A DNA stretch of 64,000 nucleotides. Origin: Vicugna vicugna. Lineage: Eukaryota. Under the pieces are notes generated by a model. The model did no database searches, had not been told where the DNA came from, and saw nothing but the letters and a program-made list of their open reading frames with translations. Both the position numbers and the translations under genes were made by a program. The stretch is from contig MU057744.1 of NCBI GenBank assembly GCA_013265495.1, positions 1,763,524 through 1,827,523 on the forward strand. The letters run 5' to 3'. The stretch's first letter is position 1. The number at the start of each line of letters is the position of its first letter. Shown piece after piece: positions 1-64,000 of this stretch.

Positions 1-1908
1 AAGCTCTCACACAAGCAAAAGCCCTTCAGAAACCCCGTATAGTAACAGGAGCTGTCTGGTGGGATTGCACGCAGGAAGGTGGTCCCTCTTGCCAGCGTCT
101 AAGGTTGCCTCAGTGATTACGTTCCACGGTGAACTCTTAGTTATGCTGCTGCTTTTACAGGGAGGGAGATAGGAGGTCTCGTTATTATCTGTTCTCCCAG
201 TAAAATTCAGTTCATCTCAATACCAGACCTGCTGTGTTCAAAGCACCCTCGAGTTTCCAGGCACTGCGAGTGTGGTGCCTCAGAGCCATCCTCCCCACAG
301 TTGCTGCTGGTTGTCCTTCGCCTGCTCCGAGGCTGAGAGTGAAGCAACACTGGGCTTTGTGTGCCTTAAGGGTGTCGAGATGCTGACAGTGAAGGAGGAA
401 TGTTTACCTCTGTCCTGGTAAAATCAGAGGCGGCTTCCAGGAGGTGGTAAATATTTGATCTGAGCTCTGCGGTTAGTGTGGAAGAGCAGTGAGCCTGGGG
501 ACAGAAAAAGGGTCAGGGAGAGGACTCAGGTGGCCCAGGTGAGCTTCCCCACGGTGTGCGACCGTGGGGATGGAGAGATGGGACTGCAGGAGATGTTTGA
601 AGCTTAAGTATGGGATTTGGTGAGAGAGGGAAGGAAACCTGGACAGATTTCTGGCTTTAGCTTGGACACCCACGCTGGAGGGTGTGGTGTCAGTTACTCT
701 CGGGTTTAGAGAATACGGGGGGAGGGACAGTTACATGAATGCAGAGTGAGTGACCTCAGGGCTTGGACACAGTCATGTTTACTTTTATGTTTAGAATCAG
801 GGTTAAGTTTTATAACCCTAGATTTCATTTCCAAAGTTAGGCACTCAGATAAGGAAAAAACAACTATAAGCTTTTACGTAAGTCCTGTTTGTTTGTAATG
901 ATCACCAAAAAAAGAAAAATAGATACCTTGTTTTTAACTTGGTTACTCCTGAAGACTTGAAAAAAATCTTGCGGGTGTTTGCACACTTTTCGTGTGGCAT
1001 TTATAAAACCTGGTAATTATCCCTATGGGGTGATTTGTTCCCTGACAGCGTGTGACTGCCTTCCAGGTGCCAGCCTGGCAGCACTGCCAGTGCACTTCAG
1101 GTCTCCAAGAAGGTAGAAAGCTAATCACTAGTGCAGGGGTGTGGAGCATCCTTCTTATTAATTCATTCCTAAAAATCTTGAATTCAGTTTATTCTGATCG
1201 CTGATACGCATTTTCAAGGACGAATATGAAAAAATGCCTGTCTCATGTTAACTGACTTCGTTAAGGCAGTGGAGTGATTTGTGAGAGCAGGAAGTCATGT
1301 CCAGTGGGTGAGATGAACAGCTGGAACCACCTCAAAGAGTTTCTGCCAGTCTGTTCTGATGCCAGTTGAGGTCTCCAATGTGTTTGGCTCTAAACACATA
1401 TAAATTACTACATGTCAAAACTAAGTCATTCCTACACCTTCTTACCTAGAATTCATTTCAGTTTGCAAAGCATTGGTCGTGCGGCTGCCACGTGCCAGGT
1501 ATGTTCTAGGTGCTGGGGGCACATCATCAAAGAGCAGAAGAAGCCAGTGCCTGTCCCCTTGGTCTTACATTCTGTGTGGCCACATTGGGCAGGTGGACAG
1601 GATGAGCCTTGTTGAGAAAGTAAGGTTTAAGCCAGTGCCGGAAGTTGCTGAGAGAGTGAGCGTGTGGGGTTCGGGTGGGGCCGGCTCGGAGCTGGGGCCG
1701 GAGCCGCGCGAATCCTGGAAGACAGCAGGGAGCCCGGGTAGCCCCAGGTCTCAGCACGACCTCAAGCATGAGCTGTGCGGGAGACGAGACGCAGCTCCGC
1801 TGGGCTGATGGTCTGGGTGTCCCTTCGCTTTCCTCCGTGCGGCTGGATCACCACTGCTGGTGTCTGACCTTGGAAGCTCTTACGTGCCGATTTCCTGTCC
1901 TGTTTTAG

Positions 1909-2012
1909 GTTAGAGACGACAATAAGAGACAGCACCCGTGTCTGGTGGAGTTCTCCAGGCTGCCTGAACAGGAACGCAATTACAATTTACAGATGTCACT
2001 TGAGACCCTGAA
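1909..2012 (+). CDS. RYR2: RYR2 coding exon (~exon 24), Repeat12
   Basis: ttttag|GTTAGAGAC...ACCCTGAA|gtgagt; 104 bp; [34 protein letters not shown](K). Confidence 0.96.
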
Positions 2013-4879
2013 GTGAGTTTCTTCAGTTTCCTATTTTCCTATCTGCATTACCCAAAAGAAACAAGGTGCTGATATTTTACTTTAATTCATTTTAATTCCA
2101 GTTAGAAATTGTCACCGTGTGTTGATGGATTGTATCGATATTTGTCTGGAATTAGATTTTGACCGTATTTTATGTCTTTGTACTCTGTGTAAGTATTTCC
2201 CAGAGTGCTCTGCTGGTGTTGATGGGTGTTACGGGACACAAGTGTCTGTCCTCGGATACAGCGCTGCTTGGAGTGTCAGTCACAGATTGTTACTGGTTTG
2301 TGACATGGAGGTTGGTAAACGTACTAGAACAAGCTTTTAGAAATGTTTATACCAATTTAAGGGGGCAATTTTATGTCTGTTGAATCTAACAATTTTTAAA
2401 ACATAGGCTTGTATCTTTTATGTCCTCATTTTGAAAATTTAATTTTCTCTAACAATTTTATTGCATTTTATCAGAAAATCAGATGACAGTGGGCTTGAAA
2501 TTAAAAAAGGAATCAGTCCTTCACCAATAGTTTGAGAAGCACTGATCTGATAATATGTAAAAGTGCTATATTAATAAAATAAATAAGTTTTTATTTTTGC
2601 TGATGGACTTCTTGGAACTTTTACTATAAACTGGGTACTGCAAATATCTAAAGTGGGATGGAATGAGTTTATGGTATTTCCCGAACTTATTCAGCCATAG
2701 AACCCTTCTTGGCAGAGAGTACCTCCTGACCATTTGTCTGAGGAACACATTTTGAGAAAAGCTATTCTAGAGGATTTTAGGTCATCTTGTAAAGGCAGAT
2801 TTGTTTTCAGTGACTTTGCCAACTGTTTTCTCATGAAATTTGCTAATCATTGCAGATGAGAGAATGAGGTGGTGCAAAATAATGGAAATAAAGAAAGAAA
2901 ATAAATAAATAATGGCAAGTTTTAATATAGGAAAGTCTAGAAAATATTTTTGAAAAGACTGTAGCTTTTCTTTTGTTCCTTTCCCATCCTTGCTGGTCTG
3001 TGGAACTGAATTTGCCCGAGTAGGCCACTCATCCTCACACCTGCTCATGTTAGGAATGAAGCAGTACTTCTGTCCTTTTTGTTTATCTCAGTTCTGCTAA
3101 ATGTGAGGAGCTATTTCCATTGGAGTTATTTTACCAAAGACCCAGAACATAAAACTTGAGCACTGTTTCAAATTCTAGGGTGTGGGTCCAGGAAGATAGC
3201 TTCAGAGGTGTGGTAGTGATTATCATGATGGAAATGAACAAAGTGGGCCTAGAATGAGTTTTGGTTCTACCAGTAGTGTAAAGGGGAAAGGAATCGATAC
3301 AGATTGGCTGAAAGTGATGAAGCTTGCTGGTGGCAAGGCACGCGGGGCACGTCGCCATGACCTGGGTCCCTGGTGTCCCGGACCTCCTGTCTCCCTCGTG
3401 GTCTTGGTGTGAGTCTTGCCCATTCAGTTAGCAGGTCGCTGCAGCTCATTGTGGCCCATCTTTTGCAACAAAGTGTTTTTATTGAAAGTTCATGGCCTAA
3501 GATAATTAGGTTAAATTTTCAGTGCATTCCGTGTAATTTTATCAATTGACAGCTAAGCCAGGTGGGCGACTCCTGGGAAGCTGAGAGGTAGAAATCTCCA
3601 CGTTTGCATTTGGTGTATAGAGCCTTTGACGGGTCCCTGTGACCTGATCGCACCCTAACGGCTACTGCTGGCAGGTTTGACTAATCACAAGACTGCAGGG
3701 TCCTGGAGCTGTGGCCTCCGTGAATGCTAATAACCCTTTTCATGAGCTAATTCTCAATGTCGGTATGGTTTTATGATGAACTGATCTCACCTATTTCTTT
3801 AATATTTAAATTGGCAGAAAAGAGCTCCTACTTCTCCAGAATTCACACGATGCCCCATTCCAGTAGTTTAAAGAAAGTGCTGTCCTTTCTTTCTGTATTT
3901 CCTTTATTCACTTGGTTAGGTGATAGGCCCTGGAGCAGACGAGGTAAGAACACAGGGTCTGGAGGGTTGGTTAGTCTGGATTTGAAGATTTTCTCCTCCA
4001 AAGGGAATCTTAGGTTCTCTGAACCGTAGACTTTTCTATCCTCAGTTTAAAGTGGGGATCGTGGTGTGTCTGCTTGATGGAACGCAGTGGGGACTGATGC
4101 TGTAATACCGATGAAGCCTCTGCCCCACGTGTCTGATGGAAGAAAGCTCTCTGTAAAGTTCAGTTTTTTCAAAAAATACATCGTGGGAGGGATTAGCAGC
4201 TTGATTCATTTCAGTCCTGAGGGGTGCCCAGTCACAAATAAGCAGAAGCTCCAGAACAGCCCTTATTTGAAGTGTTGGGCGATTTCAGTGACAGTGGTTT
4301 TTGATTGCTCGTTCTGTGATTTTCTGTCATGTAAGTTGTTGACAAAGATAGCTCCCTTCAGATTCCCATGGTCCCCCGTGTGTGGGACAGCTCTCTTCTC
4401 TCCTCTCTTCCAACACCCTCTCTCCGACAGCACAGCTGTTTTGGGATGCCTGTCAGCTTTCCCCTCAGTTTAACCCATGTTACTCAAGTTTTAGTTCCTT
4501 GTTTTCATTTCCAATCCCTACAGTACTTCCAAAATTCCAGATCTAAATTTTTGAGTAAATGACTCATTTAAAAAATGAATGTTATAATGATTTTTAACTG
4601 ACGCAGTATTCTTTTATAGTATCTTTGTCTGGAACTTAACAAAACGGTGTTGAAACTAGAACAATATTTTTCTCCTTAGCCAAGTGGTTTTTTTCTTAAA
4701 ATCATTTACTGGGACTACGGTGGGTCTCTGTGTCTGCAGGGGGTTGCTGAGGGGAGAGGGGTGCTGGGCAGTGAGGAGAGCAGTGTGAGAGTGAGAAAAG
4801 GCATCATTTTTGTCTAAAAGAGCAGGTTTTCCTCCTACCTCTGTCTGTGCTTTTTTTCAGCCTCTTGCTGGCAGTGACT

Positions 4880-5490
4880 CTCCCAGTCTCTCAAGTTTGT
4901 GGTTCTTTATGTTCAGCCCTGGGCCCTTTCTTCTCACTGTGCAAACTCTCTGGAGGTATTTTCATCACGCCCATAACTTAAATATCACGCAGGTGCTGAC
5001 GGCTGCCCAAATGTACATCTCCCCCTCTCCAGACATCTGCTCCGAGGAATGGAAGCGTGCACCCCATTCCTCAGGGGCAGTTTCCCTGGATGCATCTCCC
5101 ACACCTTGACCTGCAGCCCACAGCCCCCGTGAAGGGCACCCCCATTCATGCTGCTGCACAGGCACAAACCTGGGACCCTCTTTGACTCTTCCTCTTTTTC
5201 TGTCCCTACATCCAGCCCACTGCCAAGACCTCCCAAGTGTGTTTACAGTCAGTCCTCTTCCCTCATTTCCAGAGCAGTCATCCCCATCCAGGCCACAGTC
5301 ATCTGTCACCAAGTCATCTCCTAATAGTCCCCCACTTGCCTTCTTCCAGTTAATCCTGTTTGGAGCAGCCAGCATGTGTGCACACACCCATGTATTCATA
5401 CACATGTTGCTTAAAACTGTTTGGTGCCTTCCCATTGCACTTAAATACAATCTGACACCCTCCTGAGTCTTGTAAGACCTGCAGGATCTG
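4880..5490 (+). mobile_element. L2 fragment
   Basis: gctgacggctgcccaaatgtacatctcc... resembles the L2 3' region; further L2 pieces at about 5900-6600. Confidence 0.6.
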
Positions 5491-7084
5491 ATCTGATCTG
5501 ATAGAAAAGTATATTGCTTTTTTAAAGTAAGACAAATATGTGCCTGCTGGTATGGAAAGACGTACACTTTACACATAAATGGGGGGAAAGCCAGATCCTG
5601 AACAGTATTATGATGGGCTTCTAATTGTGTAAGATGACGTGAATACACACACGTGCACACACGCACACACTAGTGTGTGTATTACAGATGCTAGAGTGTG
5701 TGTATGAAGTTTCTGGAAGGAGACTAGGAAACTGCCATAAGGTTCCCCCAGGAGGTGGGACCACCATGAGGGAGAGGAAGGCCCATGACTAAGGGGCTGA
5801 CTGCTCACCAGGGCCACCTCCACCAGAGTCGCCAGCAGGTGACACTTTACCGCCCCCTGCGGCCCCCCGCCATTCCAGACCCAGCGAGGAGGACACTTTA
5901 GAGACCCTCCCGCACTAATGATGCTGTGACACACTGTCACCTCCAGCACTACCAGTGCCCACCCGGGCCTGAGCTACCATTATTCCCCACCTGGAACCCT
6001 AAAATTGCCCCAGCAGGTCCAGTTGAGACACTAGCCTAGCTCTTCTCTCAACCATTCTGCGCTCTGCAGCCGGCTGATCTCAGATATTTAGGGGATCGTG
6101 TCTTTCTCCCTATCTGAATTCCTTTAATGAATTTCCTTTGCTCTTACGATGACGGCAGGACCTCAGTTTGCCTAAAGGTCCAGCGAGGTCCGGGCTCCCC
6201 TCTCAGCAGCACATCATGGGGAGGCTGCTCCTTCTGTCTCGCCTGCAGCCACACTAGCCTTCGTGCTGCCCAGCTGTTTCACGTTCCCTTCCACCACGGG
6301 GCCTCTGTGGGTCCCTTGCTGGGGGTACTCCCTCCATGACCTGTTCTCATCCTTTACATCCCAGGTCCTTCTTCTTGAAGCATTTGCTGAGCTCTTTAGC
6401 CCTTTAAAGCCCCCTTCTGTAGGCACTCAGCCCTTTTGTCTCTCTCAGCGTGGAAGCTGCCCAGCTGCTTGTAGTCACAGCACTGCCTCTACTCTACCCG
6501 AACTCAGTTTCTTGAAGGCAGGTATCTCTCTTGATCTTATTTACCATCTTTTGAACTTTACACAGAGCTCAGTAAGTACTTGTCAGATGAATGAAGCAGC
6601 AATAAACGATGAAGCTCAGTCCAGGCTTTTAGACACCACATGCTCACCATGGGCAGGGTGCCTCCAGTTCTCTGTGGCTTTGCGCCAGCCTGTTCACTCT
6701 TCCCACGGTGGCTGTGTACTTGATGTACTACGATGCCACATGCACCAATTAATGCTGCTTCATCTTGTGGTGAATACCTACTGAATGCGTGTGCAAGTTT
6801 CCCTGGGAGGCACCAGGTAAGACAGGGGTCCACGTTCAGCTGCCTCTTCCTACTTCCCTTAACTCTGCCCCTCCCCACCAGCCTCTGTACAAGCTTCCCG
6901 TTCACGCTGCTCTCTCTCTGCAGACTTGAAAACACTCTTAAATGAGTGAGTTGAACAGTGTTAAATCAAATAAAATGGTTTTAATAAAGATAATACAAAG
7001 GCCAAGGAGTTCTTCTTCAAAGAACTTGGTGTGGTTGATAGTGTGAAATCAATTTTTTAAATGATCTATTGCTGTCATTTAAAA

Positions 7085-8120
7085 ATCTCCTTGGATTAGA
7101 CATAAAATTCTTAGATATAATACCAAAAATGTGATCCATAAAAGAAGACAAAATCAAGATATTGGATCTCAATAAAAGTAAAACTTTATGCACTACAAAA
7201 GAAACCATATAGAAAATGAAGACACAAGCCACAGACTGGGAGAAAATATTTGTAAATCATGTGAGTTTATATTTGTAGGATTTATACTAAATCAAACAAG
7301 TCCTGACAAAGAACTTGCAGGCAGAATATGTAATAACTCTCACAACTCAGTAATAAGAATATATGCAGCCCATGAGTGTCTGTTTTACTGAAGAAGATGT
7401 GTAAATGGTTAATAAACACATTAAAAGATGCTCAAGATCATTAGTCATTAGGAAAATGCAAATTAAACCACAGTGAGATACAAGCACACACACTGGAAGA
7501 GGCCGCGATCAGAAAGACAGATGCGCTCAGTGCTGGTGCAGAGGTAGGAACCTGAAACCACAGGTGCTGCTGGCGGGACTGTGCAGTGGCCCTGCTACTC
7601 TGGAAAAGAGGCTGATGGCTTCTTGAAAGGTTACACCGAAGTTTACCACACAGGCTAGCAGGTCCACTCCGACATACTTACCCAAGAGAAATGAAAGCAT
7701 GTGTTGACCCAAAGACATGCACACGACTGTTCATAGACTCATTATACAAAACGGCCCCAAACCGGAAACTGCCGGTGTCCATCGACGGATGAATGGATAA
7801 ACAAAGTGTGTGATATAGCCATACACTGCAGCACCGGTCAGCAGTAAAAGTTGTTTATTTAACAACTAATATGCACTGTAGCGTGAATAACCCTAAAGGC
7901 ATTGTGCTCAATCAAAGAAGCCTGACAGGAAGGATTCATTATTCTGTGACTCTGTGAGTATGAAGTGTCCTGAGAAGGCAAGTCTGTAGAGACAGAAAGC
8001 AGATTAATGGTGGCTTGAGGGTAAGGTGATGAAGGACTGTAGGCACGTGTGGAGCATTTGATGGGGTGATGGGAGCATTCTAACACTGGGTTGTGGTGAT
8101 GGTCTGACCGTGCTAACCAT
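7085..8120 (+). mobile_element. L1M 3' fragment (ORF2 end plus 3'UTR)
   Basis: Motifs gaaaatgcaaattaaaccacagtgagata and ggatgaatggataaacaaagtgtg. Confidence 0.8.
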
Positions 8121-8680
8121 CACCCTCACTTCATGTACTAGGTACATGGCAATCAGAAGATTTCTTGGTCAGCATGCACTCAGAAGTTTAATTACCTGGA
8201 TTTAAGATAAATCCCAGTATCACTGTCACCCTTGAGTACCCACAGAGCTGGGTTTGGTGTCCTCCTTGACCCTTTCGTACCCTGTATTTATGTCACTGCC
8301 TGCAAGACACTGGGTCATAGTTAATTTTTGTCTCACTCCTCACTAGCCCCAGAACTTAGCAGAGGGCGTGGCGCATAGAGGTGTTCGGAAGATATTTATT
8401 GTATCGAGAAATGAGTGAGTGGAGGACAATGGCAAGAAACTTCTGCCATTGGACTGTTTGAATAAGTAGAACCTGTGTTCTGAGTCAGTTTTCTGTTCTT
8501 CTGTTGCTGATCCGTCTGACCTTAATTGGCACATTCTTTACTTCGATGATTTTATACCTTCAGTTAGCTTTTGCTCTATCCATGTTTTGTAGTTATACGC
8601 TCAAAAGGTAATTTCACGGGCTCATCTTAATTTTGCCATGTGTAACCTAAATTTAACTTGATAGCAGTGTGTGTAAGTAT

Positions 8681-8682
<2 letters not shown>

Positions 8683-8712
<30 letters not shown>
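8683..8712. repeat. (TG)n microsatellite
   Basis: About 15 GT units. Confidence 0.95.
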
Positions 8713-8713
<1 letters not shown>

Positions 8714-8879
8714 TATCTATCTCTAGATCATCATTTTTAAAATGTTATGGAGGATAAGTATAGATGGATTTTAGATACTCACCACACCCCTTTTGGAAAT
8801 GACCAGCTTAGAAATTCTGTAATCCCAAAAGTTCATCTAATTCTGTTGAGGTAGAAAGAACCACTCATTGTCCTGAGCA

Positions 8880-10100
8880 CTAAAAGATGTTGTTTACCTA
8901 AGTTGGGAGGACTTTTAAGGTTGAGCTCCAAATGTGAATAGTAAGGATCTTTCTTGGGGAAATCAAAAAAAGCTCATTCATTAAAGGGAGTGAAAAATAC
9001 AGAGTGTCTGAAAAAATGGATAAACTATTCCTGACAAATTGAAACCCTGATGTGTCATGTGAAAATGACATTTTTCTAGACTGGTAAGTCCAGAAAAGGA
9101 TTAAAAAACATATAGAGAATTTAGCATATGGTAAAGATGTCATTTCAAATCAGTGATTTAAAAATGGATTTTTCAGTAAATATTGTGTGGAGTAAAAAAA
9201 CTGAGTAAAAAATAAAATTCTGGGGAAAAAATAAAGTTAAATCCCTTTCTTAGAGCGTATAGCCTCCCCTCCCTCCAAAAAAGCAAAGCTGTTTTCCTTG
9301 AGATGATTTTACAAATGGAAAACTTCTTTCTAAGGACCACATAAAACCCAGAAGTCATTAAAAAACAAGAGAGAAAAATTCAGTTCTAAAAAAATAGATT
9401 TAAAACTGTGCATAGAAAGAGCACCATAAAGAAAGTAAAAAGACAGATGACAAACGAGAAAATATTTCTAACTCAAATCTCTGATACTTGAAGAGCTTCT
9501 AAAATACAACAGTAAAAACCAAATCTAACCAAAAAGTGAAGGAGGAAAATGTTCACATAAGAAAGGAAATATGGATACCTCTAGAAGCACATGAGAAAGG
9601 TGCTCAGCTGAACTTGTGTTAAGAAAAATGCAAATTAAAACTGTGAGTGAGACGTCTTAGTAACCTATTAATTGACCAAGGTGAAGCACTTTGATAACTG
9701 TATTGGAAAGGAGTGGGGAACAGACAGTGTCGTACACAGCTGGCAATCGTGTGAGCGATTACAGCTCTGCAGACGTTTGGGGATAGCTGTCAGACTCTGA
9801 ATGTGCGTTCCCTGTGACCCAGGAGCTGCGTGGCTAGGAATTCATGCTGTGGATGAAGGATAGAGTGTGAGGATTAAATGTAGAAGGTTATTCATTGCAG
9901 CATTGTTTATAATAACAAGAGACTATGAACAGAGAATTTGGTAAAACATTATGACACAGCTAATGAGACCCTTCAGAGCTGGTGAAAAATAAACTGCAAA
10001 GGACAGTAAATCAAAGTCATACTGAGTATCAAAGTTATATTGTAAACTTGATAAAGCAAATTGCAGAGAACTGTGTTAGATATAACCATTGTGTAAAAGG
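8880..10100 (+). mobile_element. Ancient L1M fragment
   Basis: Decayed A-rich ORF2-like sequence (aaaaatgcaaattaaaact; ttcattgcagcattgtttataataacaa). Confidence 0.65.
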
Positions 10101-10249
10101 AAAACACCACCACCACCACACACACACACCTGCTTTAGCATGTGCATAGATCCTGGCAGGACATTCAAGAGTTAGTAGCAATGAGTGCCTTTAGGACGGA
10201 AACAGGACTAGAGGGACGGGACTGGAGAGAGACTCACTTTTCAATGTTT

Positions 10250-10273
10250 TGTGTGTGTGTGTGTGTGTGTGTG
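10250..10273. repeat. (TG)n microsatellite
   Basis: About 12 TG units. Confidence 0.95.
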
Positions 10274-10479
10274 CCTGAATTAAGACATTCAGTTTTCAGG
10301 TGTCCTACTCATTACTCAAAAGTAAATAATTTCTAAATAAGTACACTTTCGTTTGGCTTTAAAACAGAAGATACCTCTCTGCTGTCAAGGTGGCCCGTTA
10401 CACCTCATTCCCAACTGTGACTGCTCTGGACTTAGGGAAGGAATTACTGCAGCGTATGATGTCTGGTTTTGTTTTCCAG

Positions 10480-10563
10480 GACCTTGTTGGCATTAGGATG
10501 TCACGTGGGCATATCAGATGAACATGCTGAAGAAAAGGTGAAAAAAATGAAGCTGCCCAAGAA
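10480..10563 (+). CDS. RYR2: RYR2 coding exon (~exon 25)
   Basis: ttccag|GACCTTG...CCCAAGAA|gtaagt; 84 bp; [27 protein letters not shown](N). Confidence 0.96.
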
Positions 10564-13500
10564 GTAAGTTGAATGTCTGAGCAACACTAAGTAGTCTGTG
10601 CGTTCCTTTAGTGAACTGGACTCTTGTAGCTAAACTGCGTCGCTCTTGTCGGACACGTATATCCTATGCATATGCTATAAATTCCAGAATTTAAACTTGC
10701 TGTATCACACTCGGGGCTACATCAAGTCTATGGTGACTCTGTGGAGTCTCCATCACAGCACCCAGAGGGGAAACAAAACTCACAAAATATTTGGCAGTGT
10801 GATAGAAAAAGTATGTTCTCTTCTGTGTGCTTGTGTGTGTGAACACGTGTGCCCACGTCCTAACTGACTGCATGTGGTTTCTCATTTTCCGCCCAAAAAA
10901 AGTGTATATTTTTGTTTGCTTTTACAAAGAAAATCTATTTTAGGAGTAGCTGTGAAGTCGGTATCATCACTCCCATTTTAAGACGAGAAGCTGAGGAAGT
11001 GAATGCTCTAGGGATGATTTTGCTGGCGGTGCTACAACCTGTTCAGTGTCTCAAAACCTCAGCCTTGCATCTGCCACAGGTGCTGATAATGCCTGCTTCG
11101 CAGGGGCTGGAGGTCCTAGGGATTAGTGAGTAAGTGCTCAGCAAGTGACAGCCGCTTCGTGTTACTGCTTTTTCTTTATTTCAAGTATTCAAGCCACTTT
11201 TCTGAGGCCTGCACGTTGTAAACAGCAGGCCTAGAAGGGTGTTAAGTAATATGGAGATAAAAACAAAGCAGCCCCTCCATGATTTCCATCAGTTGCAGCA
11301 GGCCTCAGGTTACCCCAGATAAACATAAAATTCAAATAGAAACAGTGTGTGTGCTATGCAAATGCAAATCCTGGCAAGTCCTCTAGTCCAACAAGCATTT
11401 TTACCTAATCCAACAAACTCCATTTAAAACATATGGATAAAACTATATTATAATTACCTTGCACATTTTTAGGTTCTAAAGTTTTTCTTTAAAAGTTTAA
11501 ACAGTTCCAAAGGATGCTATTTAAAGACATATTTCATACATTTACTCTTTGAAATGACACTTTTATGTCACTTTTAAGTGTATCTGATAGAAGCAGATTC
11601 ACAGTGTTTGCATATGTATCATTATTTATTTAAAATCTACACGTGCGAGTTACTGGTCACAGGGAATCTGACATCGTCTTGCCTTTCTCTTTGAATTGCA
11701 TTTCCAATCCGTTTACCCCACAGAATATTACTCTATTCAAATACGTTTTGATTAACCACTCCATCATACTTATTTATAACCAAATGTGCATCTAAGTTGA
11801 ATTAAAAATTTTTTTTTTGATTTCTATGATCATAGTCCTAAATGTTAAAAGTTTTCTTCTGAGTTATCATTATAATTCAGCCACATCCTTGTTAGTTTTT
11901 TTAAAGCTAAAAAGGGAAGAAACTATCTTTCGCTAAAGAATTTATTATCCTCTCCTTACAGTGACTCATTCTGAGTGTTTTAGAAAGTGTATCATACAGG
12001 CATCGTTAAGACTAAGACTAACTAAAGAACTTGTAGCTGTATCTGTCACTCTTTCACTGAGAGATTCCTTATGTAACCTAATGTACACAAGGATAAGAAA
12101 ATGGAAATATTAATTATCTTTGCCACCCTAGTACATTTAATGAGTTTTTTTTTTATCATGTACTGTGTATGTGTGCATGTATGTGTGTGTGTATCTCATT
12201 AAGACCTTGGGGAAAGCAGTCAGTCTGAAAAGGCTGCATGCTGAATGATTCCAACTGTAGGACTTTGCTGGAAAAGCAACACTTGTGGAGATAGTAAAAA
12301 AGGTCAGTGGCCGCCAGAGGTTGGGGGACGGAGAGCTGAACAGGTGGAGAGCAGGGTTTTTAGGGCAGTGAAAATACTCCATATGACTCTGTCATTGTGG
12401 ATGCCTGTCGTTACACGTGTGTCCAGACCCACAGAACAGACGACACTAAGCGTGAATTCTGATGTAAACTGTGGGCTCTGGATGATAGTGTGTCAGGGTT
12501 TGTCAGGGTTTGTCACTTGTGACAAGGGCACCGCTGTGCTGAGGAATGTTGGAAATAGGAGAGGCTGTGGGAGGGGGCACAGTGGGTGTGAGATACATCT
12601 CAGTTTTGCTGTGAACTTAAAACTTCTCTAAAAAGTAAGGTCTTTGCAGTAAGTTAGTCTCATGGAGGAATTAAGTTCCTCTGTCTTCAATATATTTTTA
12701 CTGACGCTTTTTCTTAGTGTTGCTTTCAGTAGCTGTACACTATTGAAAATAGGTGTGGAAGTGGAAAAGATGGGGTCATTAAACTGCACTCACACCTGCT
12801 GACAGTCTGTACTGCATCTAAATTTGCCGGGAGATGCCATCTGTCCTTACACTATTGGCAAAAATTAAGGAATTTGATAATGACAGGTATTGACATGGGT
12901 GCAGATCAGCACAGACCTAAAAGGTTGGAGTCTTTCCTCCAACCATTTTAAAGCAGTTTGGCATCATTGTGTAAAAGGAAACACTTGCACACCTCGTTAC
13001 ACCCAGCAGTTTCACTCCTAGAGAGATGCTGTAGAGAAAGTCCCCTCCAGCGCACAGGACGCTCTCGTTCGCAGCAATGTAGTTTGTAACGGCATAAAAG
13101 TGCAGGAGCGGGAGGAATGTTACTCAGTGGGAAGACGATTAAGTTGGAGATAGTCATATAATAAAGTGAGTGAATTATAATCGTAAGTGGTAATATAGAT
13201 GAACCTAAGAAACAATGTTGAGAATGGGTAAAAACTATAACCCACAAGGTTACATAAAGTTTAGAACTATTTTCTGAGGCTCAAAAACATAAGTATAAAA
13301 ATATATGTATTTTTTAGAGATACATGCTCGTGTGGTAAGATTAATTTTTTAAAGGAGTGGAATCATAATTCTCAGTAGTAACTCCCTTGGGTTGGAGTGT
13401 AGGCAGGGCTGTGAAGTGGGGAGGCGCACACAGATGTGTACAGTGGCATCAGTCATGTTCTGAGTCTCAGCGTGGTGGTGGGTCAGTGGAGTTTATTTCG

Positions 13501-14620
13501 TTGTAATGCTTTAAAGCACATTCTTTTGTATGTATCAGTAGTAGTTATTTTAAAAAATAAAAATATGACAGGTATAAATCCAAATACATCATTAATCTCA
13601 ACAAATGTAACTGAATTAAACTCTCCAGATAAGATGCAGTGATTGTCAGATTAGATTTTAAAAGGTGGAACTCATGTTGTATTCACCTCACAAAAATAAA
13701 ACCCAGGTGTAGGAGACATATCGAGGAATTTAGAACATGCAGAGTTGGAAAAAGTAACATGACGTACCAAGCAATGTTACTCAAAAGGAAGCGCAGTGTC
13801 CTTTTTGTCAGTTGTCTCATATAAGACAAAATAGCTCTATAAGCAAAATTAGGAAAGGAGGTCACTGTATACGGAGCTAAAAGATAAGCATCATGCTATG
13901 ACTACTCATGTATGCACCAAGTAAAGCAGTTTCAAACAAATCAAGAAAACAAAATAGATTTTCCAAAACAAATAGACAAATGTACAGAGTGACAAATTGT
14001 AACACAGCTCCCAGAAAGTGGTATGTGTTGCAGACAAATATTAATGAAGAGTAATAACAATTTAACCCCCTGCAAATTAAAAGTTGGCACATACAGTACA
14101 CTGAACACAAGTGACATTTATAAAATTTAACATCCCTTACAATGTGAGGATGCTGATATCATAAATACTGTATTTATTGAATCACAAGAAATAACAGCAA
14201 CAACCAGAAAATCATGTAAAGTCATGATATATTTAAAAGTTTTAAAAAATAGTTCTCAATGGCTTATAGAGCAAACACATCATGAAAATTTAAAATACAA
14301 GAATGGAAAAGGCAGAGACTGCATATTAAAACGTATGAGTTGTGTATTTAAAGCAATTCTTGGAGAAAGCATGTTTTAGAAGTCTAATAAGCAGAGAAGA
14401 AAGCTCTGAAAAGATTCATAAAGGGAAAAAGAAATACTTCTTTTAGCACTTCTAAGGATATTTTCAGAAGAGACTGCAAACTATAATAAATTTATGCCCA
14501 AAATGTCTAAGTTAAGTGATACTGACAATTGTATATAATAATATCAAAACTGGCCCAATAAGAAAGAAAATGTTAATAGAGCTGTAACTATGAAAGGAAT
14601 TGAATTAATAGTTTAAAATC

Positions 14621-14654
14621 TACACACACACACACACACTCTCTCTCTCTCTCC
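14621..14654. repeat. Compound (CA)n(CT)n microsatellite
   Basis: acacacacacacacacactctctctctctctc. Confidence 0.9.
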
Positions 14655-14825
14655 AAAAAATTTTTCTGTTGATTCCCAGCAAACATTTAAAAATGAGTAA
14701 TCTCAAATGAAAAAGAAGTAGCCCTTTGCAGCTTATTGTCTGACAATAATACATCCTTGATACCAAAGCCCAGATCAGGGTAGTATGGGGAAGGGAAGTT
14801 GTAATCCTGCCTCACTTACGGGCAT

Positions 14826-15350
14826 TGTTGGCTGATCAAAATGCCCAGCCTAGAGGTTGACAATTATGTTTTATTTGGTGGACTCTCTGAGGACTTCAGG
14901 CCTGGGAGACAGCCTCTCAGATCACTCTGAGGGACTGCTCTGAAGAGGTAGGGGGAGAGCCAGGGTAGAGAGGAGTTTTTGCAACAAAGACTAGGTAGTG
15001 GGAACATCAGAAGATTACTGTTAATTAAAGAAAACCAGACATCTCCAGTTAAGGAATTTAGCACTTTTCTGTGTATGGGAAGGTGCAAGGGTCTGGGCTC
15101 ACTGAAATCATTCTTTTGATGTGCACCGTAGCTGTCCAGGGCCCGTGTCCTGTTCTCTCCCAGCCGGGGGCCCCTCTGAGTGCACTGTTGGGGTGGCAGC
15201 AGTGGCTGAGGGCTGGGCAGCCAGCAGCCCCTTTGTCTCCATCCTGATTCCCTCGGGGCTCCCCGTCGGGGCGGGGCGGGGCGGCTGTAGTGGCTTGATG
15301 GCCGCAGCATCCTTTGTTTGCTGAAGGGCAGGCAGCATTTTTCAGTCACA
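14826..15350 (-). mobile_element. ERV1-type solo LTR inserted in an old L1 ORF2
   Basis: TG...CA ends; 4-bp TSD GCAT at 14822-14825 and 15351-15354; minus-strand AATAAA near 14870; homologous to 20358-21478. Confidence 0.9.
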
Positions 15351-15912
15351 GCATAGATGCAGAAGTACTAAGTAAAAATTGCCGAACTTAACTGAACGGT
15401 TTATTAAAAAGTACATTACAGCCAAGCTAAGTTAGTTCCAGTAATAAAAGGATGGGTTAATATTAGAAAATATATTTATTAAATTCACACCCAATAGAGT
15501 AAAGGAGAAAATTCATACAATCATCCCAATACATTTAGAAGTAAATATTTCATAAATTGTTTTACTTGTATTAAGTGAAACTCTCGACCTGCTGCAGAGT
15601 TTGATGAGTGGAGTCCAAACAATGTAAGAATGAAGAAAAATGCAGCTGGAAAGGAATCCATTCCCAGAGCTTTGTGGTTCCCGGTATTTAATATCCCTGA
15701 GTAACTGAGATTTTAAAAAAAGGTTTAAATGAGAATAAAATTCTCGACTGAATACCAGTGCCATATATTCAGACTTCTCTTTCACACTTACCTGTTTTCA
15801 ACACAGAACGTAGTAGGTCAGAAGCTGGTTGCTTGTGTGCGTCACCGAGGAAGAAGAGGTAGTATGGGCTGTGAAAAACAGTCCGTCATCTGGAGTCATC
15901 TGAGAGGTTTTT

Positions 15913-16063
15913 TTTTTTTTTAAGAAATCTCATTTATTTATCTATTTGGGGGGGTAGGTAATTGGGTTTATTTATTTACTTATTTATTTTTAATGGAGGT
16001 ACTCAGGATTGAACCCAGGACCTCGTGCACGCTAAGTCTGTGCTCTGCTCTTCCCCTCTGCTG
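15913..16063 (-). mobile_element. tRNA-derived SINE of camelid type (vic-1-like)
   Basis: T-rich tail on + strand; B-box-like ggattgaacccaggacc; near-identical TSD TCTGA(G/A)AGGTTTTT at 15899-15912 and 16064-16077. Confidence 0.75.
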
Positions 16064-16689
16064 TCTGAAAGGTTTTTGAAACTAGTGCTGATGTCCCTCC
16101 CTCCGGCACCACTTTCTTACCTCTGACGCGTGAAGCCAGAGGGGGAAGTGGTATCTCTCAGGCATATTGGGGCAGATGAGAGGCTAAGGGTGGTGTTTTC
16201 AATGCATATGTGTATATATGTATGTTTAAGGTGACTTTTTGAAATGAATGCCTAGAAGGAAGCGGAATGTGCAGTCTCATGGTTATACGGTTCATGTGGA
16301 CACAAGCACATGCACAAAATTCAGCTTATGTAAATATTTACCTAAACGAAAAATTGCGTTACAAATGCAGCTGGATTTTCTCTGTCGTGATGAGGTGCTG
16401 TGATTGTGAAGAAAAAAAATATTTACATACTCCTTTTTATGTGTAGCGAGTAAATTTCACAGACCACAAAATTTAAGATGATAATACGTAATGTTCTTCA
16501 TTTTATCTCATCGGGCTTAATTTTGTCTTTAAACCCAGTGGGCCTTGCAGGCAGAATGCAGCTTGATGGTGGAAACCCAGTCTCAGTCTGTTCAGTGCAA
16601 ACCAATTAAAATCACTGTTTCCTGTGTCTGTTCTCACCTGTGGGCTGTGGCTCAGATGTCTTCTTCTCAAAGCATCCTTCTCTGCCTCT

Positions 16690-16940
16690 TTCACATCGTG
16701 CCCTATTTTACACGCTCTACCTCTCATGCCCCCTCTTCTGCTTGATTTTTCCTCACAGCACTTACATCTTCTCACATGCCATTATTTTATGTTTATTTTG
16801 TTTACTGCCAGATTCCTCATCTAAACATAAATTCTACAAAGACACAGATTATTTGTCCATGTTGATCAGTGATCTGTCATTGGTTCCTAGAACAGGGCCT
16901 GAAACATTAAACCACAGGATGAACATTTGTTGTTAGTTTG
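16690..16940 (+). mobile_element. L2 3' end
   Basis: ttcctagaacagggcctg...aacatttgttg, an L2 terminus. Confidence 0.55.
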
Positions 16941-17061
16941 AATTCAGGGTTTACAGCCTTGTTGCTTTCGGGGCTGTGTGCATTTGGGACACTTGGCTGG
17001 TGCGGAGGAGCCACTGGCCCTTGGGTATCCCCATTTGAGTTTGCTCTCAGGGACTGAATTA

Positions 17062-17458
17062 TGTTAGAGGAAACCAGAGCCAGACAGAAGTCAGAGCCAT
17101 AGAGGCAGATTTTATTCAGGAACTACTGCAGTAGGGGAGGAGAGCCCCTCAGTATTGTGAATACAGCAAGGCCAAGTGGGGGTTTCAGCCAAGGATCAGG
17201 GAGGGGTCAGTTAATGGAAACTTACTAAGACATTGAGGAAGGGGGTGTTCTGGTAAAACCAGCTTGATGGGGTGCTTGCTGAAGGCAGACCACAGTGATA
17301 CAACATTGGGGGTGGGGGGGGTTGCTAAACTGATCCAGCAAGATTTGTACTCAAATTGGACTAAATGGAAGAAGGACAGAGCCCAAGGTCAGAGGCAGAG
17401 TCGGAAAGAGGACTCAGAGGAGCCTGATTCGAGTTTGGTCCGAGGAGCGTCTTTGTTA
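17062..17458 (-). mobile_element. Older ERV (MER-type) solo LTR
   Basis: TGTTAG start; minus-strand AATAAA near 17112; end gaggagcctgattcgagtttggtc...tctttgtta resembles MER-class LTR termini. Confidence 0.65.
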
Positions 17459-20357
17459 GCTGTCGTCTTCGTCCCTGCTGGCACCTGTGGGAGGCCTGTT
17501 TCCCTGCCCATCTTTGGCTCACATGCCAGTTTCTCCTCCCCATCTCTTTGAGTCCTCCAGGTCCCTGCTCTTCTGCCAGCTTCATTCATGCCTCTTGAGG
17601 AGCGGGAAGCCTGCCCTCTCTGCAGACTCGGGGCTTGCAGTCTCGGTGCAGGAGGAGGGAAGGTTGTCTGCCATCCTGGGTGTGGTTTCCTGCCGTATCT
17701 GTCCTCCTGAAGTTGTGCTGCACCAGGGCTTGGGGGTGGTGGGGAGGGGTTCTGGGACCCGGCCGTGTTCCTGGGTACCACCTGGTAAGCAGGTCAGAAG
17801 TTCCCCTCCGCGCTGGGATCTGTCCGGTCTCCACGGGGCAGGGGTGGAGAGCACTGGCTTTCCTCTAAGTCTCCTCTCCTCTGGGCTCTGGAACCTCAGT
17901 CTGTCTGGCCCTGGAGAGTCTGGTCTCCCTTTGTGCCTCAGCACTGCCGGGCCTTGCTCTTTTGGTATCAGAATTAGGGCTTTACTATCAGATGGTCTTT
18001 TTCTAAACACTTGTCTCAGCTGATCTACCTCGCGGGTCAGAAGCATCCAGCTACATTGCGCCCGGGGGAGCAATAAATGTTTCTTATTTAAGCTGCTAAA
18101 GTATAAAAATAAAGACTGTTGTCTCTGTAGTGCATTTTCAAAGCCTATTTTGAAAACCCAAAAGTCAAGAATAGCTTTTTTTTTAATCTCTCTCTTGACA
18201 TGACCCTTTCTTAGGGCAGTGGCTATCTCATGGTTTTGTTTCAGAGGGGCTGCGGGGCACAGGAAGGCCTTGGAGTAAAAAGAAATTGAGGGCAGGGGGA
18301 GGCACAGGGCACATCCTCATGTTACACGTTTATTCAAAACCAGCCCAGAGAGGGGAAGCAGCAGAACCGTACCCCGTCCTTTCCCTCCACCTTCTCCACT
18401 GAACTGTGCTTGTCTTGAGGAGGGTTTTTGAATGTTCTCTGTCTCCTTTTTGGGAGAATGTCAGCCTAGTATTCATTTTTAGTAGATATGCTTCCAGCAA
18501 AACTTGTTCTTAATATCTCTGGTGTGCAGTCATCTGAGATTTTCCCATTTGTTCCAAGGTACTTGAAGGGCTGATTTGGTTTGAAATTTACAACTAGCAT
18601 GTGCTGCACTCGGACATCATCTCTTCGTGTTGACTGTGCATCTTTCATGACATGATGACTCCAGGCTTCATTTAACCTGAATCAGACTAGACTTAACAAG
18701 CGAGCTCGAGAGGTGGGAGAGGCTGGGAAAGAAAGAAAAGACTTGCTTCCTAGTGTTTTTGGTATGCTGCCGTGTTTTTGTTGCATCACTTTAATTGGCC
18801 CTTTTGTGATTTTATACTGAACATTTTTTTTGAAAGTCTGTTTTAGAATTCCTGCTTAGGAAAAATGTGGGTCAGGTGGGGATGAAACACAAAACTGAAT
18901 TGCTACTTAACATGGCATTTCATCCGTGGGGCCAAGTATTATCAATTTTTTGTTCACATCTTTGGTAATTTGATGCAAATGGAACTGGCAGTTTGCCAGG
19001 TTTTTCCCCCAGGCAGAGAAGTATTTTAAAAACTCTTTTGCTGTAAGGAAACTGAAGCCCATTCAGTTTATGTAATTTATTAATCTCCCTGTTTTTTAAA
19101 AAAAATTTATATACTACATCAAAATAAAACTAGGAGCTAATAACTACAGAAGAATTTGATACTTTGGAAATGAATGTATTGAATATATGTTTAGTTCCAA
19201 ACATATTTCTTATGAGCTAAATTTGCAAGATGGTTGATGGCACCGCAGCTTTGCATATTAAAGTAACAGAAGTAAAACTATACCTACTAGAGAAATAGGC
19301 TGGAGGAGAAAGAGGTCTGTTGACTGATTTGGCAGAGTTTTCCCAGGAAGCTCGGGAGAATGTAGCACACAGATGTCTTTAATATGAGCGTATTTTGTAT
19401 TAGTAGAATTACTAGTGATGTGACTTTTCCCTATTGTTTGGGCTGTGAAATTCTGTTTCCCAAGAATTGTAGCAGTCTTTCCTTTATTTCTTTTAAATTT
19501 CTGAAAGTGAGTCTAAAACTTAACTTGTAACCCGTTAGCTTCCAAGATTCAGGTCAATTACATTTAATTTAAAAGCTTCATTCTTTGCTCTCTTTCACTC
19601 AAAAGAAAGTGTATTAGTAGTTGGTTGATCTTTCTGTGCCTAAGTTGTATGAATAAGATGGAATGGACAGTATTTGCTAAAGCACATTTATGCACTTTTG
19701 AAAAAATCTCATTTTGCCGTAATGATTTGATTCTTACTTTGTCATGTCTCACAGGCAGAAAGATGGTTTTATACGTCATCGTTGATCCTCTTAGTTACAG
19801 CATTCATGATGTTATCATTTTTATCAAACTACTGAAGTTGAAGACTGTTCATTTCAAGGATATCTGTATTTATTTTTACTGTGAAGGTGATTTGAACTAC
19901 AACAGTGTGGAAATAAGGGTCAGGTGAAATGGGAGTTAGTAACTTTGGATGGGATTATTAGCCATTTGAAAGAACCACTTTAAACTAAATTCTTTCTTAC
20001 ACAGGCTTATGAAGAAACACAAGTAGAATAAATTGTAGTCTACATCTGAAAATGAACATGAACTAATTATTGTGCTGTTTCAAATCAGCAGGTGTAAATG
20101 CATCTCTGTAGGTTTTCATTGTGACCACAAATTAAAGCAACTCCAGTAGATACTCTATATAAGAAGAGGAAAATTTACAAAATAAAGAGAAATGCCTATG
20201 CCAACATTATATAGTATACACATATCCTGTACGTGCATACTGTAGACATGTAGTGGAATGTGCGGTTCTACTGTAGGTTAGTAGAACTTATCCATAATTT
20301 TTTTTAAAGAAAGTACCCTTCAGGAAGTCCTCCCCACTCCAAAGAAGACACTGCTGG

Positions 20358-21478
20358 TGTCGACTGAAGTAAAATGCACCACCTGTATGCTGAGCGTACG
20401 TTTTTATTCAGTGGACTTTCCGAGGACACGAGCCCAGGAGGCAGCCTCTCAGATCGCTCTGAGAGACTGTTCTGCTCAGGCAAGGGAGAAGGCAGGATGT
20501 ATAGGAGTTTTTGCAAAAAGACTAGGTAGTTGGAACATCAGAATTTGGGGGGAGAATAGGTTCTTGCCTCACGCAGTAAAGAATTCAAGAGCAAGGCATG
20601 GTAGAGTGAAAGTCAGTTTATGTAGAGAGAGACACATTCCTTGGACAGAGTGCAGTCTGTCTCTCCCAGAAGGGAAAATGGCTTAGGAGACACACACTCC
20701 GCAGGCAGCGTGTGGGCCTTCGCAGAGAGGTGAGAGGGAGAGAAGCCGGGAGGGGTGGGGCGGGTGTTTACAGGAAAGGCAGACGCACGCTCTGCAGACA
20801 GGAGTGCGGCCAGCTCAGAAGGCGAGCGTGACAGAGCGAGAGCAGCAGGGAGGGCGAGAGCCGCTGTGAGGTGCGGGGTTGTCAGGTTTGTGGACTGGGT
20901 AATCTCACATGCTAATGGGTAGGAGGATTATTCCAGCTACTTTGGGGAAGGGGCGAGGATTTCCAGGAAACGCCCCCCGCCCACTTTGACCTTTTATGGT
21001 CAGTGGGGGAACTGGCAAGGCGCCAGTTGCTGTGAGGCTCAACATCTACTGGAGATCCAGTTTTCTGCCATCTTGTTGTAACCAGTTTGTCCTGTCCTCA
21101 GTTGCTGTGTCATTCCTTCAGTGGTTGTGCCCTGCCCCCTTTCCTCCCACTTCAAAAAGGCTACTGTTAATTAAAGAAAGCCAGATATTCTCAAGTTAAG
21201 GAATTTTGTGCTTTCCTACATGTAGGAAGGTGCCAAGGTCTGGGTTCATGGAAATCATCCCTCTGATGTGCACCTAGCTTTATGGGACCAGTGTCCCATT
21301 CTTCCACATCCTGAGTCCCCTCAGGGGACACTGCTGGGGGGGCTGCAGAGGCCAGGCCGCCTGCTTGTGTCCATCCTGAGTTCCCTCCGCTCACTGTCGG
21401 GGCGGCGGCAGTGGCTGATGACTTGGTGGCCGCAGCACCCTTTGTTTACTGGTACGGCTGCAGTACTTTTCATTCACA
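20358..21478 (-). mobile_element. Second solo LTR of the same family, carrying a nested insertion
   Basis: TG...CA ends; TSD CTGG at 20354-20357 and 21479-21482; colinear with 14826-15350 except for about 610 bp extra at 20541-21154. Confidence 0.88.
20541..21154 (-). mobile_element. Nested LTR-like element (different family) inside the solo LTR
   Basis: Absent from the paralogous LTR at 14826-15350; right end is ...cccacttCA; contains degenerate repeats of about 50 bp; left boundary and TSD unclear. Confidence 0.7.
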
Positions 21479-21773
21479 CTGGGAATCAGTCCACATTAGA
21501 ATCAGTTGCAGGGGAAGGAGCTTTCCTCTTAAAATTTACATGAGCCTCACTAAGGTAGCAAAAGCTCTAGTCAATTATTCATTTGTTTCAAAATTCTGCC
21601 TTACGTGTGTCCTCTGTGACAAGGGGAAGGGCTCAGAACCACTGGAAAATGAAAGAAGAAAGAGAATTGTGTGCTGTGGTGTTACCGTGTGCTGGGCGAT
21701 CGTGGGGAAGGCCAGGAGGAGGGGGAGAAGTAGAGGTGGAAGGTAGGAGAGCACAGGAGACCAACTTCTGTAC

Positions 21774-22340
21774 TGTTGCCCGGAACACGACTTCTTTCAC
21801 CGAACTCACCGCTCAAAAATCAATAGTCAGAGACGAATGGTGGTAGAAAGGAAAGTTGCGTTTAATCAGAATGCCGGCAATCTGGGGGTGTGTTGGACTG
21901 AGTGTCCCCAGAAGACCATCTCTGAAGAGTCTACTTGGATTCTATGGGAGTTTGGAAGGGAAAAGGGGAAGTGATCTTAGTTAATCCCCAGGTGGGCAGA
22001 GTAACCGCTTCCCCCATGCCTGCAGGCTGGTTGACTTCTTGTGATCTTTCCTTAGATGCTGTCTTGTTTGCACAGTTTGTTCTCAAGATTACTGAAGGGG
22101 AAGCTAGGGACAGATCTGGTCATCTGTTAATTACTTCTTCTCCATCCCTGCTCCTTTGATCTGCGGAGACAACCAGCAGGTTAGGCAGTGTATCCTGTGA
22201 TCAAAAGATGTGCAAGGTGTGCTTGGGCGGAGATGTGTAGGGCGTGGGGGCGCCAGCGTGAGGGCTGTGACAAGACAGAGGGGCTCGTGTGGGAAGTTCT
22301 CTCCTGCGGAAAGCTGCTTACACTTCCAGCGCAACCTGTT
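21774..22340 (-). mobile_element. Solo LTR-like element (ERV1-like), right boundary approximate
   Basis: Begins TGTTGCC; minus-strand ATTAAA near 21862; LTR-like composition; no TSD resolved. Confidence 0.6.
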
Positions 22341-24054
22341 CAACGTGGAAATTAGCTAGCTTGATCACCTCTAGGTGCATTTGAAATGTATTTGGTACAC
22401 TTACTTGAAGAAAATAAGAGCTTGTATGTAGGCTATGCTTATAGTTTACAAATCTGTCCATTTAAACATCAAAATTCTATAAAATACAGTGATTTGTATG
22501 AGTGATTAAAAAATCCCATATGGCTTCCTTATAGAAGAACAAAGAAAATATATTGTTTATTCCCCAAACATGCAGAGTCCTGACTTAAAGTAGAACCAAA
22601 TGTCATGTCTATAAATTTAGTTTATGGATGTAAATTAAATGTCCTAAGGCAATAATTAGCCATTACTTTTGCACCTGCCCGACCAACTGATCTACTTAAA
22701 CCAAAGGAAATCTTTCTAAAACTTTTGCCTATAGATAAATCATTTATAAAATACAGGATGCTTTATCATGAAGTAGGAGTAATTCAGGTAAAGTCAACTG
22801 TATTCAGCCTTAAATTATTTATTGCTTGTGATGTCAACTCCCTGCTGTTAAGGAGCTTACCTTGTAATCACGCTAGCCATGGCCCGGAATAATTAGAAGA
22901 AGAAAAATGACCTATAGTTCTCTTTCAGACAGCATTTTCTCATGTTCTGATCATTTTTTTAATTCAGCATAATTATCTGGTGAATTTTCTTCTCTCTGTG
23001 TGCACCAAAGGAGACTCTCAGATGAAGATGCATGTCTCAATATTAATCTTGTAAATAAAGTTAATTCTTTCAAAAACATGTAGATTGAGAGGCTTCTTCT
23101 CTCTCCCAGGGAACTCTTTTAAGTATAATGACAATTAGAAAAACAGATCAGAAACAGATCCTGGCCTCCAGGCATGGTTGATTGAAGGGGACACAGCAGT
23201 GACAGAAAAGGAGAGAGAAGCAGCTGTAAAATAGGCTTCGTGCCGATCTTGTGATTTGATAGAATGAGGCAGCGTGTGCGTGTGTGTGCGTGTGTGTGCA
23301 TGTTCATGTGTATGTATGGCAGAGCAGTACCTTTGCCCTGATGCATGTGTGCTGAAAGTTTTGTGTTTTCAATTTTATATTTCTTCGAAAGGATTAAAAC
23401 TTCTTGTTTTAGTACTTGTTCTCCCCAGCTCAGAGTGTGGAAATAGTCTCTGGTAAGAGTTCCCTAAAATGCAGGCCTTAACCATATTTCAGTTGGTGAT
23501 GCACCTGGGGTTTCCTAGTCTGTTTTATCTGGAGGCTTCCTGAATGATTTAAGTAGGAACAGCAGTAGGGAAATAAAGTATGAATGCATTAATGTTTCCC
23601 TGTAGAATAATGAGCAGGTAGTACCTGACAGGACGCACGGGTTTCTGAAATAAATATCACATCAATACAACACGTAAATGTTGAAGGAACATGATGACTT
23701 AGCAGGATGGGAGATTCGTCAGATGTTTTAATGGATTACCTGTACTTTGATTTATGCTGCACAAAAGCCTCTACTGTTAGGAACACAACAGTGATAAAGT
23801 TAAGAGATGGGTGTTGTCTCATTTCTGTTTTATTGACGTAAAAATGAAAACATAAACATTTTCCAGCTGATGAGCGTTCAGCTTAAGCGAAAGGGGCCCA
23901 GCTTTGCTGACAGACATGTTCCCACTGGTCACCCCTGTGCTTCATGGAGCAATAAGAATTAGGAACAGTTGGAATCAAGACTATTAGAGGGATTTTGAAA
24001 CCTTGGTTTTCTTGGAGAGGCCCATTATATATTTCTTTTTGTTCTGCTTTGTAG

Positions 24055-24214
24055 TTACCAGCTGACGAGTGGGTACAAGCCTGCCCCGATGGACCTGAGC
24101 TTTATCAAACTCACCCCATCTCAGGAAGCGATGGTGGACAAGTTGGCGGAAAATGCTCATAACGTGTGGGCCCGGGATCGAATCCGCCAGGGCTGGACCT
24201 ACGGCATCCAGCAG
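24055..24214 (+). CDS. RYR2: RYR2 coding exon (~exon 26), Repeat12
   Basis: ttgtag|TTACCAG...CAGCAG|gtacag; 160 bp; [53 protein letters not shown]. Confidence 0.96.
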
Positions 24215-25153
24215 GTACAGGGGAGCCTCCCTGTACAGCGCTCGCTCTGGGGGTGACTTAGGTGGGGATTAGTACTGTTTGTGACAGGAGACATCAGAGA
24301 ATGACCGCTGTGACGCTTACATCATATAGATACCCTAATGTACACATGCCCTGACACACCTGTTCAGTGCTGGGCTCGGGAGTCAGTGCGTGGCCACTCA
24401 CAAACACAATAGAACAGTTTGCTGTTGTGCTAAATGCCGGTCTCTATGCCTAGAGTTTTATGTGTATTTTTTTCCTTTAACTCTTACAACAATTCCATGA
24501 AGCAGGAATGATTTGCCAGGATCATAAGACAGGCCGTCTTCTTGCTTCGACAACACCATTTTAATCACATTATAAACTTGGAGCCTGTTTCATGAAGGAC
24601 AAATCGTGACGTTTATAGTCATTTCAGTACTCCTGGTATTACCTGGTTTTCCTGGTTGTTGGAGTCGACGTAATGCATATTTCTCAAGCTGTCTGAGGTC
24701 ATGGAGTGGCTGTCCACACACTGGGTTTTCTCTGAGAAAGAGACAGCAGCCTCATGTTGTCCATTGGCTCAAAAGTCAGAGAGGACGGCTACTAATTAGG
24801 CTCTTCTTGTAGCAGAGGCTTGCCAGTCATCTTGGCAAGGGCGTGGTAAGTTCTCCAGGTCAGCCCGTTGCCTCGTGAAGTGGCAGACGGGAGACGGCTC
24901 TCGAGATGCTTAAAGCCGGCTTTTGTTCCTGCTGTTGTGTTCACGTTTTCTCCTGGTGGAGAGCGCCTGCTCTCAGTGGTTAGACCTCCCTACCGGTGGT
25001 GGCTCAGTAACGCCCGCAGCCTGAGAAGACAAGGCAGGGGAAGGCGTGGTGTCCGCCTCAGACACTGCAGCCTGCGAGGTGTGTGGTGGCTGTCTCGTTT
25101 CCAGAAGCGGCTGGTGGCACATTGATGGTCACGCAGCTGCTTCCTCCCTGCAG

Positions 25154-25301
25154 GACGTAAAGAACAGAAGAAACCCGCGCCTCGTTCCCTACGCCCTTCT
25201 AGACGACCGAACCAAGAAATCAAACAAGGACAGCCTCCGCGAGGCGGTGCGCACGCTGCTGGGGTACGGCTACAGCCTGGAGGCGCCCGATCAAGACCAC
25301 G
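25154..25301 (+). CDS. RYR2: RYR2 coding exon (~exon 27)
   Basis: ctgcag|GACGTA...GACCACG|gtactg; 148 bp; [49 protein letters not shown]. Confidence 0.96.
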
Positions 25302-26049
25302 GTACTGTCCTCTCCCCGTCCGTCCTCTCCCTGTTTGTCCTTGCTGCAGCGTCACGGTGGGGGCTTTGCAGCCAAGCGCGGGAATGAAAGGGGGAGCCCG
25401 GCAGTCTCAGTGTGTAGCTGCGGCCGAAACTTTGGAGCCCTCTTCCTGAAGGACGCTTGAAGGGTTAGGTCATCCCTCAGCAGAGTGGCTCAGGGCCGCA
25501 GGGATGGAGGGGAGGAGTTGGGTTTCCCTTCCCGAAGAGTCTGTGCGAACAGTGGCTCTGTAACCCTGATCTTGCCCCAGCCCACCAGCTCTCCTAAGAG
25601 GAGCTCGTCTGAGGTGTTTGTGGGTGTACACCGGTAGTGGGAGCTAGGGTTTCCCAAACCTTCATTATTTATACTCTTAAGCATAAGCCATATTAATTAA
25701 TTAATTAGTGCAATATTTTGCTTTAAGGGGAACACTGTAGAAAGGCACTTAAGAAGTATGTGTTGAATAAATGAATTTTAAAAGGTTCTATGAAGAATAC
25801 ATTTCCTCTAAGATAATACCTTTTAAGAATATGGTTTAAGATGTCAACTCCTTAATCCTTTGCTCCTGCAGTTTGAGTTGGTCTTAATATCCATGTTTTA
25901 AATTTGGCAAAAATGGTGAGTTCTGTGTGTTTCATTATAGTACCTGTATTTTTGGATAGAAAGTTTAAAATCTGTGCCACGTATTCTCTTATGACTGATA
26001 CTTTCAGTGTAGTGTATGTGCATAAGTGTTCAACCTTAAATAGCAATAG

Positions 26050-26240
26050 GTAATGTTTACATAGTGCTCGTCATGTGTAACAGGTGTTTATGAGACCTTC
26101 ACAATTATTTAATCCTCACAGTAAGTCTATGAGGATGCTCTGTGTACTGTGCTCATTTTACAGATAAGGCAACTGAGATTCAGAGGCTTTCCATCTAGTA
26201 AATGGGAGAGGCAGATGCCAAGCCCAGATTTCAGTCCTTT
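26050..26240 (-). mobile_element. MIR SINE
   Basis: MIR core ttaatcctcacag...cattttacagataaggcaactgag. Other MIR remnants at about 3930-4160, 10940-11000, 36150-36260, 47190-47290 and 49620-49770. Confidence 0.7.
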
Positions 26241-26821
26241 GAGTTGAGTCACTAGGTAGGTAGCATCTTGACAGCTCTTAGTAGGTACTGAATCCTTCTA
26301 TTTACTGCAAGTAAAATTAGCTATCTATCTGGTAACAGTAATATTCATAATCGTAATATAACTTCTTAACTTGAGGTCAGCTTCATAGCTACAAATATTT
26401 GGTAGACTTGTATTATGAAGCAGATGTTGCTAGGTATACAAGATCCGGAAAAGGCCCCTGTCTTAAAGGATGTGTGGTCCACACGACCTCTGGGATGGGA
26501 GCAAGTGATAAAAGCCTTCTAAGCCAAGACCTGACAGCTGGGAAGAGTTCTGCAACTGTCTGGTGTAGATTAAGCCCTCGACACTAACTGCTGTTTTTCA
26601 GATATTTTTAATTTGAGGTGTGATTTACATATAATTAGCAAATTTTGACAGTTGTATACATGAGGCACCACCACCCAAAGCTACACGTGGAACATTTTAT
26701 TCATCACAGGCTTCCTCTGCCCCCAGAGTAACCACTTTCTAACTTCTATCATCACAGATCAGTTCTCATGCTCTTCTTATACTAGGCACAAAGGAAATCA
26801 CTGTAAAATATTTTATCTTTT

Positions 26822-29724
26822 TTTTTAACATTTTTTTTATTGAGTAATAGTCATTTTACAATGTTGTATCAAATTCCAGTGAGGAGCACAATTTTTCAGT
26901 TATACATGAATATACATATGTTCGTTGTCACATTTTTTTTTCACTGTGAGCTACCACAAGATCTTGTATATATTTCCCTGTGCTATACAGTATAATCTTG
27001 TTTATCTATTCTACATTTTAAAATCCCAGTCTGTCCCTTCCCCCCTCCCACCCCCTTGGCAACCACAAGTTTGTATTCTATGCCTATGAGTCTGTTTCTG
27101 TTTTGTATTTATGTTTGTTTTTTTTTTAAGATTCCACATATGAGTGATCTCATATGGTATTTTTCTTTCTCTTTCTGGCTTACTTCACTTAGAATGACAT
27201 TCTCCAGGAACATCCATGTTGCTGCAAATGGCATTATGTTGTCAGTTTTTGTAGCTGAATAGTATTCCATTGTATAAATATAACACTTCTTCTTTATCCA
27301 GTCATCTGTTGATGGACATTTAGGCTGTTTCCATGTCTTGGCTATAGTAAATAGTGCTGCTATGAACATTGGGGTGCAGGTGTCATTTTGAAGTAGGGTT
27401 CCTTCTGAATATAAGCCCAGGAGCGGGATTCCTGGGTCATATGGTAAGTCTATTCCTAGTCTTTTGAGGAATCTCCATTCTGTTTTCCACAGTGGCTTTC
27501 TTTGCTTCCCTCTCCCACTCTTAATGATTTAGATGTCTTCTTTTACAATTTTGTGCTTATTCTATTTGGAATTCATGGTAGTTATCACCTTTCCAGTTAT
27601 GAGTTTCTCATTTTTGTAGCATACTGCTTCTTTTCTGTTTAGAGTAGACCTGTCAATATTTCTTTTAGCATGGGTTTAGTGTTGCTAAACTCTTTTAGTT
27701 TTTGCTTGTCTGTGAAGTTCTTTATCTCTTCTTCTATTCTAAAGGATAGCCTTGTTGAATAGAGTATCCTAGGCTGCATCTTTTTTTCATTCAGGACTTT
27801 GAATGTATCTTGCCACTCCCTTCTGGCCTGTAGTGTTTGTGTAGAGAAATCAGCTGAGAGCCTTATGGGGGTTCCCTTGTAACTCACTCTTTGTTTTTCT
27901 CTTGCTGCCTTTAGGATCATTTCTTTATCCTTGACTCTGGCCATCTTGATTATGATATGTCTTGGTGTGAGTCTGTTTGGGTTCTTCCTGTTTGGGACCC
28001 TCTGAGCCTCCTGTACTTGGATATCTGATTCCTTCTTTAGTTTTGGAAGTTTTCAGTCATGATTTCTTCCAATACCTTTTCAATCCCCTTTGTTCTTTCT
28101 TCCCCTTCTAGAACCCCTATTATGTGTACATTGGCATGCTTTATATTATCCTACAGGTCCCTTATATTGTTTTCATTGGTTTTTATTTGTTTTTCTCTCA
28201 GCTGTTCTGATTGGGTGCTTTCTGTTGTCCTGTCTTCTAGGTCACTTATTCGTTCCTCTGCATTATCTAGCCTGCTTTGTACAGCCTTTAGGTCAGCTCT
28301 CATCTCAGCAAATGAGTTTGCTAATTCTACTTGATTCTTCTTTATAGCTTCTATTTCATTTTTGGCATATTTTATATTTCTAAACACTATCTGTTTTAGT
28401 TCCTTCAGTACTTTGGTCAGTCCTTTTTTGAAATCTTGATCTAGTAGGCCATCAATGTATATTTCATTGATCATGCTTTCAGGGGATTTCTCTTGATCTT
28501 TTAATTGGGAGTGGTTCCTCTGCTTTTTCATATTGCTCATATCTCTCTGGCCCTGTGGCTTAAGGAGTATCAGTTATCTACTGTGTTTATTTATTTATCT
28601 ATCTAAAGCCTATGCAGGAGTAAAACCAGTGGGTGGGCAGGTCACTCCCCTTCCTGATGCTGCAGTCAGATGCTGCACTCTGGCGAGGCATGTGGGCGGT
28701 TCACACCCCCTCCCAGCACTGTAGTCAGGTGCTGCACTCCTGCCAGGAAGGTGGGTGGCCACTCGCCCTCTCCCAGCACTGCTCTGTGCAGCTGCCCGCT
28801 CTGCCTCGGGTCAGCACTTCGTAGGCGGGCTCGGGGAAGACCGTGGAACAGCCCCGCCCCTGCTCTGTGCCAAATCTCGCTCCTTGTTTGTCTTGGCAGC
28901 TCGAGTTCTCTGAGGGACCAGGGCAGAAAGATCCTATTGCCTCTGGCTGTAAACAAGTCTCAGTCCTACCCAGGAGGTTGCGGAGCCCCTGGGTGCGGAT
29001 TCAGGGCTTGGCCCCACCCCCGCCAGGGCGCTGCGCACAGGAGGACATGGCGGCTGTGGCTGCGCCCCGCCTCTCTTCTCACGAGAAGCGCCAGTAATGG
29101 TGCCGTGGGTCTGAGGAGACAAAGGCTACAGTACCCCTCCCCCCAGGGCACACCAGCTATGTTGCTTTGCTTTTTTTGCAATTTATGGGGGACCGAGATG
29201 GTTTTGCTCAGTATCCCCTCCCAGCCACGGCGTGCAGCCCCCTGCAGTCCCCCCGGGGCTGCCTCAGTGCAGCCGCCCCAGTCCTCTGCCCGGTTTGGGT
29301 GGCCTGTACTGGCCCCCAGCTGCCATCTTGCATCTTGGGCTGGGTGTCGCGGGGATCCTCTGTGCCCGTTTAACTTAGTTCTGTCGGTCAAGTGGTGCTC
29401 CGGGCATATCCGAGCCTCGGAGGCTCCCCCTCCATCCTGTTGGCCTCTCCGTTGGAGGGGCGAGACCCAGCAAATGAGCACCAGTTCTCCTTTGCCACTC
29501 CCTCCCCGCGGGACCGGTCCTGCACCGTTTTGCTTTTTCTTCTTTCTTTTTTCCTTTTCTTCTACCAGATTTTTGGCATCTTTGTCTTTTGAAAAGGGCG
29601 ATGTTCTGTCAGAGTTCGGCAGGTGCTCTGGTTGGCTGAGTGGGTCTGTAGATGTGAGTTTTGATGTATTTGTGAGAGAGGGTGAGCTATAAGCATCCTT
29701 CTACTCTGTCATCTTGCTTCTCTC
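26822..29724 (-). mobile_element. Relatively young LINE-1 with both ends present and most of ORF2 deleted (~2.9 kb)
   Basis: 17-bp TSD AAAATATTTTATCTTTT at 26805-26821 and 29725-29741, with a TT|AAAA endonuclease site on the minus strand. Element has a 5' start GAGAGAAGCAAGATGAC, GC-rich 5'UTR, ORF1, ORF2 C-terminus (PLWKTEWRFLKRL...MFIAALFTIAKTWKQPKCPS), 3'UTR and A-rich tail. Confidence 0.93.
27639..28540 (-). pseudogene. L1 ORF1 (p40), disrupted
   Basis: Two pieces: MSNMKKQRNHSQLKDQEKSPE... (coiled coil) and MARVKDKEMILKAAREKQRVSYKGTPIRLSADFS... They are separated by a TAG at 28151-28153 and an apparent 1-bp frameshift near 28045. Confidence 0.9.
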
Positions 29725-30799
29725 AAAATATTTTATCTTTTAATCGAACTTCTTTTGCTCGACATACTGTTTTTGTGATTGTTCATGTTTTTGTATGAAT
29801 CATGAGATTACTTGCTGAGTACCATTGCATTCAACCACAATTTTTTCTTATCCATTCTCTTGTTGATAGAGATTTGGGTTGTTTCCAGTTTTTGTTGAAT
29901 AAGACTGCTATAAACATTTGTAGACAAGTCTTTGTGCAGACTTACACTTTTATTTCTTTTAGGGTAAATAGGAACAAAATTGCTGAATCATAGGACAGAT
30001 TTATGCTTCACTTTACAAGAAACTTCCAAATAGTTCTGCAGATTTACTCCCACAACCAATATATGAGGGTACCAGTTGCTCCCACATCCTGGCCAAGAAC
30101 TGATCATGACTCTGATTTTAGCTCTTCTGGTAGATGTGAAATGGTATCTTATTGTAGTTTTAATTTGTGTTTTCCTTATTAATAATAATATTGGCATCCT
30201 TTCTTGTACTCATTGACCATCAGCGTATCTTTTTTTATGTAGTGTTCACATCTTTTTTCCATTAAAAAACTGGATTGTTTTATCTTTTATTGAGTTGTGA
30301 ATATGTATGTGTGTGTGTGTGTATGTTTGTATGTATATGTGTATATGTATGTTTTCCGTGTGTATAGTTCATAAGAACTATTTTGGATATTGGAAATATT
30401 TCCTTCCAATTTGTGGATTGCTTTTTTCATTTTCTTAATGAGATCTTCCAGAGAGCAAATGTTCTTAATGTTGATGAAGTCCATTTATGATTTTTTTCCC
30501 TCTAAGGCTATATGTTTTATGTCCTAAGAAATCTTTGTCTTTGTAAAAACAAGTATTTTCTCATGTGTTTTCTTTTAGAAGTTTTATTATTTTAGCTTTT
30601 TTGTTTAGGTCTGTGATCTAATTTCAGTTAATTTTTGTTTGTGACGTGGGGTTAAAGTCAAGATTCATTTCTGTCCAGTTTTCCCAGCACCATTTGTTGC
30701 AACGGTTACCTTTTCCTCGTTAGTTATCTTGGCACCTTTGTCGAATATCTGTTGGCCGCTCTGAGCCGTTGATCTGTGTGTCTGTCCTTGGTGTCTGTT

Positions 30800-31745
30800 G
30801 TTGTTGCTTATCTGTTCAGTGACTCTTCTTCACAAGTTCTATAGAGTTTGTTTTGTGGGGGGTGGTTGCTGAAGCCTCTGTTTCATCCGCTTAGTGGTCA
30901 GTGATTAGACAGAGACTTCCTTAAGTGCCCTGGACTTGTAAGTCTCCCAGTCTCTGCTAAGGGAGGGACTTTGTGTGCATGCTGGGACGTGCCTTTGGCC
31001 TACAAGCAGGCAGTCCCCACCTCAGCCTTCACCTACAGCTTTGCAGGGCCTCCTGGTCTTCTGGAGGTGAGGACTTGGGCCCTTCTCAGGCCTTCTCAGC
31101 ACACACAGCCCTGGGGGTGAGCATGGCTTCCCCAGTCACCGGGATTATGCTGTAACTTGTCACAGCCTGCTGTGGACGCCTCACTCCCTAGCTTTTCTTT
31201 TCAAATAGTTTGGACAGATTATTGTTTGCCTCAACTGTTATTGTCACCTCAGGCAGCTGCAGTGTTAAAAAATATTGCCTGTGATTTTTTTTTCGACAAG
31301 TGTCCCTGGGAAAAAGCGTGTTTGCACTGAGCAAGCTCTGAGTCAGGTCAAATAAGGATAAGTGTTGCAAGTGGGATTTTCCAAGGAACTGCCAAAAAGG
31401 TGCGATAACACCAGTTTCCTGTGAATGGGGCTTTGAGGAGCTCCAGCGCTGCTCTGTCCCCTCAGAGGCTTCTAGTTTACTGATTTTCATTTTAAAGGAC
31501 TATTGTTTTTCAATGTACCATGCATCTAGGAAGAAGGGACTAGCCCTGAGGCAAGTTAAAATACCACTCATCTTGCTGTCCTTGCAAATATTCAGCCATT
31601 TTTATTGAATAAACACTCCCCAGATTATAGCCAGTATTTGATTAATTTTCAAAGTGCCAAGAAAGTTGGTTTTGACAAGTAAGTTTTTTCACTGTTCTCA
31701 TTTTATGGAGAAGAGCAGTTTTGGAGGTCCTTACTCTGCCATTCG
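30800..31745 (-). mobile_element. Ancient L1M 5'UTR-like fragment
   Basis: Resembles old L1M 5' ends; ends in ccttactctgccatt (minus strand AATGGCAGAGTAAGG, an L1-type start). Confidence 0.55.
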
Positions 31746-33286
31746 TTCTGATGTCACTCAGAGATAAAGATCAGAAATAGAACAGGCCGCAAAGAGATAA
31801 GAACATTGCAGGGAAACATTGATGGTCCAGCTGAGGTTGGAAACTGCAAGCTGGTAACAGTGCCAGTCTGCCTGGGCGTGTGTTCTTCTGCAGGCTCAGC
31901 AGGGCGAGGATAGATGCTGAGAATGAAGACGGTAGAATCAGCCGAAGATGAGGGTTAGCAGAGCAAGTAAAGAAGAGAGTCATAGGCAGGAAGGTCCCGA
32001 GAGCTGCATAGATGAGGAAGGAGGCCGCAGAGCAGGAGAGTGTGTTTTAATGGGAAGTGAGAAAACTGGGAGGAAAAAATGTGATCAGAGGATGGCGTGG
32101 TTTCTGCACGTTTAGGGTTTAGAGGCAGAACCACTGATGGTTGGTTGTCAAGGTTCCTTCTTACTGAAGTTATGTGAGTAATGAGCGGTGGGGCTCGTGT
32201 GGAATACTCCACAGTGGAGGCCGAGGTCTGGTTTTTGTTCAGCAGTGTGTCCTGGACTCCAGCAGCGTGCCTTCCTCCTAGTAGGGATTAAACTGATCTT
32301 TATGGAAAACACGTAAGAAAGCTTCATTTTCCATTTGCAGGCATCAGTAAGGGGAGACATGGCTTCTGAGCTCGCTGTTGAAGGAATCAAAGTATCAGCA
32401 AGTAGAGATCAGTGGGAGGAAGGGCACTGCTGCCGGGGGAGGTGTGCATCTGAAGTAGTCAGGTGTTTCTGGAGAGAGCTGAGGGAAAACTGATAGCCTA
32501 GGTAGGCTAAATTACAGGGTGTATGTGGAGAAAGAACAGTAAAAGCCGGCAGTAGAAAGACTAGGATAAAACATGGAATACCTTGAAAACCCAGCTGAGA
32601 AGTGTAGCGACTCTGTACAAGGAGCTGCAGCCCGGTGTGTGGCGGGCGTTTACGGCCCAGCGTGACTGTGGTGCAGCGGGCTGGGGCTAGTAGGGGAGAA
32701 CGTGCAGTGGGGAGGTCTGTCGGAGGGCTGTGGGGAGATTATGATCTTCAGAGCCAGGATGGTGAGGATGGCAATTAAGATAGATGTGAGAGATTTTATG
32801 GAATAAAGCGAAATGTGTCTGTTGATCACGAAGGTAAGATTTAAAACATCAGTTCTTTTAACTGGGTGTACTGCTCTTGCTGACATTAAAAAAGTTGAGG
32901 GTATAAAATTTTGGACAAAATTGAGGGTAACCTTACAGAATTAATCAGTTATAATTTATTTTTTGTTAGCAGAATGCTGCTTATGTATTCTAGAATGAAT
33001 ATGAACTCAGTATTTAAATTATACTACCTTTGTAGTATTATTTGAAATAATATTTTAAAACATTTGAAAAAGTCATTTATTCATTACAAGATTTTATTAA
33101 GATTTGAATTGCTTACTTAGAAATACCAGATTAAAGGGATGACTAGTTAATAGCAAATATTTTTTTAAATTATTATGTAAATATACCTAAAGGATTCTAG
33201 ATAGGTGTAAAATTTTCAAGAGTCTAGCCCTCCTTCCTTCATAGTTTTAGTAAAACGTTCAATTTTCATACATAATTAGACCTTGA

Positions 33287-33300
33287 CTGCCCTCTAGTGG
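33287..33300 (-). promoter_or_regulatory. Candidate CTCF site
   Basis: Minus strand CCACTAGAGGGCAG fits the CTCF core CCASYAGRKGGCRS exactly, in AT-rich non-repeat DNA. Confidence 0.55.
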
Positions 33301-34096
33301 TAAGTGTCTTTCAAATGCATGATTTGGAGCACAGTGTGTCGGAATTTTAGGTCTTGTTTGAGTAGTTGTTGGTGTTTGCCCTCTCAGTGCTAGGGTCTGT
33401 GGAGCAGTAGGAACACAGGGTGTTTTCAGACCTTGCCTTTAATCCTATATGCTTTGTTAAAGGCATAAGTCCAGAATTTCATCTCTGAGTAGCCTTGATA
33501 AAGTGCACTGGGAATATATGTGTATTTTTTAAAATGTCAATTGCTGTTTTATTGATTATAACAGTATGAAAGGTCACTTATGTAGCATACTTACATGAGC
33601 TGGAATTGCCCACCAAGCATGTATGACTGTGGAGTGGTTAAAATCAAGCAAAGCGCAAGAATTACACGTTTTGGGGAGAGTTCTCTGCCCTTGACCGTGG
33701 TGCTGCCGGTTGGTTGTTTGCCTGTTCTCCTGTGTCCCGGGCTCAGAAGAGTGTTCCTAGATCCAATTCTGCAGGTGTTTACAGGGCGCCTACTTTGTGT
33801 TCAGCTGCTTGGTGCTGTAGGGTATGCAACAGAAATTTGTTACAGATGGCCTGGGCCTTTTCCATTCAGTATTTGTATTTTATCAAGAACAGAGTGCTGA
33901 GCTGTTGCTTCTTTAAACCATGGCTACAAGCTACCCTACACTAATGCAGGAAGTACAAACGATAAACTAGGAGCCAAAGGACATTCGGTGGAAGGTCCGC
34001 GGAGGGTGCGAGCCTATGTGCGCTGATAGCTGAGAACAGCATGTTCGTCTCGAGTTCAGGGTGGTGCCAGCCATGAGCGTAGGGCTGGTGCAGCAC

Positions 34097-34700
34097 TTAC
34101 GAACCAGCCGGCCTCTCCTGGGCGTGTATCTGAAAGAAGCAGAAATGCTGATTCAGAAAGATACGTGCACCCCAGTGTTCACAGCAGCGTTATTTACAAT
34201 AGTCAAGATATGGAAGTAACCTAACTGTCCATCGACAGAGGACTGGATAAAGAAGTTGTGGTGTATTTATACAATGGAACACTGCTCAGCCAGAAAAAGA
34301 ATGAAATCATGCCATTTTCAGTAACATGGGTGGGTTTGGAGGGTGTTATGCTAAGTGAAATGAGTCAGACAGAGAAAGACAAATAGTGTATGATATCATT
34401 TATATGTCGAACCTAAAAAGTACAACAAACTAGTGAATATAACAGAAAAGAAGAAGCAGACTCACAGATACAGAGAACAGATTAGTGGCTCCCAGTGGGG
34501 AGAGGGGCAATATGCAGGTAGGGATTAAGAGAGACAAATCTATGCGTGTGAAATGAGCTGCAAGGATCTGTTGCACAGCGCAGGGAGTACAGCCCACATT
34601 CTGTAATAACTGTGCATGCGGCAGAACCTTTAAGAGCTGCGAATCACTTTATTGTACACCTGTAACATGCATAATACTGTCCTTCAATTAAAACAAAAGA
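34097..34700 (+). mobile_element. 5'-truncated L1 3' end
   Basis: ORF2 C-terminal motif (tgcaccccagtgttcacagcagcgttatttacaatag), 3'UTR and A-rich tail. Confidence 0.88.
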
Positions 34701-37092
34701 ATAGTGCAGCAGCTTAAGATCAGGAGAAAATGCCAGGATCAAGAAATTCTTCATCATTACCTCTTGCTGCTCCACAATTTCTATACAGTCCCCTATTTTT
34801 ATTACCTCTATTGGTAGAGAAAACTAGTGGTACGTCTTAATGCCAAAAGAGATTGGTGGTGGCCTGTGGGCTTTTAAGGAAGTTATGAAGTGGTTATATT
34901 ATTATACTAAATTGCCTTCCAACATATTTGATTTAAGCTAATATTAAAATTCGTTTGCATTTCTTGAGTCCACTGTGCATGTTTGTGGAGTCTGATGTCC
35001 TGGAAACATAAAACGGGAAAAGGGACCTGTGAGTTTTTCAGTAGTTTAGTTTTCTAAAAAACTGAATGTTCTGTACTTAGGAAATTGGGAGTTGAATCTG
35101 TCAGTGCCTACTAGAATATAAGTATAATTTCAGTTGAAAATGTTGATATAACTAAAAATAAGGACAAATATGTGAGAGCATTTTATTCTCCTGAAAAGTA
35201 ACCTCTCAATGTTTGTGTAGTTAGTAGCTCATATGCTATACCTCTTAGATTAATTTAGAGAACATTACAACAATGATTTAAGGAAGCAGTGGATCAGTGC
35301 TCTATTTTTTGAGGAAATACTAACTCTGGAAATGTGGCTTTTCCTTTTTTTTTTTTTTTCTTTTTAGTATTGCAGCACTTAGAACTGTTTTCTTAAAACT
35401 TAGCTCTTTTTCCTCAAAAAAGTAGTTTATTATCCTGTCTTTTAAAAGTCATTCAGTTATTACGTAAGAGACATGAGAAATTTTTGCTCTTCACTATAGA
35501 AATGTTTTTCTCATCCAAGCCCTTTTCCCAACTTAATTGCATCAACAGCAAAATTTTTATCTTCAGAGAATTTTGTACATGCTGTATACTACATACAGTA
35601 GTAAAAATGTGTCATTTAAAAACTGTATTAATGCATTTATTTTTCAGTAAAAGGTTTGAATGTATTGCATGAGTGTGAAATTTGAGGCCATCACTGCTGG
35701 ACACAGGAAATTGGCTTGGAGCAGACTGGGTGGTTAGGCGTGTGCATGTGTGTGTATTTGGGGAAAGGTGGAAATACAGAGTGTTGCTTATTCAGAAACT
35801 TAACCCAGCTTAGGAAAGGTTTATCAGCAGGTACAGTTCATCTACATGCCCTGTCATCACGGCAGACATCATCAAAGAGCAGTAACGCGTCATTTCATTA
35901 GATCAGCTCCTGTTGTGTGCTAGGACCTCTCAGTCCATTTTTCTTTACTTCAATCTAATCTTAGCTTGTTAAAGATGATCTGTGTGTTTATTGGCAACCT
36001 TTAGAGCTTATCTTGATCATTTTTATTTATTTGGTCACATCAAACCAGTGGTTAAGCTTTTATTAAACCTTTATTTTTATAAGGTCTTTCCTAACTCTTG
36101 AGAACAGATGAGAACTAATATTTACCCAGTACCGACCGACTCTGGGCCAGCCCCTGGAGGCAGGGGGCAAGAGCACAGGATGCAGCACTTGGCAGCTCCC
36201 CAGTTCTGCCATTTGTTAGCTGTGTGACTTCGGTTGAGTCACTTATATTTCCTCCTCTGCGTCTAAACCCCGCTCTTAACTGAGGTGACTGTACCCTCTG
36301 TTACCCGTTCAGTGGACCCTCGCCCCCACACACTGTGACTTCCTAGGGGGTTGCCTGCTCCAGGCCATCCTGGCCCCAGGGCCCCTGGCCTGAGGTCCTG
36401 CACTCCGGGCTCACTCCTCTCCCGTTTGTCTCATCTCCTGCAGGTATCTTTTCCCCTCTGCTCTGCGCTGATCTTGATGCGGGACGTGACCCTTTCATTT
36501 TCCCTCACATCTCTTAAGCACAGCATTTGTATGTACAGCACATTACAGTGAAGGTGCGGAGTTGACGAGTTACGCCCTTAGCGGTCTGCCTGGGGACTGT
36601 AGCAGTGGTTCCCTGCTCTGCTTACTTGCCGCTGTCTCCTGCAGTGACCTCTCTCCTCACTTCCTGGCCGTTTCTTCCCTCTTCTCTCCCACCCAAAAAT
36701 CTCTGTTCATTTCTTATACAGAGCAGTTTAAACCTCTTTTATTGGCTTCTTCCCATCCATGCCTTCAAGTTCATCTCATCTTCCGCTACCAAACCACCAA
36801 GTGGTTGGAAGGCTTTCTTCTACAGAAAAAAACAAACCCCAAATTGTACATTATCTGCCTTTACAGTGTTAGTGAAAACCCAGCGTCTCCAAAGGAAGCC
36901 CTAGTACTTTGCAGTCTGGTTCCGTCTGACGGTGGCTGATCACATACATGAAAACACTTTGTAAGATGTGAGCCAGGATAAGAGTCAAAGGTCATTACCG
37001 TCCTCCCCATAGGTTTAATTGCTGAAGTCATGGGTGTCTGCCCTCATCTTTCACCTTCTCGCAGCCCTCACCCCAATCCCTCTCGTTCACAG

Positions 37093-37301
37093 CCGCCAGG
37101 GCAGAGGTGTGCAGTGGCACCGGGGAGCGGTTCCGGATCTTCCGGGCCGAGAAAACTTACGCCGTGAGGGCCGGAAGGTGGTATTTCGAGTTCGAGGCTG
37201 TCACTGCTGGAGACATGCGAGTGGGCTGGAGCCGGCCAGGCTGCCAGCCTGATCAGGAGCTGGGCTCGGATGAACATGCCTTTGCTTTTGATGGCTTCAA
37301 G
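37093..37301 (+). CDS. RYR2: RYR2 coding exon (~exon 28), SPRY2
   Basis: tcacag|CCGCCAGG...TTCAAG|gtgagt; 209 bp; [34 protein letters not shown]...AFDGFK. Confidence 0.96.
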
Positions 37302-38879
37302 GTGAGTGCAGACCCCAGGGTGTGGGCCTGGACTTTGTGGGCTGCTGTGCACTGGGTGTCCACACTGCCCTGGCTGTGCCTTGTGTGGTCGGGTAATGCG
37401 AAGACCTCCCTGAGCACGAACGGGAGAAAGTAGCTCCTTGGAAAACTTCTGTCCTTGAAGTCTCAAAACATTTTCCTTCACCCTGGGAATACAACGAAAC
37501 TCAGGGAGTAGAACGTGGATTCTCTTTCATATCAAAGAGCTGAATCATTCTTCTCTACCGAAAGTATTAAAAATCCATGTACTGATTAAAAATACATTCA
37601 CTTTGACACAGCAGTTCCACAGAAGGAATTCACCCTCCAGCAAGAATTAATGATAGTTATAAACATTCAGTAGCCATAAGAATGCTTTTTGCTGTTTGTA
37701 ATCACCAAGAGGTTTCTTTTTCAACATTATTACTCATTTTTATTTCTTAAGTTTGGTGGAAGCTGGTCAGGTGCTGCTATTTGTGCATTCTATAAATATT
37801 TAATGATTATTTTATCTGTATAAAATATTTTAAAATTTAAAATACAAAATATTTATATATGAACATAGCCACAGTAGAATAATACTAGTCATTTTTGGTT
37901 GATGAAATTCTTGGCATTTTATTCTTTTATTTTATTTTTATTTGCTAATTTTCTCCGGCGAATTTGTATTCCTTTTGAGAAATACAAGTTTTTCTAATTA
38001 AAAAAGGAAAATTAGAATAAAAAAAGCAATCATGAAGATTTGCTACTTGGGAACGTTTGTGGGAAAGCATTTCTAGGCTAGAAATTAGTGTTGTGTCTTC
38101 TAGGACAACTGACCCACTTTGTTCTGAAACGTTACATTTCCTGAATCTTGTTTTTTAATTTGGATGGAAAAATTCTGATACCTAATTTAGCTAAATAAAT
38201 TTTTTTAAAGTAGGATGTGCTATGCTTTAGAAGAGTCATATCGTTTCACTTTGGTGACTGTATCCTGTTACATATCAGTTCACAATGAAGGTGATGCTTA
38301 AGGGGGCAATTAAAAGATTTTTCTGACAAAATCATATAACTAATTTTGTGTCTGTAGATCAGTAGAATATACTTATAGATTCAAAAGCCACATTTATGAA
38401 AACTGTTCCAAATGTATTGATGAAATTTCACCTACGTCTATAAAACAATGTGGCCATATGTATTCAGTTTTTGGCTGCTTATTTCAGTAAATATCTTAAG
38501 AATGTTTTTAAGTTTGATTTGAACCTTTTTTGTTTTTAGCATGTACTGAAGTGCTTCTAGAATTCTGTTTGGCTGAAGTGTCGGTGTCTTTGGTTCCCAG
38601 GAATGGAATTTTATTTTGAAACAGATGAAAATTCGAGTGTCATTTTCGATGATAAACTCCCAGCTTGATTCTCTGCCCATGATTCCCTGTATTTTGGGGA
38701 CTAGAGAAAAACAACCCGTGTCCTGGGAAGCGTTCCCTGTGGTGAGACAGATACATTTCTAGAGACATAGTGTTCGTTGTAATGGAAAGTATGTGGGATT
38801 AGAGTTTTTAAATAGTGGACGCTGAAGATCACGGAGTATACCGGGTTTTGTTGCGATGCAGTGCGTGACACCATGCGGA

Positions 38880-39760
38880 TGCTAGGGGTGCAGAGCCCAG
38901 CGGGCGGTGTGCGGCGGGCCCCCCGCCCGCGCGGTGACCCGAGCCCTCTCCCCAGGCCCAGCGCTGGCACCAGGGCAGCGAGCACTACGGGCGGCCCTGG
39001 CAGGCGGGCGACGTGGTGGGCTGCATGGCCGACGTGACCGAGCGCACCATGGTGTTCACGCTCAACGGCGAGATCCTGCTCGACGACTCGGGCTCCGAGC
39101 TGGCCTTCAAGGACTTCGACGTCGCTGACGGTGAGTGCGCGGCCTCGCGCGGCCTTCGGGGGCGCCCAGCCGCGCTGCTGCTCCTCGCAGGCGGCGGCGA
39201 CAGGGCGGGGACCGGCGGTGTCAGCCTCGGGCCTGCGGTCGGTCGTGGAGCGGGCGCTCTCCACTGCCGTCTCCACCGCTTAGCTGGCCGTTCCCTAAAG
39301 CAGCAGGGGCTTTTCAAGTGCGAATCAGGAAAGAAATGGCAGGTAAAGGGAGAGTTTTCCACAAGTGTTAAGTTCTGCCCTAGAACCTCCCTGTTGAATC
39401 AGCTGCTGATAGCTTCTTTCGGGTCATGCGTTTCAAAAAAATAGTGGGACCGACGGCGCGCCAGGCCCTCTGCTGGGAGCCGAGACGACAGAGAGGGGTG
39501 AGGGACCTCCCTCTTCACGCAGACCTGAGTGCACCAGGGGCAGGCAGCGCCGGGGTGGTTTCTGCTGAGTGCGCGGGCTCTGAGGAGAGGAAGCGCGGGC
39601 AGCGCTGCGGGGGCGCGGCGCGGGGAGAGGCCCCTCTGCCGGCGGGCCCGGACCTCGGGCAGCGTGTGCGGGGAGGCCCAGAGCCCTCTGGGAAGCGGGG
39701 GGCAAGGCCGCTGCTCGTGCTTCACAGCTCTGCTGCCCTAGGCTGGCCCCTGGCCCCCGG
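38880..39760. promoter_or_regulatory. Intragenic CpG island-like segment covering the ~exon 29 region
   Basis: Very high GC and dense CpG with an abrupt transition from the AT-rich flank at 37500-38700; interrupted by a milder patch at about 39300-39440. Confidence 0.75.
38956..39130 (+). CDS. RYR2: RYR2 coding exon (~exon 29), SPRY2
   Basis: ccccag|GCCCAG...GCTGACG|gtgagt; 175 bp; [58 protein letters not shown]. Confidence 0.95.
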
Positions 39761-39931
39761 GGGTTATTTGAAGCTACATTAATGTAAGTGAAATAAAGGT
39801 AAAAACTGAGTTTCCAGCGGTGGAAACTTAGGTTTCAAGTGCTCAGCACTGACCTCTAGCCAGCAGCGCCCTGCTGCACAGCAGAGCTCGAGAGCACTTA
39901 CATCATGTCGGGAGGTTCTGTTGGGTAGTGT
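39728..39931 (-). mobile_element. MER3-like hAT DNA transposon, GC-shifted
   Basis: tttcaagtgctcag...catcatgtcgggaggttctgttgggtagtg follows the MER3 layout. Confidence 0.65.
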
Positions 39932-42079
39932 TACCCAGAGCATGTAAACAAGATGATGTTTAACAAAGTACTGTATAAATATTTCATTTCAAACTGAGCT
40001 TGCACTTTTTTTTCAAAATGGCTTTGAATATATCCTATTACTTGAATATATGTGCATGTATTGTCTTGGATTTTAAGATCTGCCTCAGTTGGTACTTTTA
40101 AAATTATGTAAACTTGTCACCAGTCCTCAGAAAGTTAGCCAGCTCATTATTTGCATTAAGTTCTCTAGTTATTCATTCAGTAAGCTTTCAAGCAGTTATG
40201 ACCGTCATTTCTCAGACATAGATTTGTGGAAACAATAGAAGCTTTGCATTTTTACAACTTAATTTCTGTTTTGCAGTCCTGCGTCTCAGGTGGTGGGTGA
40301 AACTGGCACTCTAACCCCCCATCCCTACCTCCGCTCCTCGGGTGTTGCTCTTACGAGGGCCTGTGTATCACGGGGGAGTTGGGAGAGGGGCTTTATATGT
40401 GTTCTCTGTCTACGCTGTCTCAGGCCCTACAGATAGGGCCTGAGATTCTGTTTTTTCAGTTGGTTGTTATTTTAAAATGCTGGCATATTATGCCTTTCTT
40501 TTTATGAAGTTAAATTCTTGAAATGCCGATGTGAGTTGTGTTTGTTTAGTTTATGCCACATGGATTCACAGAATGATGTTAGAACTGTACACAGTGTGGA
40601 ACGCCCAGTCGTGCTGTTTAAGCAATGACAGATGCCAACGCTGCAGCATTGTTGTAGACACCAGTTGCCACTGTGGTGACAAAATGGGCTCTGACGTGGG
40701 TCTGAGGGCCACAGTCATAGAAACAACTTTGTTTTCTGACTCTACATTTCACATCATTTTTAAAATTTAAAAAATGACTTGAAACTTATACTCTGTTATA
40801 AAGTTAATACAGCATCCTCACAAATTGTCTGAAAATGTTGTGATCCATATTGTTGGACTGCGGTTGGAGGTGTTGGGAAGTATCCTTTTGGTCTCTAAGG
40901 CAGATTAAAAACTTTATTTAGCTGTAGTCGTTAACTCTTGACTTCGTAGGGGTTAGTCAGAATTCTGGGTTTTCTTCCATAAAAAGGACTGCAGAATTTA
41001 CACGGGCCTAGGACTTCCAGATGCTTTCTGGGCATGGAATTTTCCCATACCCTCCCAAGTATCTTTACATGGCTTCTTAAAAAATTCACTGGAGCTGCTC
41101 TGGGTGTAACAACAGTGGAAGGCCCTGAGACAAGCTCCCCAACTTACAGTCGCCACTAAGAGAGCCCGGGCTCAGTTGAAAAACCATTCATTTAGGCCAG
41201 CAGGAATGCACTGTGGTTGCTAAAGGACTAAGAAGTTTTCGTAAGCACTCTATTTTCAAATTGTTCTTACAGCTAGCTTGTCTTTACATCTGGGCCGTGC
41301 CTGATTTGGTGTTTGTTAAAATCTTCATAATTTCTTTTTGTTGCTGCAGAGGTAGTTCAGTCATATATACGCTGGCTCGTAAAGCAATCAAAAGAACTGT
41401 CTCTTGATGTCTCTGCCTTTTGTACAGTTTACACAGCCGAAATGATTTCTTGACCAATGTAAGTTGTTTCTTGATAACATCAAAAGGAAAATCACAAAAA
41501 TCTGTAAAAGACTGATGGGGTCACCCAGTGAAATCCAGGTGGCGAGACAGCCATCCAGTTCATTCCAGCCCATAGCGATGCGGGCAGGGCTTTTCTTAGG
41601 AGCTACAGATCCCTTTCCCAAACAGGGAATGCGCTGTCCTTCTGCAACCACAGGCTCCACCGTGAAGCTTCCGTGTTAACTGGACAAAGAACGATTGCTG
41701 CGACACACCGGCCCCGGGAGAAGGACAGGAGCCTTCAGTCCCTCCCTCCCCTCGAAGGGCCAGGACCTGTGGTCAAGATCAGGAGCCGTGTTATTAGACT
41801 TCTAAAAGTAGCAAGTCCTCTTCTATGAGTCTCCCTTCTATTTGGCTTTTTTTTTTTTAATCTCTTCAGAGTATCTGTAAGTAAAGTGAACAGATTAATT
41901 GAATCTCCATTTTTCAGAGAGTGCTATGGCTGTAATGTCAACAAAGGAACAGTGCTAGGCAGGAGCAGTCCCTGGTGAGGTCTGCTGTGACTTTCTCCTT
42001 GTCTCTTCTTACCACTGCACTGACAACTAGTCAGCATTGGGACTGGGGAGAACCCAGGAAAAGAGGCTGCAATACGCTG

Positions 42080-42700
42080 TGCTGTAGGCAGAATTCTAAG
42101 ATGGTCTCTGGGAGTCCTGCTCCTGGTGGACATGTCTTGCATAACCCTCTCTTCTGTCATGTGGACAGAGTCTGAATTAGATGGAATATAGCTCCCATGA
42201 TCAGGTTACTAGTCAGTTAACTGTGAGTTAATCAAATAGAGATCATCCAGGTGGGCCTGACCTAATCAGGTGAACCCTTAAAAGAGATTGGGTCCTTCTT
42301 GAAGTCAGAGGGATCCAAAGTGTGAGATGTGCTCTCCTTCTGGCCTTGGATGAACAGACTGCTGTGGTGTGAGAGGGCCACATGGTGGGGGTCTGCAGGA
42401 GGCCTCTAGGAGCTGAGAACAGCCCCTGGTTGACAGCTGGCAAGAAAAAGGAGACCTCAGTCCTACAATGACAAAGAACTGAATTCTTTTAACAACCAGG
42501 GAGCTTGGAAGGGGATCTGAGCCTCAGATGAGAACACAGTCCAGTCAGTACCTTGATTTCATCCTCATGACACTGAGAAGAGGACCCCAGTCGTGCAGTA
42601 CCTGGACTTCTGACCTGCGAGCTAAGAGACAATAAATGGGTCTTATTTTAGACTGCCAAGTTTGCGGTACTTTGTCTCATAGGAATGGGAAACAAATACA
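42080..42700 (+). mobile_element. MaLR solo LTR (MLT1E/F-like)
   Basis: gtaggcagaattctaagatgg start; ggcctctaggagctgag; aataaa; ends aaataca. Confidence 0.8.
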
Positions 42701-44756
42701 TTCACCAAAGGGGTGTTTTAGTTTCTGCTGAACCTTCAGACTCACAGAACTATCAAAGTTACAAACAACCCAAATTTTAAAACACCTATAAAGGAAAATA
42801 AGAGGATGCTGATTCTAGGGTTAGAGTGGTGGTTTCCTCAGGCGGAGGGGCCGGGAGATGGGGAGAGCAGCGTGCTATGGTTAGATGGCAGATACTGTTG
42901 AGGTTCTAGGTTTCCTTTGGGTGGTGGCTTAGAAGATGCTTGTTACAGTATTGGAAAGGACCAACTACACATGTAAAAGCAGTGTCTTGGACAAAAGGTG
43001 GTAATTGATCCACCATCTGCTTCTATATACTTGAGGTTCTTAAGCATGTGTGTAGAGCTTGGGGGAAGAGCTGGGAGACAGGGAGAGCTGACGGGGAAGG
43101 CCTGATCTTGAGTGATGTTCCTGATGAGGTGAAGGGTGTGATCTCAAACACCAGGAGATGAAATCGGAAGCCTTTTTCATTTTACAGCAGAGAAAAAATG
43201 GGCCTGGTAATAGTAATAGCCTCTGTCTTACAAATAGGGTGCCTCGTGTTTGTAGGGGAGCCCTCCAAGCCAAAGCAGTGGCTTTGTCTTTCCCACAGTC
43301 CCAGATTTCTTCTCTGTGTGCTTCTCCGGCTTCATCAAGCCCCTAATGTCCAGCTGCCTTATATCCTGCATGTTCCGTGGAACCACCCTCTCTGGAGTCC
43401 TGTCCCTAGGGGGCGGGGCGTCTGCCCTCTGTTGCCCAGCATGTGCCTGCACAAGGCAGTCCTGCTCGGAAGACTTCTGAACAGGAATTCTTACTGATGT
43501 GTCACCCCTTTTTGCTGGGAGGCTTTAGCTCCCTAAAATCTCTCCCCCCATCCTGCAGTGGCAATAAGCTGGTGGGGGGGGCACATTCTGTCCCTCATCG
43601 TCTCCTGAGACCACCTCAGGGAAAGGAAGAGTCCTTCAGCCAGTAGCTGAAGCTGCCCCAAGCCACAGGGAGAAATGGCCCTTTCTTTGGCCAGCTTTTG
43701 GGTGGGCTTCATCCCTTGCTTTTTTGTGCCATCAGAATGGTAGTATCTCAAGAGCTGAGATTTAGGTATTAGTCTGGAGAGAAGAAGCCAAGAAGACTAA
43801 CAAGTGGCCCTTCCTCTAGGTCTCTGGAGAAACAGAAGGGGATTTTAGGGTTCACACATGATTTAGCCCAGCCCACCATAAAAAAAAAAACCCAAATACT
43901 AGCTAGTAACAAATTATACTTTTTAATTTGCCCTATGCCCTCTTCTCTGCGTTATGGGGGTAATTTATTCCTTAAAGCACACAAATAGGGCAACTTTCCA
44001 TAGGTTAAAAACTATCACTAATTCCTACAGGAAAACATAATATGCATTTCTGACCCCCCAAATAAAGCCTCATTTATACTAAAACAATACCGAATTCCCC
44101 TGAAATCGCATTATAGTTAACATAATTATACCCTAATGTAGAAAGGCATTCCTTCCTGTATTTGGTCTCTAACTTCGTATTTTCCTTGCTCAACTCCGTC
44201 TCTTTTTTAATTCACATAGTATAAACTTCAGATTCCCTCACAAAATATAAATATTACACTCCAAGTTTAGTAATTTGATCCTCAGTGTAAGAAAAGCAAA
44301 ACAAACAGCGACAACGAAGCTAGAAAGAAAACAGTCAAGACCAAGGAATGTTGGCGAAAACCTGGGGACAGTGCAACATTTACCTGACGTGCCGACGTCA
44401 GAGGGGAACTGATGCGTGGCGTTTTCTCTGACACAGAACTTGCGCTCCACACTTGCTTGAAGGAGGAACCCACGAGACACGAGCCGGTTCTCACTACTGA
44501 GAAGATAACTGCGTGTCTCACTTCTGTTGGGGTTTGCCGCCTCCCAAAGAGGGTGAAATCTCAACTATTCTGACTTAATGAGAAGCGATGCCTTGCAGGA
44601 ACATTAAATGAAATGCCTCATAAAGTGAGATTCGGATTCTTCTCATCCAGGGCTTCTCGGCGGTCCTCAGGGCTCAGCAGGCATGGCTTCCGAGGAGATG
44701 TGTCTGCATCTGAAGACAGCGTCCTGAATACAAAACTCACATCTCTGTCCCAGCTC

Positions 44757-45060
44757 ACACGGACTGGATCTTGTCTTCCCAGAAATTCATATGGTGAAGT
44801 CCTGACCGGTAGTGACCATACTGAGGTCCTGAGGGTGGGGCCCTGGTCCAGTACAACTCGCATCCTTCTAAGAAAAGGAAGAGACACCAGGTGCACAGGG
44901 GAGGGCATGTGAGGACGCAGTGAGAAGGTGGCCGTCTGCAAGCCAAGGAGGGAGGCTGAGGAGAAACCACACCTGCAGACATCTTGGTCTTGGGCAAATA
45001 AATAAGTTAAAGCCACCCAGCCTGTGGCATTTTGCTGGGGCCGCCCTGGGGGACTGATCC
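44757..45060 (+). mobile_element. MaLR solo LTR (MLT1A/B-like)
   Basis: gtgaggacgcagtgagaaggtggccgtctgcaagccaagg...aagccacccagcctgtggcattttg. Confidence 0.8.
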
Positions 45061-48000
45061 CCTGCCCTCTACACTTACACCCCTCACCAGTCTAGCACTG
45101 GTCTCAAGTTCCTCCTGTGTGCAAGTGCTTCAGGTTTCCGGTAATGTGAGGAGCTGATCATATCCTTAAAGCATGGAAGAGTCAGCTAGCATTTTGCCAT
45201 GTGGTGAAAGAATAGTTACTTTGTCTGGAGAGCATCTGTATTTCACAAAGTAGGCTATGAGTGCGTGTCTTGTGTAGCGTAAATGCCTCATTACATTGGT
45301 GCTTGTTCAAGGTTGTCAGCTTTTCTGTGAGTAAAGATCACCTCAGGGCCCTCTGGTCCCATACCCGTGATGATTATAATCAGATCCAGAAATGATGCCT
45401 TTGATTCTGTGTCTGCTGTTTGAAAGGGCAGAAGCAAAACTGAATTCTTGGTGCTGAGACCACATAGAATTCCTTTCCTTGGGAGGGAAACAGAAGGAGA
45501 TTTTTGTAATTAAAATAGCTGCATAGCTTTAGGCAGAAAAGGCGTTTAAGGAAAAAGATGGGGGATGACTTTCCATTATCGATTTTATTAGTTGCCTTTA
45601 AAACGAAGAAGAAAAAAAACAGAATATTTTGCTGTCGGTCTGTACATATAATTTATTTTTATCCTCTGTTGAAATATGAACCATTTGGCAGATGTATGTG
45701 ACTCATTGAGAAGATTACTTTCAACAAGGTGTGAATTAGGGCTGGGTCTGCACTGTCCCAAATGCCTACCTTCCTTGCTCCACCGTCACATCTGTCCTTT
45801 CTGTCATTAGTGTCACTCTGTACAGTCTGCTGTTGATACAGACCTGGGACCCAGGTTTGCATCAGACCTGGGAAAGTAAGGTCATTGGGACTCTCCCTGA
45901 TTAAGAGGTAGCACTTGTGAAGGAAGGAAGAAGCTCGGACTGTGAGTCCCTGCTGTGGGGCAATCCAAACAACCATAGATTTGGGTTGGGACACTGGCTA
46001 TTTTGAGTGAAGATGAAGACAGTCATAAAGTGGTAGACAAATTCTAAAGAGTAAGGAGATGTTGGAGACCAGCAGCCTCATTGTTTTGTCTAAAATCAGA
46101 AAAGGGAACTATCCTAGACACTCTGTGGACTTTTCCAGGAATGAAACTCTTAAATAGGTACTACGTTCACGGAGTACTTTAACAAGTGAAGGGATTTTTA
46201 CTATTCAAATTCCAGATTATTACTTAATGTGTATTTTTTGAGCTTATGTGTATGTAATCTAAACAACATGTTATTTGAGGAAATTCATTGTGAAATAATT
46301 GGTGAATTCAGTGAAAACCAAACTGCTTAGCCTAAACTGCCCAGTTAATTGACAGTTAAATCTTATGTGCTGATGAATAGAGGAAATTTCTATCGTACAG
46401 ACCATTTTGAGAATAGCTAAAGTTGGTAGGTGGTTAATGACATAATTTGTATATATACTAGCCTATCTGCACATTGGCAGTTTTGCACGTGTGAATATAC
46501 ATCTGATTCTAGAAGGAGCAGTGTGGGCATACAACACCAATGGTTCGTTACCTAGGAATGCTGCCGAGCCAAACAGCAAAATTTAGTATGGGATGGCTTA
46601 ATTATACTGGAAAGGTCAAAGAATCAGAATAAAGGGTGTCAGAACCTTGTGTATATGAAACATTCTATTGTCTGGACTTGAATTGATGGAGAGAACGTGA
46701 TGGCTTTAAAATGGGTTTCAAGGTCAAAAATAAATATCCTACTGATCTTGATGCTCTGAAGTGAACCAAGAGCCAGGAGGAAAGTGTGGGAATGCCCCTG
46801 TCGTGCCAGCATTGTGTTACCAAGTCCTTGCACTAACGATACACCTGTATCATGGTAAATTCCCTGGGACCTCACTTAGCATAATTCCCTAATTCATGTT
46901 CGAAGCCAAAAGGGACTAGAAGAAACAGATAACCACGTCTGAAGCCCTGGGTTTTAGATCCAGTTCTGAAAATAATTCTTCCTGTGGGCCCTCTGTTTTC
47001 ATTTCCTTAAAATAAGAAAACATTAATTGGAAATGGTCATTTCATGCCTCTTCCAGTTTTAAAGATCCCAGAAATCTAAGGCAAGTGTTTTGGTTTTGGT
47101 TTTTGTTTTGGTTTTACCCTCTCTCTCTGCATTCTTGAGCATCCCATTTAACCAGCCGAAGGACCCTAGAGAAAGATTTAACATCTTAGTTGTTTTCTCA
47201 TCTTGAAAAATGGGGTTAGTATTTAATAATAAATGGTAAAGTGCTTACATATTATCTGGCACATAGTAGGCCACCAGTTAGTGTTACCCTTTCCTCTGAT
47301 CAAATAATTCACATTTACATGTTAATACTGGCCATTTTAGTCTGCTTTTGGCCATTTGGTTTTGGTTATAAATGTGAGTCCCAATTTGTATTTCAGAAAT
47401 TTCAAAATCTGAAATCATATATTCTTAGGAAAAGCTGGTATGCTTGTGATCTGCTTCATCTTCTTCTCATCCAGCCCCCACTGCAGATTTCTCGCCTGCC
47501 TCACGCCCCCACATCCTTGTGACTGCCAGTTCCTTCGCTGGACTTGCGTGCTCACAACACAGCCCTCTGCTCAGGAGTGGGGAGGCTCATCAGCAGAGAA
47601 AGTTAAAATTTGCTGAAGCCATCTGTCTTTTGTTGGAGGAAGCAATTTAGCCATAAGTTGTAGCTACTGTTTTAACAGATTTACAAATAGTTAGGGCGGA
47701 TCTGGCACAGGCCCGAGTAACCAGTTGGACCCGTGGGTACTAATTTAAGATCCCCTGCCGGGAGGAAACTTGCCTTAGATCTCATCAGGCTTTGCCGTTT
47801 GCAAGGTGTCAGTTAAGGTAAGCAGAATAGAAGACGGAGAACTCAAAGGACAGGCAGGTGGGACTGACACTTACCTGTGCCAGGTGTGTGCATAAACGTG
47901 TGGAAACCAGTTTTAGTGGGCTGGAATATTTTTTGCTCAGCCTGCCTCAAACTCAGAAAGAACTGAGCCTCAATTATCATGTTTTTCTGTGGACAGTTAC

Positions 48001-48314
48001 TAAGAGGGAGGTCATTTATCAACTCATCTTGTATAATTTATGGCAAACCCTTCTGTCAGTCTTGACAGCATTTATGATTCTCTGACCCTCTATTCTGTAT
48101 ATTGATAACTCTTTCCTTACTCATTAGCTCCCTTCCGAGCGTAAAGGTAAACTCTGGGAAGGGAGCCCTCCCACCCTGTTTGCAGCTGTGTTTCCAGTGC
48201 CTCCGGCAGTGGTTGCACGTGGTCGGTGTGGATCAGGTGTTTGCTGCTTGGAGGGACCTGATACTGTAGGAGACAGTCTTTGAATGTTGAAAACTTAGAG
48301 CAGGAATCAGGCTT

Positions 48315-48482
48315 GAGGGCCAAATCCAGCCAGCCACCAGTTTTTGTGAATCAAGTTTTGTCAGAACACAGCCCCACTCCTCTGTCTTCATACTCTTTCT
48401 GGCCGCTTTGCCCTGTAACTCAGGCTTGAGCAGTTTTGACCTAGACCATACAGTCCAGGAAGCCTAAAATCTACTCTCTGGT
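48315..48482 (+). mobile_element. MER58-like hAT element
   Basis: ggccaaatccagcc...tttttgtgaatcaagttttg...aagcctaaaat. Confidence 0.7.
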
Positions 48483-51400
48483 GACACACAGGGCTGGCTT
48501 TAGCGTGGACCTTGAGATCTGCAGACCCGGCTTTCTTTTCTGGCCACTTAGCTGTGATTTAAGCTGAGACTGGACTTGACTCACTGGAAAAAAGATAGCT
48601 GTTTCCTGTCCGGTCCTTAACGTTCAGTGAGATGAAGCCCCAGATAAACACTCAGGACATTCGCTACTGTCACGAGCCTTGTGTGTTTGACAGCATGTCA
48701 CCTGTTGTCAGCACCTGTGTTTGCAGGGCACTGGCCAGGTGGAGGTGACTGAGGCCCAGCCTTCCCCGTGTAGACTGGAAAGTACCTGGCGGTTCCTCTT
48801 CTCTGTGTGCTCTGCGCCTCCATCTAAGTCCTCCCTACTGTGACCCCCGCATTTAAAATACGGGTTTCAGAAATGTTCATTGTGTTATTATCATAGCAGC
48901 TACGAAAGCTGCATTTCCAGACGTCAGAACACAGTTTAATGTGGGGGGATTCTGCTTCATTTAAATTAACAAGAGAAAAAATAGCATAATTTCTGCTTAT
49001 GATTGTACTTTCATAAATACTTCCCTTTAAAAGGCACCAAAACAATAAAGCAGTGAGAATACCACCTACGGCTGTAAGCTAATGAAAAATTATACCCATT
49101 ATTTTTCAGAAAACTAAGCAATTCTTTTTGAACATTTGGATAATACAAGAATATAGTGAATTGATTGAAATTATATATATATTCCCACTACACAGAGAAA
49201 AATTGGACTTTTAATGTGTTTTTCTCTCATCTAAAGGATTGAGATGTAGAGATAATTTTCTGTTGCCATCTTTGTAACTTAGTATTATGTTGTCTTAAGT
49301 CATAAAAACATTTTAAACATAACTTTTGATATTTGTATCAATTTTACATTTTGAGAAGTATCAGCCTTTCAGAAAAGTGCTAGTAAAGTACCATGAACAC
49401 CTGCATACTCTTCACCTGGAATCACCAGTTTTTAAATTTCACCATATTAGTTCTGTCTCCCTCTACAGGTTTATTCTGGTGAGCCCCAAACATGATTTTT
49501 AATGCCTGCACATACTTAACCTTGTGTATGTATAATTAACCATTCTCTTATTCTGGATATTTAATTTCTTTTACCTTTATTTTCCGTTTTAAATTTAGTT
49601 TAGTGAGCATCCCTGTCAAGCACTGTATATACAGGATCTCATTTTTAAAACCATGGCTCCATGCAGTAGACATTACAGAAGAAAGGATTAAAGCTTAGAG
49701 AATTTAAGTGACTTGCCAGAAAGTGGCGGAGCTAAGACTTGAATCCAGTCTCTTGGATCTCAAACTCTCTGTCCTTGGGCGTTTCGTAGAAGTACCTGCC
49801 TGCCCTCTTCTTCTGCAGAATCTTCCCACTCCCATCTCTCTGCTCTTCCTCTGTTCTTGGTACTCTGTTTTCTCAGATGGGTCAGTAGGTGACTTGGGTA
49901 TGACTTTATCAGTTGTCTTCCCAGCTCGTTAGACTGTGAGAACCTCTTGGCTGAGGTCTGTGTGTTACTCACCCAGTGTCTCCGGTGTCTGGCACACAGT
50001 AGCTGCTCTCTAAATATCTGTTGGATAAAGAAATGAATAGTTGAAAGTGTCTTAATGCATATGACTTAACTGCTCATCCTCAGTCCTTGCTAATTTTATT
50101 AGCAAGACTTCTGGTCCCGAGCTTACTGCACACTCACTAGCCGAGAACTTCCACAACTTGAAGAGCTTGTGGTCTGGACCATTTTGTATCCACATCACTC
50201 TTACACATTTCTATCTGAGAAAGATGTAGGTATATCCCAACTTATTAAATGAGTATTTTTACAGACTGTCACTTGTTTTCATAATAAAATAAACATTCGT
50301 TGAGAAAAATTGTTAGCTTGAGAGACATAAAAAGAGAGGAAAAAAGTATTAAAAATCCCACTACTCTGAAACTTTTTTTGATTAAAAAAAACCTTCTGGT
50401 GTTTTCACATGTTTAAAAATAAACCATGTTACATCTTTCTTTCTTGAAATAATGTTTACTGTCAATATTTTCCTATGTATTAATGAACCTTTGAAAGCCA
50501 GATTCTCAAAAGCTAAGTAGTATACCATCTCAAGGAACAGAAAAACATACATTTATTGTCCCAACAATATCCTGTGACTGTAAACGTAGCCAGAGTGAAC
50601 AGTTTAGGACATAAATCTTGTGCACAACACTAAATACTTGATTTTTTAGATGAAAATATATCAAACATACAGAAAAGTTCCAGGTATTAATATAACAAAC
50701 ACCCACAGGTCTACTGTAGAGATTTTTTAGGGATCCAATAAGTTTGCTGTTAGGGTAGGAACTCCTTCTACATCTGAAGTGGTAAAAGAAGTAACTGTTG
50801 AGCCTCTGAGGAGATGTTCCCATCTTGGTATCCCCTAGTTCGCGTCACATGAGTGCTACATTTGCCAGTTTGTGCGCATGTAGTTCCAGCTGTCTCAGGT
50901 CTGTCGAGTTTTTCCAGTCCTTCTCTCTGATTCCTTTGGGGACACTTAAGACAGCTTTCCTTGACTGCTACGCCCAGAGCTGGCACAGCTGCAGACACAG
51001 CTGTGGCTTTTTCATTTTAACTAGAAACTCATCATTCGCGCTTCCTTGAACCCGGCGGGATGTGTTCTTGCTTCCTGGTTGGTAGCATAGTTACGCAACT
51101 GTTTCTTTAAATATATACTGATGACACGAGCTGAGCTGCGTGAGACCATTATGAGTTATCAGGTGTAATTTGTATCGTCTTGTGCTGTTTTGAGGGTTAT
51201 ACATTGCTTTTACTGCCAGTGATTTCAACAGTGGAAGAAATAGAAATCGTAATGGGAGAAATTTGTCAGCTTATTCTCAGGATCCATTGCTTTTTTAATC
51301 TACAAGTTAGATCCTCCGATTTGTGGTCTGCATTCCAACACTGACCTTGGTTATTGCATTGAATACTTGAACTTTCCTGTAGAATAGTATAGAAGGAAAT

Positions 51401-52282
51401 GAAGATTACATAGACGCGCCCTCTGCTGCAAAATGCCATCTCATCCCCTTGCCAGACAGTTAACAGAGTGAATGTAGTTTCCTCTTGTTCTTTAATAGTG
51501 GAAAGGTTAACTAGCCCTGCTACACACTGAAATATTTTGTTTCTTCTTTATTGCTCATTGCTGTTGCTTTTGACTTAGTTTCTTATTTAGCTTACTCTTT
51601 GATTTCATCTTAACTGTTTATGTTAATCGTGCATTGTCCTGCGTAATCTGTAGCGTCAGTGACATTGAAGGGGAAGGGACAGACGGAGGAGATTCAGTGG
51701 GATGTTGGCAAGGACTTCCAAATATTTCAATTTTTTCTCTCAATGCTTAGCTGCAGGGTACCTCAGGGAGAAAAGAGCAAAACTCTCTTCAAAGATCAAA
51801 AGCAACTATAAGTGAATTAAAACCGTTATAAATATTGCCTCCAATCATTTTTTCTTTGAGGTACATGCAAAGAAAGCTAACTCAGCGGTGTTGGTGTTTG
51901 CAATTTCAAGCCTCCTTCTATCTCACTTTCCCCCTCCGAGAGAGGCACGCGCACTTCTGCGCAGGCTGCGGAGTGGGGACCTCCTCCTGTGGCTGTGCAC
52001 CCTGAGACCCTGGAGGACTAGGGGCTGCCTAGCAGCTACCTCACAGAAGTCCAAGGGGAAAGAAGGGACCCCTGGGCCACATTTAATGGATTCTGATGCC
52101 AAGAGCAAATCCCGGTCTTCTGAGCCTGGCGTTGAGTACTTGCTGTGAGTGGTCTCTTTATCCTTGCTTTTGCCTCAGGGTGACGGCTCTCACAAAGGGA
52201 AGACTTCTGGAGCAACACTTTTGATAATTCCGTACCAGAAGGCTCTTATGCTAATGATACTGGTTTTTTTTCTTCTTCCCAG

Positions 52283-52491
52283 GGTTCATACCAGTGTGTA
52301 GCCTCGGAGTGGCTCAAGTGGGCAGGATGAACTTTGGAAAGGATGTCAGCACCTTGAAATACTTCACCATCTGCGGCTTACAGGAGGGCTATAAACCATT
52401 TGCCGTTAATACAAACAGGGATATTACCACGTGGCTGAGCAAGAGGCTCCCTCAGTTTCTCCAGGTTCCATCAAACCACGAACACATTGAG
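52283..52491 (+). CDS. RYR2: RYR2 coding exon (~exon 30)
   Basis: tcccag|GGTTCATA...ATTGAG|gtttgc; 209 bp; [39 protein letters not shown]...NHEHIE. Confidence 0.96.
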
Positions 52492-52656
52492 GTTTGCTTT
52501 TTCTTTAAAAATCAGACCGTTGCCCAAAACCAAAAGAGGGAGTTCCTACTTGTTAACAGTTATTGTCTCTCACGTAAATGATGGCTCTGGTGTGCCACAT
52601 TGTGGTGGAATCTCAGGACAGGTACTTTATGAGAGGCTGATGAGGCTGATTACCTG

Positions 52657-52825
52657 CAGTTCACCTTGAACAACTTTGGGGCTAATCTGCATATAATGTA
52701 TAGGCCTCTGTATCCATGGATTCAGCCAGTCATGGCTTATGTAGTGCTGTAGTATTTAGTACTGAAAATCCCTGTGTGTAAGTGGATCCGCACAGTTCAA
52801 ACCTACACGGTTCAAGGGTCAACTG
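52657..52825. mobile_element. MER8-like Tigger/mariner MITE
   Basis: Terminal inverted repeats cagttcaccttgaac ... gttcaagggtcaactg, followed by TA. Confidence 0.75.
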
Positions 52826-52837
52826 TACTTAATTGTT

Positions 52838-52896
52838 TATATATATATACATATACATACACACACATATGTGTGTGTGTGTGTGTGTGTGTGTGT
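52838..52896. repeat. Compound (TA)n/(CA)n/(TG)n microsatellite
   Basis: tatatatatac...acacacatatgtgtgtg... Confidence 0.9.
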
Positions 52897-53144
52897 ATAG
52901 AATGTCAGGTTCGCTTTGAATTTATGCGGTTATAATATGAATTTCCCAGACCATCTTCTGAGTTAGAAGCAGAGGCTCTGAGTGTATCTGGGACATAGTA
53001 ATCCTTATGCTTAATTATCTCATTTACGAAATTGTGCCACGGGTGGGCCATGTTTGGATTCTTCAAGAGGTGATGCACGTTAGGGGTTTCAGAATCAGGA
53101 ATCGACAGTGCTTAGATTTGAACGATGGTATCCTCATTTGCTAG

Positions 53145-53497
53145 GTGACCAGGATAGATGGCACCATAGACAGCTCCCCGTGTTTAAAGGTCACTCAGAA
53201 GTCATTCGGCTCCCAGAACAGCAGCACGGACATCATGTTCTACCGCCTGAGCATGCCCGTCGAGTGCGCAGAGGTGTTCTCCAAGACTGCGGCGGGCGGC
53301 ATCCCGGGCGCCGGCCTCTTTGGGCCCAAGAACGACTTGGAGGATTATGATGCAGATTCGGACTTCGAGGTTCTCATGAAGACAGCTCATGGCCATCTGG
53401 TGCCAGATCGAGTGGACAAAGACAAAGAAGCTGCAAAACCGGAGTGTAACAACCACAAGGATTACGCTCAGGAAAAGCCCTCTCGTCTGAAACAAAG
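53145..53497 (+). CDS. RYR2: RYR2 coding exon (~exon 31)
   Basis: tgctag|GTGACC...AAACAAAG|gtcact; 353 bp; VTRIDGTIDSSPCLKVTQKSFGSQ...EKPSRLKQ(R). Confidence 0.96.
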
Positions 53498-53699
53498 GTC
53501 ACTGATATGAGCAAAATGATTTTAAATACATGGTTGTCATGCAGGGTCACAGCAGAGTATAACAGTGGGTGAGAGATTTCCAAGTTCAGTTCCTTCTCCC
53601 TCTTCCTCCTCCTTTCTGGACAAAGGATTCCATAGAAAACAGTAAAGCAGCCTGTTTGCCATCCAGTTGGTTACCAGTGACAATCTATCCTAAGTTACT

Positions 53700-54640
53700 T
53701 TTTTAATGAATTTTTTTATTGTGGTTAAAAACCATAGAATTTACCATTTTAACCATTTTTAAGTGTACAGTTCAATAGTGCTAAGTATATTCACATTGTT
53801 GTAAAACGGATCTCCAGAACTTTTTCGTTTTGCAAAACTGAAACTCTACGCCCATGAAACTACTTTCTTCTTCCACCACCTCCCCCCACCCCACCCCCAG
53901 TAATCATTTTACTTTTTGTTTCTATGAATTTGACTGCTTTAGATATCTCTGTACATGGAATCACACAGTATTTGTCTTTTTGTGACTGACTTGTCTCATG
54001 TAGCAGTGTCCTCAAGGTTCATGTGTGTTGTAGCAGGTGTCAGAATTCCCTTCCTTTTTAAGGCTGAATAATATTCCACTGTATGTATATACACCACGTT
54101 TTTTGTCCATTCATCCATTGATGGACATTTAGGGTGACTCCACCTCTTGGCTCTTGTGAACAGCACTGTTATGAACATGGTTGTACAAATATCTTTCCAC
54201 AACGCCACTTTCAGTTCTTCTGGTTACATACCCAGAAGTGGGGTTGCTGGTAGTTGTCTGTCTGAATTTTTGAGGAACCTTCATGTTGCTTTCCCTAGCA
54301 GTTGCACCATTTCACAGTCCCCTCAACACTGCTCAGGGGTCCCGATTTCTCCGCATTCTTGTCAGCCATGTTACTTTCTGGTTTTCTGGCAGCTGCCGTT
54401 CTCATGGTTGTGAGGTGATACTTCATTGGGGTTTTGATTTGCATTTCTCTGATGATTAGTGCAGTTGAGATCTTTACATGTGCTTGTTGGTCACTTGTGA
54501 ATCATCGTTAGATGTCTATTCAGGTTCTTTGCCTGTCTTTTGATTGAGTTATTTACTTTTTTGTTGCTGAGTTGTAGGAATTCTTTATGTATTCTGGATA
54601 TTAACCCCTTATGAGACATATAATTTGTATTTTCTCCCAA
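53700..54640 (-). mobile_element. L1M 3' fragment
   Basis: Minus ORF 53996-54208 (MFITVLFTRAKRWSHPKCPSMDEW...) matches the L1 ORF2 C-terminus; T-rich tail at about 53700. Confidence 0.88.
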
Positions 54641-54749
54641 GGGTCGGTTTTTAAGGTACTTATTTTTACATCATTGGTTGAAACTTAAAGAGTTTCTAAG
54701 TAGAATAAGAAGGCTACTTATTTTAGCATCCTTTCTTACACTCAATCTG

Positions 54750-54930
54750 AATTTCTCAACTTCAGCCCTATTACCCTCGAACAAATAATTATTAGTTGTA
54801 AGAGTCTGCCTTGTGCATTAAAGTTTTGTTCACAGGTCCCTGGCCTCCACACACTAGACACCAGTGCCCCCTACCCGAGTTGTGACAATCGAAAACATTC
54901 TGGATATTGCCAGATGCCCTCTTGGGAGCT
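54750..54930 (+). mobile_element. MER20-like hAT element
   Basis: ttctcaacttcagc...ccctggcctccacacactaga...gttgtgacaatcgaaaac...gatattgccagatgccc. Confidence 0.75.
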
Positions 54931-55031
54931 CAGCAGAGCTGACAGCTACTTTGCTGAGTTAATCGTATGTGTGTGTGTTTGAGATAGCCGGAAGGTGGTA
55001 ATGTCGCTCCCTGATCCTCTGTACATTTCAG

Positions 55032-55146
55032 ATTTCTGCTCAGGAGGACAAAGCCGGATTACAGCACAAGCCATTCCGCAAGACTCACTGAGGACGTCCT
55101 TGCCGACGACAGGGATGACTACGACTACTTGATGCAGACGTCCACG
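55032..55146 (+). CDS. RYR2: RYR2 coding exon (~exon 32)
   Basis: tttcag|ATTTCTG...TCCACG|gtatga; 115 bp; FLLRRTKPDYSTSHSARLTEDVLADDRDDYDYLMQTST. Confidence 0.96.
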
Positions 55147-56294
55147 GTATGAGCTGCAGCCCTGTCATCCGACTCTGTGTGTCTGTCATTGTACTTTGCG
55201 TTTCAGATAGTTAACTTTGGTGCGTAATGCTTAGCAAGCTGATGGCAAAACTAACAGCTCACTTGTATTTTGGGGACTGAGAAGTTGGAAAGCATGTACA
55301 TGTTCTGATGGATATTGTGCAGTAAGAGCCACGTTAGGAACAATACTCCCGAGTGGCACCTTACTCCTGACCTTGCTCTCCTCTTTCTGGGCAGCGTTTT
55401 AATTGGCCACTTAATTCTTCCAGGTACATTTTGTGATTTCCTTCATCTCAATGATGTGTCTGAAAGGTCATTGATCATACTTTGTGAACGGTCAAGGATT
55501 AATGTCTGCCATTTAAAATTTTCAAAACACTCCTCATAAAATGCCAAATAGGAAAAAATATATAGCTTTGTCTCTTGAAGAGTTGCCCATGTTTGAAGTT
55601 GACTTCCACATATTAGATCTGAACTAATTTCAGATTTTAAATTGCTTTTAAGGAGTCAAAATAGTATATGTTAGTGATAGGAAGAGCAGAGCCTATTCAG
55701 AGAGGTGGGTGACAGGTATAAAAACTCTAGGCTAGGCAAGTGCCCTCGTGCAAGCTTGAAGAATTTGAAGCCTGCCTGCCTCAGGAATTGATGATTTGTT
55801 ACATAAGCGTGCTGTGTGGGTGCCCGCCCATACGTACGTACCTGGAAGTTTAAGAAGCCTCGGGTCACGCTGTGCTCAGAGAGCCTGTTTTCTTTCTCCA
55901 GTTATGTCTGAAATACTTCAGGAGCTCTGTCTTAAGACTTTCCTTCCTTTGCAGTGTCAGCCTTTTGTGCCTGTAACGTTTTAATTTAGGCCAAATGTTT
56001 TTTTTTAACAAAGACAGAATCCATTTATTTGGTATGTATTGTGTCAAGCCAAGTGATGTATGCAGAAAACATTAGAAGTGTGTGGAGTTCTGTCAATTAT
56101 GTTAAAGCACTGGCTTCGAATCACTCTTTGAAAGAAAATGTATATCACTGCTGGAAACATGTATTACACACTGTGGTCATTTTCATTAGGCCACACGATT
56201 TTAAAGACATATATTCTTAGGCAATTTTAAGACCTTGCAAAGTCAAAGTTTTGTCTCTTTGTTTTGCCGACACCTGGTGTTGCTTTCTCAACAG

Positions 56295-56455
56295 TACTAT
56301 TACTCAGTGAGAATCTTCCCTGGACAAGACCCCGCTAACGTCTGGGTGGGCTGGATTACGTCAGATTTCCATCAGTACGATACCGCCTTTGACCTGGACA
56401 GAGTTCGCACAGTGACCGTGACTCTAGGAGATGAAAAAGGAAAGGTGCACGAAAG
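56295..56455 (+). CDS. RYR2: RYR2 coding exon (~exon 33), SPRY3
   Basis: caacag|TACTAT...CACGAAAG|gttggt; 161 bp; YYYSVRIFPGQDPANVWVGWITSDFHQYD...GKVHE(S). Confidence 0.96.
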
Positions 56456-58135
56456 GTTGGTTTTCCTCAGTGTTTTACAGAAACGACATCTGACAAAAAT
56501 GTCGATAAACCTAGGCTTTTTTTTTTTCCTCTTGGACTTCATGTCCAAGATAATACTCTGTCTATAGGAACAGTGTAATCAAACCATTAATGTTGGTGTC
56601 TTTTTCTGTTATTCATACAAGCCGGTAAAGAATCTGAATGTGTTAAAAGTGAAAACCTCTCGAAGTAAGAGCAGTGCATGTTTTGGGAGTGGTAACCGTG
56701 TGTCCCTGCAGGTGACACTGCACAACCAGTGACGTGGGCCACCGCCACTTAGCCTTTGGGGATTGCAGATGGGGTGAGTGTGAGGTGTTCAGCCCGTGGC
56801 CCGATGTGCATCCGGGGCTCTGGTTTTGTGCTGGGAAGAAAGCGGTGAAGGCAGTATGGGCTGGTGGTTCAGGCCAGGTGGACCAAGGGGCAGTGGGTTC
56901 TTTCCTCAGCTTTGCCGTTGACTCGCTGTGTGGCTTAGGGTAAGTCACTTCCACTTTCTGTGCCATCCTTTTTTTATTTTGTAAAACAAACCAAATTCAA
57001 AGCCAACCTTCAAAACAGAAATGAAGGCCATCTTCCTTGCAGAACAAGAGAAGACCTGGCCTCCTACATCAGCCTTTGTGCCCGTGCACCCTCTCTGATC
57101 TGCTGGGACAGGTCTCACAGGACGAGCCCCCCTAGGCTTGCTTTTCTTTTGTTCCTGCACCATCACTCTTGGTGACCGGAAGCTCGGTCTCCTCCTGCCT
57201 TCAGACTTTGACACCTGAACCGCCGTGAACTTGAGATGGTGGCAGTGTTAGGAGGTAACTCAGTCTAGGGCTGGATATCTGACTCATGGTTTTGGTGCAG
57301 GAAATACAGGATGGGGGAGGTCGCTGAGGCTCCTGTAAGTGGTGTGTGGAAACACATCCAACATGTGACGATACGGAAACTGACTCTACCTCAGCCTTCT
57401 TGCTCTTTTCCTCCTGTTTTCTTGGATTTGACTTTTTTGCCAGCCTTGTGAGTACGTGCGCTGGGTGGTGGCAGAGAAGGAGTAGCAGGCCAAACTCAGG
57501 TCACGTCAGCTTGCTGCCGTCTCTGGTGAGGGTGAAACCGAGGTGGGGCTCGGTGCTAATATCGCGGATTTTGTGCACATCCTGATGAAGTCTGTCTTTC
57601 ATAACAGATCGCCAGGAATTCTCCATAAAGGGGCATCACGTTAGCCAGACTTCCCCAGTGCTGAGTGGCTCGTGTGGAATTTGACTGAGGACTCTGACAG
57701 TGTCGGGAATGAATGCTGCTCATCTCAGAACGAGTGGTTCAGGGAAAAAACCTATGAGAAAGAAAATTACCAATTTGGATAATTATTAAATAGTTAAGCT
57801 TGTCAGAACCTCAAAAAAAGGTCCAGTGTGGTCTGAGTTTTTGGAGGGAGGGTGCAGGTCAGTTCTTCCTCGGTCCCAGCCTGTGGGCCTGTCCTGCCCC
57901 GGGTGGAGCTGAGAGGCTCAGGAGACCTGATTCGGAAAGCCCCCTGGCATCAGTGGAGTTTTGCTCAAGAATCGCAGACCTGGGCCCGCTGGGCACCTCC
58001 CCCACGCTGGCAGGAGCTTGTTGCCTGCACAGCACACCTTAGGTTTAGTTGCAGGATGCACATGCTTTCCGGTAGATCCCTGGTCGTACAAAGAGAAACG
58101 TGATTTTTTGTTTTTGGTTTTTTCCTGAAATTCAG

Positions 58136-58295
58136 CATCAAACGCAGCAACTGCTACATGGTGTGTGCGGGCGAGAGCATGAGCCCGGGGCAGGGGCGCA
58201 ACAGTAACGGCCTGGAGATCGGCTGCGTGGTGGACGCGGCCAGCGGGCTGCTCACCTTCACCGCCAACAGCAAGGAGCTGAGCACCTACTACCAG
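58136..58295 (+). CDS. RYR2: RYR2 coding exon (~exon 34), SPRY3
   Basis: attcag|CATCAAA...TACCAG|gtacgc; 160 bp; [53 protein letters not shown]. Confidence 0.96.
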
Positions 58296-58628
58296 GTACG
58301 CGCTGGCGCGCCCCGCCGGGCAGCAGCGCACTGCTGTGAGCGCGACGGGGGAGGCGGACTATAGAAGGAGAGGAAAACAAATGAGTTCGTGATGGAGTTT
58401 TACTTCTGTTCAAATAATAACAGCACCAGCCCCTCAGAGCCAACAGTCACGCCTCCAGAGGTGCTTGCGGGGTAACGGAAGGGGCCGCTCCCAGTAACAG
58501 CCGAGAGGGGGTCTCTCTGTGACAGAGAGGAAGTCTTCTGAGAAGTGTTCTCTGGGTGCTGTGGAGAAGAGACAGCTGCTTTGTGTTCCTGCTGTACTAA
58601 TATTATTAAATTCGCTTGTTTATTTAAG

Positions 58629-58715
58629 GTGGAGCCAAGTACAAAATTATTTCCTGCCGTTTTTGCACAAGCTACAAGTCCTCATGTCTTTCAGTTTGAG
58701 TTGGGAAGAATAAAG
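58629..58715 (+). CDS. RYR2: RYR2 coding exon (~exon 35)
   Basis: tttaag|GTGGAG...ATAAAG|gtaaga; 87 bp; [29 protein letters not shown]. Confidence 0.95.
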
Positions 58716-60119
58716 GTAAGAGAGACTCATTCCTGGTATCACATTTGGGTTGTTATCTGTTAGAAAATAGCACGCACTTCTTCGATGAATTCAGCATTTC
58801 ATTAGTACTGATATTAATCACATAAATGATTCTTTAAGAGGAAAGTTGCCATGTTTGAAAATTCAGTACTCTTTCAGGTCACTAGGGTAACAAAATTAAT
58901 TAAAAGGGTCTCATTGGTCATCATAAATGTTATTCAATAAAACTAGGCTTAGACAGAACAAAAATGCCAAATTTCACACAGCTGAGAGACCACTGGACTC
59001 ACAGGCGAGCTGGAAGTGATCGTCAAGGGCTGAGACTGCTGTGCGGTGGTGGGCGCTGCCGGGGTGGCACCACTGACACTCCGGGAACAGAAGTGAGGGA
59101 GCAGCTAGGCAGGATGGGATGGTCAGGAGAGCTGAAACAGGGGTGACGTTCAGGTTGATTCTTAAACGAGCAAATCTCAGGGTGCCTTTGGCAGAAGAGG
59201 ACATTCCAGGCAGAGGGCGAGAGAGAGTGCCCGCACACAGGGGAGAGGGTGCTGAGGGTGAGGGAGCTCAGTGTCGTGTGGCACGGGAAGCCCTCTGGGC
59301 TTGGCTGGAGGTTCATGGGGCGGAGGGCGGACCACAGCCGAGCTGGAGAGGCTTTAAAGATACTGACTCCATAGACGGTGCTGATCTGCTGAAAATTTGA
59401 AGTAGGAGATTGAGAATAAGCAAACCTGTTTGGGAAGAATATGTTGGTCGTGATGTGGAGAAATACCTGCTCTTGCAAGAATGAGAGCAGCAGTAATAAT
59501 CAGGTGCCAACAATTTGACACTGTCTCCAGGGGAGAAGATGGGGAGATTGGTGGCAGTTGTAACAGACAGAGTGGTGAGTGAGGAGATGCTTTAGGGAGA
59601 AATTAACAGAACTTGTCAGTGAATTGGGTTAATAGGATTTGTTGATGAATTGGATTCATTGCTCACGGAGAAGAGTCAAGGATTCATTTAAATATTATTA
59701 GTTTGGCCAGTGAAGGGAGACTAACATCAATGAGCAGAAGAGCTGGTTGAAATTCAGGAAAAGGAGTTGAACTGAAATTTGCGATTTTGAACACTGAGCC
59801 ACCGGGCACAACTCAGGGTGCATATTGGGGACCCTGGACATGTTCCTTACACCGCGTGAGCTCGTTTCTACCTTTGTACAGTGAGATTCTGGCAGCCACA
59901 GGAAAGCCAGTGTGATACAGACTAAAGGCACCCATGACTTAAGAAGGAGGGCCTTAGTGACCTTGCCAGAAAAACACCAGCACAATGGTGGAGAAGCCAG
60001 ATTATTCAGTTCCTATTAGTATTCAAGATGGAAAGTGAGAGAAAGGAGGCAGCAAGGTTGGCAACTTAAAAAAAAATGAAAATTTGACAGAAAAAGTGGT
60101 AGCTTCTCCGAACCCAAAC

Positions 60120-60975
60120 TCTAACACTGGTCTATTTGACTTTTCCGTTTGGGTGTCTTATTGCAAACTGGGTATGTCCAAAACTGGACTGCTGACCACC
60201 CCTCCCCACTCCTCCTGACCTGCTGGATCCCGTCTCCCGGCATCTTCCCTAGTCCTCAGACCCAAAGCCTTGCAGTCATCCTTGGTGACTCCTTTACATC
60301 CCGCGCCCCAGTTCCCTCCCCAGCAAATCCTCCACCTTTGACCTGCCTCCCCACCATCTGGCAGGTCAGACCCACCAGGAGCCTCTGATTGGTCCTCACC
60401 CATCTGCTTATCAGAGAACAATCAGAGTGGCCATCATTGTTTCAGAATATAACTCAGATTGTGTCCTTTGACTGCTCGAAACCATGTTTCCCTGGGAAGA
60501 AGAATCAGAGGTCTCTGAATGGTTCTCAGGTTCTGAACGACGGGGCATCTTGTTCCCCTCTGGCTTCACCTCATCCTGCCCCACCTCCACTGTGGCACAG
60601 CCACACTGGCCTCCAGCTCTTTCTCAGACTCGCAGGCAGGCTCCTTCCTTGGGTTCTCTGCATGGACAGTCCCCCTGCATGGAAACTTCTTCCCCCGCAT
60701 ATCCACATGGTTCTTCCCCTTTGGGTCTTTCTTTAGATGTCATCTGCTCAGTGACACCCATTCTGAGCACCCTGGTTATTACTACTGTCCTGCATTCTGA
60801 TTCCCCTATCCTGTTTTTTTGTTTTTTTCCCCTCCATGACCTCTTTTCTAATATGCCGTTTTATTTACTTACTGGTTTTTATTTTATGTCTCCCAAAAAA
60901 AGGAATGGAAGCCACGTGAGGGTAGGGATTTTGTCTGTTTTGTTCACCGACATATTCTGAGTGGTACGGTGCCTA
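60120..60975 (+). mobile_element. L2 fragment
   Basis: cttgcagtcatccttggtgactcc...gagggtagggattttgtctgttttgttcacc. Confidence 0.65.
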
Positions 60976-61796
60976 CGGTTTTTTCCCCAGTAGAAGAAGA
61001 GAGCAGGAAAATAGCTTGAGGACGAGGCAGTCTAAATCATGTGAAGAGAAGGTTCTAGAGAGGGAGAGACTGGCGGTCATGCAGGAAGAGGAGACAGTTG
61101 ATTTTTTGGTCCAGGAGAGGCGGGCAGGGGTGGCATCTTGATCATAAATGAATGAATAAGCTTTGGCAGGCAGAGACTTCTCCTTCCCTGAGACCAGACG
61201 GAAGGAGTTAGATGGCTGAAGATACGTGTTGGAGGCAGAGGAAGGTGCAGGGGAAGGAGTGGTGTGCGTTAACCCTGATTGATTCTGCTTTCGCGTTTGA
61301 TAGTCGGGATTGTCCGCTGAGCTGTCTCTGGTGTACTGCTGGTTACTAAAACCCGGCAAACTGACGAGGAGTGAGTGGGTAGGTGGTGTAAGGATGAGGT
61401 GGGTGACAGGACAGACAGCGAGAGAGGGAGAAAGCCAAGAGGATTTCACCTCTCTTTTGGGAGGTCTGGCCCTGAAGGCAGCTAAGACTTGCCGGTGTCC
61501 TTGAGGGCCCAGCTTGGTAGAGAAATAAGAAGGGCACATGGCCGTGCTCACTTGCTCTCACGTTCTCAGGGCACTGTCGGGTGTGTGGGCAGGAGACCGC
61601 CGCGGGTGTGCCTGCCCTAGCGTTTGTCTTCTCAGGAACCGTTCCACCCAGTTTCTCTTGTTTTTGTATGGACTCTGCCCCACGTGCAGTGTCTCTTACT
61701 TTCACCATCTCTTTCCTGTACAGAACTCTGGTGCTTGCTCTCTTAACCCCAAGGAGTGTTCTCAGTTAATTCTTTCTCCGCTTCTCCACCTCCTAG

Positions 61797-62023
61797 AACG
61801 TGATGCCTCTCTCAGCGGGACTGTTCAAGAGCGAGCACAAAAACCCGGTGCCGCAGTGCCCCCCGCGCCTCCACGTGCAGTTCCTGTCCCACGTCCTCTG
61901 GAGCAGGATGCCCAACCAGTTCTTGAAGGTCGACGTCTCTCGAATCAGCGAGCGCCAGGGCTGGCTGGTGCAGTGTGTGGAACCCTTGCAGTTCATGTCT
62001 CTTCACATCCCGGAGGAGAACAG
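61797..62023 (+). CDS. RYR2: RYR2 coding exon (~exon 36)
   Basis: tcctag|AACGTG...GAGAACAG|gtcagc; 227 bp; [47 protein letters not shown]...HIPEEN(R). Confidence 0.96.
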
Positions 62024-62859
62024 GTCAGCCCGAGCATCCTTCCTGTCTGCTGGGGACCCTCCTCCTCAGACCGCTGCACAGGGGCCCCGGGCTGGTGCCG
62101 GGGAAGCACAGCTAGGTTTGAAACATACCTGAGCTCTTGTGGCCGCAGAGACATTATACTGCACATTCCACATTTAAACCTGTGTCTTAGCCACTTCGTC
62201 ACTGAAGCAAATTACACTGCAGTTGCAAAGGGGATCTGATGTTTTGTTTCTTTCCTGACTTTTGTTTTACTCATGAGGACAACAGCAAGTAAAAATTCCG
62301 GTAAGTCCAACGGCAGTCTGACTTATGACTTAGCTGAGTAAGACAGCACCACAGGACTGTACCACAGCGGAGATGGAATCACACGAGTCAGTTAGTTCAG
62401 GCCCTCCTTTGACAGGTGTGAGGAGCTGAGACTAAGAATCGTTAATGAAAGAGCATTGTGCAAATACCATGAGGGCTTGGGAAACAAGTCTGTACGCATT
62501 CCAGGCAGTACGGTGATGATGTAAAGTATGAGAAATATCCAAAGGGAGCTTTGTCTGTGATTTTCAGTTTTTCTACGTGGTAGCCAATCAAGCTGCAAAT
62601 ATTTCATTTTAGCAGTTTCATTATCAGTAAGGGGTAAGTTCCTAAGTTTGGGACCAAGATTTCCCTCCCAAAATATCATGAGAAAGTTAAGTCACAAACT
62701 AAGTGAAAACACGGCATGAAAACAATGGAAAGACAAACATATGTGTTGTCCTTCTTATATTTTAAGTCTTTAATCTTAAAATTGTTGTAGGAGCTACACT
62801 CACTTTTATATATTTTGAAATGCTTGGCATTTTTCTTTTCTTTCAATTCCTTTAAAGTT

Positions 62860-63480
62860 TAACCTGTGGTTTGGAAAACAGTTAGTTCCTCAAAAAGTTA
62901 AATACCGAGTTACCGTACAACCCAGCAGTTCCACTCCTTGGTATATACCCAAGAGAAGTGAAGACCTGCCCACACAAAAACGTGTACGTGAACTTCATCG
63001 CAGCATTATTCCCAGTAGCCAAAAAGGGACACAGCTCAAATGCCCAGCAGCTGATTCAACGCTAAATAAAATGTGGTAGATCCGCACCATATCGTTTGGC
63101 AATGAAAAGGAGTGGCGTCCTGGTACGGGCTGCAGCGTGGACGGAGCTCCAGAGCAAGAGCCTGCGGTGTCAGTAGTTACACTGCTGCCGCGCAGCACGG
63201 GGCTCCGTCTACATGAGAAGCCCCCAGTAGCAAGTCTGTAGACAGAGAAAGTAGAATCACATGTGCTTAGGGGGAGGCAAGGGCGTGGACCTGAGGGCTG
63301 ACTGCTGGTGGGTACTACTGGGCTGTCCCTGGGGGATGAAAATATTCCAACTTAGGCTGTGGAAGTGGTTGCACAGTTCCCTTAATATACTGAAACTATT
63401 GCATGATTTGTTCTAAATAGGTAAATGATGTAGTATGTGAATTATATCTCAATAAAGATGTTTCAAAACAAAAGAAAGCC
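62860..63480 (+). mobile_element. L1M 3' fragment
   Basis: cccagcagttccactccttggtatatacccaagagaa...tgtgaattatatctcaataaag. Confidence 0.85.
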
Positions 63481-63788
63481 AAAGAAAAATTAATCTGGCC
63501 AGGTGAATCTTTAGATAATTCCATTTTATGTAAATTTCACATGAGAAAAGTCTTCCTGGAGTTTTGCATCTGATGTTTTTTAAAAAAAAAATTACTCAGC
63601 AACCAAAAGAAACATTACATTTGGGGAGGAATTTTTCTTTGTGAGGGAAAATATTCCCTCTATTAAGCAGAGAATTTTAAGGCTGTGATTTAATACGCTG
63701 GCATGCTGTAGTCAGAAACCCAACATATGCTTGCCATGGTAATTTATCACTTATGTTACTTAGTGATGGAAGACGTAGAAGGTCACAG

Positions 63789-64000
63789 TGGTACCGACCA
63801 GTGTCCTTGGTCTCCTTAGTCAACAGAAACTAATAAGGGGCCAGAGAAGAAATTCGGGCAGGGCTTTGCTGAGACTCAGGCTGTAGCACAAGGGAGTGAA
63901 AACAAGAAACAGGTGCTCTTGCGCACTCCCTGAGCGGTGGGAGCTGGTCCCTAAATGGAGTGAGGGTGGGTCGGTGGGTGGGGCCAGAGGGCGGCTTCGG
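63789..64000 (-). mobile_element. LTR fragment truncated by the window edge
   Basis: tggtaccgaccagtgtccttggtctccttagtcaacagaaa... resembles an ERV1 LTR terminus. Confidence 0.55.

Follow-up and report, generated by a model that had tools for sequence, protein, structure and literature searches.

Dogs and birds have stable GC peaks at PRDM9-independent hotspots, and hotspots that are directed by PRDM9 are expected to be short-lived. Two other described systems come close to the locus that we report here. The first is the exon-specific GC-biased gene conversion (gBGC) episode, in which substitutions from A or T to G or C (W>S; the reverse direction is S>W), nonsynonymous ones included, cluster in a single exon, the bias reaches into flanking non-coding DNA, and the outcome can pass for positive selection. 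Most described episodes are short, or 'punctual', and in the portion of Riffis et al. (2025, PMC12290510) on which we draw, equilibrium GC3 during exon-specific gBGC episodes is estimated at 94-95%. The second system comprises the 'biased gene conversion islands' and 'exonic CpG islands' of Cohen, Kenigsberg & Tanay (2011), which, according to the summary given in part of a later review (PMC8286816), are non-promoter islands with a CpG density explicable by substitution dynamics; the same summary describes high methylation and rapid deamination in biased gene conversion islands.

The window, by which we mean the whole 64-kb stretch of DNA that was analysed, is part of RYR2 in a placental mammal, the gene being on the + strand, and one of its exons can be set beside each of these systems. 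Like the GC peaks of dogs and birds, the peak at this exon is narrow and extreme in both GC and CpG content, in keeping with W>S drive that has acted on a single place for a long time; unlike dogs and birds, the genome from which the window comes possesses a PRDM9-like gene in which the four domain types are all present, such that a genome-wide PRDM9-independent regime is not expected. As in exon-specific gBGC episodes, one exon has clustered W>S changes, including nonsynonymous changes, the GC enrichment extends into flanking non-coding DNA, and the pattern could be taken for positive selection. Unlike most of the episodes described, the RYR2 exon lies in a full CpG island, its state has outlasted a duplication whose copies now differ by 6.8%, and its GC3 of 98% is at or above the equilibrium estimate in the cited portion of PMC12290510, which points to long or recurrent drive rather than to one short episode. 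Studies of gBGC episodes detect them by the clustering of synonymous W>S substitutions, whereas the RYR2 exon is known from its end state. Lastly, the core of the RYR2 island resembles the islands of Cohen, Kenigsberg & Tanay in being non-promoter and in having a CpG density that substitution dynamics can explain, but it differs from biased gene conversion islands, as characterised in the quoted part of PMC8286816, in that its CpGs turn over more slowly than the background: 69% of core CpGs are common to both copies of the duplication, compared to 33% in the rest of the duplicate. The core would fit a mix of the island classes that this summary distinguishes. The literature that we searched yielded no paper joining RYR2 with biased gene conversion and, on GC-biased gene conversion and camel, nothing relevant among the matches listed. 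We regard the locus as a striking case of a process that is already well known, made more useful by its pseudogene control, and not as a feature of a new kind.

The SPRY2 exon of RYR2 and its CpG island

Thirteen RYR2 coding segments, corresponding to residues ~700-1360, lie in order on the + strand of the window (tblastn, with RyR2 fragments from vole, P0001, and monitor lizard, P0013, as queries). The focal exon, at positions 38956-39130 on the + strand, is 175 nt long (58 codons and one base), contains 22 CpGs, and encodes residues 1142-1199 together with the first base of codon 1200. When translated in the frame that begins at 38956, it matches residues 1142-1199 of RyR2 in solved structures from end to end (best E = 2e-32), and RyR2 structures (E = 2e-32 to 2e-30) score better than those of RyR1 (~1e-25) or RyR3 (7e-20). 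The initial annotation had called this a SPRY2 exon of RYR2, and that identity is confirmed both by these scores and by the flanking RYR2 exons, which are in order. The preceding exon, at 37092-37301 on the + strand, has a GC3 of 0.70 and 94% identity to vole RyR2, and is also duplicated; the next, at 52282-52491 on the + strand, has a GC3 of 0.61 and 97% identity to vole RyR2. Both served as control exons.

The reading frame of the focal exon is intact, with no stop codon, and is bounded by a canonical AG acceptor (ccccag/GCC) and a GT donor (GAC G/gtgagt). Direct reading of the + strand gives gagccctctccccag at 38941-38955, the C-rich polypyrimidine tract and AG acceptor that had been described for this exon, and a GTGAGT donor at 39131-39136. 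Judged from its sequence, the focal exon appears to be real and spliceable. A few intron codons were also set against read-through ORFs of other genomes by visual comparison. The window donor has G at intron position +3, and four of these ORFs have Lys (AAR) at that codon, which implies A at intron position +3 in the genomes concerned. Between 73% and 90% of sampled words from the region 35300-45299 were found in public reads of three organisms (20 of 24 runs among the matches listed, from eight studies). These reads show that the region as a whole, with the focal exon not singled out, exists in independent data. A degenerate pattern for mammalian RYR2 DNA had no match in metagenome contigs.

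Third codon positions in the exon are close to saturation. A recount reproduced the earlier figure of 57 of 58 codons ending in G or C, the sole exception being codon 57, GCT; for the other 12 exon segments in the window, pooled GC3 is 468/675 (0.69, range 0.28-0.94; Fisher p = 6e-8 against the focal exon). The exon is surrounded by a GC-rich segment at 38792-39815 (1,024 bp, GC 0.66, CpG observed/expected ratio [o/e] 0.86, 94 CpGs), by far the largest of nine segments in the window with GC >= 0.65 (200-bp windows). The usual thresholds for a CpG island are a length of at least 500 bp, a GC content of at least 0.55 and a CpG o/e of at least 0.65, and by these values the segment falls within the sequence definition. 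Across the whole window, GC is 0.44 and CpG o/e is 0.39, and the DNA bordering the spike has a GC content of only 0.29-0.34 (38000-38599 and 39900-40199). The description of a CpG-dense spike beside very AT-rich DNA was thus accurate, the 1,024-bp island being set amid DNA of ~30% GC.

The spike consists of two blocks: a core at 38880-39300, which contains the exon (GC 0.741, CpG o/e 0.97), and a second, intronic block at 39429-39760 (GC 0.723). Within the core, the intron flanks of the exon have a GC content of 0.74 in the midst of ~30% GC DNA, a figure that describes a level of GC and not a polarised direction of change. We detected no Rfam family at E <= 0.1 in 36500-41500, and a search for tandem repeats around the exon returned only two trivial repeats; the GC richness is therefore not that of a known RNA or a minisatellite. 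A repeat family was also considered as the source of the 881-bp stretch that includes the exon, and was rejected on the basis that this stretch has just three matches in the 2.03-Gb genome, namely itself, the duplicate, and an exon of RYR1.

To place the amino-acid sequence of the exon, we gathered 195 RyR proteins, 175 of which could be aligned along the full 58 residues; isoforms from the same species are numerous among them, and the sequences are therefore not independent. The commonest variant, shared by 116 of the 175 sequences, two of which are from Homo sapiens (P0149, P0150), disagrees with the window at eight sites. These are the same eight sites at which the initial annotation had listed changes from human RyR2 (N>S, S>P, V>A, M>V, N>T, H>R, M>V and G>A), and the codons in the window are, in that order, AGC, CCC, GCC, GTG, ACC, CGC, GTG and GCT. 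A further 30 of the 175 proteins have seven differences from the window, since they too have Thr at site 28. The window codons also agree with the claim that seven of the eight replacements can be reached by a single A/T-to-G/C step; G>A is a G-to-C change, and none of the eight is G/C-to-A/T.

We compared the exon with 12 outgroup mammals: pig, muntjac, beluga, donkey, hyena, two bats, rhinoceros, chimpanzee, cotton rat, tamandua and armadillo. Across these 12, six replacements (S>P, V>A, M>V, H>R, M>V and G>A) are absent throughout, and these six consist of five W>S changes, one S>S change and no S>W change. Residues absent from all 12 outgroups account for 6 of the 58 focal-exon positions and for 10 of the 669 positions in the remaining exons (p = 8.5e-4), the latter count having been made after removal of four segment-end positions that read into intron. 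The idea that the residues in the window lack counterparts in outgroups thus stands for these six, but fails for Thr28 and Ser8, which other mammals have as well. Thr28 is present in 38 of the 175 sequences, from carnivores, ungulates, bats, beluga (Delphinapterus) and Tamandua, and also in one solved RyR2 structure; with such a distribution, it is not lineage-specific. Ser8 is also found in beluga, Tupaia and two bird RyR1-like sequences, Pro14 in Tupaia and one bat, and Arg30, among the 175 sequences, in three non-mammalian ones only (reptile and fish RyR2). Ala25, Val27, Val33 and Ala57 occur in none of the 175 aligned proteins, and among the RyR cluster members listed, many of them named mammals, no protein has the exon variant of the window.

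A similar set of replacements is found in the tree shrew. The RyR2 fragment of Tupaia chinensis (P0003) has N>S, S>P, N>D, M>A, M>V, I>V and G>R in the same exon, and all of these except G>R imply W>S changes, with codon paths deduced from the genetic code. The pattern hints at a parallel episode in another order, in which case the exon may have been struck repeatedly in mammals. In P0003, the preceding exon likewise bears separate W>S-type replacements.

A frameshifted copy of the exon

The same genome has a partial RYR2 duplicate of ~22 kb with five exons, at positions 25932-47856 of C6374, a 96-kb contig on which multi-copy repeats flank the duplicate. It corresponds to window positions 2087-4794 joined to 35243-55904 (+ strand), with the ~30 kb between these segments missing. 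Identity to the window is ~93%, and substitution divergence, computed over 20,654 well-aligned sites, is 6.8%. In the copy, the focal exon is disrupted by a 1-bp insertion and altered by amino-acid replacements such as W>R and Y>C, indicating that it is a non-functional pseudogene. It has identical codons at all eight derived sites, and its third positions are unchanged in 56 of 58 codons. Given that the derived codons are common to both copies, the GC-saturated, rewritten state is older than the duplication.

Wherever the two copies of the exon differ, the window keeps the pan-mammalian residue, which places the change in the copy. The changes in the copy of the focal exon number 10 W>S, 3 S>W and 1 other, compared to 17 W>S, 30 S>W and 6 other in the four control exons of the duplicate (10:3 against 17:30, Fisher p = 0.012). 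Expressed per available site, 10 of 53 W sites (19%) in the focal exon became S in the copy, whereas only 17 of 398 (4.3%) did so in the four control exons (Fisher p = 3.9e-4). Transversions account for four of these 10 W>S changes, and TpG/CpA-to-CpG changes for only three, a spectrum that fits a fixation bias acting on all classes of W>S change. The frameshifted duplicate provides a useful internal control, in which roughly one in five A/T sites became G/C in the absence of purifying selection, and it also shows the local bias acting at a second locus. A directional W>S process thus acts on this sequence without protein function, at two loci, and both before and after the duplication.

The two blocks of the spike have fared differently. 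In the core, the copy has a GC content of 0.747 and a CpG o/e of 0.91, close to the values for the window, and W/S differences between the copies are symmetric (~17:17 by hand tally), as expected of two sequences at the same high GC equilibrium. In the second block, by contrast, GC is 0.650 in the copy, and a hand tally gave ~32 sites that are G/C in the window but A/T in the copy as opposed to 2 of the reverse kind; these sites are not polarised, and the asymmetry could mean that the window gained G/C or that the copy lost it. Over the entire duplicate, the window is the slightly GC-richer sequence, having the G/C at 705 such sites and the copy at 499.

One other part of the duplicate stands out. 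The longest run without differences in the ~21 kb of duplicate is 213 bp, at window positions 52272-52485, and coincides with the exon at 52282-52491. The copy has two differences from the window over the 210 bp of this exon, where ~14 would be expected (Poisson p ~1e-4), and the other duplicated exons have diverged by 7-8%. This run could be the product of a short, later gene conversion, of constraint on the copy, or of chance.

Explanations for the W>S bias

In our assessment, the explanation of the exon pattern that is best supported, and probably correct, is GC-biased gene conversion. We propose that a long-lasting local bias towards fixation of W>S changes would have driven the exon, along with ~250 bp of intron on each side, towards compositional equilibrium, the most likely cause being gBGC at a recurrent or long-lived recombination-prone site. 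Such a bias would have saturated third codon positions, created the CpG island, and forced six to eight W>S replacements on a block that hardly varies otherwise among placental mammals. The bias would be that of meiotic gene conversion, and the replacements would be passengers, either mildly deleterious or nearly neutral. We observed the composition of the exon, its derived residues, the W>S direction of change, and a bias that operates without protein-level selection; an excess of W>S substitution at the synonymous and intronic sites of this lineage would follow from the end state. The initial annotation had proposed that gBGC rewrote the exon. In favour of this are the W>S direction, the absence of six residues from outgroups, the GC-rich intron flanks, and the gain of G/C in the pseudogene, whereas recombination as the cause is something that we infer. 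The multi-copy repeats around the duplicate are not obviously a high-recombination setting, and this counts against gBGC.

The same annotation described recombination-driven fixation as overriding purifying selection. This description may be overstated, because the RyR1 of this genome itself has Ser, Pro and Thr at sites 8, 14 and 28, and Arg30 occurs in RyR2 of reptiles and fish. Given that some of the new residues are found in RyR1 or in non-mammalian RyR2, the replacements may be nearly neutral.

The main rival to gBGC is a bias intrinsic to the CpG island that requires no meiotic recombination: once CpG-dense, the core would escape methylation in the germline, this hypomethylation would slow the decay of CpGs, aberrant base-excision repair of the TDG/MBD4 type would add TpG/CpA-to-CpG changes, and the island would maintain itself wherever it was copied. 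This is consistent with the persistence of the core as an island at both loci, including that of the pseudogene in a repeat-rich contig, and with the high proportion of core CpGs that the copies have in common. Moreover, TDG-driven TpG/CpA-to-CpG mutation has been proposed as an origin of CpG islands in the cited part of Talhaoui et al. (2014, PMC4041421), and three W>S changes among the 10 in the copy belong to this type. The other seven are not, however, and four of them are transversions. Hypomethylation lowers only the loss of CpGs, and does not raise the rate of W>S change per W site four- to five-fold, which is the difference seen between the focal and control exons of the copy (19% against 4.3%). 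Furthermore, most of the W>S replacements in the window, such as ATG>GTG and TCC>CCC, are independent of CpG creation. A process intrinsic to the CpG island explains the retention of CpGs but not the broad W>S spectrum, and we consider it unlikely.

An alternative that we consider very unlikely is that the island is a functional intragenic element, for example an orphan CpG island that serves as an enhancer or as an alternative promoter, in which selection keeps GC and CpG content high and the replacements are a by-product. The segment falls within the usual thresholds for a CpG island. Orphan intragenic CpG islands with regulatory roles are covered in part of a review (PMC8286816), but the same part finds little evidence of selection on CpG density itself. 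The pseudogene keeps its core island and has gained G/C outside the context of RYR2, and the searches for Rfam families and tandem repeats at the site provided nothing to support an element of this kind. It is more improbable still that the SPRY2 domain evolved adaptively, with the replacements selected for lineage-specific cardiac calcium handling and the GC richness incidental. Six lineage-specific replacements within 58 residues of a very conserved protein are what such selection might produce, but the replacements are W>S with a single exception, saturation is seen at silent sites, and the introns too are rich in GC. Indeed, clusters of this sort are known to imitate positive selection, as stated in the cited part of Berglund et al. 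(2009, PMC2631073). Both a selected regulatory island and adaptive evolution of SPRY2 are disfavoured by how the pseudogene behaves, since a copy with no function has the same directional bias.

Lastly, ectopic gene conversion from RYR1, which in mammals is usually GC-richer than RYR2, would account for Ser8, Pro14 and Thr28, residues that this genome's own RyR1 has at those sites, but it is effectively refuted, because the homologous RYR1 exon (L003 1512-1686, on G000:C1298) is less GC-rich than the RYR2 exon (GC3 38/58, flanks GC 0.53), is identical to it at just 126 of 175 nt with no tract of near-identity, and differs at residues between and around the three sites, which are of RyR2 type in the window (EHYGR as opposed to ELFGR).

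If GC-biased gene conversion is the cause, its persistence at this exon raises a question about PRDM9. The initial annotation had called the site a hotspot. The persistent local W>S bias agrees with this, but the state is old, predating the duplication, despite the presence of a PRDM9-like gene. That gene lies on C4951 of the same genome (G000), at ~23,300-36,400, with KRAB, SSXRD and PR/SET domains and a C2H2 zinc-finger array ordered on one strand, the array being broken by an assembly gap of 207 Ns. With such a gene in the genome, it is somewhat unexpected that the GC state was kept before and after a duplication that has diverged by 6.8%, and at two loci. A rather unlikely reading, and a more far-reaching one, is that the core of the exon forms a W>S hotspot which is sequence-autonomous and sustains itself. 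Having passed a threshold of GC or CpG content, it would have become a PRDM9-independent site of recombination initiation or repair, active for tens of millions of years, carried along by the duplication, and recurrent in the tree shrew. If this were true, gBGC would have a permanent trap in a coding exon of a gene essential to the heart, even though the mammal bears PRDM9.

RYR2 is among the most constrained cardiac genes, and the 58-residue block is near-invariant across placental mammals. Branch-site or dN/dS scans that include this lineage would probably call the exon positively selected; the evidence indicates that a signal from this exon in such scans should be treated as an artefact of gBGC. 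The case could be used to test whether replacements driven by gBGC in disease genes are deleterious and later compensated, and whether W>S hotspots that last for a long time are possible in species with PRDM9.

GC-rich sequence elsewhere in the window

Two further RYR2 exons in the window have a high GC3, namely those at 58134-58295 (51/54, 0.94) and 61797-62027 (66/77, 0.86), and part of the signal is therefore regional. The first of these lies inside a GC spike of its own, 275 bp long (58121-58395; CpG o/e 0.90). Neither exon has a cluster of replacements. The derived replacements in the exons of the window other than the focal one comprise seven W>S, two S>W and one ambiguous change, which suggests that a regional W>S bias may extend across this portion of RYR2. 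Three independent, lineage-specific K>R replacements (AAG>AGG) were found in the exons at 1909-2013, 10478-10534 and 37092-37301. Outside the exons, the window has a GC-rich stretch at 28626-29471 (846 bp, GC 0.64, CpG o/e 0.45). Near it, positions 26833-27497 match several places on contig C6374 at 68-74% identity, and are probably an interspersed repeat.
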